64,000 bases of DNA from IMGVR_UViG_3300017991_000048:1-64000, one strand, 5' to 3'. Shown: positions 1-64,000, numbered from the stretch's first letter. Translations and numbers: made by a program. Notes: a model not told the origin generated them from the sequence alone.

Positions 1-51
1 CCCACCCACCGAGATCAAATAATTAAGACCGTTTCGAGGATTTGAAGAAAC

Positions 52-441
52 CTAGATTGATTCTAGGTATCGTTCGACCACACGCTCAGCGGTCTTGAAT
101 CGCTTTTCTGTTCGCCAGCGGCGAAACGGGCTTGGCTTCGGAATCTTTGGCAACTTCAAAAAAGGGACTGGCTTTGCGGGTCCGGGCGCTGTCGGCGGTT
201 TTGGTGGCACCGGAGGTCTGATTGGAGCCGGGGGTGGGTCCACGGGTATTTCTGGTCTTTCTGGCCGTCTGGGGTGCCTTGGCGGCTTTGCCTTGCCTCT
301 CCAGCGTGGATCTCCCGCCTCATTTGGACGGAGCTTCTGGAAGCGATCTGGCTCTTCTTTGAGCGTTTCTGGCAGAACGTAAACAGTGCGTCCAGTCTCT
401 TTATTCTTTACCGGGATCTCTTTGGCCCAGATGTCCTCCAT
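52..441 (-). CDS. Pro-rich protein ending in TAERVVERYL motif, possibly virion-associated
   Basis: 129-aa ORF, central Pro/Lys-rich low-complexity tract, C-terminal RVxxRY motif also seen at 35667 and 36201. Confidence 0.65.
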   Translation of the reverse strand: MEDIWAKEIPVKNKETGRTVYVLPETLKEEPDRFQKLRPNEAGDPRWRGKAKPPRHPRRPERPEIPVDPPPAPIRPPVPPKPPTAPGPAKPVPFLKLPKIPKPSPFRRWRTEKRFKTAERVVERYLESI

Positions 442-464
442 ACTACTTCAGGAGGACAAGAGGT

Positions 465-1793
465 TTAGCTGGCATCCCTCAGATTGGCGACAATCCCACT
501 CCAAATCTTCTCGATTCGGCAAACGTGAGAGTGTGAACCGTCAAAGCTGGCTCCGCGATGAGCGACCTCATGGATAAGTACCTCAAGAGCGGAATTTCGA
601 CTCAGCTTGTTTTTGGCTATAAGAAACCTGTCTTCCTTGTACATACCTTCAATCTTCTCAGACCGAAAATCAACTATGTCGATTTCAGCAAGTGTGACAG
701 GCTCAACAGCGTTCACCAACTCGATTGCGGACTCAAGGTTACTCTTTTCTTCGTAGGTCAACTCAGACCAGCCGTAAGCATGAGCAACCTCATTAGCCAG
801 TTCTCGCTTAATTTCATCGGCTGTTCCAAATATCGTTTCAAGAACCGCCTGGAGAGGCTTATTATTCACAACCACTCCCTTTTTGCCGTAATGCTCGATG
901 TCTTTGGAGTCAAGCATGGTTGCCACAGGGACAGCATCTTCACCGTGCTTCTCCTTGAATGATGCGGCTGCCTGTTCCCGAACCTCTCTCGGAAGCTGTC
1001 GCGCCCCGTAGCTGTCGAGATCCGAAACATCCCCGGCAGAGTCTTCCAGTAGCCCCATGAACTTTGCCATAAGCTCTTGACGCTGCCCTATGGAAAGAAC
1101 CCAGATTTCGCGCATCCGCCATGAAAGGTCGTACCGGGCGATCATCTTTCGGTCTCGATCTACGCTCACATCCTTTGTGAGATCGTAACCGACAACCAGT
1201 TTTGGATCGTGCTCAACAAAAATGCCTTTGACAAAAACCCTCCCGACGTTTTCTTCCCCCAACAGCAGAGCACCGTACCTTGTATCAATCCGATACTCTT
1301 TATTGATCTTCTTGTTGAGAAACAAGAAGCACCCCTTCATTTGGGACCACTCTTCTTCAGAGACGTTTGAAACCTCAATCTGAACACGATTCTTTGGCTG
1401 ACGGCCTTTACTTATATAAAATACGAGCACATCAGCCTGGAACTTCTCTGATTTTTCGATCTTTGGAACCCAAACCTCGGCCCCTGACCTTATCTTTATG
1501 TCATAACCAGCCCGAACCAAAGCTAGAGCACCGAGCTTTAACCCCTCACCGAATTTACCGATCAAATCCTCTTTGCCGGTTTTGGTTGTATGTCCGAACA
1601 GTAACGCTTCGTGAGGCAGCGAAGTGTTCTTATTCTCAATGAGTAACTTCTTCGTATCGGCGCGATGCCTTACGCCCAAAGGAGCATTGAACTCCGTCTC
1701 AGCATCCTTGCCATTCTGAATCAGTTCTCTGATTCCCTCAAAGGCTCCCCACTCAGGCAAGTATGTGGTTTTGATGGAAAGTTCGATTTTCAT
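465..1793 (-). CDS. GHKL (HATPase_c) ATPase fused to a C-terminal HExxH metallopeptidase-like segment
   Basis: ELIQNGKDA (N box), IGKFGEGLKLG (G2 box), LIHEVAH near C-terminus; RBS GGAGG and promoter upstream. Confidence 0.8.
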   Translation of the reverse strand: MKIELSIKTTYLPEWGAFEGIRELIQNGKDAETEFNAPLGVRHRADTKKLLIENKNTSLPHEALLFGHTTKTGKEDLIGKFGEGLKLGALALVRAGYDIKIRSGAEVWVPKIEKSEKFQADVLVFYISKGRQPKNRVQIEVSNVSEEEWSQMKGCFLFLNKKINKEYRIDTRYGALLLGEENVGRVFVKGIFVEHDPKLVVGYDLTKDVSVDRDRKMIARYDLSWRMREIWVLSIGQRQELMAKFMGLLEDSAGDVSDLDSYGARQLPREVREQAAASFKEKHGEDAVPVATMLDSKDIEHYGKKGVVVNNKPLQAVLETIFGTADEIKRELANEVAHAYGWSELTYEEKSNLESAIELVNAVEPVTLAEIDIVDFRSEKIEGMYKEDRFLIAKNKLSRNSALEVLIHEVAHRGASFDGSHSHVCRIEKIWSGIVANLRDAS

Positions 1794-1810
1794 AGTAACG
1801 CCTCCTGCTA

Positions 1811-1839
1811 CTATTACACCGGAACTCTCTAAAACTCTA
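1811..1839 (-). promoter_or_regulatory. Phage promoter class I (TAGAGT-N17-TAATAG)
   Basis: Minus-strand TAGAGT, 17-nt spacer ending TG, TAATAG; directly upstream of 465..1793. Confidence 0.75.
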
Positions 1840-1872
1840 ATAATATTTGTAACTGCTGATTTTTACAGGCTT

Positions 1873-2448
1873 TTATTCCTCGTCCTTCTCTTGTAAATGA
1901 CGCCAGAGATCCCGTTCCGACCCCTTAGGGACCGCTGTCGCAAGCTCAATAATTCCTAAAATCTTCAGCACAACATCTTCTGGCAAGTCCCTGGCTTGTA
2001 TATTGATCTTACCTATGCACTCTTCGCTAACACTAAGCGCAACCCCCTCCGGTATTCGGTCTTTCCGTTTCCAATGTTCAATAGTGTTCTCGGCTGATTG
2101 TATCAGTTGTCGTTTTCGCTCTTCTTCACGACGCATGGCTGTTTCAATATCAACAGACTCGCGGATATGAACAATGACACGTTCGAGTAAAAAGCCGCCG
2201 CCTTTTGTTTCCCTGAAACTTTTATGTTGAGTATTAGAAGATCTTACCACCAGAGTGTGCCGATCACTGCCACCCACGGGCCGAAAAAAAAGGACAACTC
2301 GATCGCGGCCCACATCCAATTGACATTCAACATATGAGCTTTGCGGTTCTTCTCCAACATTTGTCCGAGCACTACACACTCGACTGGTACGCCTCTCGAC
2401 TCCTTTGTAAACATCACCTATGAACTGCTGTATCTGTTTCAGTTCCAT
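1873..2448 (-). CDS. Hypothetical protein with C-terminal LWRHL tag
   Basis: 191-aa ORF ending RDLWRHLQEKDEE; KSFRETKGGGF segment resembles 47090..47502. Confidence 0.75.
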   Translation of the reverse strand: MELKQIQQFIGDVYKGVERRTSRVCSARTNVGEEPQSSYVECQLDVGRDRVVLFFRPVGGSDRHTLVVRSSNTQHKSFRETKGGGFLLERVIVHIRESVDIETAMRREEERKRQLIQSAENTIEHWKRKDRIPEGVALSVSEECIGKINIQARDLPEDVVLKILGIIELATAVPKGSERDLWRHLQEKDEE

Positions 2449-3201
2449 TTACTCGTCACCATCACAATGAGTTGAGTCAAAGTAAGCCTTACGAGCATGG
2501 ACCTGAACAAACTCAGGATCACCATCAGATGTTAAAATCATTGCTGTGAGCCTACCGCCAAACACACACCCAGTGTCGATACCATAACAGCAGCCCTCTT
2601 CAAACTTATCTACACGCGGAGTTAATGAATGCCGAGCATGGCCATAAATAATACTCTCAGGACCACCCCATTTTTCAGCCCAGTAAACCGTGTTCTCAGG
2701 TTGCTTCATTGAACCTCTGGCATAACCAACTTTCTTCCCTTCTTCATCTACATAACGAACTCGTAGAACAGCATCACTTTGCCCGTCCACAGAAAAAGCC
2801 GGTTCCAACCCTCCATGAACAACTACGAAACCACTCTCAAGTTTATAAGTCAGAGGCAGCTTAGACATCCACTCAATCTCTTCTTCCGTCAAGTCCGCAT
2901 TCTGAGCCGCACGTTTGAGAGAAAAGGGCTTCATGGGGTTTTTCTTACCCGTAAGAATTCTCTTAACTTCATGCCTACGCCATCGAACATGCTTTTCCTC
3001 GTGGTTGCCCATTATGACAACAGCCCCTATTTTTCTGGCGTACCGGACACACTCTATCGGATCAGGACCACGATCCATAAGGTCACCGACCTGAACCAAA
3101 CGATCGGATTCTTCGGAAAAAGACAATAAATTCAATAACTCACGGAACTCATCCAAGCACCCGTGAACGTCACCGACTACGATTGTACGCATACGGTACA
3201 T
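2449..3201 (-). CDS. Calcineurin-like metallophosphoesterase (PPP/ApaH-like)
   Basis: GDVHG, GDLMDRG, GNHE, VHGG, HG and IDTGCVFGGRLTA motifs in order. Confidence 0.9.
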   Translation of the reverse strand: MYRMRTIVVGDVHGCLDEFRELLNLLSFSEESDRLVQVGDLMDRGPDPIECVRYARKIGAVVIMGNHEEKHVRWRRHEVKRILTGKKNPMKPFSLKRAAQNADLTEEEIEWMSKLPLTYKLESGFVVVHGGLEPAFSVDGQSDAVLRVRYVDEEGKKVGYARGSMKQPENTVYWAEKWGGPESIIYGHARHSLTPRVDKFEEGCCYGIDTGCVFGGRLTAMILTSDGDPEFVQVHARKAYFDSTHCDGDE

Positions 3202-3232
3202 TACACCGAAGCGAGTTTAAACTCCAGCAAAG

Positions 3233-3910
3233 TTACCGCCAAGCACGACGGCCCGATACTGCCCGTGATGCCTGTGCAGCCTTGAGCGCTCCCTCAAGAG
3301 CCGTTAAGTTCTTGAGAATTTCTTGGTACTCTTCCCCCTTGGCCACAGCATCTTTCACTCTTTGAGGGACCGGCTTGCCTTGGCTTATAGCCCAACTGAC
3401 GCTGTTTGTATGTGCCTTTATGAACGTCTTTGCCGCTACTACATTAATTGGTTGCCTGGACGCATCCATAACTGAAGGGACTTCTCTGTGCCACTGTTCT
3501 ATCATCCGAGTGGCAATGCCTTTTTTCCGATACCCGTCTCGCACCACAATCCATCTGGGTACTTGTTTATAGTTGCCGGGAATTATGTAAGAAGCGATAA
3601 TCCCGTCACCGTCATAAATAAGAACGCCTGCCCTCGTATCTCCTGTAAGAGGAATATGAGGGCACTCACCATGAATAGGTGCAATATCTTTTGCGACCGA
3701 AGTGTCTGATACCCCAAGCTGATAGGTATAAGGAGTGCCTTCAAGAGGGCGCTTCGGCCCCGCAAAAGGCTGTCTTGCCAACGGGCCATCCTGCCCTCTT
3801 GGTATAGGTCTAAAACAACCGAAGAGTTCATTCGGAGTCATTTCCCAACGATAAACAAGCGCCATTATCTCTCTCCTAATCTCTACGGTATAGCTTTTGC
3901 GCGTCTCCAC
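3233..3910 (-). CDS. GNAT-like acetyltransferase-fold protein (start may be 3865)
   Basis: VVRDGYRKKGIATRMI resembles the GNAT acetyl-CoA loop V.p.yRgkGia. Confidence 0.5.
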   Translation of the reverse strand: METRKSYTVEIRREIMALVYRWEMTPNELFGCFRPIPRGQDGPLARQPFAGPKRPLEGTPYTYQLGVSDTSVAKDIAPIHGECPHIPLTGDTRAGVLIYDGDGIIASYIIPGNYKQVPRWIVVRDGYRKKGIATRMIEQWHREVPSVMDASRQPINVVAAKTFIKAHTNSVSWAISQGKPVPQRVKDAVAKGEEYQEILKNLTALEGALKAAQASRAVSGRRAWR

Positions 3911-5652
3911 TTCTTGATCGAAGCATTGTTAGGCATATCAGTTACCCAAGTACCTACCCCGTCCGAAATCAACCTGACAACTTGTGGAGCGCCTGATGCA
4001 GCACCCAATAACATGGACTCTCCTGGTGGTCCGGACGGTGTAACCGAATCAGATCCAGCCGGGTGAGCTACAAACCCAAATCCCGAAAATGGAGTTGTGC
4101 TACTCATCTTATTTTTCTTACCAAAATAACTAACGAACGTAATTTCTTTTCCCGCGCTTTCAGGTGTAATCTCTGGCATTGTCAAACAAACAAATGCGTT
4201 AGTTGCGTTGGGGTTTTGCATATAAAAAGAACGCCCCATTACCATATCATAAAAGTTAACATCGATACGAATAGGCCCAAACCCGTCGATGTCCTGTGTG
4301 TTTGCCAAGACCCATATCTGCGGGTCGGTTCCTACAAGCACACTGGTGGACACTGGCGCGGCTAAAATAAAAGCGCGATCCTTGTAAATACTGCCTGCTG
4401 TCGCTTTATAAGAAATACCCCCACTGACGGCTATCCCGTCATGGAATAAATTATCTGGACTTCCACGGAGCCACGCACCGCCAGTATTAACCTCCCAAGG
4501 GCCATTTTCTATGGGATCGGTTTGCCCAATGAGCAAAATATACTGGCCGTTGCCTAATACAACGCCGTCTGCTGTCACCGGTCCGGTTAGACTGACATTA
4601 TCCGTGGCTACAGCCTGAACAGAGCCAGACCAGAAAGTAACGCCGCCAGCCCAAACAGTGACCCAATTCTGAGGGTCTGTATCAACCGTTATAGGAATAC
4701 CAGACAAGTTCCAGAACGCCCACCGATTCACTGCTGGCGTAGCCACGCCCACCGGAAGCCCTAAAACTGTCAGAGAGGTGCTGGCAAGTGTATCAAGTTG
4801 AGATCCATCTCCGGTCGTATCTGATTCTAACTTAAGTAAGTCGCCAACATCCAACGATGGAGTGATCCCTGTAGTTTGAGCTAGAATCTGAGCCACGACA
4901 TCATTTTCGTCAGTGGGAGCCGCAAAAGTCACGGTTTGTGTGCCGCCACCGTCTACCTTTAGATTGAGGTCTAAACCATCCAAGTCACCGCCGCCACCGT
5001 AAACAAGACCCGTAAGATCAACTTGACCGATTATTGTAGCCGCCAAATCTTCAGTCGCCTCAACAATAGCGTCCTGAATTTCAGCCCCAGTGTCAGCGTC
5101 CGTGGCACGGGGCCACGCTCCCGCTTGAGCCACATAAATACCATTGGCTACTTGATCCTCAACACCCGGATCTTCCAAACACGCCCGAAGAATTCTATCC
5201 CCGTTCTGTACATCATAGCCCTCTTTAACGCCCAGATCCTCTAAGGTTGTAGCAGGATTAGTAAGAACCTTTTTGACATCAGCTAGAGTTGGAGCAGTAT
5301 CAGTCACATCGTAAATATCACCCGGAGTGCCGCCCCTCCATCTTACGGTGATATTGTGGTGGACGTGCCCACCGCTTGTGATCTGCGTCACATCCCCCAC
5401 ATTATTTATGGAGAACAGCTCGCTCTTTGTGTCAACAGTTTTCGCGTAGTTTTTAACCGAACCCGCCACTGGTGCTGGATCACTCGGCTGCACATCATAT
5501 TGAACAGGCGCTCCCGCATTTGTGGCAGAAGTTACAACCCTGTTGTGATCCATGAGAGAAGGATTGCCGTTCTCATCCACAAAAAACGCGGTATGCATCT
5601 CAGTAGGGGTTGGAACACTCTCAGCAGGTTTCTTTTTTAATGTTATCGCCAT
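3883..5652 (-). CDS. Fibre-like virion structural protein
   Basis: 589 aa, Gly/Thr/Val/Asp rich; two NG(I/P)(Y/W).V..GAW.R fibre-type repeats; N-terminal module shared with 10767, 11333, 12727. Confidence 0.7.
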   Translation of the reverse strand: MAITLKKKPAESVPTPTEMHTAFFVDENGNPSLMDHNRVVTSATNAGAPVQYDVQPSDPAPVAGSVKNYAKTVDTKSELFSINNVGDVTQITSGGHVHHNITVRWRGGTPGDIYDVTDTAPTLADVKKVLTNPATTLEDLGVKEGYDVQNGDRILRACLEDPGVEDQVANGIYVAQAGAWPRATDADTGAEIQDAIVEATEDLAATIIGQVDLTGLVYGGGGDLDGLDLNLKVDGGGTQTVTFAAPTDENDVVAQILAQTTGITPSLDVGDLLKLESDTTGDGSQLDTLASTSLTVLGLPVGVATPAVNRWAFWNLSGIPITVDTDPQNWVTVWAGGVTFWSGSVQAVATDNVSLTGPVTADGVVLGNGQYILLIGQTDPIENGPWEVNTGGAWLRGSPDNLFHDGIAVSGGISYKATAGSIYKDRAFILAAPVSTSVLVGTDPQIWVLANTQDIDGFGPIRIDVNFYDMVMGRSFYMQNPNATNAFVCLTMPEITPESAGKEITFVSYFGKKNKMSSTTPFSGFGFVAHPAGSDSVTPSGPPGESMLLGAASGAPQVVRLISDGVGTWVTDMPNNASIKKWRRAKAIP

Positions 5653-5752
5653 CTAAGATCTCCCCACAGAGGAACTGGGTGTTCGCAGTGGTTTCTCTTA
5701 AATAGTGTAATAATAGAATACTTGGGCTGCTTAGACCCCTAACTGCCTGATT

Positions 5753-6754
5753 TCAAAACATTCTTTCTGTCCAGGTCCGGGGAGTGCGCTCGTTCTGTAT
5801 TTCCACTTCCAAGTGGTAAACAAATTTTTTAGTGCCGCACCCCCGAATATAATCAACAATGGACTGGAACCCCTCCCTTAGCTGCACAGTGGTCTTATAT
5901 CCCAATCTGTCACGAGCCTTTTCAGCCGAACAGGTGGCTTCCTTTACCTCCATCGGGCGATCAGGAACATAAATAGGGTCTAAATCAAAGCCCACAATAT
6001 CGGCCAAAATCCTTGCCAACTCGTTAATAGTGATGAAATCCTCATCTGGACCGACATTAAAAACCTCGCCACTCAACCCCTTATCAAACCCTAAACGTTC
6101 CATAGGTGCCGTTACATCGTTCACAAAAGAGAAACACCTCTTTTGCTCTCCATTTCCGTAAATAATTGGCTGACGGCCCTGAAGCATTAGATTTGCCATA
6201 ATACTGGCGACATTTCTGTACGGGTCGTCATATTTCTGTCTGGGGCCGACTATATTATGGGGTACTGCGATTACGTACTCCATCCCATGCGTCTCACAAA
6301 GATTGCGTAACATTTGTTCAGCAGCCACTTTGCCAATTGCGTAAGGATCTTGAGGCTTTGGGATCATGTCTTCTTCAAAAGGGACTTGATTTGCCCCGTA
6401 CCGAGCCATACTTGAACAATATACAAACCTCTTGACGTTGTTCCTGATCGCCGCTGTGATCATGGATACAGATGCTTGAACTATGTTCCTAGTAACCAGT
6501 GTAGGACTGAAAACACTCAACCCTTCATAGGCGGTTGCTGCGCAGTGGTAGACCACATCGACCCCCTTGAGGTCATAGGTCATCGCCATCAGATTTGCGC
6601 AGTCGTCACGATGAAACTCCACCCCCTTGGGTACATTCAATGGATCGCCGCCAATAAGATTGTCGCACCCTACCACTTGGTGCCCTCGTTCCAGCAAACA
6701 ATCAGCAAGGTGGCTACCTAAAAATCCAGCAATGCCTGATATAAAAACCTTCAT
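5753..6754 (-). CDS. NAD-dependent nucleotide-sugar epimerase/dehydratase (extended SDR)
   Basis: VFISGIAGFLGSHL Rossmann motif, YAIGK catalytic YxxxK, NIVGP, G.GEQKRCFSFVND. Confidence 0.92.
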   Translation of the reverse strand: MKVFISGIAGFLGSHLADCLLERGHQVVGCDNLIGGDPLNVPKGVEFHRDDCANLMAMTYDLKGVDVVYHCAATAYEGLSVFSPTLVTRNIVQASVSMITAAIRNNVKRFVYCSSMARYGANQVPFEEDMIPKPQDPYAIGKVAAEQMLRNLCETHGMEYVIAVPHNIVGPRQKYDDPYRNVASIMANLMLQGRQPIIYGNGEQKRCFSFVNDVTAPMERLGFDKGLSGEVFNVGPDEDFITINELARILADIVGFDLDPIYVPDRPMEVKEATCSAEKARDRLGYKTTVQLREGFQSIVDYIRGCGTKKFVYHLEVEIQNERTPRTWTERMF

Positions 6755-6769
6755 CGTCTCACCATTTCG

Positions 6770-7342
6770 CTACCCAGAAACATCCACCTTCTTTTCCAAC
6801 CGAATGGCATAATCTGCAAAATGTTTATTGGACAAAGCTATCATAGGCCCTGCACCGGCTTGAATTACTTCAATAACAGCCCTGCACACTCCCGTTTTCC
6901 ACCCCTCTACACCGGGTGATAGGAACGGCTTGACAGCAAAGTCATGCCCCGCAATCACACCCCCTATCTTCACTGCCTTGATCGCTAACTGTAGATGCCG
7001 CGAAACATTTTCGTAATCATGGTGAGCATCTACATATGCAAAATCAAAGTAGCTATCACCAAATGTAGGTAAAATCTCTTCCACCCTTCCTTCGTGCAGC
7101 CTTGTCGTGCCCCGGCTTATGTGTTTTGCCAAACGCTTTTTAGTCTCTCTCTTATATTTCCTCCATATTTTAGGATCACCTGAATGCCCCTCCCACAAAT
7201 CAATCAGATGGAATTCACGTGGCGTGGCGGCACCCAGAATAAGTTGCGCGTTTTCACCACCCATCACTCCCACTTCACACCCAACAGCGTTCTTAGGTAA
7301 GCATTCATAGAACGCTGAACGGCTAGGGTACTCTTTTATCAT
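6770..7342 (-). CDS. Class I SAM-dependent methyltransferase (Methyltransf_24-like)
   Basis: EVGVMGG motif I, DFAYVDAHHDYENV, GGVIAGHDF. Confidence 0.85.
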   Translation of the reverse strand: MIKEYPSRSAFYECLPKNAVGCEVGVMGGENAQLILGAATPREFHLIDLWEGHSGDPKIWRKYKRETKKRLAKHISRGTTRLHEGRVEEILPTFGDSYFDFAYVDAHHDYENVSRHLQLAIKAVKIGGVIAGHDFAVKPFLSPGVEGWKTGVCRAVIEVIQAGAGPMIALSNKHFADYAIRLEKKVDVSG

Positions 7343-8217
7343 TACATGCCCAGAACGGCATGTTTTGCCATCTCAATAGATTTCAGCTCTGCCGCATCTA
7401 GCCAGTCCATGTCTACCTTGGCCTGACGTTTATGGCAATGTGGGCATACTTGCTTTCGCCTGGACCTTTGCTTCCCCTCGTATCGAGCGCCACAGTTCCC
7501 GCAGATAAACGGTGCAGCAATCATATATAAGTTCATAGGTGTTCCCTTGTATAAGGCCGCGCTCTCCTCAAACTCGAAAGTATAACCAGGAAAGCCTTCG
7601 GCAGCATACCGGTGCTTGGGTATGTTATCCCAATCAGGTTTACTAAAAAGCCGGTCACTCTTTATCCAAAAGAATGTTCCTGGGTAATGCCATGTGGCCC
7701 GTGGACAACCCGCTGGCGATCCTCCAGTTCGATAGCAGCCTACACACGCATAGGTCTGCAACAGTTTATCAATCTTGTCTGGGTTCTTCAGACACTTGTC
7801 ATACATGGTGTCTCGCCACTGTCTTATAGCGTACCTCTCCAAAGGGTCACTTCGGCTAACACCCTTGCTGTGAGCAAAAAAGAAGGCTTCATCCGGGCTT
7901 GTTGACTCCAGAAGCCTTAAATTCTCATCGAACTCTGAAGCCTCTCTCAGCCCTGGAAATGGATCATTTTTGCGCTCGACAAACTGTACGCCCTCCAGTT
8001 CAGAAAACCAAGGCATGGCTTCATCCGGTGAGTAAACATTCTCCCCCACACGAAGTATAATAATCTTTCTTCCATTGAAAGCCTGCTTATAATGTATGAT
8101 CTTTCTTACGTTCAGGTAGGTCTCCACCGCGCCAGCAGCCCTGGCTTTGAACTTTTCACCCCATGCTGGTGCGGTATCTTTCAACGCACAACAGTCAAAC
8201 AGCAAATGCCTAATCAT
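7342..8217 (-). CDS. Putative glycan-modifying/glycosyltransferase-like protein with C-terminal Zn ribbon
   Basis: FFAHSKG and WHYPGTFFW motifs typical of proteins in phage glycosylation loci; CxxC...CxxC tail; neighbourhood. Confidence 0.5.
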   Translation of the reverse strand: MIRHLLFDCCALKDTAPAWGEKFKARAAGAVETYLNVRKIIHYKQAFNGRKIIILRVGENVYSPDEAMPWFSELEGVQFVERKNDPFPGLREASEFDENLRLLESTSPDEAFFFAHSKGVSRSDPLERYAIRQWRDTMYDKCLKNPDKIDKLLQTYACVGCYRTGGSPAGCPRATWHYPGTFFWIKSDRLFSKPDWDNIPKHRYAAEGFPGYTFEFEESAALYKGTPMNLYMIAAPFICGNCGARYEGKQRSRRKQVCPHCHKRQAKVDMDWLDAAELKSIEMAKHAVLGM

Positions 8218-9161
8218 AGTCCCTCCTGTATGGCATCGCGACAATGAGCAATCATCGTTTCTATATGCCTGTCTAACCGCAGTTTATCCTTTTGCCACTC
8301 AGAAGCAATCTTCTCCTGGTCTCCAAATAGCCCAGACAACGCCCTGCCAGAATCAAGATCACGGCACCACACCCTCGATAACATATCGCGATCAGAAAGA
8401 AATCCCTTCATCTTACGGTCTGACGGGAAAACCAGAAATGGCTTTTGTGCTCTATAGGTAAACAATGTAGCATGGAGAGAGCTAGATACAGTCCCAACTA
8501 CTTGTGGGTGTTCAATCAATGCAATCAAATCTCGCGGGTTATCGCTACTAACGACAGGCCACCCAAGATACTCTGATAGCGCCTTCACATATTGGGGTTC
8601 AAAAGACGTGAAGTTTACACATACCTTCTTGATGTCTGGAGTCGCACGATCAATCGCATGAGCCATGCGACGAAACTGCACCGCCTGTCTCCTGTTATAC
8701 ATATCCTGATGGAAGACATGAATTAACAAAATCTTCCCACCCGGCAGATCGGGCACAGTAGCCTGTCCAGGTTTCAAACACAACGACACACAAGGTACGA
8801 CTTCAACATCTGGCCGCGCTTCACGGATTATATCCGCGTCCCACTTAGACCGCACAGTAACATAACGATAATCCCGTAAAAATCCAAGATCACCTGGACT
8901 AGAGTTACACCCACAACCGTTCAGAATATTTCTACCGCTCTGCCGAAAGACTCTATATAACGGAAAGTCTTTTCGTATTAACTGACCACCGCCCACTATA
9001 ATTGTCGATGTCTCTACCTTAGCCACTTCCTCAACTGAATTCGGAAGCACCACATACGGCAGCTTCGCCTCTTCAAGTATTTGAACTAAAGCTAGCCCTA
9101 TGGCCCTATCGCCAAAGTTGGAAGTTGTATTGTCAAAAAGAATCCCGACAGGCTTGATCAT
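8214..9161 (-). CDS. Polysaccharide pyruvyl-transferase-like protein
   Basis: NFGD, IIVGGG, YVTVRS..D, SSSLHA motifs. Confidence 0.75.
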   Translation of the reverse strand: MIKPVGILFDNTTSNFGDRAIGLALVQILEEAKLPYVVLPNSVEEVAKVETSTIIVGGGQLIRKDFPLYRVFRQSGRNILNGCGCNSSPGDLGFLRDYRYVTVRSKWDADIIREARPDVEVVPCVSLCLKPGQATVPDLPGGKILLIHVFHQDMYNRRQAVQFRRMAHAIDRATPDIKKVCVNFTSFEPQYVKALSEYLGWPVVSSDNPRDLIALIEHPQVVGTVSSSLHATLFTYRAQKPFLVFPSDRKMKGFLSDRDMLSRVWCRDLDSGRALSGLFGDQEKIASEWQKDKLRLDRHIETMIAHCRDAIQEGL

Positions 9162-9177
9162 TACCCCCTCGCAAGGA

Positions 9178-10020
9178 CTACCGGGATCTAAATGTGGACT
9201 CAGTACGTATTATCTCAGTATAGTCGCCAATGACGCCTGCTGCACTAAAAGTCTTGGGGGAACTAGCGCCGTCTGAACTCCAGGTTGTCCCTGAAAACAA
9301 TCCATTCTTCGCTTTGACGGACCAGACATAATCCAGCGCGGTCAGACCGGGAAGCGTAGGAACCAGCGGGATATCCTTCGACATTTCGATTTGCTGTCGC
9401 CACATGAATATCTCCTCCTCAGTCATTGGATCTTCATGCCACGCCATGCCTACAAGCCAGTCCGACGTCGGAAGATCGCTTGAACCAGAGCTTGGCTGGA
9501 AGAAGTGGAAGTTCTGAGGAACAACCTCATTATCAAGAGTGATAGAGTCCACCGTAGGCTCTTTCTTGTGTCTGCGGCCATTGATATAAAAACCACCCTC
9601 AATATAATCGTCATCAGAGAGTACTATGGCCGTAAACTGAATCCCGGCATTGATCTGACTCCAATGTGACGTGCCATACTCGTTATTAATGTCGAACCCC
9701 TCTGCGTTCCAGGCCCCATCAGAGCTATTATTCTGAACCTCGAAGCTCATCTGACCAGTGACTTGAAGGTCCTCAGAACTCCCGCCTTGTCTATATAACT
9801 TATAATATGGCGAAGTATCCTCACACTCAAACAAATACTCATTCTTACCGGTTGGAGGGTGCCAAATTCCCTGCTTCCTTACCAGATGAACAATGAAGAT
9901 GGTCATCGCGGGTGCTCCGAACCGCAAAAACGAATCGTTTGATGCAAAATTAACATCCGTCCAGCTAAGGCCGTCTAACGGCTTAAGGATGTGCCACTTA
10001 TTATCTCTAGGTGCGACCAT
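9178..10020 (-). CDS. Putative structural protein, possibly lectin/LamG-like beta sandwich
   Basis: Beta-rich 280-aa ORF inside the structural cluster; fold guess only. Confidence 0.45.
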   Translation of the reverse strand: MVAPRDNKWHILKPLDGLSWTDVNFASNDSFLRFGAPAMTIFIVHLVRKQGIWHPPTGKNEYLFECEDTSPYYKLYRQGGSSEDLQVTGQMSFEVQNNSSDGAWNAEGFDINNEYGTSHWSQINAGIQFTAIVLSDDDYIEGGFYINGRRHKKEPTVDSITLDNEVVPQNFHFFQPSSGSSDLPTSDWLVGMAWHEDPMTEEEIFMWRQQIEMSKDIPLVPTLPGLTALDYVWSVKAKNGLFSGTTWSSDGASSPKTFSAAGVIGDYTEIIRTESTFRSR

Positions 10021-10023
10021 CGT

Positions 10024-10767
10024 CTAACTCCTCTGTACGAATGCTTCGATACTCCAATCGATTGTTGCAACTTCATTCGGAACCGCTCTGATAACGAAGT
10101 CCGTGCCAGATACCACTGCATCGATACTCCAGATCAGACTCTCACTTTCCTGCGGACCGTTTAGTATTAGCAGATCATGCACCCGTTCTGCATTTGTGTC
10201 ATCTCTGCTGAATAGTGCCGAAAACACCCAAGTCTTATACTTCAACACAGTGCTATCGGTCGCAACGATAGTCCCCCAAATTACGTATGCTCCGTTGTCA
10301 GTGCCGGGATCAAAAGTGCCGAGATTCGCTGCCGTATCCGAGCTGGTCTGAATATCGGCATCAATATCAAACCCGCCACCGCCGCCACCGGGGATTGTTA
10401 CGACCGTTTTTCCGCCAGCATCCGCTGCTGTAACACCGGCTCCTACGAAGTTTAGATCGTCCCTTTGGGTTAATGGGGTGCCCTCATCTTCAATTGTATG
10501 ACCGCTTCCTGCTGGCCCGGTTGGACCAATAGGCCCGGTTGGACCAATAGGCCCGGTTGCCCCAAAACCGCCTGTTGGTCCAGTGGCTCCGGGTCCGCCT
10601 GTTGGCCCTGTCGGTCCTGGGGGTCCCGGTGGTCCGCCTGGGCCTGTAGCGCCGGTATGATCCAGAAGCTCTGGCTGGCCGCTCTCGTTGATATAAAACA
10701 CCACATACATATCCGAAGGCGGCGGCGGCACCGCCCCAGAAGGTCGTCTTCTTAATGCTATAGTCAT
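10024..10767 (-). CDS. Collagen-like (Gly-X-Y) fibre protein
   Basis: About 16 GXY triplets ([14 protein letters not shown]...), EDEG..NFVG.GVT module shared with 11375..12727; start MTIALRRR. Confidence 0.8.
10501..10650 (-). repeat. Collagen-encoding 9/18-nt tandem repeats
   Basis: ggcccggttggaccaata-type repeats on the + strand. Confidence 0.85.
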
Positions 10768-10769
10768 CT

Positions 10770-11333
10770 TTAACCTACCTGCATCCAGTTTGCTCCATCT
10801 GAACGGAGTTTGACCCACTCATAATCGGTGTTCATCACATGGCTCGCTGCCCCGTCTATCGTTTCGCCACCGAATGTGTTTATCGTGCAATTGTTGGTTG
10901 CCGCTGTAGTCAACTTGACCCAAATCTCACGGTTTGTTCCGCCAACTGCTGTAGGCAGAGTTACCGTGGCAACACCGCCTGAAACATCGACTCTGATAAG
11001 CTCCCCAAGAGCAGCGGCGATAGCTCCGGTCTGAACGGCTGTCTGAAGTACAGGCGTTCCACCTAATAAACCCGGAGCCTTCCAAGTAGCTGCCACAGCC
11101 GAGTCCGCTGTTAAAACGCCGCCTGCAACCGGAGGGGCTGATGCTGAAACATCAACTGGCGCTCCCGTGGTAGCCAGTTCGTCTGCTGTTCCAACCCCAG
11201 ATGGCCGCACAACACCGGCATCATCTTTGGTTTTCAGAATGTCATCAGCAAGATCAACAAACAGACTCAACTGGTCTGTCGCTGGTAACACCACACTAGC
11301 GGCACTCTGTTTCTTTAACGTAATCTGACCCAT
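10770..11333 (-). CDS. Fibre/appendage structural protein
   Basis: Ala/Thr/Val rich; C-terminal TIDG...[11 protein letters not shown] module; shared N-terminal module. Confidence 0.7.
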
Positions 11334-11374
11334 AATCTATTGCCTCCAAAAGACGACACTCAATGAATGAATGA

Positions 11375-12727
11375 TTATCCGTGTTCAACGGCTTTACCTG
11401 ACACCCGCCAATCAATGCTTTCTGCGGCGTCTCCAGTAACCTGAATATCAATAATCGGACCGCCACCAGGAATATCAAACGTGACGTCCCAAGCAGCGGC
11501 TCCCGCATCCTTATAAGGACCGTTTACAAAATTAACATCTTTGTTAGTCACGGTTGTGGCCCCCGCACCCCTACGGAAAGCCGCCGCAACTTTGAACAAC
11601 GCCACGTCTGACGTATCGTTAGATTGAGCCTCTATCAGAAAGTCAAGGGCTACAATTCGATTGTCAGCCAGAGTGGAGTAAGAATATAATGTGGTAGGTG
11701 TGGCATCTGCGGTACTAATATTGGCATCGATATATGTGGTCCCTGGATACGCCAGTTCCAAAGCAGTCGTAATATCGTAACCATCGTAAGGAGTGACATC
11801 TACAATATCCCCATCAACGATCAGAGTGCCGTCCACGATCAACGGCTCCACATACGGCATCCGGTCATTCTCTTGAACGACCCGCCTGGACCGTGGCGGG
11901 ATATAAGCTATTGAGAAGTTGTCTTCGGTCCTTACCGCTGTAGCATTGCCGTCGATAAAGAGGTTACCGCCATCCCCCACGACAACATTGTTCTCAAACA
12001 ACATGTCCTGTTTTTCAGGGACTGTCTGATCATCAGTAACTTCAGCTAGACTGTAGCCGCCACCGCCCTCGACCTCTACTTGAGTCTTACCTCCTGTATC
12101 AGTGACAGTGACGCCATCCCCCACGAAATTCATGGTGGCTCTTTGGGTTACCGGTACGCCTTCATCCTCAACCAAAGTGTAGCCGCCACCGCCAATGGCC
12201 TCAAAAGTCAGGGCTGTGGTGTTAAGGGTTATTGGAGCCGCTGTAGCCAAAATGAAAATCTGCTTGCCGTTCGCAGTTCCTTCTGGCCCTGTGGTAGTAA
12301 TACAACCGGGATTGACCTGATCTGACGCAGCAAAGTCTTCGCGCCGTTCCAGTATAAAAGGGTTAGCCCCGTCACCGAGTTGAGTGACAGTATAAATGCC
12401 GTTATCCTCGCCAGCCGCCCCGTTCTGTAGAAGAAGGTCATCAGTTAAGGCAGGAGCAACACCGTCAATAGAAGGCAGAGCACCGTTGGCGTTCGCCGTA
12501 ATAACATTATCTACCCGTGTGTAAGCTGGCAGAACCGCATCAGTGGCGAACCGAACAGCGTCATGGTAATCTTCTGGCCCTGAGGCCACCGGATAAATAA
12601 CGCCAAGGTGGTCTTTCCACTTTAAAGCTCCGTCCGCAACGTCCCGAAATAACCGAGCTTTTCCAGCCCCAGTCGCTACCGGAATAGCAGAAGCAAGCTC
12701 ACCTGTAAGTTGGATGTTAGACGCCAT
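11375..12727 (-). CDS. Fibre-like structural protein
   Basis: DAVRFAT...IDGV...LLQN....NGIY fibre repeat; EDEG..NFVGDGVT module. Confidence 0.7.
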   Translation of the reverse strand: MASNIQLTGELASAIPVATGAGKARLFRDVADGALKWKDHLGVIYPVASGPEDYHDAVRFATDAVLPAYTRVDNVITANANGALPSIDGVAPALTDDLLLQNGAAGEDNGIYTVTQLGDGANPFILERREDFAASDQVNPGCITTTGPEGTANGKQIFILATAAPITLNTTALTFEAIGGGGYTLVEDEGVPVTQRATMNFVGDGVTVTDTGGKTQVEVEGGGGYSLAEVTDDQTVPEKQDMLFENNVVVGDGGNLFIDGNATAVRTEDNFSIAYIPPRSRRVVQENDRMPYVEPLIVDGTLIVDGDIVDVTPYDGYDITTALELAYPGTTYIDANISTADATPTTLYSYSTLADNRIVALDFLIEAQSNDTSDVALFKVAAAFRRGAGATTVTNKDVNFVNGPYKDAGAAAWDVTFDIPGGGPIIDIQVTGDAAESIDWRVSGKAVEHG

Positions 12728-12730
12728 CTC

Positions 12731-13318
12731 CTAAATCTCCAGCACAATTAATTCGCCAATCGAATCCAACGTTCCCTCAACATTCACGCCACCAACAACA
12801 ATCATTTGCTGGTACTGAGGGATGGTTACGGTGGTTCCGCTTGGGACGGTTTCGTAACTAAAGTTGTCAAGACCTCCGCCACCCCCTCCCGAACGGATAA
12901 GAGGATTTAACTTTGTGGCCCACCCATAATCCGTGTTCCCCTCACGAGTTTCTAAGACAAACCCAACACGAGTGCTGAAGGCGGTAAGCGAAAAAGTACC
13001 AAAGGACGTTTCTAGCGGCCCTCCGGTGCCTGTGACAGTGCTTTTGAAGCCTACAGCCCTGCCCGTGCTCGCGGGAAACACAAACGTAACAACGGTTGTG
13101 GGGGTCAGAACTAGATGGGTAATGGGATTGACATCGGTGAGGGCGGGAGTTGTAGACAACTCATCTGTTCCCAAGACCTCCAAATACCACTCCACAACGC
13201 TAGAAGCGTCCTGTAGCTTGATGCTGATCGTATTGCCTGGGCCTACGTCTACGCCGTCCGTTGTGGGTACAAACGGTCCAACTCCGTCTTGAATCAAGCA
13301 GATAGGAGAAAGTGGCAT
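12731..13318 (-). CDS. Putative structural protein
   Basis: First gene of minus-strand structural cluster; C-terminal TVTIPQYQQMIV.G.L module resembles middle of 11375..12727. Confidence 0.6.
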   Translation of the reverse strand: MPLSPICLIQDGVGPFVPTTDGVDVGPGNTISIKLQDASSVVEWYLEVLGTDELSTTPALTDVNPITHLVLTPTTVVTFVFPASTGRAVGFKSTVTGTGGPLETSFGTFSLTAFSTRVGFVLETREGNTDYGWATKLNPLIRSGGGGGGLDNFSYETVPSGTTVTIPQYQQMIVVGGVNVEGTLDSIGELIVLEI

Positions 13319-13403
13319 ATCACTACCTGCTGGTACATAAGGAAAAATTACGGGCTACAATGGTGTAAGTAAAAAAATAACCTTATGATTCTGAATTCTT
13401 AAG

Positions 13404-13688
13404 ATGTCTTCTGCGATGTTAGAACTATTCTGTAGCCGATGTGGTAAAACACCCCACCAATTCCAAAACCCTCTCAACGAAGAGTCCTATTGGAACTGTT
13501 CCAAATGTCACCAAAAGGTGAAAACAATGGATATTATAGAACAATTGGTCGCAATAGCGACACAGGCAAGAGATTGGGAAAGAAGAGCGCTACGGGCAGA
13601 GTCCGCGTTAGAAGACAGACCTAATGGGCGAAAACCCTGGAGAAGGGAAGATCGGAGTCGAGGTCTAATGAGGTACAGGTTCCGCTAA
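13404..13688 (+). CDS. Zn-ribbon protein
   Basis: CSRC...CSKC then helical tail; GGTGTAA box upstream. Confidence 0.65.
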   Translation: MSSAMLELFCSRCGKTPHQFQNPLNEESYWNCSKCHQKVKTMDIIEQLVAIATQARDWERRALRAESALEDRPNGRKPWRREDRSRGLMRYRFR

Positions 13689-14086
13689 CGGCAATCGTAA
13701 GTATACGCCGTTAGAATCCTCCGGGCTTTCAAATAAGAACCTAACTGACCCAAAGGAGGTAAAGGCATCTCCGGTGTTAACTCTCCAGGCTCCACAAAAA
13801 GCAGATCTTCAAAATTCTTCACTAATTTCGAAATAGGTATCTTCACAGTCATTGAGTCCACAACCGGTCCCACTGTCTCATCTAATATAACTGGGGTTCC
13901 CTTCACCCATTCCAGGGGCAGCCAATCTAACTGTTGGGTTTTATCAAACCGACCAACCACAGTTCCGTCAGTGACCAGCCAATCCCCACGCCGAAGTCTA
14001 ATTCGATGAGAAGGCTTTGGCCCCGTCAACAAATGATCTTTCATAACAAAGTGGTAGCCTGAACGCATGTTTTTGATTTTTGACAA
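13685..14086 (-). CDS. Hypothetical protein
   Basis: 133-aa ORF filling the gap between plus-strand genes. Confidence 0.55.
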   Translation of the reverse strand: MSKIKNMRSGYHFVMKDHLLTGPKPSHRIRLRRGDWLVTDGTVVGRFDKTQQLDWLPLEWVKGTPVILDETVGPVVDSMTVKIPISKLVKNFEDLLFVEPGELTPEMPLPPLGQLGSYLKARRILTAYTYDCR

Positions 14087-14092
14087 AAAGTT

Positions 14093-14121
14093 TAGAGATC
14101 TCCGAGTCTCAAGTGTAATAT
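14093..14121 (+). promoter_or_regulatory. Phage promoter class I
   Basis: TAGAGA-N17-TAATAT, 4 nt before ATG 14126. Confidence 0.7.
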
Positions 14122-14125
14122 AAGT

Positions 14126-14503
14126 ATGGAAGATTTATTCGAAAAAGAAATTGAGGCCCGTAAAGCAGCGGATGAACAAGTAGAAACAGAACAGAGTTCC
14201 CTTGAACCGGGTGACTTTTGCGTCCGTTACGCCCATGGGCTGGCAATCTATAGCGAAATCCTGGACGCCGCCACCCTTTCTCTGCGTGGTCGTCGCCTTG
14301 AAGACCTTGATGAAGACGAACGTGAAGAATACGAATTCGTCCGTACCTCTTATCAAGACGAACACATGCGGAACTACCGCTTCACTCGCTCGTATAGCTG
14401 TGTGTGCCCTCAAGGTGAACTGGGAGACATTCACGTGTCAACTGTCTCACGTTGTCTCACTCACGAAGAGTTTATCGCCGCTAAAAACAACGGTTGGCAA
14501 TGA
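14126..14503 (+). CDS. Hypothetical protein
   Basis: 125-aa acidic ORF behind class I promoter. Confidence 0.75.
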   Translation: MEDLFEKEIEARKAADEQVETEQSSLEPGDFCVRYAHGLAIYSEILDAATLSLRGRRLEDLDEDEREEYEFVRTSYQDEHMRNYRFTRSYSCVCPQGELGDIHVSTVSRCLTHEEFIAAKNNGWQ

Positions 14504-14526
14504 TTCTCTTTTGAGAACACACTGAC

Positions 14527-14880
14527 ATGCTAGGAGAATTCAAAAGTGTGCTCCCTGATTTGTCTGTTTATCCTTCTACCAAAGAAGGAGTTGAACACCT
14601 CATACAAGATTTAACCCCTGCAATTACCAATTTGTGGAAGACTGAGCGCAAAGATTCAGACGATTTGGTAGCAGTGATCGACGCTCATACCAATAATATA
14701 TCCCTGAAATCTAGAAAAGCTGTCTACGTGCAATTAAAAAGACACAACCCTGAGATAGATTTGCTCAAACGACTTCAAAAGCCTGCCTCAAAAGCAAACG
14801 GAACTGTAAAAATCTGGACAATTGTTGGGTTTTCAAACGGAAAAGTTTGCGCTCTTCCGATGGTTTTAGCTCGCAGCTAA
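14527..14880 (+). CDS. Hypothetical protein
   Basis: 117-aa ORF co-oriented with 14126. Confidence 0.6.
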   Translation: MLGEFKSVLPDLSVYPSTKEGVEHLIQDLTPAITNLWKTERKDSDDLVAVIDAHTNNISLKSRKAVYVQLKRHNPEIDLLKRLQKPASKANGTVKIWTIVGFSNGKVCALPMVLARS

Positions 14881-15447
14881 AGCAGCACTAGAGTGGTCCC
14901 TGATCAAGTCAAAGTACTGCTCGCGGCCTTTACACAAAATGATACAAGGCTCGACGCCAACCAATAACGAATGGTTGATCGTAAGCACCCGGCCAACCTT
15001 TCCGTTATAGAGATCATAAGGATGGATATTTTCAAATTTACAATGAAGCTCCCAAACTTCGAAAACTCTCTGCTCCAATTCAGTGTTCTTTTGAAGACGT
15101 AACATATTTACTACTCTTTGAACCGAACGGTTCCACTCCCACATAAAATAAGGGACGTCAGCAACCGGCAATAAATGATTAAGGCCGATCTTTTTTTCCC
15201 TCCTCCGAAGTTTCCCGGCTAATAAATGATCTCGGAGTAGTAGCCTATGTACAGAATGAGGTAAAGCGAAGCGGCTTTCTGACGCCATTTTGATCGCGTA
15301 CATTACAGCTTCTCTGTGTCCGTCGTAAACTAACTCCCCTGGCTCACTCAGACCGGGCTGCGGATCAATCTTGTTAGACTCTGTTACAAATTCATGGACC
15401 CACTCCGCAGACAAGCCAGCCTGATAAAGCAACTCAGTTTCTTCCAT
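14866..15447 (-). CDS. Fic/Doc-family protein with degenerate motif
   Basis: FVTESNKID and HCKFENIHPYDLYNGKVGR versus canonical HPFx(D/E)GNGRxxR. Confidence 0.75.
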   Translation of the reverse strand: MEETELLYQAGLSAEWVHEFVTESNKIDPQPGLSEPGELVYDGHREAVMYAIKMASESRFALPHSVHRLLLRDHLLAGKLRRREKKIGLNHLLPVADVPYFMWEWNRSVQRVVNMLRLQKNTELEQRVFEVWELHCKFENIHPYDLYNGKVGRVLTINHSLLVGVEPCIILCKGREQYFDLIRDHSSAALAAS

Positions 15448-15449
15448 AC

Positions 15450-15701
15450 CTATTTCCTTTTAAGTTGCCGCGCTGCTTCCTGAAGATCTTTCGCGGAAGT
15501 GCGTTTGACTTCGGCCCAAGGCTTCGAAAGCTCAACCGCCTCTTGCAAAAGCTCTTTCATAACTGTTTGCCAGGGGCGTCCACGACGGTCGGCTATCTCT
15601 TTAATGGCTTCTTCCAAATCATAAGGTAACCGGAAAGTTACAATCCTACTCAACTTTCCCCGTGTCGTAAGCGGCTTATCTGGTTTTCGTCGATGGTGCA
15701 T
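15450..15701 (-). CDS. Ribbon-helix-helix (CopG-like) protein
   Basis: IVTFRLPYDLEEAIKEIA....PWQTVMKELL strand-helix-helix pattern. Confidence 0.7.
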   Translation of the reverse strand: MHHRRKPDKPLTTRGKLSRIVTFRLPYDLEEAIKEIADRRGRPWQTVMKELLQEAVELSKPWAEVKRTSAKDLQEAARQLKRK

Positions 15702-15979
15702 TACGTTTCTGAGTCTGTTTTACGCTTTGCTAAACGCACTAGCCGTTGAATTTCGCGTTCTTGTGTCCTGGTTGGCCCCTGAACTTTGAACCGCCCAAAA
15801 GGTGTAGACCAACCATAATAACGAGCCTCCGACTTGAGGCCCTCTTCAACTAACCATTGTAAATATGTTTGATACTTGATTTCGTGGTATGCTGCTCCTT
15901 GCTGCAACAGTTCCAACACATGCGGTTCAATCCGAACAGTAATAGGTACTTTCGAAACCTTCTTACGCTTTGACACCAT
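15701..15979 (-). CDS. RHH / BrnA-like antitoxin-type DNA-binding protein
   Basis: KVPITVRIEPHVLELLQQGA....KYQTYLQWLV; start MVSKRKK. Confidence 0.65.
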   Translation of the reverse strand: MVSKRKKVSKVPITVRIEPHVLELLQQGAAYHEIKYQTYLQWLVEEGLKSEARYYGWSTPFGRFKVQGPTRTQEREIQRLVRLAKRKTDSET

Positions 15980-16604
15980 GGACGACTCTACACCACTACC
16001 AAAAACAATGGAATATGGGCAACTTAGGGCCGAAAGCCTCGATGAAGTGGCTCCCCGGTTGGTGGAATTCACACAAGATCTCATCAAACGCCTGAGAGCT
16101 TGTAAAATCAAAATTGAAACTACTACGGTTTACCTGTTGAACTCTACGGATCATCCCATCGAAGTCCCATGTTCTGGAAACGGAGTTCCCATAGAAATGA
16201 ACTTCGATGCCTCGCTCCCGGTCTGGTCACCAGAGCCCAGAGCCAGAGTCCAGGTCAGTTTCAACCACGGAAAGCGTTACTTCTATCTTGAACGAGGCAA
16301 AGAGCTTCGGAACGCCAAGTTTCCGATGTCCAAGGTGCTAAAACGGTTTCTCGGTGAAATTAAGATCACTGAACGAAAGGTTCGAATTCAATCAGAAAAG
16401 AAAGAGAAAGCTCTAAAAGCAAGGCAAAACCTCAGTAAGCTCTGCAAAGAAATGGGAGCCTTACCCACGAAAAACCCCGATATTGTTCAGAAAAACAGCG
16501 TGAAGGTCACGTGCTTACCGCAAACGCCTACTCAAGTGTCCCTCACCCTTACTGTTACACACGACCAAGTACTTGAAATCATTAGAAAGTATACAAAAGT
16601 TTAA
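15978..16604 (+). CDS. Hypothetical protein
   Basis: Start MDDSTPL within ORF 15876..16604; coiled-coil C-half. Confidence 0.7.
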   Translation: MDDSTPLPKTMEYGQLRAESLDEVAPRLVEFTQDLIKRLRACKIKIETTTVYLLNSTDHPIEVPCSGNGVPIEMNFDASLPVWSPEPRARVQVSFNHGKRYFYLERGKELRNAKFPMSKVLKRFLGEIKITERKVRIQSEKKEKALKARQNLSKLCKEMGALPTKNPDIVQKNSVKVTCLPQTPTQVSLTLTVTHDQVLEIIRKYTKV

Positions 16605-16612
16605 CCTTAAAC

Positions 16613-16641
16613 TAAAGTTTTCCAACGCTGAAGTGTAATTA
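16613..16641 (+). promoter_or_regulatory. Phage promoter class I (variant)
   Basis: TAAAGT-N17-TAATTA upstream of RBS GGAGG and 16674. Confidence 0.6.
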
Positions 16642-16673
16642 AATTAGGGCTAAGCTTTGGCCTATGGAGGTAT

Positions 16674-17027
16674 ATGTGTATGAACAAACCAACTCACCAA
16701 GTCCCGATCGGGTCCATTGTCAAAGTTAAGGTGGACTTGTCGTATGGGGTTTGCAGCGAAGACGTCAAAATCGACTTGGCAGGAGACTGTCAGCTTTACG
16801 TTGTGGCTCATGCTGACAATGGATCAGAATCAACACCGTTGTATGTAGTCTCCGATTTACCCGTGGAGTATGCGGCGGACACAGAGCCACACAGTCAACC
16901 CCGATTACTGTACCGTTCCTTGGCTACGCTCGTAGAGTACTTCTTTGAGGACGCTATCGAACCGACAGGACAACAGCAAAAGCTCCACTCAAACCTTTCC
17001 GAGTGGATCGCAAAGGATGCCGCATGA
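16674..17027 (+). CDS. Hypothetical protein
   Basis: RBS GGAGG; 117 aa. Confidence 0.7.
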   Translation: MCMNKPTHQVPIGSIVKVKVDLSYGVCSEDVKIDLAGDCQLYVVAHADNGSESTPLYVVSDLPVEYAADTEPHSQPRLLYRSLATLVEYFFEDAIEPTGQQQKLHSNLSEWIAKDAA

Positions 17028-17572
17028 CACCTTTCTTGAAAGTATACTTTGCAGTTGAAGCTCCTTTATCTGTTTTCTTCTACGACACCGGCAGACGAGA
17101 ACACGTTTGCAGTGGTTCTTCGCACACCGTGAGCGAAACTGCCAAGTTCTGTGAACAGTGTGGAGCTGCCGCCATGACCAAACCAATAATGGAGCCCACA
17201 GAGGTATTCAGAGCCTTCTGTGTCAAGATGGACTGCACCCCAGAATACGCTTTTGATGCACTCAGAAAAGGCGAATGGGAATGGTCTGATGAAGAGGGGT
17301 CAAGCCACACTCTTGGTTGGCACAAAGTTAACTACCTAGAAGACTCCGAGAGTTTAGCTGAAAGCTCCAGCGGTAAGCGGTTAATGGCTCTGGGAATAGA
17401 ATTGGCTTCCCGTGATCTAACAGACGACATAGTTTATGAATCCCGAAAACAAGAACTGTCATATACCCTTGATGACCTAGCCGCGTTCACTAGAGTTATG
17501 CAAGAAGTCAAAGACGAGTTTAACATCCCCGCAGCCCCGAAGCTCTATGTCCAAGGGTATCTGTCTTATTAG
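17024..17572 (+). CDS. Hypothetical protein with Zn-ribbon
   Basis: C.G.H...FCEQCG; ATGA-type overlap with upstream gene. Confidence 0.7.
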   Translation: MTPFLKVYFAVEAPLSVFFYDTGRREHVCSGSSHTVSETAKFCEQCGAAAMTKPIMEPTEVFRAFCVKMDCTPEYAFDALRKGEWEWSDEEGSSHTLGWHKVNYLEDSESLAESSSGKRLMALGIELASRDLTDDIVYESRKQELSYTLDDLAAFTRVMQEVKDEFNIPAAPKLYVQGYLSY

Positions 17573-17603
17573 ATCTATTACACCTCACTTTCGTTCCTTT
17601 TAT

Positions 17604-17632
17604 ATATTACACTTCAACTCCACAAAACTCTA
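17604..17632 (-). promoter_or_regulatory. Phage promoter class I, leftward
   Basis: TAGAGT-N17-TAATAT on minus strand, back-to-back with 17647. Confidence 0.65.
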
Positions 17633-17646
17633 GTTTGACTTTTTCC

Positions 17647-17675
17647 TAGAGTTTCCCCGACCTCAAGTGTAATAT
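17647..17675 (+). promoter_or_regulatory. Phage promoter class I
   Basis: TAGAGT-N17-TAATAT upstream of 17691. Confidence 0.75.
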
Positions 17676-17690
17676 ATAAAAGGACGGCAT

Positions 17691-19187
17691 ATGAGTAAGA
17701 ACTATCTACCCACCTTCGACGTTTCCAAGAAAGGTCTGGCGAACATACTGGCCAGGAGGGGCGTCGAGTTCATCGTTCTGGAACTGATTCAGAACGCCTT
17801 GGACGAAAACTCATCCAGGGTCGAAGTTGAGTTCATCCCCGTTCCTAATAAAAGAGGACTGTACCGATTGACCGTCGAAGACGACAACCCAGAAGGCTTC
17901 AAAAACATAGCCAACGTCTATACACTGTTTGGAGAATCCCCCAAGGCTTCCGATCCAACCAAGGCTGGACGTTATATGATGGGTGAGAAACTCGTTATTG
18001 CAAACTGCCAAGAGGCATCGGTTCTGACCACCACCGGGCATGTGCTGTTCAATGAAAAGGGCAGGCGTCATGGTCGGAAACGCCGAGACTTCGGATCAAT
18101 CTTCACCGGGACTTTGCGAATGACAAAGGCTCAGGCCGAATGTATCAGGGCTGCGGTAAGTACCGTTATCGTCCGTGAAGATGCCAAGCTGATATTCAAT
18201 GGCATCCAAATGCCATACTGGGAACCTGAGACAACGTTCCAGGGTACATTGACAACCGAAAAGGCTGACGAAGAGGGACGCATTCGCCGCACCAGACGCA
18301 AGACCAACATAGAGGTCTACAATGTTCAGGACGGTGACACCCCCATGCTTTACGAAATAGGACTACCGGTTGTCGAGATTGACTGCCCTTACCATATTAA
18401 TGTCTGCCAGCGAGTGCCTCTCAATGTTGAGAGAGACAATGTTACCCCGGCTTACATGCGTGAGATTCTAACACTTGTCCTGAACGAAATACACCAGGAG
18501 CTTGACGAAGAGGATGCCAAAGCACCCTGGATTGATGAAGCCCTGGAGTCTGGCAACGTAACCAACGAAGCTCTTGGAGATGTGATTACGGCTCGTTATG
18601 GTGACAAGGTTGTCTTGCAAGACCCCAAGGACCGGGAAGCTGAAAAGATTGCCGTATCCAAAGGCTACACAGTTATGCCCAACTCAATGCCGTCTGCCAC
18701 GCGGAAAGCGATAAAAACGTCTGGCCACGTGCTCCCGGCAGGACAAGTGACACCTAGCCCCAAGGCGTGGTCTGACGACCCAAATGCAAGCCCTGCTGAC
18801 TATATTCCTTACGAAAAGTGGTCGCCGGGTATGAAGCGGGTTGCCGTTTATGCGACACGGCTTGCTCGACTGCTGATGGATGTGACCCTGAATGTTTCTT
18901 ATGTCAGGGTGCCCAACAATTTCCAAGCCTGTTATGGAAGAGGCACCCACACAGGTGACCTCACATTCAACCTCCGCTATCAGAAAAAGGCGTGGTTTGA
19001 TGAGGCTTACGATAATATCGAGGAACTGGACAGCCTGCTCATTCACGAGTTCGGGCATCATTACAGCAGCGACCACCTGAGCGGCAGGTATCACAACGCC
19101 CTGTGTGACCTTGGAGCCAAGCTCAAAAAGCTGGCACTGGCCGGTAAGCTCAGGGAGCCGACCAAGAAACTTCAAGTACGGTCGTAG
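17691..19187 (+). CDS. GHKL ATPase fused to C-terminal HExxH metallopeptidase-like segment
   Basis: ELIQNALDE, VEDDNPEGF, AGRYMMGEK; LLIHEFGHH near C-terminus. Confidence 0.78.
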   Translation: MSKNYLPTFDVSKKGLANILARRGVEFIVLELIQNALDENSSRVEVEFIPVPNKRGLYRLTVEDDNPEGFKNIANVYTLFGESPKASDPTKAGRYMMGEKLVIANCQEASVLTTTGHVLFNEKGRRHGRKRRDFGSIFTGTLRMTKAQAECIRAAVSTVIVREDAKLIFNGIQMPYWEPETTFQGTLTTEKADEEGRIRRTRRKTNIEVYNVQDGDTPMLYEIGLPVVEIDCPYHINVCQRVPLNVERDNVTPAYMREILTLVLNEIHQELDEEDAKAPWIDEALESGNVTNEALGDVITARYGDKVVLQDPKDREAEKIAVSKGYTVMPNSMPSATRKAIKTSGHVLPAGQVTPSPKAWSDDPNASPADYIPYEKWSPGMKRVAVYATRLARLLMDVTLNVSYVRVPNNFQACYGRGTHTGDLTFNLRYQKKAWFDEAYDNIEELDSLLIHEFGHHYSSDHLSGRYHNALCDLGAKLKKLALAGKLREPTKKLQVRS

Positions 19188-19354
19188 ATACCCTGCAAGC
19201 TTTTCATCTGTTTTGCCGTAAGGCTTTTCCCCTCTTCAAGGCGCTCTTCAATGTTGATTACAAACTCTTCTTCCCATTCAGTTAGCTCAAAGTTATCATC
19301 TAATTTAATACAGGTATTAATAGCTTCTATCATATCTTGTGGAGTTGTTGCCAT
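19172..19354 (-). CDS. Small hypothetical protein
   Basis: LTEWEEEFV.NI.ERL....LT.KQ pattern common in phage genomes. Confidence 0.7.
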   Translation of the reverse strand: MATTPQDMIEAINTCIKLDDNFELTEWEEEFVINIEERLEEGKSLTAKQMKSLQGIYDRT

Positions 19355-19362
19355 CAGTATTC

Positions 19363-19572
19363 CTACGCTGGTAGTTTAAAAACCTTAGATAGCTCTTGAG
19401 TAATGATCTCTTCTGTCTCGCCGTATGTTATGACAGCTTGCCCCTCCATCCCAAACTGAGTCAGATCGATTAAGATTGGTTTTCCCTCTCTCAAATGCTC
19501 AAGGTTTTTCTCGGAGAGGCCCAAGATCACAGCCGGTTTTCCCTCGTTAGTTTTTACGCCCAACTTAATCAT
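19363..19572 (-). CDS. Small hypothetical protein
   Basis: ILGLSEKNLEHLREGKPI; in tight minus-strand operon. Confidence 0.7.
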   Translation of the reverse strand: MIKLGVKTNEGKPAVILGLSEKNLEHLREGKPILIDLTQFGMEGQAVITYGETEEIITQELSKVFKLPA

Positions 19573-19777
19573 CGCTTTTACATCCCGAACACGGGCACGG
19601 ACGCCCCTTTCTTGGAGTCTTATATCGGCCTTTTGTCGCTTCTTTGAGAGCCGTTATAACCTTACAGCTATTCTCTTTGGGCACAAATGAAAGTTCGCCT
19701 CTCACAAGTTGCAGACACGTCTGATAAGCTAACCCTGTTGCCTTCTGTACTTTCCGTGCTCTACTGGCCGCGCTCAT
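19565..19777 (-). CDS. Small basic hypothetical protein
   Basis: Overlapping operon arrangement; CPCSGC tail. Confidence 0.6.
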   Translation of the reverse strand: MSAASRARKVQKATGLAYQTCLQLVRGELSFVPKENSCKVITALKEATKGRYKTPRKGRPCPCSGCKSDD

Positions 19778-20181
19778 CTAAGCCTCTTAAAACATTCGAT
19801 TGCCCCTGTTTTTAGATCACGACCACACGTGGGGCACGGGTCCCCCTCCATTTCCCCACTCTTTACGTGACCGCACTGCTCACAGCAGACTTTGAAAATG
19901 GCTGCGACTCTGCCCCACCCAGGCTCACCTTTATATGTCTGAGTTCCCGCTAAGCCACAAAGGACTCCGAGCAAACCTACCTGATAGCCCATCTTACCAT
20001 CTGGCCCTTCAGTTCCAGCCACTTGTATAGACGGGTGGGAAGCCAATGCATTATTACAATCTACCCGTGCTTCCACCAAAGCTCCAACCGCTTTCGGATC
20101 GAGTTTGATAGCGCTATTCATAACATCAATGATACGATCGGCTATCACCGCATCAACAACATCAGTGTTTTTCATGTCCAC
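19774..20181 (-). CDS. Hypothetical protein with C-terminal Zn ribbon
   Basis: CEQCG...CPTCG. Confidence 0.7.
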   Translation of the reverse strand: MDMKNTDVVDAVIADRIIDVMNSAIKLDPKAVGALVEARVDCNNALASHPSIQVAGTEGPDGKMGYQVGLLGVLCGLAGTQTYKGEPGWGRVAAIFKVCCEQCGHVKSGEMEGDPCPTCGRDLKTGAIECFKRLR

Positions 20182-20183
20182 CT

Positions 20184-21083
20184 CTACACCGCAGCCGCCG
20201 CTCTCTTACGATCCTCATGGTTTGCGGATAATACTTTATAACCTCTGGGTAAACCCGGATCAAGTTTAATGGAAACCCTTGCTCGTTGCTGCCATGCTTC
20301 ATCGTCACCATCCATGGTTCTGGACATCCAAAACCTGAGCTTCGTTCCGTTTATAATTTTGAACACCCACCCCCAGTATGTTCGGCCATCCTTACCGTCG
20401 AGACCATACTTAACAGGGACGCCGTTCTCATAAAACAAGAATTCCTCTCCTATTTCCGGAAGCTTGACGGGGCCGATGGCCGCATTCACATTGGTCCTTA
20501 TTCCCCCGGACGGTCCCACACTGGTAACGACAAATAATGTAGAAGGATTTTCCTTGCTCCGCCTGAAGAAAAAGGGCTTCAGATAATCCCAAGCCTCTTC
20601 GACTCTGCCCATGTAAGCTATTAGCTCCTGGTGAAGTTCTGAGAGTTTTTCGGGTGTGGTGTTATCATCAAAAAGTCCACCCATACTTACATCACTTTCA
20701 TCGTCCATCCAATCTAAGTCTGTTACCTCCGGGACTTCTATCACAGGTTCAGGCGATTCCTCCAAAGCCTCTTCCACCAAATCAGGGTTTACCAGCCTTT
20801 TGGACAAGGTGCGATATGTGTTAACATCACCAGGGATAAAGTCCAAAATACCCTCTACAGTATCCCGATAAAGAGAATCTGCCTTTTTCTTCTCAAATCC
20901 TCCTTGGCTAAAAGTCTCGTACAACCTTTTTAGCTCTACTGGAATAACCGCGTAGTTGTTTTTCCAACTACTCGCCAACCCCTTAATCAAACACTTTGCG
21001 TACCTCGAACGTGGGCCTATTTCTTTCGCCATTTTCGTTTCCTCCATTTCAATTCGTTTCGCTTCGTAACTGCCCAAAAGCAT
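20184..21083 (-). CDS. Hypothetical protein
   Basis: 299-aa ORF, GGTGTAG box upstream. Confidence 0.75.
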   Translation of the reverse strand: MLLGSYEAKRIEMEETKMAKEIGPRSRYAKCLIKGLASSWKNNYAVIPVELKRLYETFSQGGFEKKKADSLYRDTVEGILDFIPGDVNTYRTLSKRLVNPDLVEEALEESPEPVIEVPEVTDLDWMDDESDVSMGGLFDDNTTPEKLSELHQELIAYMGRVEEAWDYLKPFFFRRSKENPSTLFVVTSVGPSGGIRTNVNAAIGPVKLPEIGEEFLFYENGVPVKYGLDGKDGRTYWGWVFKIINGTKLRFWMSRTMDGDDEAWQQRARVSIKLDPGLPRGYKVLSANHEDRKRAAAAV

Positions 21084-21158
21084 GAGCAGTCACCTATGCG
21101 CCTACACCAAAAGATCCATAAGGCGCATTCCCCCAATCTAACTATAACTAACCTTACT

Positions 21159-21452
21159 CTAACACGTTGTGTGTCCTTGAGCCGTTGTAGTTGGACGCTT
21201 TATTTCATCGTTAAAAATGGTCCGCACCATTTCCAATGCGTCCTCTCGGTCCATGCCTTTCATTCTCTGGCATAGGTCAGCGACATGCTGAGCCACATCT
21301 GCCAGTACCAATCCCCACTGCCCACAATGCTCTTCCGCAGTTTTGCCCAAAGGCTTTATTATCACGTACAAGTCGTCGTCAGCGCCGATGGCGGCTCGTA
21401 AAATTTCTTGGCCCTTATCCACGGGCTCTGGGGCGGCATCATACTTTTTCAT
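21159..21452 (-). CDS. DUF5076-like protein
   Basis: EILRAAI...LYV.....WGLVLADVAQHVA pattern; RBS GGAG. Confidence 0.55.
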   Translation of the reverse strand: MKKYDAAPEPVDKGQEILRAAIGADDDLYVIIKPLGKTAEEHCGQWGLVLADVAQHVADLCQRMKGMDREDALEMVRTIFNDEIKRPTTTAQGHTTC

Positions 21453-21726
21453 CTCTATGCTCCTGTTCTAACTGCATGAGAGCCCCACCGACAAGCCGAA
21501 AGGATCAAAGCACTTGCGGTGGGGCTTACCAGCAGTTTACAGCCTGTCTGGTACATGCTGTCTTTCCTCAATTCAGGCATCAAGGCTTCCGACATCTCGC
21601 GACAAACGAAACGGAGGTAAGGATCTCAGACATCCCACGTCGGAACTTCTGATGTCGTGTACAAAGGCACCAAAGTAAGCCTCTCTGAGCCGACACCCAC
21701 CAAATAGCAAAGAGCTATGGCTAAAT

Positions 21727-22092
21727 TTATGTCCTTTCCCGGCCACTGTCAATTCCTTCTACAGCCTCTGCAAGCCCTTCGTCCTCTATGTAAAAGAGGT
21801 TAGGTGCCGCATTACTGATTAACTGGCCCAGACGGTAATGAGGGTTTGCTGCCCAAACCTTGTAAAGACGCTCAATTACAACTCTTTTCTCCGCTGCTGT
21901 CTGTGCTCGCCCCTCCATTTTCTTACCTCTCGTGTTATCAACTTTCCATTGGCGTTCGATCTTTCGCTTAGCTTCTTCGCCTTGAACCAAATATAAAAGC
22001 CGCCAAGTGAGGGGCGTCTTACTGTCGTTTAAAAAGCCCCAATGAAATTTCTTAGACCTGCGTTGGAGTTTCGGCCACTTGATCATCTTCAT
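21727..22092 (-). CDS. Hypothetical protein
   Basis: C-half VIERL.KVW...PHYRLGQLISNA...FYIEDE common phage pattern. Confidence 0.6.
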   Translation of the reverse strand: MKMIKWPKLQRRSKKFHWGFLNDSKTPLTWRLLYLVQGEEAKRKIERQWKVDNTRGKKMEGRAQTAAEKRVVIERLYKVWAANPHYRLGQLISNAAPNLFYIEDEGLAEAVEGIDSGRERT

Positions 22093-22342
22093 CTGCTTTC
22101 TTTATCCAACCGGAAACCCTCTTATCTCCCATTCCAGCGATTAATAATAATCGAAGACACTGACCGCTAAACCCTTCTCGTATGGCAAATATGTAAAAAT
22201 CGTCCTCTGGCACGTCCTTGATAATCACATTAAACCGATCCGGATGTAGGTAATCGGACGCATCCTCGAATACTGCTTCGGGCCATTTATCCTTGATCAG
22301 CCCACGCAACGCATAATCTCCGTAAACAAGTTCTTCAACCAT
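22052..22342 (-). CDS. Hypothetical protein
   Basis: 96-aa ORF in operon. Confidence 0.65.
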   Translation of the reverse strand: MVEELVYGDYALRGLIKDKWPEAVFEDASDYLHPDRFNVIIKDVPEDDFYIFAIREGFSGQCLRLLLIAGMGDKRVSGWIKKADEDDQVAETPTQV

Positions 22343-22568
22343 CGTCTTCCTCTATGTGCTCCCATAGAGTTTTACTGGGGCCTTCGAGTTCATCAGGTAA
22401 AGGCGGCACAAACTGTGCTCCAGGTTCAGTAGCAACTATCCTGTGAACAGTTCCGTCCCAACTCTTTGCTGACAGGACACCTTCTTCGTCTACAAAAATA
22501 GTAACACGCCCCATATCTGGAGTTCGAACACTGGCGGCACTGGTCTTTTTCATAGTCAAAGACGACAT
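22335..22568 (-). CDS. Stand-alone fibre N-terminal module with LWEHI tag
   Basis: MSSLTMKKTSAASVRTP...IFVDEEG matches N-termini of 5652/10767/11333; ends TLWEHIEEDDG. Confidence 0.75.
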   Translation of the reverse strand: MSSLTMKKTSAASVRTPDMGRVTIFVDEEGVLSAKSWDGTVHRIVATEPGAQFVPPLPDELEGPSKTLWEHIEEDDG

Positions 22569-22870
22569 CAACCCTCTTCTTGAATGTAATCCCACAAAGT
22601 CATATTGTTCGGATCAGGTCCGGTCGGTTGCTCTCCAGGAGGTAGCGGTTCCTGTTCTTCCTCCTTTTTCTTAGAAAGCAGCCTGTATACATTGTTATAG
22701 TAGTCTTTGAAACAAGGAACACCCTCTTCATCTACAAAAAGGACTACTTGGCCAAACGCAGGGGCCTGTATCGCTGAGGCCCATTCCCCTCCCACAGTTA
22801 ACGTCTGGGTGTTTACCGCTCCTGTTGTTACAGAGTCCGGTGTTATTGGATTAAACTCAGTAGTCGGCAT
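22568..22870 (-). CDS. Stand-alone fibre N-terminal module with LWDYI tag
   Basis: ASAIQAP...LFVDEEG...KD; ends TLWDYIQEEG. Confidence 0.75.
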   Translation of the reverse strand: MPTTEFNPITPDSVTTGAVNTQTLTVGGEWASAIQAPAFGQVVLFVDEEGVPCFKDYYNNVYRLLSKKKEEEQEPLPPGEQPTGPDPNNMTLWDYIQEEG

Positions 22871-23017
22871 AAATACAACCTACACCAAAAGTAACCCCCA
22901 CACACTGACTAGGTGACTAAAGAAGCCAGCGCGTGGGGGTCGTGTGGCTAGAAAAAAGAAACGCTTGGGTTACAAAGCGCCTTTTTCAAATTACACTTTA
23001 CACCAAATAATTATTAG

Positions 23018-23347
23018 CTACAGGTATTTTTGCTTGATCTCTGCCATATCCCAACAAACCGGAATACCTAAAATCCCGCCGTACTCTACTTCAGCGTCAG
23101 CACCAGAGCTTTCGCCCATGATCCGAAATATGACATCACACTCTCTTAGCCAACCTTTATCGAGTTCTGTCCAAAACTCCCTTTTCCTTGGCCTCATTAG
23201 ATCCCAAAAGAAATACAAGTGCGGAAGGAAAACCTGAAACCCGGCATCCTGAAGTTCTTCAGCCACCGCGACAGCTTTTCTGATATTCTCCCCCATACTC
23301 CCCGACGAGTACATTGGGCCTGCAATGAACACTTTCGGTCTACTCAT
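23018..23347 (-). CDS. DUF4406 / nucleoside-deoxyribosyltransferase-like protein
   Basis: VFIAGPM, G..VFLPH, WL.ECDVI...GESSGA..E. Confidence 0.7.
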   Translation of the reverse strand: MSRPKVFIAGPMYSSGSMGENIRKAVAVAEELQDAGFQVFLPHLYFFWDLMRPRKREFWTELDKGWLRECDVIFRIMGESSGADAEVEYGGILGIPVCWDMAEIKQKYL

Positions 23348-23604
23348 TTTTCTAACCTCACATTCTGGATACCCCCGATCCACTCTTCAGTGATTTTCCG
23401 GACTAGCTCTTCAAGGGACCCCTCTCCCGGCTCAATAAATGGGTGTGTGACAGAGGACCAAACTTTTAAGGGACCGAATTTGACACTTACATTAATCCCG
23501 TCTGTCTCAACAGCAAAACGAACCACCCATCGATCAACGTCGCCTGCCTCAAGCTCTTTGTTCAGCTTCGTAACGACCTCTACGGCTTCCTGTATCAATT
23601 CCAT
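23344..23604 (-). CDS. Hypothetical protein
   Basis: In operon; start MELIQEA. Confidence 0.6.
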   Translation of the reverse strand: MELIQEAVEVVTKLNKELEAGDVDRWVVRFAVETDGINVSVKFGPLKVWSSVTHPFIEPGEGSLEELVRKITEEWIGGIQNVRLEK

Positions 23605-23606
23605 CG

Positions 23607-24017
23607 TTACTCCCAATTCGGTGGCTTCGGCAGCTTCGGATAAGGCTTGGACCACCACCATCCAGACCACTGAACAAAAGACGTTATATCTCGCACACTC
23701 TTATCGGGTAGCACCGCCAAAGAGCGATCCTTGGCTCGCTCCCCAGTCTGCGCGGCTGTGGGGTATGTTCCTGGTGCAGTAGGTGCCTCTTTCTGCCAGC
23801 ATCCCGTCAAGAACTCCACCCACGCCGTTTCATTTACAACAGGCGAAAACAAAGCATCCCCAAGAGCCGTTTTCATTTCTCCGTCAGTAACTTCGGCTCC
23901 GCACTCAAAGCACTGATAGCGGATGTCGCCTCTGAGGTTTACGTTAAACACCATAGATGAGCTACCACACTCACACTTGTGTTCCCCGCTATCGAACTTG
24001 AGAGTTATTTTACCCAT
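23607..24017 (-). CDS. Zn-ribbon hypothetical protein
   Basis: CECG...CFECG; C-terminal W...P.APG.Y...WWW..P.P; GGTGTAA box upstream. Confidence 0.7.
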   Translation of the reverse strand: MGKITLKFDSGEHKCECGSSSMVFNVNLRGDIRYQCFECGAEVTDGEMKTALGDALFSPVVNETAWVEFLTGCWQKEAPTAPGTYPTAAQTGERAKDRSLAVLPDKSVRDITSFVQWSGWWWSKPYPKLPKPPNWE

Positions 24018-24219
24018 TATTGCTCTTACACCAAAATCGACAACTACTGGTCTTTCTTACGAAAAATTGCCCAGACGATACAGCCGAACACAACCAGTAA
24101 CCAAAACACGTCCGTTATGACAGAAGGCTCTTCCATATTTCGCAATTACACCACTTTAAGAACCTACTGATAAACGTCAGTAGTATGAATACACTACCCG
24201 TACTATCGAGGGAGAAGAC

Positions 24220-24543
24220 ATGAAAAAGATAGCCGAAAGCCCAAATCCGAGTCGGCAAGAGTTGGCTAGCTCTCTTAAAAAGTTAGCCAGACGGATAACG
24301 GCAAGAGGTTCCGACCTCGGTGATCTGATCTATGACCTCAAAGACGCTGTTGAGAGTGCTGGTATATATGCTACCCAAGACGCCTTGAAGGAACTCAAAA
24401 AAGAAAGACTCAAGGGTGAGCAAAAGGACTTAATCGATGACCTTATGAAACAAGGTTGGGATGCAGTTAACGAGATGTGGAATACGTTCCACTTGTGTGA
24501 GGAAACAGAAGACGAGTTGGCGGACCTAGAGCTAGAAAGCTGA
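24220..24543 (+). CDS. Protein with NPSR..LA leader module
   Basis: MKKIAESPNPSRQELASSLKKLARRITA; RBS GAGGGAG. Confidence 0.75.
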   Translation: MKKIAESPNPSRQELASSLKKLARRITARGSDLGDLIYDLKDAVESAGIYATQDALKELKKERLKGEQKDLIDDLMKQGWDAVNEMWNTFHLCEETEDELADLELES

Positions 24544-24544
24544 T

Positions 24545-25186
24545 ATGGCAGATTCAGACAGACCCTCCGAAACCAAAGCTCAAATAAAAGCCCGACATCA
24601 GGCAGAGCTTGAAGCAATGGGTTATGTTCCCTGGATAAAGAAATGGGGCGGGGTTGCCGGTGCCATTACAGCCATCATAGCATTATGTATCACGATTGGT
24701 ACGCAAGTCTGGCCTTGGATGGTTCAATATGGAGTCAAAAAAGAACTGACTACGGCACGTAAGACCGCAGAGTCCGTGGAGGATCTGAAAAAACTTGTGG
24801 AACAGACTCAAGCATTACTTCAGGCAACCATCAAAGCTACAGATGAGCAAGTTCAGGAAAGCGATTTGAGAGCACAACGAATGCATGATTCTATTGAGGC
24901 TCTGAGAAATGAGGTTCGACTGCGGCACGGAATAGAGTCTGGCATCGTTCTGACAGCCATACAGCCGGTTCATACCTCTGGAATCACTGTAGGATCAGCC
25001 GGTGGCGGTAGTGCTGGATCATCTTCCCGGCCAAGGCCAAGAAGAGCGCGGCCCATGACACGACAACAAAAGCTCAAGGCTGTAACGGAACAGGCAGACG
25101 CTACACTCAAAGCGGCGGAGATAGACCCGACAGCAGATTTCGATGACGACGTAAAAGCCAAACTTAAGATTCAGAAGAAAAAGTAA
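24545..25186 (+). CDS. Single-pass membrane protein with coiled coil
   Basis: Hydrophobic GGVAGAITAIIALCITIG then heptad-like region; lysis role possible but unsupported. Confidence 0.65.
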   Translation: MADSDRPSETKAQIKARHQAELEAMGYVPWIKKWGGVAGAITAIIALCITIGTQVWPWMVQYGVKKELTTARKTAESVEDLKKLVEQTQALLQATIKATDEQVQESDLRAQRMHDSIEALRNEVRLRHGIESGIVLTAIQPVHTSGITVGSAGGGSAGSSSRPRPRRARPMTRQQKLKAVTEQADATLKAAEIDPTADFDDDVKAKLKIQKKK

Positions 25187-25224
25187 GGACGGGGAAAAGC
25201 GGAGACGCGGCCCAAGGTGATATT

Positions 25225-25665
25225 ATGGAAAAGATAGCCAACCCCCAAGAACTAGCCTCTGAACTGCGGTCCCTGATTCAAAAAGTTCAAGAACCGAATC
25301 CAAGCCGAGAGGAACTGTCTTCTGACTTAAAGAAGCTAGCCGCCATCCTCACCAAATTTTCCGGGTGGGAAGCCCATGCAACTCTTGTGGATTGTGTGGA
25401 AGCTATAACGCACAACAAGTTTCGCATTCGAGTTGGAAATGGAAGCCTAACAGTTGATTTGAACGGAGTCATCCATGCACTTGCTGACACGTTAGGGCTC
25501 AGCTTCCCCAACGTAGAACCTGTTCTCGATAACGCGCTTTTGAGAAGAGGGCAAATGGTGTCAAAGGAATTAATGAACGTCCAAAGAGACTTGAACAGAG
25601 TACTAGACGACGTGTTTGAAATTGCTGCGGACCTGGAAAAGTACCTGGATCGAGAGAGTGGTTAG
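25225..25665 (+). CDS. Protein with MEKIANPQELA leader module
   Basis: N-terminus near-identical to 33653 and 27293. Confidence 0.75.
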   Translation: MEKIANPQELASELRSLIQKVQEPNPSREELSSDLKKLAAILTKFSGWEAHATLVDCVEAITHNKFRIRVGNGSLTVDLNGVIHALADTLGLSFPNVEPVLDNALLRRGQMVSKELMNVQRDLNRVLDDVFEIAADLEKYLDRESG

Positions 25666-25692
25666 ACGGCTGATCTGGTGTAATTATACTCT

Positions 25693-25938
25693 GTGGCCCG
25701 TTACAGTCTTACAGCAGTGTTTAACGTCATGCGTTATTTCTGTGAGCACGAAGAAGCTTACAGCACCGACTTGATGAAAGCCTGTGATCTGTCGTATAAC
25801 CACGTCTACCATCTTCTCAAAGATTTGGAACAGGACGGGGAGTTGGTTTCCGAAATGCGAAACGGCCCTCACATGCAACGCAAATACTTCAGGCTATCTG
25901 ACAAAGCCAGAGCGGAATGGGAAACAAGCACTCACTGA
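25693..25938 (+). CDS. Winged-helix DNA-binding protein
   Basis: DLMKACDLSYNHVYHLLKDLEQDGELVS...RKYFRLS. Confidence 0.7.
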   Translation: MARYSLTAVFNVMRYFCEHEEAYSTDLMKACDLSYNHVYHLLKDLEQDGELVSEMRNGPHMQRKYFRLSDKARAEWETSTH

Positions 25939-25958
25939 ATGTTTCACGTGAAACAATT

Positions 25959-26132
25959 ATGACCGACACAGAACTGGAAAAACTACACACGCAACTAGAT
26001 GAAGAGCTTCCGTGGTGGCAGCTTTTCGTTTTCGCTTACCGGTACAAAAACCTAAGAGCCTTGGCCCGGTATCTTATTAGAGAGCTTCAGGACGAAAAGA
26101 AAGGGGTCTGGAAAGGGAAAGACGTGGAATAA
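25959..26132 (+). CDS. Small hypothetical protein
   Basis: Start MTDTELE within ORF 25917..26132. Confidence 0.5.
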   Translation: MTDTELEKLHTQLDEELPWWQLFVFAYRYKNLRALARYLIRELQDEKKGVWKGKDVE

Positions 26133-26133
26133 A

Positions 26134-26415
26134 TCAAGTACGTTTCTCCATTTTATTATATTCCGCCCACCCCTTATCTGTCGGTGCCCACTTGAAGTTA
26201 TTTTCTTTCACGTAACCCTTTTCCTCAAGGATATGGATAGCTCTTATTGTTGTGATTTGTTTCCTCTTCACTGAGGGAAGTATTTCATGCAGCCGTATTG
26301 ACTCATGGGTGTGGCCAAACGTGCGCTTACGTTCGATTTCATTACACACAGACCACAAAATATACTTCTGGTTACTGGTTATGGAAGCAACTCTGCAATC
26401 GTAAGAATATTGCAT
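26134..26415 (-). CDS. Winged-helix-like small protein
   Basis: RAIHILEEKGYV....W.PT.KG. Confidence 0.55.
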   Translation of the reverse strand: MQYSYDCRVASITSNQKYILWSVCNEIERKRTFGHTHESIRLHEILPSVKRKQITTIRAIHILEEKGYVKENNFKWAPTDKGWAEYNKMEKRT

Positions 26416-26699
26416 CAGGGAAGTTTGTACTCAATATAACGATAAGCTTCGTGTAGCCTGCCTAACGCATCATCTAGGCTCTCTCTACTCTCGGTCAATT
26501 GCTCATCTATATCCGCTTGGAACTCTTGCAACTCTATAAGGTCGTCCTCTCTAAGCATATTTTCAGGGTAGCCGAGCAAGGTGCCCCGTTGCGCGAGTTG
26601 GCGGCGTACTTGACCTAAGACCTCTTTGGCCTGTTTTAGCTCCCGTTCCCATTGCTTGATGGAAACAGTCGTTGCTGTGCGTTTGTAAGAGTACTCCAT
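26415..26699 (-). CDS. Coiled-coil hypothetical protein
   Basis: M(E/Q)YSY N-terminus shared with 26134..26415. Confidence 0.65.
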   Translation of the reverse strand: MEYSYKRTATTVSIKQWERELKQAKEVLGQVRRQLAQRGTLLGYPENMLREDDLIELQEFQADIDEQLTESRESLDDALGRLHEAYRYIEYKLP

Positions 26700-26708
26700 T
26701 GATAACCC

Positions 26709-27293
26709 TTAAAGTTTCTCGAAGCCTATGCGATCGACAAAGTGATATTGAGAGCCAATCTGAACCACGTCACCGACAGACATGCTTGTGTGATCCAATC
26801 CCTTACGAGTAACCAATTGCCTTGCCTGTCCCATAGGACTCCAAGCCTCACCTTGCATCATACGAAAAATCTCTTCAAGGTTCCGTTCTCCCACAGTTCC
26901 TAATATGTTGTGGGTCTTTTCTGGGATCTCTGCCAGCAAATCAGGACGTCGCTCTTTAAGCCAGTCATATCCCATTATAATGTCGCGACGGTCCTCTATG
27001 GGGATCGCCTTTTTCACGTACCAAATGGTAGCGGCTTTCCCGTCATACTCAGGGTTCCCCGTTATCCTCGCGGCATCGGCCAAAGAACGGTACTGCTTCC
27101 GGTACTCCCTCTGAACGTCCCGCTCTTTTAGGCTTTGCTCAAGCCAGGGCTCAAGTGCTTTTGCCCCTAACCGAGACGCTAGAGAACGTAACTCGGTAGC
27201 TATCCTAACTCGGCTTGGGTTAGATCCTTGAGCGTATTCAAGGAGAGTTTCCAGTTCTTGGGCCAACTGTGCGGGAGTAGCTAACTTTTCCAT
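26709..27293 (-). CDS. Leader-module protein with C-terminal YodL-like motif
   Basis: MEKLATPAQLAQEL leader; HTSMSVGDVV resembles YodL HSLSVSDVV. Confidence 0.7.
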   Translation of the reverse strand: MEKLATPAQLAQELETLLEYAQGSNPSRVRIATELRSLASRLGAKALEPWLEQSLKERDVQREYRKQYRSLADAARITGNPEYDGKAATIWYVKKAIPIEDRRDIIMGYDWLKERRPDLLAEIPEKTHNILGTVGERNLEEIFRMMQGEAWSPMGQARQLVTRKGLDHTSMSVGDVVQIGSQYHFVDRIGFEKL

Positions 27294-27344
27294 GCTTTTG
27301 AGGGATTATAAAAAGATCCAATTAAACAGGTGTAAGTACGCGAT

Positions 27345-27539
27345 ATGTGCAAGAATAATAGCACTCGACCTTTATGGATAAATAGCGAAATTGTCTATAT
27401 TGACGAGTGCATACACAAGCTGATCTGGTGTCTGAATCGGAATGGGATGGAAACGGTAGCCTCGTGCTGTGGGCACGGCAAGCAACCCGGCAGAATCCTA
27501 CTCAAGGATGGCCGGGAGATAATAATATCTGATCCTTGA
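27345..27539 (+). CDS. Small phage protein (ET.ASCCGHG type)
   Basis: IDECI..LI..LN..G.ET..SCCGHG pattern. Confidence 0.7.
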   Translation: MCKNNSTRPLWINSEIVYIDECIHKLIWCLNRNGMETVASCCGHGKQPGRILLKDGREIIISDP

Positions 27540-27609
27540 TCTTCTTTACCCAAGTCGGTGGCCTCAAATTCAGAGTCCATCGCTTTAGAGTTATGATAAA
27601 GTGTAAAAC

Positions 27610-27951
27610 ATGACGACACTATCCAATCTCCAGGATGAATTCACGGTATTTGTTACCCGTGACTTCGGGATGAACACCCACGCGGTCCCGCTCTGTGGCC
27701 TTTGTGGAAATACCGGGATTGTGAAAGCCATCTGGAAACCACCGTGGGCACCCACGGTAGATGCAAAAACCTATGAAATAGAGAGCTATTGCATCTGCTC
27801 AAACGGTCGGACTTTGCGTAAGAAAAACCCTCGCATAGGTCGGAAGTGGGGTGGATCATCGGTTACGAAGACACCTGACGGCTGTACCCTGGACGCGCCA
27901 GTGCCAGAAAAGGAGGGCCGAAGCCTCTGGGACCACGTGAAAGACGAATAA
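27610..27951 (+). CDS. Zn-finger protein with LWDHV tag
   Basis: CGLCGNTG...CICSNG; ends SLWDHVKDE. Confidence 0.8.
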   Translation: MTTLSNLQDEFTVFVTRDFGMNTHAVPLCGLCGNTGIVKAIWKPPWAPTVDAKTYEIESYCICSNGRTLRKKNPRIGRKWGGSSVTKTPDGCTLDAPVPEKEGRSLWDHVKDE

Positions 27952-28058
27952 AGTTCCTAAATGACTGAAGCCGCCCCTGGCACCAAAGACGGCCTCAGAA
28001 CTCCTTCTACCCAAGGCAGATGAGCTACCGTGAGGTTAACCACGGCAAGCGCTATGTG

Positions 28059-28274
28059 TCAACGACCCACCCACCCATCGGCTTCTGACTCCTTTAAAAG
28101 CTTCTCAGTCTTACGTCTCCAGGCGGAAAACCGTTCAGCAGCCATATGCTCAGGGTAGTTATTCCACCGTTTGTCTCCACACCACTCGCACAAAGTGTAA
28201 GAACGGTCGAAAGTAGCTGAAATCTCATTGATTAATTCGATTATGGCGATAAGCCTGTCTCGGTTTGTTATCAC
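28059..28274 (-). CDS. Small Zn-ribbon protein
   Basis: CEWCG; RBS GGAGG upstream. Confidence 0.6.
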   Translation of the reverse strand: MITNRDRLIAIIELINEISATFDRSYTLCEWCGDKRWNNYPEHMAAERFSAWRRKTEKLLKESEADGWVGR

Positions 28275-28354
28275 GGCGAACCTCCTACATATTTAGGGGG
28301 TCTGGGAGCCGAGATGGTTTCAATTCAGCCAAAACGGTGTAATATTTCTCAACA

Positions 28355-28606
28355 ATGGAAGTTTTCAGACGCTTGTCAAACCCACCTTCTAAGTGGCATG
28401 TAGCCAACCCGGACGACGGGACAATAGCACTCTGTGGGTGGCACACAAACCCTGACGGAAATTCTGATTATATAAAACAGGCGATCGAAGTTTTCGAAAG
28501 CCACGCAATACCCGACGACAACCCCAGTGAGATATACTGCCATAACTGTCTACGAAAACGAAGAAAGGCTCTGAAAGACCTCTGGGATCACTTGTCCGAA
28601 AGTTGA
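28355..28606 (+). CDS. Zn-finger protein with LWDHL tag
   Basis: WH......LCG...CHNC; ends DLWDHLSES. Confidence 0.8.
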   Translation: MEVFRRLSNPPSKWHVANPDDGTIALCGWHTNPDGNSDYIKQAIEVFESHAIPDDNPSEIYCHNCLRKRRKALKDLWDHLSES

Positions 28607-28627
28607 TTAAATCAACTTGGTGTAATT

Positions 28628-28849
28628 GTGTCAGAACCTCCAAAATGCAAATGCGGAAAAACTCTTGATCTGTGGCCTGCTCGACACCATACCTTTCGAA
28701 CCTTCACCTCAACCCGAAAAAGCTTTTTACCCCCGACCTACGTTTGCACCAGATGCCATCTATCTTATCCAATAGATCACTTCGATACCAAAAACCTCTG
28801 GGAACATTTATCTGAGGACTCAAATGGCAAAAAAACTCAAAACAAGTGA
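28628..28849 (+). CDS. Zn-ribbon protein with LWEHL tag
   Basis: CKCG...CTRC; NLWEHLSED. Confidence 0.7.
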   Translation: MSEPPKCKCGKTLDLWPARHHTFRTFTSTRKSFLPPTYVCTRCHLSYPIDHFDTKNLWEHLSEDSNGKKTQNK

Positions 28850-29321
28850 CTTTTTCAACACCGCTGTCTCCAGAGACCTCGCTCAGGCTGTTGAAGTTAT
28901 TAAAGCTCAAGAGCAGACTGTTCAGGCTGTTAAAGCTCAAGCTGTTAAGGTTCAAGCCTACACACCCGCCACAGACTTCCAGACGGTTTACGCTACTGAA
29001 AACCCCTTCCATACAACGGAAGAGGGCGAAGTTAGGCGTCTAAGCCCTAAGAAACAAGGAGCCCAAAAAACGCTCGAAAAGTATAGACACAGTGTGCTGA
29101 AAGGTTACCCACGCGGAGAGACGGTAGAGAAATACTATAGAGCGGCTGTTATCTTAGACGAAGAACTGGACCACGACATTGAACTCGATCATATAAGATT
29201 GCTCTTGCGTGTTATTGACAAACTGCGAAACGAGCTTGATGTTGATACCCCCGGTGAACCGCCGCCTAAGAAGAGAAAGGCAAACGACCTTTGGGGCCAT
29301 CTTACCAACGATGAAGAATGA
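28824..29321 (+). CDS. Hypothetical protein with LWGHL tag
   Basis: Ends NDLWGHLTNDEE. Confidence 0.75.
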   Translation: MAKKLKTSDFFNTAVSRDLAQAVEVIKAQEQTVQAVKAQAVKVQAYTPATDFQTVYATENPFHTTEEGEVRRLSPKKQGAQKTLEKYRHSVLKGYPRGETVEKYYRAAVILDEELDHDIELDHIRLLLRVIDKLRNELDVDTPGEPPPKKRKANDLWGHLTNDEE

Positions 29322-29836
29322 ACCGTTACGAACTTGAAGAACTCTTAGAAGATGAAGACCGCATAGGCTTGGCAGTTTCACCCTGTAATGATGAGCCGCG
29401 TCTGTGGACTCATCACACTGGCCTTGTCGTTGGTGATCCTTACAATCAAACCGTTCTTGCCTTCTTTTGTATTTACGGCCAAAGAGCGGTTCAGATGCAC
29501 AACTGGCTGCAATCGTTAGACGTGTTCTCCTCCGATTTAATCCCCGAATCGGTAAACTTTCAAGGTCGTGTGTATGGCGATAGAGAGTCAATAGAAGTTG
29601 CTTGCTACCGATGTTATAAAGTTACTCGGATAACACCCACCCGGCTGATCACCAGGAACATACCATGTGGCTGTGCCGCTGGCACTTTTGGCCCTATTCA
29701 CTTGGTCAGATTTATAGACCTACCCAGGCCAGGGATTGAAGATTATGTCCCTTACTTGCAGCAGCGAGAAGGCAGGACACCAGAAACGACACCGGAACCT
29801 GAACTCGACTATTATGAATGTGTGAAAGACGATTAG
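29318..29836 (+). CDS. Hypothetical protein
   Basis: 172 aa, CYRC...CGC; tail LDYYECVKDD may be a degenerate tag. Confidence 0.7.
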   Translation: MNRYELEELLEDEDRIGLAVSPCNDEPRLWTHHTGLVVGDPYNQTVLAFFCIYGQRAVQMHNWLQSLDVFSSDLIPESVNFQGRVYGDRESIEVACYRCYKVTRITPTRLITRNIPCGCAAGTFGPIHLVRFIDLPRPGIEDYVPYLQQREGRTPETTPEPELDYYECVKDD

Positions 29837-29839
29837 GCT

Positions 29840-30307
29840 TTACCACTTGGTTCGGTTTTCATCCCGACCGGTAGAGCCTTCGGGGTAATGTATTGTGCCC
29901 TTCCATCCGGGCCAGAAGGGTTTCCAGGAATCGAGCCCTCTCCAAAGATACGTCTTTTCGCCCCAATCTCCGTAAGAAGCGCTACTCTCCATGTCGTAGG
30001 CTTTTGATCCCTTAATATAGCCCGAAGGGGTTTTAAGACCCATATACTCAAAAATGTCATCTGAGGCTAAATCGGCAAGAAGAGCATCTCTTGAAATAGG
30101 ACCGGGGTAGTTCTGTTCCAGTTTCTCTGGCTTGTTATAAAACGTACCATAAATAATACGAGCGGGTTTGGCGGTCGCCTGAAGTCCTTTGACTATCTTC
30201 CTGGGATCTCTGGCTCCATCCAGGGCTCTTTCCTCTTTCAAGAGTTTCTCAAATGTTTTTCGTAGCCGTCCAATGGTCTTGTCCCGGTTAGTTACGTAAC
30301 GCTCCAT
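29840..30307 (-). CDS. Hypothetical protein
   Basis: 155-aa ORF, converges on 29836. Confidence 0.65.
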   Translation of the reverse strand: MERYVTNRDKTIGRLRKTFEKLLKEERALDGARDPRKIVKGLQATAKPARIIYGTFYNKPEKLEQNYPGPISRDALLADLASDDIFEYMGLKTPSGYIKGSKAYDMESSASYGDWGEKTYLWRGLDSWKPFWPGWKGTIHYPEGSTGRDENRTKW

Positions 30308-30712
30308 CCGTTGCTGCCGAACGGCCTCTGCTCTTTGCTTCTTTTTGACTTCCTCTTCTTCGATGGTCTGGACCTGGGCTGGCTCCCAGTTGCGAACCTT
30401 TTTCTCATAACGAGCCAGGAATCTTTCGGACTCTTTAAGTCTCCATTTAAGATCACGCTCAGCATCCTTGTAAACTCTGTCCCACTCGGCATCGCCCCGC
30501 TAGCCGTAGCCCGGACGCTTATAGCCATGGTGGGCCAATCTGCCGCGAGGACACTTGACTTTCTGCTCACAGAACCCGCAAGTCCCAATGTGCCGGGTCT
30601 TTGTAGCCATGCCCTCAAGATACCGGGCAACTATATTATGGGCGGGAGTCATCTACAAAGCCGGTCTTACCAAAAGAGTATGATTTCCAGCCAAATCGGT
30701 GTAATATTAAGA

Positions 30713-30859
30713 ATGCGAGCATTCCTCCAAAACCTATACAAGAGGTACCAGCGATGGAAATGCCGCAGGGACTTCTCAAAGCTCCGTAAGAATGAACAAA
30801 AACTGTTTACATGGTTGGGGTACGACCCGGAAACTCTGATCCGAAGGGGAAAGCTGTAA
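30713..30859 (+). CDS. Small basic protein
   Basis: ATG just after CGGTGTAATA box; 3' part of ORF 30311..30859. Confidence 0.5.
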   Translation: MRAFLQNLYKRYQRWKCRRDFSKLRKNEQKLFTWLGYDPETLIRRGKL

Positions 30860-30864
30860 ACGAT

Positions 30865-31149
30865 ATGGACAGGATACCTGAAACCATAATGTTTGGGGGT
30901 AAAGAACGGAAGGTCGAGCCGGGTTGGAGCAACTGGTATAAAATCCGCATTGGAAAGCTAGGAACGCTGGATATCCATGATTGCGGCAAATCCGGGTTTC
31001 AAGCCTTTTGCAATACAATTATCCCAAGGTGCAACGCCCAAGGATTCACGTTCCACGAGGCCGTCAGCAGCCTGGAAATAGCGATGAATGACTACCTTGA
31101 GGCTCTAGGTGTGGAACTCGGCTACGTGAGTTTTGATAAAAGCCGTTGA
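30865..31149 (+). CDS. P.T.MFGG.ERKV family protein (HicB-like C-half)
   Basis: Paralogous to 52169..52711 and 54776..55042; FTFHEAVSSLE. Confidence 0.7.
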   Translation: MDRIPETIMFGGKERKVEPGWSNWYKIRIGKLGTLDIHDCGKSGFQAFCNTIIPRCNAQGFTFHEAVSSLEIAMNDYLEALGVELGYVSFDKSR

Positions 31150-31320
31150 TCCGGAACTTTATTATATCAAATGCTGACGGGAACAATTTTGCTTGTTAGC
31201 GAAATCATTTACTTTTTTGTCCAGAAATTTTTATTTTCGTGTAAATTGTTGAGATCGGTCCTGTTTTCGGTGTAGTAGATACTGTCAACCTTTTGGCGTA
31301 GGGCCAGAAAGAAAATGTAA

Positions 31321-32013
31321 ATGTTAACTAAGGCTAGAAAATATCAAGCAACCCTGAGAGGCGTGACTCCAATACTTATGAACAATGACAATCTCGCCTG
31401 GAAGGAAAGGGTAAAAGCGTGGCAGATCGACCCGGCCAACAAATCCAAGAGCGTAAAAGGTGACGACCGTTCCCCCGCCTGGACTTGGATTGGCTGTTTG
31501 TACAAGGCCAATGACTTGATCGTCGTTGAGTCTGACGCGATCATGGCAATGCTCCGAGACGCTGGACAGAAATGTCCAACCGGAAAAGGTAGGGCATCTT
31601 ACAAGGCCATAACCCAAAGCGGCATCCTTGTGGACCAAATCGGCTGGCCGGTGGAGACCTCCAAGGGGTTCATAAAGTGGTCATCTTTTGACGCCCTCCA
31701 TGATGACGAGGACTTTACAGTTCACGAAAAGGTGGCGAACCAGCACGGGATTGACCTTTTTGTCAAAAGGGTAACAATTGGCAACAGTAAGTGGGTCAGA
31801 GTCAGACCACGATTCGATCAGTGGAAGATTGAGGGAACCATTACTGTAGTGGACGATACCCTTACAACGGACGTCCTTCAGACTATCTTTAATGTCGGAG
31901 GGCACCGCTGCGGTCTGTGTGACTGGAGACCGGGAAGTCCCAAGAAGCCCGGTAGTTTCGGCATGTTTGAAACCACACTCAAAGAGATTAAAATGGAAGG
32001 AGTTGCGGCATGA
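31321..32013 (+). CDS. Stand-alone RAMP-superfamily (Cas7/Cas5-like fold) protein
   Basis: N-terminal LRGVTPILMN strand, IVVESDAIMAMLRDAG helix, RVRPRFDQW, C-terminal Gly-rich loop GGHRCGLCDWRPG....GSFGMFE; no other cas genes. Confidence 0.7.
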   Translation: MLTKARKYQATLRGVTPILMNNDNLAWKERVKAWQIDPANKSKSVKGDDRSPAWTWIGCLYKANDLIVVESDAIMAMLRDAGQKCPTGKGRASYKAITQSGILVDQIGWPVETSKGFIKWSSFDALHDDEDFTVHEKVANQHGIDLFVKRVTIGNSKWVRVRPRFDQWKIEGTITVVDDTLTTDVLQTIFNVGGHRCGLCDWRPGSPKKPGSFGMFETTLKEIKMEGVAA

Positions 32014-32462
32014 GTGGCAAGACAAACGTATTTTTCGGCGGGGTGCCAACGGCTCCCGACGTAAAGAAACTCATGGATCATTTCGGAGTGCCTGAGGAAA
32101 ACGTGTTACTGAACTGGACCGAAATCGAAGAGGTGATAGGAGAGGAGAAAGGCTCCAGCCGTTTCACTTCCGTTACCGGGGCATGGAGGAAAAAGCTTCG
32201 TAAGGACCATAATATCGAAATGATCCCCGAAATCGGCAAGGGTCTGAAAGCCGCTAATCCGCATGAGCGTGTTGATCTGGCAGGAGGTCTTATCCACAAA
32301 GCCACCAATAGCATCAAACGCTCCATCTCTGTAGCCGACAAGACAGACGTAACCCGATTGGACGAAGAGCATAAGAAACGACACACTTTTCTTAGTGTGT
32401 TAGGCGGAAAGATGCGTATGCTTTTCATCAACGAGCAGAAGAAGCTGCCTACCGGCGAATAG
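32010..32462 (+). CDS. RAMP-associated accessory protein, possibly winged-helix
   Basis: ATGA overlap with RAMP gene; 150 aa, basic; directly precedes pentamer array. Confidence 0.75.
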   Translation: MSGKTNVFFGGVPTAPDVKKLMDHFGVPEENVLLNWTEIEEVIGEEKGSSRFTSVTGAWRKKLRKDHNIEMIPEIGKGLKAANPHERVDLAGGLIHKATNSIKRSISVADKTDVTRLDEEHKKRHTFLSVLGGKMRMLFINEQKKLPTGE

Positions 32463-32471
32463 CCGGTAAAC

Positions 32472-32900
32472 TGAGGATTCTGTTGCGGCAGGGTGTGCTT
32501 CGATTCGGCAGGGTTAGCCAGGGCTTGGTCAGGTCCGCTACGGTATGGTTGGGTGAGGATTATGGTTCGGCAAGGTTCGCCAGGGTACGGTAGGCTGCGG
32601 TCTACTACGGTTCGGTTGGTACGCTTTGGTTCGGTCGGGTCTGGTGAGGATTATGGCCCGGTGAGTTGGGCAGCGAGGTTAGGGACGTGGTTTGTTGAGA
32701 CTCGGTTGGCTTTGGCCCTGTTTGGTACGCTGCGGCAAGGTGAGGACCCTGGTTTGGTGAAGGTATGGCACGTTTCGTTTCGCTATGGTTGGGCCGGGTG
32801 AGGTATGGTACGGTCGGGTTGCCTTTGGTTTGGTGTGGCGAGGATTGCGTTTTGGCGAGCTATGGTATGGCAAGGTTTGGCGAGGATTAGGGTATGGCTA
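32472..32900 (+). ncRNA. G-G-Y-N-N pentamer array, candidate guide-RNA locus (five units)
   Basis: About 75 tandem pentamers with mostly GGT/GGC (else GNY) at positions 1-3 and variable positions 4-5; 7-nt GGA(T/C)nnn spacers after (G)YGA at 32475, 32557, 32648, 32744, 32842, 32884. Confidence 0.75.
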
Positions 32901-33091
32901 TGACCAACGCAGAGATTTATTGCTTTACCTGGAAATATATCGGAGGTGTCTACCACGCAAAAAATGAGGACGGTAATCCTCTGTGTGGTGCTTACCCAAC
33001 CAATCTCAGATCCTCCGATGTCAAACCCAGAGGCTACCGGCCCTGTAAACGGTGTTTCCGGGACTTGTGGGATCACTTGATTAAGGAATAA
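32900..33091 (+). CDS. Zn-finger protein with LWDHL tag
   Basis: YH......LCG...CKRC, paralog of 28355; ends DLWDHLIKE. Confidence 0.8.
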   Translation: MTNAEIYCFTWKYIGGVYHAKNEDGNPLCGAYPTNLRSSDVKPRGYRPCKRCFRDLWDHLIKE

Positions 33092-33290
33092 AACGATGGA
33101 TGGCGATGGTAATATTCCCGACAGCATTATCGAGTCTACGGTCCGCAAGTGGCTGAAGGGCAACTACCGTGATGTTTACCCAACCCCCACAATGATATAC
33201 AACGCTCTCTTGCGTATTAAAACTGGCTCTCAAAGAAACCGCCAGTCTGAAGTGGGAAGAGATAAAAGACGAAGCCCTGGTAAAGTAACT

Positions 33291-33653
33291 CTACTCAGAC
33301 TGTGCAGCGACCCCGCCCCAATAGTAAGCGAACTCCCAAAGAGCGCTGGATATATTACGGGTATGAGCGAGAGGCATACGAGAGGTAGCGCTCATGGCTC
33401 TTTTGAGTGAGACTAATAACTCCGTGTGCATATCTTTAAGCGCACGAGCGGCTTCAGGATCGGCAGCTTTGAACCCGGCCTCATAAGATTCCATCATGGC
33501 TCTTATGATGGGCATGTCGGCTGTGGCGACCTTGTTAGCCAACTCTCTCAAGTCAGAAGCGAGCTTTTCGCGGCTTGGCTCCGGGCCTTGGGCATACTCA
33601 AGAAGGGTCTGTAGTTCTTGGGCTAATTCTTGGGGATTGGCTATCTTTTCCAT
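33291..33653 (-). CDS. Protein with MEKIANPQELA leader module
   Basis: Leader then VATA; RBS AGGGAG. Confidence 0.75.
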   Translation of the reverse strand: MEKIANPQELAQELQTLLEYAQGPEPSREKLASDLRELANKVATADMPIIRAMMESYEAGFKAADPEAARALKDMHTELLVSLKRAMSATSRMPLAHTRNISSALWEFAYYWGGVAAQSE

Positions 33654-33727
33654 ACTTAGGCTCCCTTATTAGAAGTTTGTCAGGCCGCAACAAAAAGGTT
33701 GATTTTAATACTCTTTTCCCAAAAACC

Positions 33728-33756
33728 TAGAGTTTTCTGGCCCTGATGTGTATTAG
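33728..33756 (+). promoter_or_regulatory. Phage promoter class I (variant)
   Basis: TAGAGT-N17-TATTAG. Confidence 0.55.
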
Positions 33757-33806
33757 AAATATGAGGAAAGGAAACTTCTTATTAGTTGCCTGGACTGAGG
33801 TGGAAA

Positions 33807-34333
33807 ATGGCTGACAAGTGAGGCCAAAACCAAACAGGCAGCGAACAGCACAGCCAGGGTGAAACTGGACCTGGACTGGGATATCACCATTGGACCGGAG
33901 CGACAGGGTTACAAGGCTGTAATCGGTGTTGGGCATGACGACATCAAATTCGATAAATTAGTGCCCGAAGCAGGCGGTGGTTTGAAAGCCAAAGGCTACA
34001 ACTCCCATCTATACCGCGTACCGATAATCCCTCCAACAGTACAAGAAATGGTCGTGCGTTTGATAAACAAGGGGGGGGGGAACCACAGCCAAGGTGAAGG
34101 TGGGCTATAAGATCACTGTCGGCCCACAGTCAGGCAAGAAGCGGCATTTCCCGGCTGAAGTTGAGGTTGAGGCTGTACGTACCCCTCTCAAATTCATAAT
34201 GGTGCTCGATATGAGACGCCGTGACTTCCGGGTTTCAGCCGATGGCCCGGACTTTGATCTTTACTACGCCATGCCGCCAGCGGTCTTCAGAACGATTGAG
34301 CGTCTGGTTATTGAACAAGCTGGCTTGAGGTAA
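33807..34333 (+). pseudogene. Two-domain internally duplicated protein broken by two apparent indels
   Basis: RBS GAGGTG + MADK(W)AKTKQAANSTARVKLDLDWDITIGP joins ORF 33859; a G9 instead of G10 at 34071-34080 fuses it to TTAKVKVGYKITVGP (ORF 34094). Confidence 0.55.
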
Positions 34334-34352
34334 TCAACAACTGAGGTGCAAA

Positions 34353-34688
34353 ATGGCTGACAAATGGAAAACAAAGAAAGCGACAGAGGACTACAATCCT
34401 TACGAACCTTACGCAGACAACCTCAAGCGTCTTTACGACCATTTACAAGACGCAAGAATTCACACCCTAAGCAGTAGCTCCCTTTTCAATAGTATTCGTA
34501 AGAGTATTGCCGAACACTTCCGAAGCCAGCGCTTTTGGGGTCCGTCCGAAACAAAGGCCCAGGAAATCCAGATGGACAAGGCTGCTCGTAAGGAAATACG
34601 GGAAGTCCAGAAGCTTGTTGATGAGGCTGATGCAATCATCGTCAAAATCCTGAACATGACGTGGCGTGAGAAAACGATTGATAGGTGA
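34353..34688 (+). CDS. Hypothetical protein with MADKWKTKKA N-terminus
   Basis: RBS GAGGTG; N-terminus matches 33807. Confidence 0.75.
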   Translation: MADKWKTKKATEDYNPYEPYADNLKRLYDHLQDARIHTLSSSSLFNSIRKSIAEHFRSQRFWGPSETKAQEIQMDKAARKEIREVQKLVDEADAIIVKILNMTWREKTIDR

Positions 34689-34696
34689 GGTGCGAA

Positions 34697-35023
34697 ATGA
34701 CGGATCATGAGATTTGGAAAAAAGGTGTCAAAGGCAGTGTGGCCGACACAATAAAGATTACAAAAACCTACGACATTGAGGTGAAACCGATCGAAGAGTG
34801 GCCCCCAGAACTACGAAAAACGGTCTATTGGGTGCGGATAGAGCTTACATCTACATCCCGGCACGGCCCTCACAACAAATACCAATACACGATCGATCAC
34901 ATTAAGCCTAATGGGAATCTTGATATTCGGGAAGGCGATGACCGAACTTGGCTGCTCCAACCCGTGGAGGTCAAGGAATCGGTCAAATCGGCCATTAAGA
35001 CTCTGAAGCGATGGGGGATGTAA
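34697..35023 (+). CDS. Hypothetical protein
   Basis: RBS GAGGTG before ATG; in operon. Confidence 0.7.
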   Translation: MTDHEIWKKGVKGSVADTIKITKTYDIEVKPIEEWPPELRKTVYWVRIELTSTSRHGPHNKYQYTIDHIKPNGNLDIREGDDRTWLLQPVEVKESVKSAIKTLKRWGM

Positions 35024-35025
35024 TG

Positions 35026-35344
35026 TCACCCTTTTCGCTCGTTGCCCTCTGTGGTCAAGGCTGACATAGCCATCCCCAAAGCCACAATGCGGTTCGGGTG
35101 CGTAACCTCAATATAAGCGTCCTCGCTGTGATGGAGCTTCACGCGCCAGAAAGGGATTTGATCAGGCTTGTGTTCCAGGGACCTCGATATAAGCATCCTC
35201 ACTGTGATGGAGCTTCACCCGCCAGAAAGGGATTTGATCAGGCTTGTGCTCCAGGGACAGAGTTATCTCTGTCGGACCCCATGCTTTCTCAGCCGCTTCG
35301 CGTACAGCGGTAATTTCGTCTCTACGAGTTACGGTGGTATCCAT
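35026..35344 (-). pseudogene. Small gene disrupted by a 76-bp tandem duplication
   Basis: MDTTVT...YIEV reading resumes as THPNRIVALG...ERKG* only if one copy is removed. Confidence 0.6.
35105..35256. repeat. 76-bp tandem duplication (2 copies, 5 differences)
   Basis: 35105-35180 vs 35181-35256. Confidence 0.9.
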
Positions 35345-35388
35345 TACCCAAGGCTTTACACCAAAACAAGATGAGAAACTTGATAAAA

Positions 35389-35637
35389 TCAAGTTTCCCG
35401 AATCACACTCCAGAGGGTCACATCGTCACCTCTCTCACACTCGATCAGAGCAACCACGTCCGGGTGATGCCCCAAATGGCGAAGAATCCGATTGCCGTAC
35501 TTCTTACACCTGTGGTGCTGGAAGGCCGCGCCCACTCTGTGCTGCCCCTCTTCTTTGGGGCTGAGGTGTTTACAGTCAGACTCACATAAGCTGTGTGGTT
35601 TGGCCAAACGGCTACAGAAATCGCAAGATACAGGCAT
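35389..35637 (-). CDS. Cys/His-rich protein with LWSVI tag variant
   Basis: Paralog of 61812..62099 (C..DC.HL.P.E..Q....H.C.KYG); ends TLWSVIRET. Confidence 0.7.
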   Translation of the reverse strand: MPVSCDFCSRLAKPHSLCESDCKHLSPKEEGQHRVGAAFQHHRCKKYGNRILRHLGHHPDVVALIECERGDDVTLWSVIRET

Positions 35638-35666
35638 AGTGTTTATTTTATAGTATACACCATTGT

Positions 35667-36188
35667 ATGAGCGGGATACGACAGCGAGTGGCCGAACGGT
35701 ATTTAACCGGTGGGGCCAAAAGGCCAGAAGACCTCAAAAGGGAGGGCTGGCGTATTGAGCTTCGTGATGAAGGTTATGCCATTCTTATTTTGTTGTTTTC
35801 AGAAAAAGGCGGTGAGCTAGGGGGTCTTAGAATGCGATACCGCAACGAATGCAAGAGTTGGGAGGTTATGAACAGCAAGGCTCCGTCTGGCTTTGGGCCA
35901 TTATTATATGACCTCGCCATGGAATGGGCCGGGGACAAAGGTATTATACCCGATCGAGATAATGTTAGCGCCGATGCCCGGAACATCTGGAAACACTATT
36001 ATGACAAACGGCGAGATGTTTGGAAGTTCGACCTTGGAAATGAGCCTATCAATTGTGAAATGCACGAGCGTTATGAAGGAGACCTCTGGGAAAAAAATAT
36101 GGAATGGTTAGATTTCCGCTTTGTTGCCAAATCCAAGAAGGTGCTCCCGAAGCTCAAAGCCTTGGGTTTGTTCAAATACAAGAGTTGA
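35667..36188 (+). CDS. GNAT-like protein with N-terminal RVAERYL motif
   Basis: GFGPLLYDLAMEW..IIPDR.NVSADARNIW. Confidence 0.65.
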   Translation: MSGIRQRVAERYLTGGAKRPEDLKREGWRIELRDEGYAILILLFSEKGGELGGLRMRYRNECKSWEVMNSKAPSGFGPLLYDLAMEWAGDKGIIPDRDNVSADARNIWKHYYDKRRDVWKFDLGNEPINCEMHERYEGDLWEKNMEWLDFRFVAKSKKVLPKLKALGLFKYKS

Positions 36189-36200
36189 TTAAATCAAGTT

Positions 36201-36884
36201 ATGAGACTAACCCCGCAAAAAATTGTGGCCCGTTATGCGGCATCCCGGCCCAAGCTCTTCCTTTATAAAAGCGCCGATCAAATCGCTGTCAATTTGGGAA
36301 CGGACACAGAAGTTGGCTACTTGTTGCTTGGCCCAGTATCGTCAGTAAAGTCCAAATGCGAGTCTTTGGTAGAAGAGATCCAAAGAGAAGTCTTCGGAAG
36401 TAAGCCTGTACCACTGTGGCACGTAACCGATGTTCAACTGGACCCTGAGTTTCGAGGAAAGGGGTGGGGCCTCAAGATGTACGAGAAAGCCTTACGTGCA
36501 GCCCGTCCCGCAATCATCGTGTCCGGTGACTGTATAGGATATGGAACAACCGTTGTTTCTGACCCGATAATGCCGGGATTCTGTTCTTTGCTGTGCTTCA
36601 CAGCATGGCGGCAGAGTCTCAAAAACACGCATAAAGAACTGTGTCCAGCGGAGTCTAAGATTACTGATGAGTATGGCAGAAAAGCCCGTACTCTAACTTG
36701 CCACCTGCCTAGAGGTCATAAAGGCAGACACGCGGTGGAAATGAGTTGGTACGAAAAAGAGAACGTGATGCGCTCTCACGACATTGTGATTACCTGGGCA
36801 GGCGATGACTTACAAGAGGTCGATAATACCGGAGAGCCTTTGCCAAAAGATAAAGACCTGTGGGACCACCTGAGTGAAGCTTGA
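36201..36884 (+). CDS. Chimeric GNAT-like / Cys-His protein with LWDHL tag
   Basis: KIVARY N-terminus, LDPEFRGKGWGLKMY GNAT loop, FCSLLC and C.LPRGH.G.H, ends DLWDHLSEA. Confidence 0.7.
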   Translation: MRLTPQKIVARYAASRPKLFLYKSADQIAVNLGTDTEVGYLLLGPVSSVKSKCESLVEEIQREVFGSKPVPLWHVTDVQLDPEFRGKGWGLKMYEKALRAARPAIIVSGDCIGYGTTVVSDPIMPGFCSLLCFTAWRQSLKNTHKELCPAESKITDEYGRKARTLTCHLPRGHKGRHAVEMSWYEKENVMRSHDIVITWAGDDLQEVDNTGEPLPKDKDLWDHLSEA

Positions 36885-36918
36885 TCTTATCAAGTAAAAC
36901 CGCTATTTCATCAAACTT

Positions 36919-37185
36919 ATGGAAACGGCTGAGATATTCGATGTGGTGGAGCGTAACGGTGATATTGTCCTGACCACCGAAAGCCTCAAGCCCGGAGATT
37001 TGGTGCTTCACTGGCCCAGTGGCGAGGTTTATGAGTTTTCTCATTTTTCTCAGAACTCAGCCAAACTTGATGTACGTAAAGACCTTCTGGTGTGCAAGCG
37101 TCCCTACCAAGCCTTTCCGATAAGGGAGATGAGACGGGTTATTTCCTACAAGACCCTCTGGGACCACCTGAGCGAGAGAACTTGA
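36919..37185 (+). CDS. Small protein with LWDHL tag
   Basis: LKPGDLV SH3-like start; ends TLWDHLSERT. Confidence 0.75.
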   Translation: METAEIFDVVERNGDIVLTTESLKPGDLVLHWPSGEVYEFSHFSQNSAKLDVRKDLLVCKRPYQAFPIREMRRVISYKTLWDHLSERT

Positions 37186-37257
37186 TTTTATCAAGTTTTT
37201 AGTGCAATCTTATCAACTTTTTGATAAAACGGTGTACTATTCACCCAGGAGGTTTTT

Positions 37258-38118
37258 ATGAGTAACTACGACAGCCCTGTATGGACCACACATGAGGATA
37301 ACAAGCTTACCATCCTTCGTGAAAAAGGTCTTACATTTGAACAAATCGCCAAACGTATGAAAGGTCGGTCCTCTGCCGGGTGTAATACTCGTTATGGAAG
37401 ACTAAAAAGGGCAAAGACAAAACCAAGCGCGAGGGCAAAAAAAGGAAAAGGTGCTCGACCGAAACCATGGACTCCCGCAGAAGACCAACTAATTACTGAA
37501 CTACGTGAGAAGGGCTGGTCTTTCCCGAAAATTTCCATAGAACATAATAAACGGTTCCCAAAAATCCCTCGTTCTACTCCTGGCTGTTGGGCGCGATATG
37601 AAAAGTTGAAAAGAAAGAAAGCAGTGACTAATTCTGCTGCTGTGCTCGATGGGCTGGCTACAAAGGAGGAGCAGCCACAAGTTCAGCCACAAGAGCGGGG
37701 CGGGTTATCTTTTCCGGGGCTAATAGCTAAGGTAATGGGAACAAAAGCCATGGACAATACAGAGATTGTGAAGGCTTTAAAAGCGAGTGGTGAGACACTA
37801 CCTTTAAGTAATAATTTGCCTGGTTATGTCTGTTCGGTCCTCAGCGGTCAAAGAAATCCTGACGGGAGCCGAAAGTTTAAGGCCGTTTCAAGAGGTGTGT
37901 ATCAAGTCGCCCCAAACACTGTCTTTAACAGTGTTCCTCCAAAGCCCAGGCCCAAAAAGAAAAAGGACCACCCTCATGTTCCAAAAAACGGAGCTTGGAA
38001 CATGAGTATAGATTCCGAGACAGGCTCTTTGAAGGTAGTGTTAGATGGCGATTTTTGTACCCAAGAAATTCAGAATAAAATCAAGAAGCTTCTTGGGAGT
38101 ATTGTAGCTGGTCAGTAA
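37258..38118 (+). CDS. Tandem Myb/SANT-like plus winged-helix DNA-binding protein
   Basis: WTTHEDNKL...F.QIA..M.GRS...C..RY and WTPAEDQLI...PRS...CWARY; C-terminal FKAVSRGVY wing. Confidence 0.7.
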   Translation: MSNYDSPVWTTHEDNKLTILREKGLTFEQIAKRMKGRSSAGCNTRYGRLKRAKTKPSARAKKGKGARPKPWTPAEDQLITELREKGWSFPKISIEHNKRFPKIPRSTPGCWARYEKLKRKKAVTNSAAVLDGLATKEEQPQVQPQERGGLSFPGLIAKVMGTKAMDNTEIVKALKASGETLPLSNNLPGYVCSVLSGQRNPDGSRKFKAVSRGVYQVAPNTVFNSVPPKPRPKKKKDHPHVPKNGAWNMSIDSETGSLKVVLDGDFCTQEIQNKIKKLLGSIVAGQ

Positions 38119-39308
38119 TGGCACACATATCTCGAATACGGCGGCAGAAAGAATTAACAGCCCACAAGGAGTTATTCCCCTACTTGCCAATAGAGGATCA
38201 AAGATTGCTCCGCTTTTATCTTCAAGAAAAGTGTAGCCAAGCGAGCCTCGCGGCAAAATTTAATACGCCGCAGTCAACAATACATTACCGTTTAACCAGG
38301 ATAGCCAAGCGCTTAGAGTTTCTGAAGTACTTTCCTATACTTTCCAAAACAGAACTCGAAAAACTATTTCACTCAATCGGAGTAGACTCTAAGACCGTAC
38401 AGATGATGGCGGCGTTGTACTTAACCACAAGTCAAGCCAGTGCTGCTAAAGAAGTTGGCTGCGGCCTAAGTGTAATTGCTTACAACCAACGAAAAACAAT
38501 TGCTTTGCTTCATAAATTAGTGGCAGCGGGAGCGTGGGACTACGAGCCCCTTTTGCGTGGTATGCTCATGATCAAAGACAATTACAAACTTCTGTGTAAG
38601 CCACAAAGAGAGGCCATTCGCAATGTATGGGCGGATAAAACATTAGACCAGATGAAAGACATTATTCTTGAGCACTTTTATGGTACAGGAAATTGGCCTA
38701 GCTCAAAAACCTCTCTAAAATTCAGATCCTTGGCTGAAACGCTTCGTAAATACAGAGGGACTTCATTGTCAAAACTCGTGGAGGAACTTGGTGGCCCTAA
38801 GGCAAGACCAACTATTTTATATGTTGGTCTTTCGCCCGAAAAGCGGAAACTGATTAAATTCTTGCCTAAAACAGAGCAAGATATGATTCGGGCTTATTAT
38901 ATCAAAGGTTTGAAGCAGGAACAGATCAGCCTGAAACATGATATGACACAGGCAGCGGTATCATATCGCTTAAAAACAGCCCATAAACGATTGGAGTTTT
39001 TGCTAAAATTTCCTATTCTGGAAAGGGATGAAATCACGAGAGTCTTGGAGTCAGCCGATTTCTTACCGGAATCTATACAGATATTGATAGCTTTATATGA
39101 GACTACTAGCCAAAGTGCTACTGCTAAGAGACTGGGGGTTTCACAAGGAAAGGTCAGGTGGCATCTCCATAATGCAATAAAGACGCTTGAGCCTCTTGTC
39201 GCTTCCGGTCGGGAAGACCTTAAAGATGTTCTGTTGGGGCTGACAATGGTTCGGGATTGGAGTGGGGCACTTCACTCTTACCCTCATTCAAAATTTAGCC
39301 GGGGCTAA
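38118..39308 (+). CDS. Internally duplicated multi-HTH (sigma70 region-4-like) regulator
   Basis: Two copies of [LP..(D/E)Q.....Y......Q......Q..(I/V).YRL....KRLEFL..FP + second HTH TSQ...AK..G]. Confidence 0.7.
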   Translation: MAHISRIRRQKELTAHKELFPYLPIEDQRLLRFYLQEKCSQASLAAKFNTPQSTIHYRLTRIAKRLEFLKYFPILSKTELEKLFHSIGVDSKTVQMMAALYLTTSQASAAKEVGCGLSVIAYNQRKTIALLHKLVAAGAWDYEPLLRGMLMIKDNYKLLCKPQREAIRNVWADKTLDQMKDIILEHFYGTGNWPSSKTSLKFRSLAETLRKYRGTSLSKLVEELGGPKARPTILYVGLSPEKRKLIKFLPKTEQDMIRAYYIKGLKQEQISLKHDMTQAAVSYRLKTAHKRLEFLLKFPILERDEITRVLESADFLPESIQILIALYETTSQSATAKRLGVSQGKVRWHLHNAIKTLEPLVASGREDLKDVLLGLTMVRDWSGALHSYPHSKFSRG

Positions 39309-39361
39309 AAAATTCCAGATTTGCAAATAAGGGGTGGGTTTATAATTTAGACCCCCATACC

Positions 39362-39871
39362 TTGATTTTATCAACTTTTATTGCTATTTCATCAAGGTTT
39401 CAAACTTTCATCGATCGGTGTCCACGCGCATGATGGACGAGCCAATTCCGTGCCAATGGCATCATAAAAAAGATAAGCAAGCGGTTCTGTGTTTTTCCCC
39501 AATTTGATCAAGTTCCAGACCCCCCTCCCCCGGTAGGTGATCGACAACACACTGAGTCCGAGTTCGTGCCTACGGCACTCACTTGTGGACAGAGTTCTGT
39601 TTACCTTTTTTATTTTTCCTATTGAGATAATACTTGATATAATCAAGTTATCTTTTATATGATCAAGTTCACGGGCGTTACAGCACTTGATATAATCAAG
39701 TTTGCGTTATGCTATATTATCAAGTTCTAATCATGGCTAGTTCGCTGACGGTCGCTGACACGCAGGCACCCCCTCCCCCTTACCCCCTCCCCTGCCTATG
39801 AGCGTGTGTACCCATGGGGGTTGATTTAATCAACTTTGTCTTTTCCGGTGTATGGACCTTGATATAATCAA
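39362..39871. promoter_or_regulatory. Cluster of TTGAT-N3-ATCAA palindromic operators
   Basis: Perfect copies at 39362, 39634, 39687, 39821, 39859 plus half sites. Confidence 0.75.
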
Positions 39872-39894
39872 CTCTCACCCCCTATGGAGGACAG

Positions 39895-40761
39895 ATGTCT
39901 GAGGATACCATACAGAAGAGGCTGGCACAGTATAAGAAGCTGACGGCTGATATAGTCAAGCTCGAAGAGACTATAGTCAAATGCAAACAACTCAAGAGCG
40001 ATGTGGCCAAGGGGTTGCTGGACGAGAACGGCAAGGACAAGCTCTATGACCTGGGAGACGGCATACCCCTCTTCGTCTCAGGCACCAAAGCAGGCACTTG
40101 GTTTTTGGCCCCGCGTAAACGTACCATAGGTAGGAAAAAGAAGAAAAAGGCCGATTCCAAGCCCAAGGAAAAAGGGCCTTCTGAGCCCAAGGCCAAGAAA
40201 GGCAAGACGAAAAAGGTGATCCAGAACGGGCAGGTAGTAGAAGTCCCTGCTGAGAGCCCTGCCAAAAAGGGCCGCGTTATAGAGGCATCTGCGACCCTTA
40301 CCGGAACAGGCGCTATTTCGGCCCCTGAGCCAGACCCTGTTGAGCCGCCTCCCAGTCGGGATCTTCAGGCGGAGCCAGAACCAGTCGAGCCTGTTGAACC
40401 AGAACCTGTTGAACCAGTCGAGCCTGTAGAGGCCGATTCTGCCCCTGTTGAACCAGATCCGGAGCCAGACCCTGTTGAACCTGTTGCCCCAGTGGAACCA
40501 GACCCTGTTGAACCAGAGCCTGCCAAAAAGCCGGTCAAAATTACCCAAGAAATGGTTGATGAAATGAAGGCCCGTGCAGATCAGGGCATAGTGGACGCTG
40601 ATGCCGAAGCCGAAGCTCTCGAAAAGGCCCTACAAGAGGCTGACGAAAGCCCCGATCCAGAGCCCGTTTCTGACGCTACGGAGCAACAGGGCGCTTCTGA
40701 GAGCGATGAAGAGCTTGATCCTCTGGAACAGGCGCTTGCTGAATTGGAGCTTGATTCTTGA
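39895..40761 (+). CDS. Protein with Lys-rich and PEPVE-repeat regions
   Basis: RBS GGAGG; N-terminal coiled coil, VEP(E/D)P repeats, acidic helical C-tail. Confidence 0.8.
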   Translation: MSEDTIQKRLAQYKKLTADIVKLEETIVKCKQLKSDVAKGLLDENGKDKLYDLGDGIPLFVSGTKAGTWFLAPRKRTIGRKKKKKADSKPKEKGPSEPKAKKGKTKKVIQNGQVVEVPAESPAKKGRVIEASATLTGTGAISAPEPDPVEPPPSRDLQAEPEPVEPVEPEPVEPVEPVEADSAPVEPDPEPDPVEPVAPVEPDPVEPEPAKKPVKITQEMVDEMKARADQGIVDADAEAEALEKALQEADESPDPEPVSDATEQQGASESDEELDPLEQALAELELDS

Positions 40762-40831
40762 CTTCCGAATTCGGGCGGCGTAGACTTGGGATCAAGTAGA
40801 GGGTAGTTGGACTTTTCAGAAGAAGCGATTT

Positions 40832-40874
40832 AAAACCCCCTGGCCGCATAGGAAAGGCCAGGGGGTTTTTCTTT
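40832..40874. terminator. Bidirectional intrinsic terminator
   Basis: AAAACCCCCTGGCC / GGCCAGGGGGTTTT perfect 14-bp stem with A- and T-tracts. Confidence 0.85.
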
Positions 40875-41088
40875 GTGGCTGATTGGCTCAAATGGGGTGC
40901 CCCGGCTTCCACGGGGGTCTCCCGGTTCTATCCGGGTGCTTTCCGGGGTGGTGCTGCCAGCGGCCTACTGGCACCTTCTCAGACCGGACGACGCCTTCCA
41001 ATCCGAGCTTTTCCAGCCCGTTCCGTTTCGCTTACGGAGTTAAGCTACATCCCTTTCAACCAACCAACCAACCTTGTCAAAGAACAGT
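40870..41088 (-). ncRNA. Candidate structured non-coding RNA
   Basis: Between a leftward class I promoter and a bidirectional terminator; no RBS-ORF; five hairpins in 40893-41053. Confidence 0.55.
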
Positions 41089-41094
41089 CTAACT

Positions 41095-41123
41095 GTATTA
41101 CAGTTCAGCTTCGCAAAACTCTA
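41095..41123 (-). promoter_or_regulatory. Phage promoter class I, leftward
   Basis: TAGAGT-N17-TAATAC. Confidence 0.7.
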
Positions 41124-41142
41124 GAATTTCGAGTCGATTTAA

Positions 41143-41171
41143 TAGAGTTTCGGGGCGCTGGTTTGTAATAT
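41143..41171 (+). promoter_or_regulatory. Phage promoter class I
   Basis: TAGAGT-N17-TAATAT then RBS AGGAGGG. Confidence 0.78.
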
Positions 41172-41189
41172 CAATAGGAGGGAAGAGAC

Positions 41190-41546
41190 ATGAGACACGA
41201 AGGTTCAAGCTGGCTGCAAGACCACGAGACACTGAAGGACGAATATGTGCCCTTCGATCTGATAGACGAGAAGGGGCGTACCGTAGGTGTCCAGATAAGT
41301 ATCGACCGGCACGAGTATGTACCTCACACTGACGAGACCAGGGCTAAGGGTTCGTGGGGCGTAAACCCCGGTGTCTACTACATTGCCAGGGTTCAGCCGA
41401 CCAGAAACACCAAGCGGTTCGGCACACGGAGCGAGAAATGGCTCTCAACCTACGAGCAAGCCGAAGAGCAGGTAAGAAAAGCTACAGCCGCGAGTCGGAA
41501 ACGGTACACAAAGAAGTACGGTGTCCCATGGAACTTCAAGCTCTAA
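41190..41546 (+). CDS. Hypothetical protein
   Basis: Own promoter and RBS. Confidence 0.75.
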   Translation: MRHEGSSWLQDHETLKDEYVPFDLIDEKGRTVGVQISIDRHEYVPHTDETRAKGSWGVNPGVYYIARVQPTRNTKRFGTRSEKWLSTYEQAEEQVRKATAASRKRYTKKYGVPWNFKL

Positions 41547-41558
41547 CCGGAGTTTTAA

Positions 41559-41587
41559 TAGAGTTTCGGGGCGCTGATTTGTAATAT
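41559..41587 (+). promoter_or_regulatory. Phage promoter class I
   Basis: Near-identical (one mismatch) to 41143 copy. Confidence 0.78.
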
Positions 41588-41601
41588 CTACAGAGGGAGC
41601 C

Positions 41602-42027
41602 ATGTCAAAACACGAAACACACACTGTAACCGAGTCCGGAACCTACCTCGTTATGGTAGCCGATATGGGTTACGTCTACTCAGCCGCCCGGATGGGCGAT
41701 ACCATCACCGAAAATGGCGGTCTTCGCCTTAAGTGTGAGGTGGCCGAAAGACTGGGACGTGCGGTTGCATGTCGGTCGGGTAAGCGCCTTGTACGGGTTT
41801 TTCACGATAGCTCAGCCGGTGGTGTCTTCGCAGAACTGGCCGATGAAGACCGTGAGCATCCCTCAAGAAGGCATGAGGGTCAGACCATAACAATAGAGCA
41901 CTGCCGTACCGGAGCCCGGTTGACCGGTGTCTACAAACACAAGGCACGGCGTCACAGCTTCGATTTTGAGCACGGTTCTTTTGACTGCGACCAGATCACA
42001 AGGTCGGAATGGTACGTTTGTGAGTAA
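41602..42027 (+). CDS. Hypothetical protein
   Basis: Own promoter and RBS GAGGGAG. Confidence 0.75.
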   Translation: MSKHETHTVTESGTYLVMVADMGYVYSAARMGDTITENGGLRLKCEVAERLGRAVACRSGKRLVRVFHDSSAGGVFAELADEDREHPSRRHEGQTITIEHCRTGARLTGVYKHKARRHSFDFEHGSFDCDQITRSEWYVCE

Positions 42028-42037
42028 GGAGCATCCA

Positions 42038-42298
42038 ATGAGAGACGTTGATAACTGTAAACAGTGTGGAGGTATCCGGATTATGCGAATCTCCGCCAAG
42101 TGTTCGGACCGATTCTATGCCTGCATGGGTCAAACGCCAGATGAGGTCGAGTACCAGGGCTACGTTTTGAGTGGCGCTGGCATTGGCGGCGGTGATTACG
42201 TCGAATTTGACTACTGTCTTGACTGTGGTCAAATCCAGGGCGACCAGTTCCCGATTGCGGATTCCTTTTCCACGTTGGTTGTGCGTCAATCCGAGTAA
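42038..42298 (+). CDS. Zn-ribbon small protein
   Basis: RBS AAGGAG; CKQCG...GGGDYVEF.YCLDCGQIQG. Confidence 0.75.
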   Translation: MRDVDNCKQCGGIRIMRISAKCSDRFYACMGQTPDEVEYQGYVLSGAGIGGGDYVEFDYCLDCGQIQGDQFPIADSFSTLVVRQSE

Positions 42299-42303
42299 TA
42301 AAC

Positions 42304-42332
42304 TAGAGTTTTAGGCTCCTGAACTGTAATAT
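42304..42332 (+). promoter_or_regulatory. Phage promoter class I
   Basis: TAGAGT-N17-TAATAT then GGAGGGAG. Confidence 0.78.
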
Positions 42333-42348
42333 AATTGGAGGGAGCGAC

Positions 42349-42678
42349 ATGATCATCGAAAGCGTAATAGAACTGGACAGTGACCACCCGGCTGAGTACA
42401 TCCAGGGGCACATGTACGATATTATGGTCGTAATAGAGTGCTATCCCGGCGAGACACACTTCAACAGCGTCTACTGGGAAGATGACCACGGCAACCGGGT
42501 CGAGCTTGAAGAAGAGGATCTACCTGAGTGGGCAGTCGAAAAGGCCATGGAAGATGCTTACGAGACTGCTTGTAACATCGAGTCTTCCAGGATCGAAGAT
42601 GCCTACTGGTCTAAGGTCAACAGTCAAATCGACGAAGCGCGGGGGAACTGGCTAACACTGAGCGTGACGACGGCATGA
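42349..42678 (+). CDS. Acidic hypothetical protein
   Basis: Own promoter and RBS; very Glu/Asp rich. Confidence 0.75.
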   Translation: MIIESVIELDSDHPAEYIQGHMYDIMVVIECYPGETHFNSVYWEDDHGNRVELEEEDLPEWAVEKAMEDAYETACNIESSRIEDAYWSKVNSQIDEARGNWLTLSVTTA

Positions 42679-42773
42679 CCGATGCTGAGCACGGTGTTGA
42701 TCCACCCATGCTGTAGAACTTGACAACGGCTTGGCCATGTTCTAACTTCCGAGTAGTTCCAAACTGATGGACT

Positions 42774-42810
42774 AAAACCCCTGGAAAGCACCTGTTCCAG
42801 GGGTTTTCTT
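42774..42810. terminator. Bidirectional intrinsic terminator
   Basis: AAAACCCCTGGAA / TTCCAGGGGTTTT 13-bp stem between converging genes. Confidence 0.85.
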
Positions 42811-42815
42811 TTGGC

Positions 42816-42992
42816 CTAAAAATCAGGTTCGGGCTCGATAGGCTCACAAACATCGTTTTGAGTGTAGCCTGTAAGGATCTCCGGGCGATAACGCTTGAGC
42901 TTCGCGTCCCGGCAGACCTCACAAACGATGCACAGTGGGATGCCCTGAGCATCGTATTCCCACCACCCGTCTACGCATGTGTGGTTGTCCAT
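42816..42992 (-). CDS. 58-aa Cys-rich protein (absent from ORF track)
   Basis: MDNHTCVDGWWEYDAQGIPLCIVCEVCRDAKLKRYRPEILTGY...; directly behind class I promoter 42997. Confidence 0.75.
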   Translation of the reverse strand: MDNHTCVDGWWEYDAQGIPLCIVCEVCRDAKLKRYRPEILTGYTQNDVCEPIEPEPDF

Positions 42993-42996
42993 ACTG

Positions 42997-43025
42997 ATAT
43001 TACACTTCAGCGTCGGAAAACTCTA
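42997..43025 (-). promoter_or_regulatory. Phage promoter class I
   Basis: TAGAGT-N17-TAATAT. Confidence 0.75.
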
Positions 43026-43121
43026 ATCTTAAAAGGACAAAGGCCCCGTGGGGAGCCTTTGTCAGAGACACAAACAAATGAAACGTTTTATTTTTTTATA
43101 TATATGGCCCTCCTTCTATTA

Positions 43122-43150
43122 ATATTACACTTGAGCGCCACGAAACTCTA
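43122..43150 (-). promoter_or_regulatory. Phage promoter class I
   Basis: TAGAGT-N17-TAATAT followed by RBS AAGGAGGG but no intact ATG. Confidence 0.7.
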
Positions 43151-43272
43151 GTCTTTATCGCCAATTAATCGCTCTAATTTGTCGAGCCCCGGTCCTAAGA
43201 AGATGTAAAAACCGAGCCCTATCCCTACAACAGTTAGGAACACAAAAAGCCCCAGTGCGAACGCCTCAAGTG

Positions 43273-43542
43273 TCAAAAGTCCTCTTTTCTTCTGACTTCT
43301 AACCGGACGGTCAAGGTGGCATCCCGGTCGGAATGCCCTAAAAGCTTGATCTTGATATCAGGTACGGAAATGACGACCGGATCGGCCAGACTTTCGAAGT
43401 CCGCCTCTTCCAACTTCTGTTTCATCTGGTCGATGGATGAGTTGAGTACTTTGATGAGCTTACTGGTGTGCTCTACATCCTGAATAAAGTCGCTTGAGAG
43501 TTCGATTTTCATAGATTTGGCTCCCGTGATTTCAATTTTCAT
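43273..43542 (-). CDS. Hypothetical protein
   Basis: RBS AAGGAG; duplicated MKIE start. Confidence 0.65.
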   Translation of the reverse strand: MKIEITGAKSMKIELSSDFIQDVEHTSKLIKVLNSSIDQMKQKLEEADFESLADPVVISVPDIKIKLLGHSDRDATLTVRLEVRRKEDF

Positions 43543-43559
43543 AGATTTGGCTCCTTATT

Positions 43560-43802
43560 TTACCCAAACGCCTTCATAATGATGTCTGGTAAGCAGCACA
43601 AAAGGACGCTCCCAAAAAGTAAGAGGCAGACGAACCAGATCTGCCCCGCCACTTGAAAGATCCGTTTCCAATAGGGCCGGTCTTTGAACACTGGGAAGTT
43701 GAATGACACGAGATGTCCGATGCTGGTTACAACAAACGTGCCAGCCAGGAACATCGGGTAGGTTACCGCAACAAACAGTATAAACATGAGCACATTTGTC
43801 AT
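43560..43802 (-). CDS. Small two-TM membrane protein
   Basis: Two hydrophobic segments; start MTNVLMF. Confidence 0.6.
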   Translation of the reverse strand: MTNVLMFILFVAVTYPMFLAGTFVVTSIGHLVSFNFPVFKDRPYWKRIFQVAGQIWFVCLLLFGSVLLCCLPDIIMKAFG

Positions 43803-43803
43803 A

Positions 43804-44331
43804 TCAAAACCTATATTTGAACTGACTTGATACCTTATTGGTCCGATGTGGACCCCACATGTTAGTGGCTTTGAGGTTTTTCCAGACCATACCCTCCAAG
43901 AATTCATCGTCTTTTTGAGACATGATCACTTCATATTCGGTTGCCGGTAACGATTTGACACACTCGATTACCAGACCGTTCTTTGAGAGAGACAGCCCTT
44001 TTAACTGCTGTATTCGAGGTCCGTATTCGGTCTTGAAGACCATTTCTCCGCCTATTAGGGCGTAATCCCAGACGTAGATCCGACCATCTCTGAGCAATTC
44101 TCCGTCCAGGAACCAGGGCTTTGGCAAGGGTAGCTCCGAAAGCCACTTCCATTCATCCAAATACCATTCTCGCTTCTCACGGCTGTAGGTTCGGACCTCT
44201 CCATTACAATGAATTTCGATCCTTTTGCCGTTCCATTTGGGCTGTAATCTCCAGTGAGTTAGATTGCCCAACTTTTTGAGCAACCCTTCCGGGTCAAAGA
44301 TCTCAATCGGCTTGTTAGGGTAAAAGAACAC
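43804..44331 (-). CDS. Minimal ATP-dependent ligase-like adenylation domain (no OB domain)
   Basis: QPKWNG (motif I Lys), YSR, FLDGELL (III), YVWD (IIIa), EGMVWK (IV). Confidence 0.7.
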   Translation of the reverse strand: MFFYPNKPIEIFDPEGLLKKLGNLTHWRLQPKWNGKRIEIHCNGEVRTYSREKREWYLDEWKWLSELPLPKPWFLDGELLRDGRIYVWDYALIGGEMVFKTEYGPRIQQLKGLSLSKNGLVIECVKSLPATEYEVIMSQKDDEFLEGMVWKNLKATNMWGPHRTNKVSSQFKYRF

Positions 44332-44332
44332 T

Positions 44333-44536
44333 TCACACCCCTAGAAGTCTCTCCGCTTCCTTGATGGTAAGGCCGGTCGCACCCATGATGTAGAACAGCT
44401 TACAGAGCACGTCGGGAGTATGAGGTGTCAGAGCCGCCCTCATATCCATGTTTACAACCTGGACGCAGGACTTGACGACATCTTCCGTCGCCCGATCCCG
44501 GCTACTGGAGACGGCTTGCTTCAGTTCTTCTTCCAT
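44333..44536 (-). CDS. Small hypothetical protein
   Basis: In operon; start MEEELK. Confidence 0.55.
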   Translation of the reverse strand: MEEELKQAVSSSRDRATEDVVKSCVQVVNMDMRAALTPHTPDVLCKLFYIMGATGLTIKEAERLLGV

Positions 44537-44646
44537 TATAACCATTCTAACTCCCAAAATTTGGTAGCCCCAGTGACCACCCGGCATATGGCATCTCGCA
44601 GCGCATTACGAGGCAATCTCCGGTAGATATGGGGCTGGATTTCATG

Positions 44647-44940
44647 TTATTTTAACTCCAAAAGTAGAGCTTCATAGGCCCTCTGAACCTTAATGAACTC
44701 TTCGTGAGAGCCGCCCTGGTCCGGGTGCGCCTGGAAAGCCGCCTTTTTGAAGGCAGCTTTGAGTTCTTGAGCGGTAGGAGTCGAAGAGAGGCCCAAGATC
44801 CTCATGTTCTCACAGACGCTGGTGTCCTCAAGAGCAAGTTTGGCCAGTTTTTTGGCTTTTCGAGCCCAGTCGGACGCAGATCCGTAGCCCTCTTCGCTTG
44901 GATCGTAAGTTTTGTAGTCTTCAGGACGTGGGAAAGCCAT
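44647..44940 (-). CDS. J-domain (DnaJ-like) protein
   Basis: ILGL....ELKAAFKKAAFQAHPDQGGS.EEF..VQRAYE.L with HPD motif. Confidence 0.85.
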   Translation of the reverse strand: MAFPRPEDYKTYDPSEEGYGSASDWARKAKKLAKLALEDTSVCENMRILGLSSTPTAQELKAAFKKAAFQAHPDQGGSHEEFIKVQRAYEALLLELK

Positions 44941-44941
44941 T

Positions 44942-45127
44942 TTATTTGCCTGCTGAGTACGGGTACTTGCTTTTGAGTTCCTTGTTTTTTCGACGTTCCT
45001 TCTCCAAAGCGGCGATCAACCATGCAAACTTTTCTGCAACCTCTGGAACTGACCAGTTGAAGCTGCTTTCCAGCTTTTTGTGAAAGGCAGCCATTTCTGG
45101 GAGCCTATCTTTGTCAGAAGTCGCCAT
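44942..45127 (-). CDS. Small hypothetical protein
   Basis: Start MATSDKD with RBS GGAG. Confidence 0.55.
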   Translation of the reverse strand: MATSDKDRLPEMAAFHKKLESSFNWSVPEVAEKFAWLIAALEKERRKNKELKSKYPYSAGK

Positions 45128-45375
45128 TATTCTACTCCCAAAAAGTTTGCCAGAGGCTGCACCGGACAACCGTCGCACTCCTTTTCACATTCAGAACAGA
45201 TTAGCTCGATCCTGGTAAACATACCGATAAGCATCTCGGTCCCGGTGGCCAAGTCCCGGACGTTGCCGGTTGTGAGAGCTTGCCCCTGGTTATAAGCCAG
45301 TTCATCCTGGTCATTCTTATTGGCCAGAGCGATCCGGAACATTTTGAGGTCGCTTTTTGTGATTTTAAGGGACAT
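45127..45375 (-). CDS. Hypothetical protein
   Basis: CSECEKECDGC near C-terminus. Confidence 0.65.
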   Translation of the reverse strand: MSLKITKSDLKMFRIALANKNDQDELAYNQGQALTTGNVRDLATGTEMLIGMFTRIELICSECEKECDGCPVQPLANFLGVE

Positions 45376-45379
45376 GAAC

Positions 45380-45658
45380 CTATCGTCCGTTCCTGTTCAG
45401 GGCCTGTTCACCGGGGGAACCCAGTTGTTTCAGGGCTGGCAGCATGGCTTTGAGGTGTTTGCAGCGTCGGTGTCGAATCCAACCCATGCAAGAGCACTCC
45501 CACTGGCCATGAGTCGAGCCGTTGGTGGCCCTCTGAGCAACAATGTAGACCCGATTTGAGCTTTCGGAGCGGATCTCCATTCGATTTATGTGGGTACGGT
45601 TGTCGGGTAGAGTATCCGTTCCCATCTCCTCAGCGATTTTTGCGATTGTGGTAGTCAT
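45380..45658 (-). CDS. SWIM zinc-finger protein
   Basis: WECSCMGW..HRRCKH. Confidence 0.8.
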   Translation of the reverse strand: MTTTIAKIAEEMGTDTLPDNRTHINRMEIRSESSNRVYIVAQRATNGSTHGQWECSCMGWIRHRRCKHLKAMLPALKQLGSPGEQALNRNGR

Positions 45659-45662
45659 ATTG

Positions 45663-45691
45663 ATATTACAATCGAGCGGACCGGAACTCTA
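45663..45691 (-). promoter_or_regulatory. Phage promoter class I
   Basis: TAGAGT-N17-TAATAT, 4 nt before ATG 45658. Confidence 0.75.
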
Positions 45692-45695
45692 GCTT

Positions 45696-46157
45696 TTAGT
45701 TATGAATAATTCGCTGATTGTACCAGGGCGGAACCTGAGCATTTATAAGGTCGGTGTACATTTTGAACATAACCTGATCAGGCACCCCGTGGGTCTGACG
45801 CTTCATTGCAACTTCGAGCGGAACCCAAACGGTCACAAGCTCAGTTTCATAGTCAAAAGCCTGAGCGTAGGTCATGTAAGGGGCGAATTCAGCGGCATTT
45901 ATGTTGGTGTTGTCAATTATAATGTGCTGCTTTCCAGCATCCACAGCCTCAACAAACTTCAGAAAACACGTCTTGTGGGCTATTGGGAGCAGACTTGGGT
46001 CAAAACCGTACTCGCCGTCCCTCATAAAGAAGTGATCGGCTGAGCAGATAACAGCCGCCTCGTCGCCGTAAACACAGTAGAGGTACGAAAGACTGGCGAG
46101 AATATGAGTTTTCCCGGAACCGGGCAACCCTCTGAGAACTGTTAAGTGCTTTGACAT
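45696..46157 (-). CDS. P-loop nucleotide/polynucleotide kinase (AAA_33 / N4BP2-like)
   Basis: RGLPGSGKT, ICSADHFF, IIIDNTN, RQTHGVP. Confidence 0.85.
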   Translation of the reverse strand: MSKHLTVLRGLPGSGKTHILASLSYLYCVYGDEAAVICSADHFFMRDGEYGFDPSLLPIAHKTCFLKFVEAVDAGKQHIIIDNTNINAAEFAPYMTYAQAFDYETELVTVWVPLEVAMKRQTHGVPDQVMFKMYTDLINAQVPPWYNQRIIHN

Positions 46158-46381
46158 GGTGCCTTTCCGTCGATCATGGCGACGTAAGTTTTGAACATTT
46201 CCTTGTCGAGGATAATCTCCTGGGCAAGCTCACCGTCCGGAAGGTGGATCATCAGGACAAGATCCTTGTGTTCGGTGTTAGACAGGATGGTGATACAGCC
46301 TTTGCCCCACTTGCCCTCATAACGGCGCTCACCGGGAACAACCGTCTCGTCTTTGATGGATATGATGATTTTCTGTTCCAT
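46142..46381 (-). CDS. Small hypothetical protein
   Basis: Start MEQKIII. Confidence 0.55.
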   Translation of the reverse strand: MEQKIIISIKDETVVPGERRYEGKWGKGCITILSNTEHKDLVLMIHLPDGELAQEIILDKEMFKTYVAMIDGKAPCQST

Positions 46382-46425
46382 GTTGGAACCTTCAGACGGG
46401 CTTGGAGCCCGTCTTCTGACAGAGG

Positions 46426-47022
46426 TTACTTGCGAACCTTGACGCTCGCCTTGTCTTGAGAGACAAGCCACTTGACCTTTTCAGGCAGCGAAAACTGCTT
46501 ACGGTCCATGTCGGGCTTTGCAGCCAGGGAAAGCTTGATCTCAAAGATTTGCTTGAACTTTTCAGGTCCGAGCTTTTCGATCAGAAGTTGCACAGTCTCA
46601 TCTGAGGTATCGACCAGAGTCAGAACCCGCCTTTCCTCAAAGTAGGTGTCGAACTCCTGTTCGGCGTCTTCCAAGTCTGCCTCGATGGTGTCCTTTTCAT
46701 CGATCGAAATGGCGGAGAACTTATCCTTGTAAGTTACCTGAACGCCCGGTGTCTCTTCACCAATGACGTTGAACGATTTGGTGAATGTCCCGCTGGTAGC
46801 GTGAGATTCGTACTTGGGAGCAACGATCTCCAATAACTGAGCTTCCAGGGCAGCGTGAGCAGCCTTGGAGTCTTTCATCAGCTTATTGGCTTCGACGATC
46901 TTGTCGGCCAGTTCCCCGCTCTCGGTTAACTCCGGGATACCGTTCTTCTTACCAGCCTTCGGCTTGGCACCGGCATTGGAGTTGAGGAAGTCCGAGACAT
47001 CTACCTTTTTCTTTTTTGCCAT
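46426..47022 (-). CDS. Hypothetical protein
   Basis: 198 aa, RBS GGAG, class I promoter upstream. Confidence 0.8.
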   Translation of the reverse strand: MAKKKKVDVSDFLNSNAGAKPKAGKKNGIPELTESGELADKIVEANKLMKDSKAAHAALEAQLLEIVAPKYESHATSGTFTKSFNVIGEETPGVQVTYKDKFSAISIDEKDTIEADLEDAEQEFDTYFEERRVLTLVDTSDETVQLLIEKLGPEKFKQIFEIKLSLAAKPDMDRKQFSLPEKVKWLVSQDKASVKVRK

Positions 47023-47057
47023 GTTATCGTACTCCGGTTGAGTGTTGATCCATATTG

Positions 47058-47086
47058 GTATTACACATCAGCGTCAGGTTTCTCTA
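47058..47086 (-). promoter_or_regulatory. Phage promoter class I
   Basis: TAGAGA-N17-TAATAC. Confidence 0.7.
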
Positions 47087-47089
47087 GGT

Positions 47090-47502
47090 TTATTTAATCA
47101 AGTTTCGGGTTTTCTCAATCTCGACAATACGAAGTAACTCGTTAGCGATCGCCTCAACTTTGAAGCCAGCTTTCGGCTCCCTGAAGCTCTTACGGCCCTT
47201 CTTGATCCAGCCGTAGCCTATCGAAATGAGCATCTTACCGTTCCAAACGATATCAATGGGGTGATGCCCACTTTTTTCTGCATCCTGACAGTCAGGAACT
47301 CTCGGACGTCAACACCGTCAATATGTAAAGGCGGCTTATAGCCGTCGATAGCGACCGGAAGCATGGCTTCCCCCATGTCCGGGCTGTGGCCGTTGCTTTC
47401 GAGGTGGCTGACAAGCCGGTCCATAAAAGCAGCCAGCCGGGTACGGGCTTCAGCCTCAAGTACCTTGTTCTGCTCCCACTGTATCTGTGTTGAACCGTTC
47501 AC
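47090..47502 (-). pseudogene. Hypothetical protein with two apparent frameshifts
   Basis: ORF 47218..47502 continues out of frame as SGHHPIDIVWNGK...KSFREPKAGFK then VEAIANELLRIVEIE*. Confidence 0.55.
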
Positions 47503-47516
47503 TGTTGCCTCTATTT

Positions 47517-47545
47517 ATATTACAGTTGAGCGACACGATCCTCTA
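47517..47545 (-). promoter_or_regulatory. Phage promoter class I
   Basis: TAGAGG-N17-TAATAT before GTG 47502. Confidence 0.72.
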
Positions 47546-47612
47546 GTTGATTTAATCAAGTTCCCAAAAATATAGACGCCGGGGCGCTCGCAGGCTGACA
47601 GGTTTATTTATT

Positions 47613-47740
47613 GGACCGAACCGACCGGGTGGTTTGTATAGGACCGACTGGATCGGACCGAACTGACTGGACCGAACCGACCGGAGTGACCGGATGGTTT
47701 ATAGGCCGACTGGACCTACAGGGATCTATCGGACCAACAG
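47613..47740. repeat. GGACCGAAC(C/T)GAC(C/T)-type short tandem repeats
   Basis: Three 14-mers plus GGACC/GACT fragments inside a twice-repeated ~45-60-nt block. Confidence 0.75.
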
Positions 47741-48245
47741 GCGATCTCGGATGCGTCAGCATCCGGTAGCAGAGATCCGACCAACGGTGCGCTCCTGCCG
47801 CTTCGCGGCGTCGAGCATACCGTGGGTATCTTTCCTGCTCGCCTACTTGATTTTATCAAGTTTACGATTTTTATTTTTCCTACTTGATAATATAAAGTTC
47901 GACATGCGTTTCGTGCTACTATTATAGCGCGAAACTTGATTTTATCAAGTTTATCATTTTTATAGAAAAAATAAATCCTCACCTGCTCGGTGGGCGCTCG
48001 TGACAACGGATTTTTTCAGTGGGAAAGGTCGTCCGTGTACATACAAAAATACCGCTGTCGCTGTAATCTAAGTATGTGAATTTGCGGGACTTTCGTGCCA
48101 AAAATCGTGCCAAGTTTTTGCGTCCGATTTTCCAGAATTTTCTCAAAACACGCTTGCAATTTTCAGAACTTGATTAAATCAAGTTTCCGGTGTAATACTC
48201 GGATATGAAGCCCGTGAACTACGACATTGAACTTGATATCAACCT

Positions 48246-48554
48246 CTAGCCCTCTCTCAAATGGTCCCAAAGGGTCATTTCCGAGAAGTCTATCCTCTCC
48301 CCACCCTCTTCACATTTCGTGTTGCAGAACCCGACTTCATACCAAAGGATCATGCCACACACCTTGCAGCGGCTCGCTCCCTCAGCCGACATATCCAGCT
48401 TCCCCTCTCGCACCAGGGGCCTAACCTGTTTCTTGATTTCTTCAAAAGCGGCGTAATGCCTAACAAGCACACGCCGCACCTCCTTTGGCCCTATCTTGAT
48501 ATTCCCTGGAAGGTAAAGCGTCTCGTAGGTCAAATTCCTGAGCGAGATATCCAT
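48246..48554 (-). CDS. Zn-ribbon protein with LWDHL tag
   Basis: CKVCG...FCNTKC; ends TLWDHLREG. Confidence 0.8.
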   Translation of the reverse strand: MDISLRNLTYETLYLPGNIKIGPKEVRRVLVRHYAAFEEIKKQVRPLVREGKLDMSAEGASRCKVCGMILWYEVGFCNTKCEEGGERIDFSEMTLWDHLREG

Positions 48555-48577
48555 AATTATTGCTTACACCATTTTGC

Positions 48578-48610
48578 GGTGTAATACTTGATTATATCAA
48601 GTATTACACC
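48578..48610. promoter_or_regulatory. Perfect 33-bp palindrome (two GGTGTAATA boxes around an operator)
   Basis: GGTGTAATACTTGAT-TAT-ATCAAGTATTACACC between divergent genes. Confidence 0.8.
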
Positions 48611-48623
48611 CTATGGTGAAAAT

Positions 48624-48914
48624 ATGCCCAAAGTTGGTGACATTATTTACGTCCCTCACAGTCTCTATGTCTATCGTGGCAGGGACGATTTCCATGGCGG
48701 CAAAGCCCGTGTCTCCAAGGTACAAGAGCAGTTCAACTCCACATTTGTCCACATTGAAGCCCGACCCGGCACTGGGTACAACTGGGCCGTTCTGGAAAAG
48801 CAGCAAGATGAGCTACAAGCCAGATTTGGAGACACCTGGGCCTATCCTGACCCCGACAACCACCAGGACGTCAATGACTCTGAAGCCGACTGGGTGCCCT
48901 ATATACCGAAATAA
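48624..48914 (+). CDS. SH3-like small protein
   Basis: MPKVGDIIYV; first gene of plus-strand array. Confidence 0.7.
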   Translation: MPKVGDIIYVPHSLYVYRGRDDFHGGKARVSKVQEQFNSTFVHIEARPGTGYNWAVLEKQQDELQARFGDTWAYPDPDNHQDVNDSEADWVPYIPK

Positions 48915-49212
48915 TGCCTAGAAACGACCTCAAGTTCAATAAGCGTGGGTTCGCCAGATATGGTGAAGGCTCCTGCTCACATGGCATCGGGTGGCGTGTA
49001 CTCGAATCCTCAATGGCCGATGCCCCTCACTGTTGGCTCTTCACAACTGGTGTCCTGCGCGGTGTGGGCTCGGTTCAGGAGCGAACTCAGAGAGGCGCGT
49101 TGCACCTCAGTGTCGAACAAGCCTCGGAACTAATCAGTCATCTCCAGACCACTGGAAAAGTGACCCTCAACCTGAGACTACTGTCTGGGATCATCTAACG
49201 GACCAGGATTAA
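48914..49212 (+). CDS. Hypothetical protein with VWDHL tag, one apparent 1-nt deletion near 49146
   Basis: ...ELISHLQ continues out of frame as DHWKSDPQPETTVWDHLTDQD*. Confidence 0.65.
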
Positions 49213-49244
49213 TTTTTTTAATTCCCAACTTGATTTCATCAACT

Positions 49245-49757
49245 ATGCAAGACCGACCCCCATTAATCAAAACCAAGTGTACGCGCTGCACCCACATGGG
49301 CTATTCCCGCTACCCCAAGACCTACCGGTGCGGCGCGTGTTATTATGCTGGTTCAACACAAATGTACATAACAAAGGCATCTGACAGTCGTCAGAGAGCC
49401 GTCAAATACGATGCCAAGGCCCGTGAGTGCCTAAATAAGTCTAAAGCCTTCCAGGAACGTCACCCCAATGCAGGCATAATCAATGGCGTTCCGGTTACCG
49501 ATGGTCTTGTTCCCCCGGAGCCGCCTGACCCTCAAAACCATCCCTGGATAACGGACAGAAACCCCACTAACAAAGAATTGCGGCAAAACCCGGTAGACGA
49601 TTCCATAGGCAACCGTTTTCTGGTCTGTGCCGGTGGTCACATCTTTACCGACTTCTTTTTCAGAGAAGACCCGGCTGACAAGGGCAAGTGGAATATCTGT
49701 GAGCATGACAGGCTCACGGTTGTAGCCTGGACCCCTATACCCGAACTCCCCTGGTGA
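49245..49757 (+). CDS. Zn-ribbon plus DUF551-like protein
   Basis: CTRC...CGAC; C-terminal W....RNP....VVAWTPIPELP. Confidence 0.65.
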   Translation: MQDRPPLIKTKCTRCTHMGYSRYPKTYRCGACYYAGSTQMYITKASDSRQRAVKYDAKARECLNKSKAFQERHPNAGIINGVPVTDGLVPPEPPDPQNHPWITDRNPTNKELRQNPVDDSIGNRFLVCAGGHIFTDFFFREDPADKGKWNICEHDRLTVVAWTPIPELPW

Positions 49758-49760
49758 ACA

Positions 49761-50054
49761 ATGCGCCCTCCCAAAATTATCAAAGTCTTTGAGGTTCTGT
49801 TCACCTACAATGGTGCGTTTTACCAGACTGAGTTCTCCGCAGGTACAGATATCGCATGGACAGACGACGGAGAGATCACTCTCGTTTTTCACAGCGTGGA
49901 ACCTGGGGTCCAGTTCATGGGCAAAGGAGCCACGTTCCCGGACGCTATCAGGGATTTAGAGGCCAAGATGCACTCTATTGGACGGTATTTGTTGCGTTTT
50001 ATACAGAGTTCACCCTCTACAGACAACCAGAACCTTTGGGACCATGTGAGGTAA
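49761..50054 (+). CDS. HicB-like-fold protein with LWDHV tag
   Basis: GATFPDAIRDLE; ends NLWDHVR. Confidence 0.75.
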   Translation: MRPPKIIKVFEVLFTYNGAFYQTEFSAGTDIAWTDDGEITLVFHSVEPGVQFMGKGATFPDAIRDLEAKMHSIGRYLLRFIQSSPSTDNQNLWDHVR

Positions 50055-50058
50055 TATA

Positions 50059-50534
50059 ATGTCGTTCGTTGTCCCGTACAGCAGTAGCCCAAATGCCTTC
50101 TATTGCTCCCGTTGCAACAAGACTTTTGTCTACAACAGAACTTTGGAAACCCCTCCCTGTCCTACCTGCGACGTGGTTGAGGCTGAGTTCCCTGACGAAC
50201 CGGACCGGGTAAAGGTTCTAGAAGCTGAGTTAGACATATACAGACATGCTTGCCAAAAAGCAGTCAATGCGCTTCGTGTCAAACGACTGGGATGCCAAGC
50301 TACTCAGCGATCGCCTGATGACCCCCAAGCTCTTTTGGACGAATGTGCCGTTCTCAATAACAATGATTACCGGCCTACCTCTATGCAGCGATTCTGCAAT
50401 ATTATAAAGGTGCTGACGATTTCCATGACGGTCTGCTCATCAAAAGAGAGATAGACTCCCTTTTTGACAAGGCACAAGCCTACTGGACTCCCACCCCTGA
50501 CTCCACCCTTTGGGACCATGTGAAGGAACCGTAA
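50059..50534 (+). CDS. Helical-domain paralog with Zn ribbon and LWDHV tag, 1-nt deletion near 50394
   Basis: CSRC..CPTC; out-of-frame continuation LQYYKG...KREIDSLF...STLWDHVKEP*. Confidence 0.7.
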
Positions 50535-50939
50535 ATGTCCAGAACACTCTCAATCGCAGAACAACAGCTTGAACTCGCTCGAAGTGACTTGGCAATCCTG
50601 GAACAAAGGCACAACCTTCTCAGGGCTCAACTCTTGAAGCTGATCACGGCACTCAGGGACAGGCGTACCACCACCGAAGATCAGAGCATCATACCTACCG
50701 ACATCACTGACGGTAACTTACGGGACTTGGTTGAGTATGAGATGAACCTGCTCAAAGAACTGCCCCTCTTCAGTGAGCTATATAGTAGTCTGGCTCGATA
50801 TTTTGGGGCTGCTCCCAACACCAACGTAATGGCTGACGCTAAACACCGGCTTGTCAGTCTTTATGAACAGGAGATGAGCAAACGTTATGGCAATCAACCC
50901 TCCATCTCTCTTTGGGCCGTTCTTAAGGATTTGCCATGA
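50535..50939 (+). CDS. Helical-domain paralog with LWAVL tag variant
   Basis: LRDRR..E...L..; ends SLWAVLKDLP. Confidence 0.75.
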   Translation: MSRTLSIAEQQLELARSDLAILEQRHNLLRAQLLKLITALRDRRTTTEDQSIIPTDITDGNLRDLVEYEMNLLKELPLFSELYSSLARYFGAAPNTNVMADAKHRLVSLYEQEMSKRYGNQPSISLWAVLKDLP

Positions 50940-50964
50940 CTTTCCTGGTGTAATTATACTCTAT

Positions 50965-51672
50965 ATGGACCTACACCCCCTCTATCTCGAAGGCACCGAA
51001 CTTGACGACTGGGCTGTCAATAACGACCCTGACCCCGCCTTGTATTACAAGACAGCCATGGAAGCTCAAATTCAGAAACTTGAAGCTATCAGCGTCATTC
51101 TCCCGGACTTTGCCAATGCAGGCGTTCCCCCACGGGTTGTGGGGCATCACATTTCCAAGTCCGTCAAACTTCCTGTCACTTGCTTTATGTTCAGTCTTGA
51201 AGGCTTTGAGGCATTCGCTTTTATCCGGGACAATTTCCATGATATCAAGGTCGTGGTTGTTTCCGACGTTCCGGTCCACATCCCCTATTCCGTTGTCCAC
51301 ATCGAATGGACTCAAGAGCATTATGATTCCGAACTCAAAAGCTTCAGCGAGTACCTCTCAGATGAAACTCTGGGTCCAGAAGACGCTCGTAAGCGTAAAG
51401 ACCTGATCGCGTCCGGAACCGACGATTGGTACAAGCAATGGTCTTCTGGGACCATTTTACGTAAGGAAGGCCACATATATCGTGCCGGTAGCCACCAATC
51501 TCACTATTGTGAGGGTATCCGGGAACTCGGATTGGAGGAGTCCGTGTTCAAACCTTACGAGGCCGGTGACAAGGCTTTCGTCTGTGAGGTCTATTCTTAT
51601 TCCACCGTCGCCACAATTTTGGAGTGTATTATTAGCTCCCTCGATATGGCCGAATCTCTGGAGCAGGAATAA
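50965..51672 (+). CDS. Hypothetical protein
   Basis: GGTGTAATT box upstream; VVGHH.SKSVKLP. Confidence 0.75.
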   Translation: MDLHPLYLEGTELDDWAVNNDPDPALYYKTAMEAQIQKLEAISVILPDFANAGVPPRVVGHHISKSVKLPVTCFMFSLEGFEAFAFIRDNFHDIKVVVVSDVPVHIPYSVVHIEWTQEHYDSELKSFSEYLSDETLGPEDARKRKDLIASGTDDWYKQWSSGTILRKEGHIYRAGSHQSHYCEGIRELGLEESVFKPYEAGDKAFVCEVYSYSTVATILECIISSLDMAESLEQE

Positions 51673-51711
51673 TTCTCTGGCCGAACGGTGTAATAGTTGA
51701 TAATATCACCT

Positions 51712-52194
51712 ATGCCTGTCTGCAAGCACTGCAATTCCAATATCCCCTATGAAGGGGGTGTGATCGTTTCCGGGAAGCTTGAATACTGCTCTTTGACGTG
51801 CTTTGCGGTGCGTGTGTTGGAACCTGACCCCACTGACGCAAATCCTAAAAACGAGCTTCACGGCGGGTGTGTAGTCTGTCAAAAGCTAATTTACAATGTA
51901 GGCCCGGTTCATATCCCTGACCCAGACGACGCCGGTATGTGGTTCTGCCCCGATTGCTGCCCACCCGATGAGATAGTTAAGAAGGTGCGTCTTCAGGACG
52001 GTGATTATTACGTCTGTACTCATTGTGGCATGAGGTATCTTATCTCTACCTTCCCTCTCTGGCTTTCCGCGTTTGATAACGGCGTTTATTGCAGTTTGGC
52101 CTGTAGGCAAGGCTCCAGGAATGGCATCCGGAAGCCGTCGCCTGCCAACCTTTGGGACCATCTAACCTTTGGAGGTTCAAGTGACCATACCTAA
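51712..52194 (+). CDS. Multi-Zn-finger (YCSxxC) protein with LWDHL tag
   Basis: Three CxxC/YCSLxC units; paralog of 62178. Confidence 0.75.
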   Translation: MPVCKHCNSNIPYEGGVIVSGKLEYCSLTCFAVRVLEPDPTDANPKNELHGGCVVCQKLIYNVGPVHIPDPDDAGMWFCPDCCPPDEIVKKVRLQDGDYYVCTHCGMRYLISTFPLWLSAFDNGVYCSLACRQGSRNGIRKPSPANLWDHLTFGGSSDHT

Positions 52195-52711
52195 AACCGT
52201 AATGTTCAAAGGCAAAAAGCGTAAAGTCAAAGCTTCTGCTGATGAGTGCGGCTCCTACACCGTCTCCCTTGGCAGTCAAGGCGTGATCCATGTCCGTAAG
52301 TACTTTTCCGGATTTGTAGCCCGGTGCAACGGGCGTAGCATTCAGGGTAATGGGATGTTCCGTCACACTTTCCAGGAAGCCGTCCAAAGCCTGGAAGAAA
52401 ACCTCTTACCTCAAACCATAATGTTTGGCGGCAAGAGACGTAAGGTTACTCCCGGACCCGTTATCATCTTTATTAATTTAGGTAAGGATTTGGGTGATAT
52501 CGAGGTACGTCCTTATCATTACGACTCCAAGTATCATATGCCTGACGGTGCCAGCAATTCCGGGTATTTCGCTCGATACGCCATGGGGAACACCGCTCAA
52601 GGAATAGTGAGAGGCGACACTTTCAGGGGAGCCGTCCAAAAACTTGAGGCGGAAGCACTCAAGTTTTTCAAGGCAATTGGTGCCGAACTTGGATATGAGG
52701 TTGAGGGTTAA
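52169..52711 (+). CDS. Tandem P.T.MF.GK.RKV family protein
   Basis: Two copies of the 30865/54776 domain. Confidence 0.75.
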   Translation: MEVQVTIPKTVMFKGKKRKVKASADECGSYTVSLGSQGVIHVRKYFSGFVARCNGRSIQGNGMFRHTFQEAVQSLEENLLPQTIMFGGKRRKVTPGPVIIFINLGKDLGDIEVRPYHYDSKYHMPDGASNSGYFARYAMGNTAQGIVRGDTFRGAVQKLEAEALKFFKAIGAELGYEVEG

Positions 52712-52713
52712 CC

Positions 52714-52908
52714 ATGCCAGATCAGTTTGGGTGCCAGTTGTGCGGCGGCAAGGGCATGGCATTCATGCTCCGTATCCCCCTTGATACCGGAGAGACACGG
52801 ACTCTCTTTTTCTGTTCCGATGGATGCCGTGCCAGATTCAGAGCATTACTCCCCACCCCCAAAATCATACACCCCGATCTAAGTCTTTGGGATCACCTCA
52901 GAGAGTAA
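52714..52908 (+). CDS. TRASH-like Zn finger with LWDHL tag
   Basis: CQLCG...FFCSDGC; ends SLWDHLRE. Confidence 0.8.
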   Translation: MPDQFGCQLCGGKGMAFMLRIPLDTGETRTLFFCSDGCRARFRALLPTPKIIHPDLSLWDHLRE

Positions 52909-52910
52909 TA

Positions 52911-53165
52911 ATGAACTGCCTGACCTGTAATGAGCCAATTGGCCATACAATTTACTTCCGAAGGCGGGGCAATCATTCTGACCAGAAGGCCCTGCTTTAC
53001 TTCTGTTCCGGGCATTGCAGGTTCCGTGCCATTACAGAAGGCGGCTTCACCTCGTGTGATGGTTGCCTACGAACCCCTTCTTGTGACCCTCACTGTTCAT
53101 CGGGCCGGGGAACCAACTTCACAATCAAACCCATGACTCTTTGGGATTATCTGAGGCATTCTTAA
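52911..53165 (+). CDS. Zn finger with LWDYL tag
   Basis: CLTC...YFCSGHC; ends TLWDYLRHS. Confidence 0.75.
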   Translation: MNCLTCNEPIGHTIYFRRRGNHSDQKALLYFCSGHCRFRAITEGGFTSCDGCLRTPSCDPHCSSGRGTNFTIKPMTLWDYLRHS

Positions 53166-53218
53166 AACACACCGTCTTGCGATTCGGTGTAATACTTGAT
53201 AATATCCACAAGGTCATT

Positions 53219-53815
53219 ATGCCCGAACTGATCGTCACAGACTCCGATTTGAGCGACCGGACCAAGGTTGCCCCTTGTACTCTTTACGTGTGCAAAAGTG
53301 ACCGTCCTGCTACCAACGACGGGCTTTACTGGCGCGTAGTGTACACAATTTCGGCATGTGTGGACGATGTTTTGGGGCATTTCCACACGAAAGAGGATGC
53401 GATCAAGTTCGCTGAAGAGCTTTCGGACCCCAGAGAGTTCCTTGGACTCAAAGTTCAGAACGACCATTTTCGGCAAGAGATAGCCGAACGACAGGGGCAA
53501 TTAGAAGCTCTCAAAAACATAGCCGACGCTATGGTCCAGGAACTTAAGAAAAGACGCGCTCCACACCCGGACGATTCTGAAGGGTTTACAACAGCGTCCG
53601 AATTGAGTTTTGAGTTAACGCAGTTGCGTCTCGGAGCCTTTGACCCCGACTTTCCCAGGCTTCTAACTTTTCTTCTGAGGCATTACCAGGGCGCGGAAAG
53701 CCCTCTGGAGTTAAAGTTGCAAGTCGATTCCGTCTGGGACTGGTATCAAATCAAGCAAATCGAGGGCGATCCTAACTCACCTACATTGTGGGACCACCTA
53801 GAAAACAAGGAATAA
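53219..53815 (+). CDS. Helical-domain paralog (module A) with LWDHL tag
   Basis: GLYWRVV module + ELKKRR...KLQVDSVW + TLWDHL. Confidence 0.8.
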   Translation: MPELIVTDSDLSDRTKVAPCTLYVCKSDRPATNDGLYWRVVYTISACVDDVLGHFHTKEDAIKFAEELSDPREFLGLKVQNDHFRQEIAERQGQLEALKNIADAMVQELKKRRAPHPDDSEGFTTASELSFELTQLRLGAFDPDFPRLLTFLLRHYQGAESPLELKLQVDSVWDWYQIKQIEGDPNSPTLWDHLENKE

Positions 53816-53816
53816 C

Positions 53817-54065
53817 ATGCCTGACATGCCTGACAGCGAATCCCTCAGAGCCTTGCAAGCCCTGTTATCAGAATATGACAAAGCGAATGATGAGACTCTG
53901 GAAGCTCTCAAAGCCGGGGATATGGCTAAGTATGAAAAACTCGCTCAAGCGAAAATGAAAGCCATAGGCGAGCTTGGCCCTGAAGCCTTAAGAAATGTTA
54001 TGAGGGAGCATCCCGAATTCAGACCCCAAGGTTATGACCCGGACTCGGAGGATCAAAATGCCTGA
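53817..54065 (+). CDS. Small helical protein
   Basis: In operon. Confidence 0.65.
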   Translation: MPDMPDSESLRALQALLSEYDKANDETLEALKAGDMAKYEKLAQAKMKAIGELGPEALRNVMREHPEFRPQGYDPDSEDQNA

Positions 54066-54444
54066 GTACGGACCTTCTGAAACCATTGCGGAGTTAAGAT
54101 TCCGGTGTGGTCAGTATCAGGACAGGCTTGATGACCTCCAAATGAGGCTCAATAACATTGAACGTGTCGGCAAAGATTTGGTCCATGAACTCAAAAGTAG
54201 ACGGCCCCGACACCCAGAAGACTCTGAGGAGTATGAGTTAACAGCCGAACTTATGTTTGAAACGGGCCAGCTTCGTGACGGTGTTTGGGATCTCGACCTT
54301 GAAAAGGTTTTGGAGTACCTCGGAGAACGTTACAGATATACAGAGAACCCTTGGTTGATCAAAAGTCAGGTTGACACTGTTTGGGTAAGGTTCCAAGCCG
54401 AACAAACCAAACATTCCAACCTTTGGGATCATTTGAAGGGGTAG
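54058..54444 (+). CDS. Helical-domain paralog with LWDHL tag
   Basis: Closely similar to C-half of 53219. Confidence 0.8.
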   Translation: MPEYGPSETIAELRFRCGQYQDRLDDLQMRLNNIERVGKDLVHELKSRRPRHPEDSEEYELTAELMFETGQLRDGVWDLDLEKVLEYLGERYRYTENPWLIKSQVDTVWVRFQAEQTKHSNLWDHLKG

Positions 54445-54445
54445 T

Positions 54446-54760
54446 ATGGACTGGGTATCTCAATACTGGGTTGGCTTTTGTGTGGCGGGTTATATCTGCC
54501 TTTTGGTCCTTTATTTTCGCACCCTTTACCACTACTACAAGATGAGAGATCTTTACTCCCATGTCCAGGTTGAGAACTCAAAACTACTCAATCGTAACCT
54601 TGAACTACTTGAGCGCAACCATCAGCTTGACCGTCAAAATACCTATCTGGAGCGTCAAAATAGCTCGATGCTCAGAGCCCAACCAACCAAGACAAAAGCT
54701 CGAAAACCGAAACCACCACCGGACGACCCTAAAAGCCTTTGGGATCATGTGAAGGACTAG
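54446..54760 (+). CDS. Membrane-anchored coiled-coil protein with LWDHV tag
   Basis: N-terminal TM YWVGFCVAGYICLLVLYF, heptads, Pro linker, SLWDHVKD. Confidence 0.8.
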   Translation: MDWVSQYWVGFCVAGYICLLVLYFRTLYHYYKMRDLYSHVQVENSKLLNRNLELLERNHQLDRQNTYLERQNSSMLRAQPTKTKARKPKPPPDDPKSLWDHVKD

Positions 54761-54775
54761 AAAAGAGTTGATGTT

Positions 54776-55042
54776 ATGAAATTAGATGCACCTAAAACCG
54801 TAAAGTTCGCCGGTATCGAGAGAAAAGTCAAAGTACACAGGGGCTTTGCCCGTCTCAGACCTGGGATTGACGTGATAGTGCTCACAAGCGGCAGGTACTA
54901 CGCCATGGAGAGGCACCAGACCGACTCTGCCTTTACGGGCACAGGCGATACCTTCCAGGAAGCTGTATCCAACCTGGAAGCCAATGCACTATCCAAGTTC
55001 AAGGCTTTGGGCAAGATGCTAAATTATGATGTGGAGAAATGA
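54776..55042 (+). CDS. P.T.KF.G.ERKV family protein
   Basis: GDTFQEAVSNLE...LG..LNYDVE. Confidence 0.75.
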   Translation: MKLDAPKTVKFAGIERKVKVHRGFARLRPGIDVIVLTSGRYYAMERHQTDSAFTGTGDTFQEAVSNLEANALSKFKALGKMLNYDVEK

Positions 55043-55326
55043 CCAAAATCATACTCACAAGCGAAAGCACACCTGTCATTGACCGGGAAGGCGAGACCCC
55101 TCCTGGCACTTTGATTGTGTGCAAGACCAATAACCCGGATTCTATCAAGCGGGGGTTATATTGGCGTGTGGTACAGGTGCATTCCCAGATGGGTGTTGAC
55201 CTTCAGGGACGCTTTGCCACCAAAACGTCTGCCATAGCTTATACGGATAAAATGACAAACGGATCACCTATGACTGTTGTCCCTGAAACCACCAAAACCC
55301 TTTGGGACCATCTGCGATGCCAATAA
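55039..55326 (+). CDS. Module A alone with LWDHL tag
   Basis: TPPGTLIVCKTNNP...RGLYWRVV; ends TLWDHLRCQ. Confidence 0.8.
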   Translation: MTKIILTSESTPVIDREGETPPGTLIVCKTNNPDSIKRGLYWRVVQVHSQMGVDLQGRFATKTSAIAYTDKMTNGSPMTVVPETTKTLWDHLRCQ

Positions 55327-55928
55327 GAAGAATTGACACACCGGAACAGCTACTAGAAGAAATCAGTCGCTTTTTCCGATCAAACGCCTCGGTAAGCAGG
55401 GTTGACGCTGCTTACACCTTGCGGCAACTGGCCAAGCGTATCAACCCGCCTGACGTCAACTCTTCTGAACCCCTTGACCCCAAACCTGAAGCAGTCCCAA
55501 TTGACGGCCTCAATAGAATCCACGGTATGGTCAAAGACCAAACAAAATCCATTAGAGAGCTACGCAACGCTCTTTTCCGAAGAAACAAAGAGGATCTAAA
55601 GACAAGCGACACGGGAAAGGCTTTGATCCGTGAAATGCGTGATCGTAGGGCCAGATATCCAAATGAGCCAACTCTTTACGAAACACCCCTCAGAGAGCTA
55701 CTTCAATACGAACTTGACTGTCTTCTGAAGGGCGCTTGGCATACGAAAAAAGACACCCTGGCTTATATCAAGCTAAACTATAACGTTACCGCCGACTTCA
55801 AAGAGGCGGTTGACTTCAAAAAGAACATCGATGCTCTCTGGGATCAGTTTGAAACCGAATGGATTGAAGACCATGGCGGCAAATCCACCCTTTGGGACCA
55901 TTTAGAAAAGGACGCCACAAATGACTGA
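55317..55928 (+). CDS. Leader-module plus helical-domain paralog with LWDHL tag
   Basis: RIDTPEQLLEEI...SR..AAYTLRQLAKRI resembles MEKIANPQELA leader; KKNIDALW; STLWDHL. Confidence 0.8.
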   Translation: MPIRRIDTPEQLLEEISRFFRSNASVSRVDAAYTLRQLAKRINPPDVNSSEPLDPKPEAVPIDGLNRIHGMVKDQTKSIRELRNALFRRNKEDLKTSDTGKALIREMRDRRARYPNEPTLYETPLRELLQYELDCLLKGAWHTKKDTLAYIKLNYNVTADFKEAVDFKKNIDALWDQFETEWIEDHGGKSTLWDHLEKDATND

Positions 55929-56330
55929 ACTGGCAGACATCGGTGGTATCTTTGCCCTTCTAGCTCTCTGGCATTTCATTGCTGACTGGCTGTTCCAATC
56001 TCACTATACGGCGGTCAATAAGTCTGCCAGACCCTTGATCCGGGCGTGGCACTCATTCGCCTATGCGGTGTACTTCTTTCCCCTCGTGTTCTTTGTTCCC
56101 ATTCTAACCGGAACCCTGCTACTCTTGTGGCTTTTCAGTTCCCATTACTTCATCGATTCTTACTACCCTCTCTACTGGTGGGCCAAGTACCAACGGAAGA
56201 TGCCAGAACCTAACAATCCCAGACAACTTGAGGCTTGGGTAGCCTCACCGTCAACCCTGTTCTGTTTATTACGGTTGACCAAATTTTTCACCTCATCTGC
56301 CTCTTACCTTTGGCGTGGCTCGTAAGATGA
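55921..56330 (+). CDS. DUF3307-like membrane protein, 1-nt deletion near 56258
   Basis: HFIADWLFQS, HSFAY, SHYFIDSY; DQIFH motif appears in the shifted frame. Confidence 0.75.
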
Positions 56331-56572
56331 ACACCTATATCTTCCCCTCAGACACCCGTGTACTGGTCGTTATGGCTGAAACGATAGAAGTGGCCGTTTC
56401 CATATTACAGCCGACGCAGTTGGAAATAAATAAGGTCGTGGTCCTATCTGACAGTAATACCACTGTGGAGATTTCATGGACCGATAAAAAGGCTCATATG
56501 GTCAAAAGGACCGGACCGCAGGAGCAGATCCGGGTTTTATGGGATCACCTGAAAAGTGATAATGAGGATTAG
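56327..56572 (+). CDS. Small protein with LWDHL tag
   Basis: Ends VLWDHLKSDNED. Confidence 0.75.
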   Translation: MNTYIFPSDTRVLVVMAETIEVAVSILQPTQLEINKVVVLSDSNTTVEISWTDKKAHMVKRTGPQEQIRVLWDHLKSDNED

Positions 56573-56573
56573 T

Positions 56574-56804
56574 ATGGACCCCACAGAATGTCTTTTGGAA
56601 TTACTCAAGGCTTGCAAAGAGAAACGAACTATAGATGCCAGAGATCAAGCCAAGGCCCTGTATGAGCACCTACTGAGAAGCGGAGCCGTGCCTGACTCCG
56701 ACCGTGCTGTCATTGACTATGCAGACACCTATCTTCCAGAGAAGACCCCCTCAGAGGAACGTGAAGCGTTTATGGCGGCTCTCAACTTCATGGACGAAAA
56801 GTGA
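56574..56804 (+). CDS. Small hypothetical protein
   Basis: MDPTECLLEL... in operon. Confidence 0.65.
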   Translation: MDPTECLLELLKACKEKRTIDARDQAKALYEHLLRSGAVPDSDRAVIDYADTYLPEKTPSEEREAFMAALNFMDEK

Positions 56805-57540
56805 ATGGCCAAACTCGTAGTCACAGACGAACCCTCAGTTGTAATTGACCGGGAAGGGCTCACCCCAACGGGTACTCTGATTGTATGTAGAACCAATAAC
56901 CCCAATGCCTTCGACAGAGGGTTGTATTGGCGTGTGGTCAAAGTGGCAAAAACCGGAGTTGACGATATAGGCCAGTTCGCCACCAAACAGTCTGCATTGG
57001 ATTATGCTGAAAAGGTGGTGGAACCAGAAGTAATTAGGATTTTTGGGATCGAATTTACCCCTAGCGATGATATTGAGGCGGATGACAATGTTTATACTTC
57101 TGATCTTGTTCTTTGGGATTGGGTCGAGGTTTACTATCAACGATTGGGTGATGCGTTCCAGGTAGGCATCCGAACGGGCCTTAGAGGTTTGGGGCTGGCT
57201 GGCACTGGCCCTCATTTGAAGGCGGCTGTGCATGACTTGGAACGGCACATTGAGGGTATCCTGAATCTCTGCCTGCAACTCGTCAATACCAAGCCTGAGA
57301 AGTTTAATGAGACGCAAGTTTATCTCGAACGGATAGTCAAGCTTAGGGCCACGGTTCAAGAACAAATAGAGACGGAACAAAAATGGGAGTTTGAAGTATA
57401 TTGGCGACATCTATCGTGACGCCTATCCGAAAGGCTGCGATACGGCGTACCAGTATAAGCAAGACATTGATGCCGTTTGGGAACGTATCCAGCGCGATTA
57501 TGACCAGGGCGGCTCAACTCTTTGGGACCATTTAAAGTGA
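56805..57540 (+). CDS. Modules A+B plus helical tail with LWDHL tag, frameshift near 57392
   Basis: ORF 56805..57419 continues out of frame LKYIGDIY...KQDIDAVW...STLWDHLK*. Confidence 0.7.
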
Positions 57541-57923
57541 TTCAAACGATTAAAACACACCCCAAGACCTGTCCCATCACCAACGTGATCCACACGTCTG
57601 GAAACTTGGAGCAAATTTTCATTCATAATGAGCAGTACAGCGCCCTTTGTGAGACTCATTACCGGCTCGGACTCAAGCCGGTAGACTTTATGAAAACCGT
57701 TTTCGGACGTCAGACCTATTGCATGACCACTTTTCGCCGGTACTGGGTCTGGGAATTTGATACACACCGTGTCTATGCCAATAACCAAAAGGGCATAGTC
57801 TTTGAAGTCCCTCTCAATTCCAAGGGACGCAAGCCCCAACTTAAGCAAGCTCTTCAGGCATGGTGTGGGTTTTATCGCACCGTCGTTAGAACCGGACGAA
57901 AGATTGAGAAGCGACATGGCTAA
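57537..57923 (+). CDS. Hypothetical protein
   Basis: GTGA overlap with upstream stop. Confidence 0.65.
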   Translation: MIQTIKTHPKTCPITNVIHTSGNLEQIFIHNEQYSALCETHYRLGLKPVDFMKTVFGRQTYCMTTFRRYWVWEFDTHRVYANNQKGIVFEVPLNSKGRKPQLKQALQAWCGFYRTVVRTGRKIEKRHG

Positions 57924-58452
57924 GACTTTTACAGAGTTTGCATCTTACACTCTGGGCTCGCACCCGACCGCTGTTTGTGCCCGTTGCGACAAGAGATACC
58001 ACGAGGAACCCCGTCGTCTTTGCCCTCATTGTGAACAGGAGTATTCTCAGAGGTATCGCCCCTACTTCTCTGAAGGCCATATACGGCAAATTCTGAACCT
58101 CGAACACCAAATCACTGAGTATAAGGAACTCGTTACTCGTTATGAAAACCTCTGTCTGGAAGCGACTAACGCCTTGCGGTTCCGTCGCATCAGAACCGGA
58201 CCCGAACATAGCAATTCATACCACGCCTTAGATCACGAGGTGCGTCTGTTGACAGGGGGTAGGGACTGGAAGCCTTCCACAGTATTCACAAATCAAGTCG
58301 TCAGAGGCTACTATGAAAAAGCCGAAACCGCTGATGAGAGCTTTAACCTCAAGAAACATCTTGATGCCATTTGGGAAGAGGCACATTCTAACAAGTGGTT
58401 CTCATCCGTCAAAAGCTTTTGGGATCATTTAAAGGGAGCAAAGAATGGCTAG
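57916..58452 (+). CDS. Zn-ribbon helical-domain paralog with FWDHL tag
   Basis: CARC..CPHC; LRFRR; KKHLDAIW. Confidence 0.8.
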   Translation: MAKTFTEFASYTLGSHPTAVCARCDKRYHEEPRRLCPHCEQEYSQRYRPYFSEGHIRQILNLEHQITEYKELVTRYENLCLEATNALRFRRIRTGPEHSNSYHALDHEVRLLTGGRDWKPSTVFTNQVVRGYYEKAETADESFNLKKHLDAIWEEAHSNKWFSSVKSFWDHLKGAKNG

Positions 58453-58969
58453 AACGGACCCGGAATGGTCAAACTCACGATCCCGGCGTTATGAAACCGT
58501 GCTTGCCGTTTGCTCTATATGTCGCAGAGAGTATCACAAACACTACTATCCCAAGGGCTGCCCCGACTGCACTGATCCTGTTTATCCTTACGCTTTTCCC
58601 CCGGTAGAGCCAGACGTACTAAAAATGGTCCAGATGCGTGGAGAACTTAATCGTTGTCACCAACAGATGACCCGGTATGAGGAACTTTGTCAGGAAGCTA
58701 CCGATTCTTTACGCCGTCGCCGTGTTTTGGAGGGAGAAAAACACAAAGATACCTGCCAAGCCTTGCTTGATGAGTTGCGTATCCTTGACGATGATGACTG
58801 GACCCCGACCACGGGATTTGTATACCGTGTCGTCGCACGATACTACGACAGAGCCAGCACCCCCAAGGAAGGCTTCCATTTGAGAAAACAGCTTGAGGGT
58901 ATTTACGAAAATGCCCGTGATAAGTGGGTATTGTCTGTCAAAAACTTCTGGGACCATTTGAGAAAATGA
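58445..58969 (+). CDS. Zn-ribbon helical-domain paralog with FWDHL tag
   Basis: Close paralog of 57916. Confidence 0.8.
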   Translation: MARTDPEWSNSRSRRYETVLAVCSICRREYHKHYYPKGCPDCTDPVYPYAFPPVEPDVLKMVQMRGELNRCHQQMTRYEELCQEATDSLRRRRVLEGEKHKDTCQALLDELRILDDDDWTPTTGFVYRVVARYYDRASTPKEGFHLRKQLEGIYENARDKWVLSVKNFWDHLRK

Positions 58970-59439
58970 CCGATAAGGATACAGAAAATAGACTCAGGCG
59001 TATCTGTCAGGAAATGGGGCACCCGAACCGGGAAGTTGCCAACCGGGAAGAAACGGAAGCTTTGCTTCGTACTATTGATTCACTCCGCAAGGACGAGTGT
59101 CCGTGTTGCAAAGACGGGGAACAGTTAGAATCTTATAAAGCCGTCTGCTGGTCGGCAATCACAGCTTTACAACAGAACCGCACCGGTCGAAAGCCCTTCC
59201 CCACGAACCACGCTGAATCCGTAAGAGAACTATATAATGAGATCGAACAGATGAGGCATCCCGATTGGGAGCCCCACCATACATATGTAAATGAAGTCGT
59301 TACCTCGTACTTTGAGGGAGCTACAACCTACGAGGAAGCTATTGAGCGTAAGAAGTTTCTAGATCGCATCTGGAATCAACAGCTTCAAAGCCATTGGACT
59401 TCTGATTACACCCTTTGGAGCGCCCTTAAAGATGGCTAG
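58966..59439 (+). CDS. Helical-domain paralog with LWSAL tag variant
   Basis: DWEP, KKFLDRIW, TLWSALKDG. Confidence 0.8.
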   Translation: MTDKDTENRLRRICQEMGHPNREVANREETEALLRTIDSLRKDECPCCKDGEQLESYKAVCWSAITALQQNRTGRKPFPTNHAESVRELYNEIEQMRHPDWEPHHTYVNEVVTSYFEGATTYEEAIERKKFLDRIWNQQLQSHWTSDYTLWSALKDG

Positions 59440-59444
59440 GTGCT

Positions 59445-60071
59445 ATGCTGATAATCTCAGATTCTGATACGATAAGCCTGCACCCGGTTATAACCCCAAC
59501 GGGCACCATAATTGTATGCAGGACCACTGATCGTGATATTGCTCAGAACGATAAGGGCTGGAGAGTAGTCCGGGTAAACGAGTTTGAAAACCTTGCTCAG
59601 TTAGGTCGGTACAGTACAAAAGAAGAGGCGGTAGAAGTCGGATTGGAGATAACTCGCAACCTAGTCCACACCACCGAGTCGGCCCGAATTGATGAACTTG
59701 AACGCAGGCTATCAGATCGTGATACCCGGCTTGACGCGCTCAATAAACACATAGCTAATTGGGAACGGACTGCCCAGGAACTCGTTAAGAGAATAAGGTC
59801 AAAAAGACAGGTCGTTTTTAGTGATGACCCTCCCCCCGTAAGACGGTCGCAACTCGATGAATTGCAGCGAGAGTGTGAGATCCTGGAAGAGGGCCACGCC
59901 TGGGAACCAATATTCTCTCAGATTACAGATTGGGTGTATAAAGCGTATTGTCAGAACTCATCGGAAGCGTATAGGTACAAGATATTACTCGACAGTATAT
60001 GGGATCAGTACCAAGAAGAATTAGCTAAACGCGGCGAGATATCGACTCTCTGGGATCATTTGAATGATTAG
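59445..60071 (+). CDS. Module A plus helical-domain paralog with LWDHL tag
   Basis: TPTGTIIVCRT..WRVV; KILLDSIW; STLWDHLND. Confidence 0.8.
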   Translation: MLIISDSDTISLHPVITPTGTIIVCRTTDRDIAQNDKGWRVVRVNEFENLAQLGRYSTKEEAVEVGLEITRNLVHTTESARIDELERRLSDRDTRLDALNKHIANWERTAQELVKRIRSKRQVVFSDDPPPVRRSQLDELQRECEILEEGHAWEPIFSQITDWVYKAYCQNSSEAYRYKILLDSIWDQYQEELAKRGEISTLWDHLND

Positions 60072-60729
60072 ACCCGAAAGTGTTAAGATCTTTGATGTTG
60101 AGTTCTCCAAGGAGGAGGGCTCCACACTCTATACTTCTGACTCTTTCGACGGGTGGGTCGAGGTTTGGGAAGTGCAGTATAAGATCGAGGTCAGTCTCCG
60201 CATCGAGAAACGTATCATCGGGTCTTCTGGGGATACCTTGGAAGAAGCGATCGAGAGCCTCGAAAACTTGGTAGAAAGGATTTGGGCTGGACTTCACAAG
60301 GTCGTCACCTCCAAATGGGGCTCTTCCAAACCTTATTTAGGTCGGATAGCCGAACTCGAAGGGAAAGTTAAATCACTTGAGGCTATGCTTTCGGGGTATC
60401 AAAGACGTGATACCGAGTGGCAAACTCTTGCCGACGATCTTTACAAGGCCATGCGAGCCAGGAGACAAGTAGTACCCGCTGACAATCGTGTGATATCAGA
60501 GTTTATCGAGCTTTTACGCAGAGAGTATGAGATTCTGTTAGACGGTGCCGCTTGGCAGCCGACTTTTACTCAGATTCAAGGGCAACTTGAGAACATCTAC
60601 CAATGTGACCCCGCGAGTGCCCCTGAACGTAAACGAGCGATAGACAGTGTTTGGGAGCTTGCTCAATTAAAGCTCGCTCTCGCTGGCTACCGCACAACCC
60701 TTTGGGAGCACTTGAACGGTGATAGTTGA
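60064..60729 (+). CDS. Module B plus helical-domain paralog with LWEHL tag
   Basis: VKIFDVEF..YTSD..WVEV, GDTLEEAIESLE; KRAIDSVW. Confidence 0.8.
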   Translation: MIRPESVKIFDVEFSKEEGSTLYTSDSFDGWVEVWEVQYKIEVSLRIEKRIIGSSGDTLEEAIESLENLVERIWAGLHKVVTSKWGSSKPYLGRIAELEGKVKSLEAMLSGYQRRDTEWQTLADDLYKAMRARRQVVPADNRVISEFIELLRREYEILLDGAAWQPTFTQIQGQLENIYQCDPASAPERKRAIDSVWELAQLKLALAGYRTTLWEHLNGDS

Positions 60730-60931
60730 TTGCTCATACGATGAAATCAACTACTGGTTTTACACGGTCTGGTTCCAGGAAAAACGGAGAGTGGTTCTCG
60801 GATACTGTGAGAACACAGACGGGAAGCATCCCATGGTTTATGTGGATGAAGAGTGGCTGGAACCAAGGGGCTGGATAGCCAGAACATTCGTCAACTGTAT
60901 TGGACGATACCTGAAGTGGGCACAATGCTAG
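60719..60931 (+). CDS. Small hypothetical protein
   Basis: Overlapping operon arrangement. Confidence 0.55.
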   Translation: MIVDCSYDEINYWFYTVWFQEKRRVVLGYCENTDGKHPMVYVDEEWLEPRGWIARTFVNCIGRYLKWAQC

Positions 60932-61305
60932 TTAGTATGGAGGATTTGATTATGAAAACCAAAAATGAGTCAGAACAAGATATCTTAAAGAGGAAGTACG
61001 GCAAGGTGTATGACCAGCTAATTAAAATGACAACTTTACTCCGATCCAGACGGGGCGAAAGGGAGTACGCCCCTGGCAACACTCCGTCAAATATCATTCA
61101 TAACACAATCGAGTGGGAGATAGATCAACTCAGAGGTGCCCCTAAAATTCCAGAGCTATTGAAATGGATAGAACAGTATTACAACTCACTCGATACTACT
61201 CAAGAGTTGATCGCCTTCAAACGGTTGCTTGACCGTCAGTGGGAAGAGCAATTGACAGAGAGCATGGGTAGCTCCAAGATTCTTTGGGATCATCTCACGG
61301 AGTAG
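60925..61305 (+). CDS. Helical-domain paralog with LWDHL tag
   Basis: LRSRR; KRLLDRQW; ILWDHLTE. Confidence 0.8.
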   Translation: MLVSMEDLIMKTKNESEQDILKRKYGKVYDQLIKMTTLLRSRRGEREYAPGNTPSNIIHNTIEWEIDQLRGAPKIPELLKWIEQYYNSLDTTQELIAFKRLLDRQWEEQLTESMGSSKILWDHLTE

Positions 61306-61311
61306 ATCGAA

Positions 61312-61815
61312 ATGCGACTGTTAGTTTTTGACGAAAAGTGTAGGTGTTCAAAAGGTTTTTTGATCCCTGTCAATACAGGCTTGCCTCAGCCATGCGATTG
61401 TCTTTCTGAGGCTGAATTTGACAAAGTAAAAGGCAAGCTGGAGCTTTGCGTCCAGTCGAGTTCCCCGTGGCGTGTTCTTGAATATCAGACCAAAGCTTTG
61501 GAAGATCAGCTTCGTACAATGCGTAACCAGCTTCGCAAGATTGTTAGGTTGCTTAGATTCAGGCGGGGTGTAGTTGACGCTGACTTTGATAAGGCGAGCA
61601 CTGATAGTTTGGCGCGGACTGAAATCCATGAGTTAGAACAGACTCCTGGATTTGCGGAAATACTAACGTCGTTGAATCGGTGTTATAAGAATGCCACGAC
61701 TGAAGATTTGACCCGGTATAAGCGCACCCTCGATGATCTTTGGGAAAAGTGGACAATAACACGCGGCTCTAAAGACCCAAAGGCACTATGGGACCATCTG
61801 CTCGACAACTCTTAG
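61312..61815 (+). CDS. Cys-motif helical-domain paralog with LWDHL tag
   Basis: CRC.KG...PCDC; LRFRR; KRTLDDLW. Confidence 0.8.
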   Translation: MRLLVFDEKCRCSKGFLIPVNTGLPQPCDCLSEAEFDKVKGKLELCVQSSSPWRVLEYQTKALEDQLRTMRNQLRKIVRLLRFRRGVVDADFDKASTDSLARTEIHELEQTPGFAEILTSLNRCYKNATTEDLTRYKRTLDDLWEKWTITRGSKDPKALWDHLLDNS

Positions 61816-62099
61816 GAATTTTTCAAGTGATCCCATAGTGTTATAATCTTGTCGCCGCACTCATCCTTGGCTATTATCATGTCACGAGAGCCGCCGACCG
61901 GGACACTTCCCCAGTGCGGCCAAGCGTGTTTGACTTCTCCCCCATATTTCATGCACAAATGGGGTGGTTTAGGCGACGGCATAGCCTTCTGTTCTGCTTC
62001 TGTCGGCTTCAGGTGTGGGCAGTCTGGTTTACATAATTTCGCCATGTTAGGCTCTGGGAAAGGCCATTTTAGGGGTAGAGGCGGGTAATGATACGCCAT
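61812..62099 (-). CDS. Cys/His-rich protein with LWDHL tag
   Basis: Paralog of 35389; GGTGTAATA box upstream. Confidence 0.8.
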   Translation of the reverse strand: MAYHYPPLPLKWPFPEPNMAKLCKPDCPHLKPTEAEQKAMPSPKPPHLCMKYGGEVKHAWPHWGSVPVGGSRDMIIAKDECGDKIITLWDHLKNS

Positions 62100-62177
62100 G
62101 TCTAATATATTACACCATCATTTGTGGTTTTTACACCAATTCCTTGCCGTTCGGTGTAACAGTTGATAATATCACCT

Positions 62178-62678
62178 ATGCCCCAATGTAGACAATGCCG
62201 CTGTGTTTACACCCACAAGGGTGTGACTTTTCTCGGACCAAATAGTAACATTCATTGGTGCTCATGGGTCTGTTATAACCTAGCCAGAGCCAACGCCGTC
62301 ACCGAAAAGTGTGACGAATGCGGTAAGCATCTTCATAAGGGGCCTGCTTACATTTGCGAGACTCTCACAGGTGGTAATTACTTCCGGTGTGAGGCGTGTT
62401 ATTCAGTTGCCGATCCAAACGAAATCCCGGAAGTCAAATGTTTTCGCGATCGAATGGTTCATGTGCGAATTAATGACAATGAGATGTTTTTCCGTTGCGA
62501 TTCGTGCAACGGTTACGCCCCTCTTGAACGCCCTGTTTACTTTAGTCTCTACAACCATGGAACCTATTGTAGCCCTGTCTGTAGTCACAATAGTCATGGC
62601 AAACAAGACCCTGAATCCGACAAGGATCTTTGGGGCCACCTAACAAAGGAGCCTGAACAATGTCAGAAGAAGAGTTAG
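62178..62678 (+). CDS. Multi-Zn-finger protein with LWGHL tag
   Basis: Paralog of 51712; WCSWVC, YCSPVC. Confidence 0.75.
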   Translation: MPQCRQCRCVYTHKGVTFLGPNSNIHWCSWVCYNLARANAVTEKCDECGKHLHKGPAYICETLTGGNYFRCEACYSVADPNEIPEVKCFRDRMVHVRINDNEMFFRCDSCNGYAPLERPVYFSLYNHGTYCSPVCSHNSHGKQDPESDKDLWGHLTKEPEQCQKKS

Positions 62679-62896
62679 AACCTTTTAAGTTAGGGCCTAC
62701 CGGCGAGCACCCCAAGGGCAAGCTGCACGAAACTGATGAGGGTGAGATCCGATTGGGTGTAGCAAGCTATAAGGGCAATGTGGTTATCAACTTTGCGACA
62801 CCTGTAGCTTGGCTCGCCATGACTCCTGCTGAGGCGATCCAGTTCGCTGAGGTGGTCAAGAACTGTGCCGTAAATATGAAGACACCGGAGAAGTGA
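62660..62896 (+). CDS. Small phage protein
   Basis: G.TG.HP.GKL.E.DEGEI.LGV pattern; RBS AAGGAG. Confidence 0.75.
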   Translation: MSEEELEPFKLGPTGEHPKGKLHETDEGEIRLGVASYKGNVVINFATPVAWLAMTPAEAIQFAEVVKNCAVNMKTPEK

Positions 62897-63084
62897 TGGA
62901 TCATTTGCTAGCTCGAATAGGCACTATCGCTGTGCCAATAATTGGTGTTGCACTGTTATTGGTTGCTGGTTCCCTCGTTATGAAGATGTTTGGGCTGGCT
63001 CTTATGATGAGCATGTACTTTGCCGTTTATGAGATGGGCAAATATGACGGTATAAAACGGGCGGGACAGAGAAAAGGCGGTTGA
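62893..63084 (+). CDS. Small membrane protein
   Basis: Long hydrophobic stretch. Confidence 0.65.
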   Translation: MMDHLLARIGTIAVPIIGVALLLVAGSLVMKMFGLALMMSMYFAVYEMGKYDGIKRAGQRKGG

Positions 63085-63088
63085 CTGT

Positions 63089-63667
63089 ATGCCGTCAAAA
63101 AAGACCAAAGTAATAGTTCAAAAGACAGGTTCGACAAGCATTGGCTTTGGCAGCGCCCTGACCCTTATACTCATCACACTCAAGCTGACGGGCCACATTG
63201 ACTGGTCTTGGATTTGGGTTCTGTTTCCGTTTTGGCTCCCTGTAGCAGCCATGATCGGTCTGGCGTTAGGGGCCATTCTGATGGTTGCCCTGTTCGGTAC
63301 TGGCTTCATGGTGGTTGAGTTCTTCACAGAGCGACATGCCAAGAAAAAGCAAGACTCGCATGAACGATTGCATAGACAATTGCATGAGCAAAGACTAGAA
63401 ACCGAGAGGACGGCTCGACAACGGCACCAACGTTCACACGAGCGAAGGCTAGAGTACCCTTTACTCCGTGAAAGGGTACGAGGATTGAGAGCGGCACATG
63501 ATCTAGCCTTGTCTTTTTCTGGCGTTGAAGCTGATCTTGAAGCTGAGGAACAAAGGCTTGAGGCTGAGATACAAGAGCTTGAATCTCGTCTACAGGAAAA
63601 GAGTGACCCGCCAGAGGACAAACCGACAGAACCCGAACAGACTTTATGGGATCACCTGAAGGATTAA
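63089..63667 (+). CDS. Membrane protein with coiled coil and LWDHL tag
   Basis: LITLKLTGHIDWSWIWVLFPFW TM hairpin, coiled coil, TLWDHLKD. Confidence 0.8.
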   Translation: MPSKKTKVIVQKTGSTSIGFGSALTLILITLKLTGHIDWSWIWVLFPFWLPVAAMIGLALGAILMVALFGTGFMVVEFFTERHAKKKQDSHERLHRQLHEQRLETERTARQRHQRSHERRLEYPLLRERVRGLRAAHDLALSFSGVEADLEAEEQRLEAEIQELESRLQEKSDPPEDKPTEPEQTLWDHLKD

Positions 63668-63669
63668 TC

Positions 63670-63906
63670 ATGCCCAACCCAATACTTGTACTGTCGCCAG
63701 AACCCGATTGTGCCTTATGCGAGGGCCAAGGGGTTCTTACCGATTCAGATTCAAAACTTCGCACAGAAGACGGAACCGATCTTGAAGTTACATACGTCTG
63801 CGAGTGTGTAAGCAGTGTGGATCTTTGGGAGTTACTGACAGATCGTATCAAAGACGGAACCGCTACTCGGAATCTTTTTGACCACCTGATACACGGAGAT
63901 GGCTAA
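63670..63906 (+). CDS. Zn-finger protein with LFDHL tag variant
   Basis: CALCEGQG...CEC; DLWELL and NLFDHL. Confidence 0.75.
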   Translation: MPNPILVLSPEPDCALCEGQGVLTDSDSKLRTEDGTDLEVTYVCECVSSVDLWELLTDRIKDGTATRNLFDHLIHGDG

Positions 63907-63907
63907 C

Positions 63908-64000
63908 ATGGAAAAAGTTAGACCCCTCGCAGAGATGTCCAGCCTTGAAGAGCAAATCTGGGCAGCAGCGTACATACAACAATTGACCAATCCGCCAATC
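63908..64000 (+). CDS. Partial gene running off the window
   Basis: RBS GGAG, MEKVRPLAEMSSLEEQIWAAAY... Confidence 0.55.
   Translation, partial: MEKVRPLAEMSSLEEQIWAAAYIQQLTNPPI

Follow-up and report, generated by a model that had tools for sequence, protein, structure and literature searches.

The 398-kb uncultured phage IMGVR_UViG_3300017991_000048 carries about 20 tandem copies of a new helical protein domain fused to swapped N-termini, and these, together with some 40 unrelated small phage proteins, end in the same short peptide (…TLWDHL…), which probably docks them onto one shared, still unidentified partner. The starting point was a first-pass annotation of the window (the 64,000-nucleotide stretch analysed, positions 1 to 64000 of the genome), which described thirteen paralogs sharing a helical C-domain and a terminal tag behind exchangeable N-terminal modules. 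That observation holds and is, if anything, understated. The features of the window are as follows (positions counted from its first letter):

50059..50534 (+), family member 1: zinc ribbon and C-domain, broken by a -1 frameshift near 50.39 kb, with the tag TLWDHV at 50508-50522 in the second frame; the zinc ribbon is 57% identical to that of genome position 65508
50535..50939 (+), family member 2: C-domain only (HMM E 1.1e-25), degenerate tag SLWAVL
53219..53815 (+), family member 3: module A, C-domain and tag; the AF2 model shows a 4-strand sheet plus helix, a 42-residue helix, an RR linker, a 3-helix bundle and a short tag helix
54058..54444 (+), family member 4: minimal form, C-domain and tag; nearest relative of member 3
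55039..55326 (+), stand-alone module A (HMM E 1.4e-39) followed directly by linker and tag (KTLWDHL)
55317..55928 (+), family member 5: unique 87-aa N-terminal region, C-domain and tag
56805..57540 (+), family member 6: module A, module B and a truncated C-domain; a frameshift places the last helix and the tag in ORF 57391-57540
57916..58452 (+), family member 7: zinc ribbon, C-domain and tag (SFWDHL)
58445..58969 (+), family member 8: zinc ribbon, C-domain and tag (NFWDHL); closest paralog of member 7 (E 1.5e-29)
58966..59439 (+), family member 9: C-domain, degenerate tag TLWSAL
59445..60071 (+), family member 10: module A, C-domain and tag
60064..60729 (+), family member 11: module B, C-domain and tag (TLWEHL); its C-domain is sister to that of member 10
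60925..61305 (+), family member 12: C-domain and tag
61312..61815 (+), family member 13: Cys-rich N-terminus, C-domain and tag
49761..50054 (+), small tagged ORF, marginal relative of module B (HMM E 0.007)
51697..53165 (+), three unrelated Cys-rich tagged ORFs (51697-52194, 52714-52908, 52824-53165), with one untagged ORF between them
54446..54760 (+), tagged ORF with one N-terminal membrane helix followed by a basic stretch, which would put the tag in the cytoplasm
56315..56572 (+), unrelated small tagged ORF (VLWDHL)
61812..62099 (-), tagged ORF on the opposite strand, with a tagged orthologue at 45% identity in the sister megaphage G003
62163..63906 (+), three further tagged ORFs (62163-62678, Cys-rich; 63089-63667, with 2-3 membrane helices; 63646-63906, NLFDHL)
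22335..37185 (both strands), ten more tagged small ORFs (22335, 22568, 27610, 28355, 28628, 28824, 32894, 35389, 36201, 36919)
48246..48554 (-), tagged Cys-rich ORF (TLWDHL)

All thirteen family ORFs exist at the positions first assigned to them. With the tag stripped, all-vs-all blastp links the 11 intact members by single linkage (17 of 55 pairs at E<1e-3; best 1.5e-29), and a tag-stripped 105-aa C-domain HMM recovers them at E 1e-25 to 1e-36, plus both broken members (50059 at 6.5e-5; the 57391-57540 piece of 56805 at 0.006). The motifs first noted (L[RK]xRR, E...L....W.P, YY, KKxLDxxW and the tag) are the conserved columns of the family alignment, A1. The same profile shows, however, that the family has about 20 members rather than 13, as seven more lie at genome positions 64640-72548, just beyond the window. 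Furthermore, 50059 is broken as well as 56805, the only member first listed as partial: each has a frameshift, with the rest of the C-domain and an intact tag in another frame. Member 56805 also lacks the middle of the C-domain. Its sequence is reproduced exactly by an independent assembly at about 41x depth.

Modules A, B and the zinc ribbons are confirmed as swapped N-termini. Module A has exactly four copies (53219, 56805, 59445 and the stand-alone 55039; E<=1e-33), whereas module B joins 60064 and 56805 strongly but 49761 only marginally. The earlier label of module B as HicB-like has no Pfam support: no HicB family was found at E<=0.01 among the A1 members scanned, which included 60064 but not 56805, and only the short motif G.T..EA...LE resembles HicB.

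The C-domain itself has no relative in the curated resources searched (Pfam, PHROGs, PDB and AFDB). Pfam gives only sub-threshold coiled-coil noise. Foldseek returned a best E of 0.29 against PDB and 0.022 against AFDB, all with query-normalised TM <=0.3; the best VIA-align Z was 5.4, below helical noise; and the best ESM Atlas score, 0.84, is at noise level. A search of 1.84 billion representative proteins gave 23 hits, of which the strong ones (E <=1e-13) are the phage's own paralogs plus two foreign proteins, P0019 and P0020, except for one repetitive 1862-aa coiled-coil protein that I treat as spurious.

The first-pass interpretation, combinatorial domain shuffling under arms-race diversification such as anti-defence or host-takeover adaptors, is supported only in part. 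Shuffling is supported by architecture, since the closest C-domain pairs carry different N-termini: 53219 (module A) is sister to 54058 (no module) at 96/96 support, and 59445 (A) is sister to 60064 (B) at 89/86. In addition, 56805 carries A and B in tandem, and A also exists alone with only the tag. The formal test is borderline, as the AU test for monophyly of the two A-bearing C-domains gives p = 0.055, and there are too few module copies for module trees. Arms-race diversification fits the setting, a hypervariable block whose gene content is almost entirely different in a sister phage with 70-85% identical core genes, although identity of about 30% permitted no selection test. The adaptor-like anatomy is real, but without a known target or reader a role in anti-defence or host takeover remains conjecture.

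The larger result concerns the tag, which the first-pass annotation treated as part of the family, thereby missing that it marks a much larger, unrelated set of proteins. The pattern [KR]-[TNDS]-L-W-D-H-[LV]-[KRT]-[DE] ends about 61 ORFs in this genome, with 46 strict matches within 17 aa of a stop against 0.1 expected from shuffles, and 46 of 53 occurrences lie within that distance. The 61 tagged ORFs fall into 42 tag-stripped sequence clusters, 37 of them singletons, and 84 non-family carriers have no Pfam or PHROG function beyond zinc ribbons. I found no literature that describes such a tag.

Selection acts on the peptide and not on the DNA. Synonymous codons are mixed (GAT 24 / GAC 18; CAT 29 / CAC 21; the last Leu uses all Leu codons plus Val and Ile codons). 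Information content is confined to codon positions 1 and 2 of five codons: third positions carry 0.16-0.28 bits (0.72 for His, inherent to its codons), and the flanks carry <=0.3 bits from more than 12 nt upstream of the tag and from about 15 nt downstream of it. No Rfam hit was found, and sigma70-like sites are at the shuffle level.

The tag is also conserved through gene turnover. The sister megaphage G003 has 43 tagged ORFs with the same consensus but shares only 13 homologues, and orthologue pairs at 33-56% identity keep the tag or a degenerate form of it. Two core proteins carry the tag in four related phages (G000, G003, G004 and G010), so the tag is ancestral and was later expanded, and its reader should be conserved in the clade or host-encoded. 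These core proteins have no known function, although one shows a generic SH3/KOW-like barrel at borderline scores.

The anatomy of the tag, with a flexible linker, a helix N-cap, a short amphipathic helix and an acidic tail, fits a docking peptide for one common reader. The residue before it is T, N, D or S in 55 of 61 cases (helix N-cap residues), the hydrophobic positions are i, i+1 and i+4, the preceding linker is enriched in P, K, Q and T, the tail is enriched in D and E, and AF2 models the tag as a short terminal helix. About 10% of carriers have predicted N-terminal membrane helices followed by basic residues, which suggests a cytoplasmic site for the tag, and about 25% have zinc-ribbon cysteine pairs.

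At this point, the best explanation, which I consider about as likely as not, is that the array is a lineage-specific expansion of a previously undescribed small cytoplasmic protein with an exchangeable N-terminal module (beta-sheet module A, module B, zinc ribbons, or none), a helical scaffold (a roughly 40-residue helix, a conserved RR linker and a three-helix bundle), a flexible linker, and a short C-terminal helix [TNDS]-L-W-[DE]-H-[LV] followed by a few acidic residues. In this view the tag tethers its carriers, across the accessory proteome, to a single cytoplasmic reader conserved in the clade, while the N-modules would supply different binding specificities and the scaffold would supply spacing or oligomerisation, making the array a diversified set of adaptor-like proteins that connect to one hub. 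The family, the module swaps, the tag statistics, the peptide-level selection and the phyletic spread are demonstrated by the analysis, whereas docking, a single reader and the cytoplasmic site of action are inferred from sequence and models alone, and the identity of the reader is speculative.

The most concrete candidate hub is an AAA+ unfoldase of the phage core, with the carriers being either substrates with a shared degron or adaptors that deliver other proteins. The phage encodes a full-length ClpX (E 2e-104 to solved ClpX) with zf-C4_ClpX, AAA_2 and D2-small domains, a GYVG pore loop and GMGF/GIGF loops, of the IGF type for a host ClpP, and no ClpP was found in the phage. It also encodes a neighbouring Cdc48/p97-like AAA+ with an uncharacterised 260-aa N-region. 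The ClpX N-domain is 74% identical between the two tag-rich phages but 43-49% identical to tag-poor G004, against 82% and 76% for the AAA+ body; N-domains commonly evolve faster, however, so this contrast is weak evidence. Moreover, both ATPases are present in G004, which has no tag expansion, so the phyletic pattern does not single them out. A bolder reading, which is unlikely but not excluded, is that this lineage runs its own targeted-proteolysis or remodelling system, in which ClpX working with the host ClpP, or the Cdc48-like ATPase, reads the LWDHL tail, and the roughly 60 tagged proteins, with the array as the largest set, are interchangeable adaptors bringing different host proteins, such as defence or takeover targets, to that machine. 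This would be a natural viral counterpart of degrader (PROTAC-like) adaptors, with a specificity repertoire that turns over rapidly between sister phages.

Other explanations are each less likely. The tag could instead be a shared degron or timer by which phage ClpX with host ClpP, or a host protease such as Lon, clears the whole set at a defined stage, the carriers being substrates and not adaptors. This is possible but doubtful. In its favour, the phage has a ClpX with a ClpP-docking loop but no ClpP, the tag is C-terminal, exposed on a flexible linker and apparently cytoplasmic, many carriers are tiny ORFans typical of host-takeover genes, and several lambda regulators are protease substrates. 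However, the tag is followed by 1-17 residues, mostly 2-4 and mostly acidic or polar, unlike ssrA-type degrons, which use the free carboxylate (…LAA-COOH), and its presence on two conserved core proteins in four phages is not expected for a disposal mark, though not excluded. Unlikelier still is a virion-loading signal that binds the inside of the procapsid, the scaffold or the portal, so that dozens of small proteins are packaged and injected with the DNA. A flexible linker plus a short conserved C-terminal motif matches encapsulin cargo-loading peptides, megaphage capsids are large, the phage is a tailed virus with a portal and terminase, and pre-made injected proteins would suit anti-defence roles; but the carriers predicted to be membrane-anchored, with the tag on the cytoplasmic side, are hard to reconcile with packaging, and the tagged genes sit in the small-gene accessory block and not with the structural genes.

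About as unlikely is mimicry or exploitation of a host short linear motif that recruits the carriers to a host machine such as RNA polymerase, the replisome or clamp, the ribosome, or the division or secretion apparatus. The classic case of many proteins sharing one C-terminal motif is a hub such as the sliding clamp, and no phage clamp of beta, gp45 or PCNA type was detected, so the phage would rely on host factors; in addition, a GC-rich 4-kb contig of unknown origin carries two tagged Cys-rich ORFs beside an FHA-LuxR regulator. Against this, the tag does not fit the bacterial clamp-binding consensus QL[SD]LF, and a scan of 185,579 species' genomes gave 60 pattern hits, about the chance level I estimated, with only 7 near an ORF end, mostly in two conserved families with a different context, so there is no sign of a cellular tagged proteome. 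Finally, it is very unlikely that the ending has no shared function, being a relic of common descent, gene conversion or a recombination cassette at gene 3' ends, or an RNA or translation-level signal such as a Shine-Dalgarno-like or termination-context element. Genes are tightly packed and often overlap, and TGG-GA is fixed at the nucleotide level because it encodes W-[DE], but third positions are free, flanks carry no information, carriers are unrelated outside the tag, L, H and L/V are conserved through different codons, and the tag occurs on both strands and at convergent gene ends and stays constant, or nearly so, in the divergent orthologues.

Accessory genes of huge phages are almost all unannotatable ORFans, and a shared tag gives an experimental handle on about 60 of them at once in each genome, which could group a third of a hypervariable gene block into one functional system through the hub they would all use. 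If that hub is the phage's own ClpX or Cdc48-like ATPase, this would assign a role to the phage-encoded Clp-family ATPases noted in jumbo phages without a known function (PMC7824862, PMC6102473), and would show that phages can diversify the specificity of a single machine by shuffling small modules onto a common scaffold and tail. The tag would also be useful as a bioinformatic marker for such proteins, and possibly as a portable targeting peptide.

Among known systems, SspB-type ClpX adaptors have the same three-part anatomy of a variable binding module, a long flexible linker and a short C-terminal peptide (XB) that in SspB docks on the zinc-binding N-domain of ClpX, and the phage encodes a ClpX with such a domain. 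However, no Pfam or structural similarity to SspB was found, the carriers number dozens and not one, and the phage peptide is acidic and aromatic (LWDHL), whereas canonical ClpX N-domain ligands are basic and hydrophobic (the XB peptide ends in LRVVK). Clamp-binding tails (bacterial QL[SD]LF, the archaeal/eukaryotic PIP box, and the C-terminal gp45-binding tails of T4 gp43, gp33 and gp55) likewise place one short, usually C-terminal, hydrophobic motif on many unrelated proteins that plug into a single hub, but the consensus [KR][TNDS]LWDH[LV] differs, no DNA_pol3_beta_3, DNA_PPF (gp45) or PCNA_N match was found in G000, G003 or G004, and the carriers are ORFans and not replication or transcription enzymes. 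Encapsulin cargo-loading peptides and the T4 capsid-targeting sequence direct diverse cargo to an HK97-fold shell by a short conserved peptide on a flexible linker, and the phage has such a capsid lineage, although the T4 signal is N-terminal and cleaved off, encapsulin peptides have a different consensus, and the carriers predicted to be membrane-anchored argue against packaging. The ESCRT-III MIM motifs that bind the MIT domain of the AAA+ ATPase Vps4 offer an analogy only: helical paralogs each end in a short amphipathic helix after an acidic linker that docks on the N-domain of a classic-clade AAA+, and the Cdc48-like ATPase of the phage belongs to that clade, but no homology to ESCRT-III/PspA or to MIT domains was detected. 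Lastly, the lineage-specific multigene families of jumbo phages and giant viruses are also tandem arrays of fast-evolving paralogs in accessory regions, absent from close relatives, whereas here the paralogs combine one new scaffold with swapped N-modules and share their C-terminal tag with about 40 unrelated families.

The IMG/VR virus record that opens with the 64-kb window (G000) is 398,071 bp long, is estimated to be complete, and has a 123-bp exact terminal repeat and 48% GC. It is a tailed, myovirus-like megaphage with a terminase large subunit, a portal and a baseplate wedge. Although a Pfam Terminase_6N search was negative, PHROGs identified TerL. The record comes from a sediment metagenome, and the same sequence appears at low depth in three other runs, two labelled as sediment metagenomes and one as seawater. 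No tRNA or Rfam element was found in the window, and a scan for promoters and terminators was uninformative. Two loci at some distance from the paralog array encode recognizable functions:

5753-9161 (-): polysaccharide-biosynthesis genes in a phage, an NAD-dependent epimerase/GDP-mannose-dehydratase-like protein (E 8e-46) and a polysaccharide pyruvyl transferase.
37258-39308 (+): a Myb-like DNA-binding protein directly followed by a 396-aa protein with sigma-70 region 4 and several further HTH motifs, which may be a phage transcription factor pair at the edge of the block of tagged genes.

The first-pass annotation described thirteen ORFs sharing a helical C-domain, and this observation holds, as all 13 ORFs are present (members are named here by their start coordinates). 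So that the shared C-terminal tag could not itself create the similarity, I removed it before testing. All-vs-all blastp still connects the 11 intact members (best pairs 1.5e-29, 1.5e-20 and 3.2e-16; 17 of 55 pairs below 1e-3), and a 105-residue tag-stripped profile scores them at 1e-25 to 1e-36. The same profile identified seven further paralogs at 64.6-72.5 kb, just outside the window, so the family has about 20 members rather than 13. Two members are broken: 50059 needs a -1 shift at about 50.39 kb, whereas 56805 has lost the middle of the domain and needs a shift at about 57.39 kb to reach its last helix, and in both an intact tag follows in the other frame. The two frameshifts could be fixed mutations or sites of programmed slippage. 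An independent assembly of the source run reproduces 53,000-58,000 with no differences at about 41x depth, so the 56805 lesion is not an assembler artefact. The conserved columns are those that the annotation had listed, namely L[RK]xRR, E...L....W.P, YY and KKxLDxxW. The paralogs are only about 20-36% identical, so synonymous sites are saturated and dN/dS does not apply.

AlphaFold2 on the 18-paralog alignment gives a mean pLDDT of 81. In this model module A is a four-stranded sheet plus a helix (residues 1-67), followed by one 42-residue helix, the RR linker and a three-helix bundle (125-183), and the tag forms a short terminal helix at 190-194. I was unable to identify anything similar. Pfam has no match, Foldseek searches with the model gave a best E of 0.29 against the PDB and 0.022 against AFDB clusters, all with TM <=0.3 by the query, an independent structural aligner gave a best Z of 5.4, and ESM Atlas scores are at noise level. 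An exhaustive profile search of 1.84 billion representative proteins returned 23 hits, of which the strong ones are this genome's own paralogs, apart from one repetitive 1862-aa coiled-coil protein that I treat as spurious, plus two foreign proteins. One of the foreign proteins lies on a 1.2-kb contig beside a second member that has a zinc-ribbon N-terminus, so the arrayed, module-swapped family exists in at least one other uncultured phage. These only foreign relatives of the C-domain (contigs Ga0180433_10317080 and Ga0180434_10085829) end in the variant tags GLWNALRSKD and GLWNTLQDE, which are similar to the GLWDTLQEK of G000 member 64640 and may represent a tag subtype. The two closest complete relatives of this phage lack the C-domain and modules A and B entirely.

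Module A occurs exactly four times (53219, 59445, 56805 and the stand-alone 55039; E <=1e-33), whereas module B joins 60064 to residues 71-187 of 56805, with ORF 49761 as a marginal relative (E 0.007). Related zinc ribbons pair 50059 with 65508, and 57916 with 58445. On the C-domain tree, 53219 (module A) is sister to 54058 (no module) at 96/96 support, and 59445 (A) is sister to 60064 (B) at 89/86, so the nearest C-domains carry non-homologous N-termini. Furthermore, 56805 stacks A and B, and A also exists with nothing but the tag, which is direct evidence of module gain, loss or exchange. However, the AU test against a single origin of the A-bearing C-domains is borderline (p = 0.055). Thus, the domain shuffling proposed in the first-pass annotation is supported by architecture but is not proven by phylogeny.

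The tag is the bigger finding. A strict pattern, [LF]W[DE][HY][LV] within 22 residues of the stop, occurs in 46 ORFs of at least 40 aa, against 0.1 in residue shuffles, and of 53 occurrences anywhere, 46 lie within 17 residues of a stop. With degenerate versions included (W is kept in 59 of 61) there are 61 carriers, which lie mostly at 22-82 kb, on both strands, and make up about a third of the genes in that block. With the tag stripped, they fall into 42 clusters, 37 of them singletons. Codon usage shows selection on the peptide: Asp is GAT 24 / GAC 18, His is CAT 29 / CAC 21, and the last position uses all six Leu codons plus Val and Ile codons. Information content is confined to codon positions 1 and 2 of the five tag codons, with flat flanks, which rules out a promoter, terminator, RBS or recombination cassette, and recent gene conversion.

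The consensus is [KR]-[TNDS]-L-W-D-H-[LV]-[KRT]-[DEG]-[DE], in which the residue before the tag is a classical helix N-cap and the hydrophobic residues fall at i, i+1 and i+4. The preceding 15 residues are enriched in P, K, Q and T, and the tail in D and E. About 10% of carriers have N-terminal membrane helices (by prediction) followed by basic residues, which puts the tag in the cytoplasm, and about 25% have at least two CxxC-type pairs. Eighty-four non-family carriers from two phages have no recognisable function. Further loci were noted within or near the array:

48914-49212 (+): ORF 48991-49212 ends in a tag-like TVWDHLTDQD but overlaps ORF 48914-49198 in another frame, and may be a third frameshifted tagged gene.
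51697-52194, 62163-62678 and G000 79919-80302: a second, three-member tagged paralog family, rich in cysteine pairs, of which the first two members both start MIISPMP.
52169-52711 (+) and 54776-55042 (+): untagged ORFs inside the array that carry the same G.TFQEAV..LE motif that the first-pass annotation called HicB-like; 52169 contains it twice, as an internal duplication.
G000 69181-69744 (+) (5181-5744 of the stretch L001): an Rv2179c-like 3'-5' exoribonuclease in the middle of the paralog array, 80% identical to a G003 gene that lies in a different, conserved part of that genome.

Tracing the tag across related phages, a degenerate DNA pattern for L-W-[DE]-H gives 54 sites in this genome and 49 in its sister megaphage G003 (416.5 kb, 55% GC), whereas controls give 0-1. 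G003 has 43 strict carriers with the same consensus. The two phages are syntenic, with core proteins mostly 55-90% identical. However, only 13 of the 61 carriers have any homologue in G003, and most of those homologues keep the tag at 33-56% identity. G004, a complete 411.6-kb relative with TerL 80% identical, has no expansion, nor do nine other relatives or fragments, or seven unrelated contigs that had single pattern hits. G004 does contain, at about 189-193 kb, a run of about ten small ORFs whose ends repeat strings such as FQLQRKNYSPS, indicating a repeated DNA array in this sister megaphage. G004 and the related phage G010, which share roughly 200 core ORFs with G000 and G003, nevertheless carry the tag on two conserved core proteins. 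The 104054 family ends in TLWDHL, NLWDHL, TLWDCL and TLWDHL, and the 119066 family ends in TIFEHL, DLFAHL, TLFDHL and NLFDHL. So the tag is ancestral in the clade, and its reader should be conserved there, or host-encoded, whereas G000 and G003 have extended the tag to dozens of fast-turning-over accessory proteins. Annotation of the conserved tagged core proteins and their neighbours gave no function, although one has a generic SH3/KOW-like barrel at borderline scores.

Tag-pattern scans of IMG/VR, metagenomes and species genomes found tag-rich DNA only in G000 and the G003-type phage, plus one 4-kb contig with two tags. All other hits were single and at chance level, and the metagenome and species-genome scans gave no sign of a cellular tagged proteome. 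The exceptional contig (Ga0196978_1004160, 4053 bp) is GC-rich and unrelated to the two megaphages. Its two small Cys-rich ORFs, 1434-1835 (-) and 2993-3331 (-), end in DTLWDHLSEDHDNPL and KTLWDHLR and flank an FHA-LuxR-type regulator, so the tag may occur in a third lineage or in a cellular genome. Short ORFs ending in ...PYPCRL[RQ][KR]HKTLWDHLRIW are also conserved between two Desulfobacterales MAG chromosomes, but this is not evidence for a host.

A phyletic profile meant to find a reader of the tag gave 106 genes shared by G000 and G003 but absent from G004. Of these, the most conserved and those inside the tag block were annotated, and they comprised an exoribonuclease, DUF5662, a PS decarboxylase, PTH2, a ligase-like protein, AAA_33 and unknowns, with no peptide-binding hub. 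The premise of this comparison then fell away, because G004 keeps the tag on two core proteins. No beta, gp45 or PCNA clamp was detected. The conserved core does, however, encode two candidate readers:

G000 155179-156432 (-) and 159691-161253 (-), outside the window (11179-12432 and 15691-17253 of the stretch L029): a full-length ClpX and, 3 kb away, a Cdc48/p97-like single-ring AAA+ with an uncharacterised 260-residue N-region, both conserved at 70-82% in sister megaphages.

The ClpX is canonical, with a zinc-finger N-domain, a GYVG pore loop and a GMGF/GIGF ClpP-docking loop (E 2e-104 to solved ClpX), but there is no ClpP anywhere in the genome. Its N-domain is 74% identical between the two tag-rich phages and 43-49% identical to G004, whereas the ATPase body is 82% and 76%. 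That is suggestive but weak, and both ATPases are also present in G004. A single complex prediction of the tag peptide (the last 28 aa of ORF 63089) with two copies of the ClpX N-domain, made without controls, scored 0.02 and counts neither for nor against binding. I found no paper mentioning LWDHL or describing any shared C-terminal tag on phage proteins.

At this point, the array is best read as a diversified set of modular, adaptor-like proteins, each with a specificity module, a helical scaffold, a linker and a docking helix, that belongs to a much larger tagged accessory proteome converging on one reader. The family, its swapped modules and the statistics and spread of the tag are results of the analysis, whereas docking, the common reader and the adaptor-like role are inferred from sequence alone. 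It is very likely that the tag is a functional peptide signal, and probable that it docks its carriers to a common partner, but that this partner is one of the two phage AAA+ ATPases is no more than a doubtful possibility. The carriers could be timed substrates or packaged cargo instead of adaptors, and the reader could be a host hub instead of a phage unfoldase. Nor does the DNA show any trace of a cassette that would explain how new genes acquire the tag.

Phage-encoded ClpX has been noted in Rak2-like jumbo phages without an assigned role (PMC7824862; PMC6102473). The N-domains of such unfoldases are established docking sites for short terminal peptides: the XB peptide of SspB docks on the ClpX N-domain, and MIM motifs dock on the MIT domain of Vps4.
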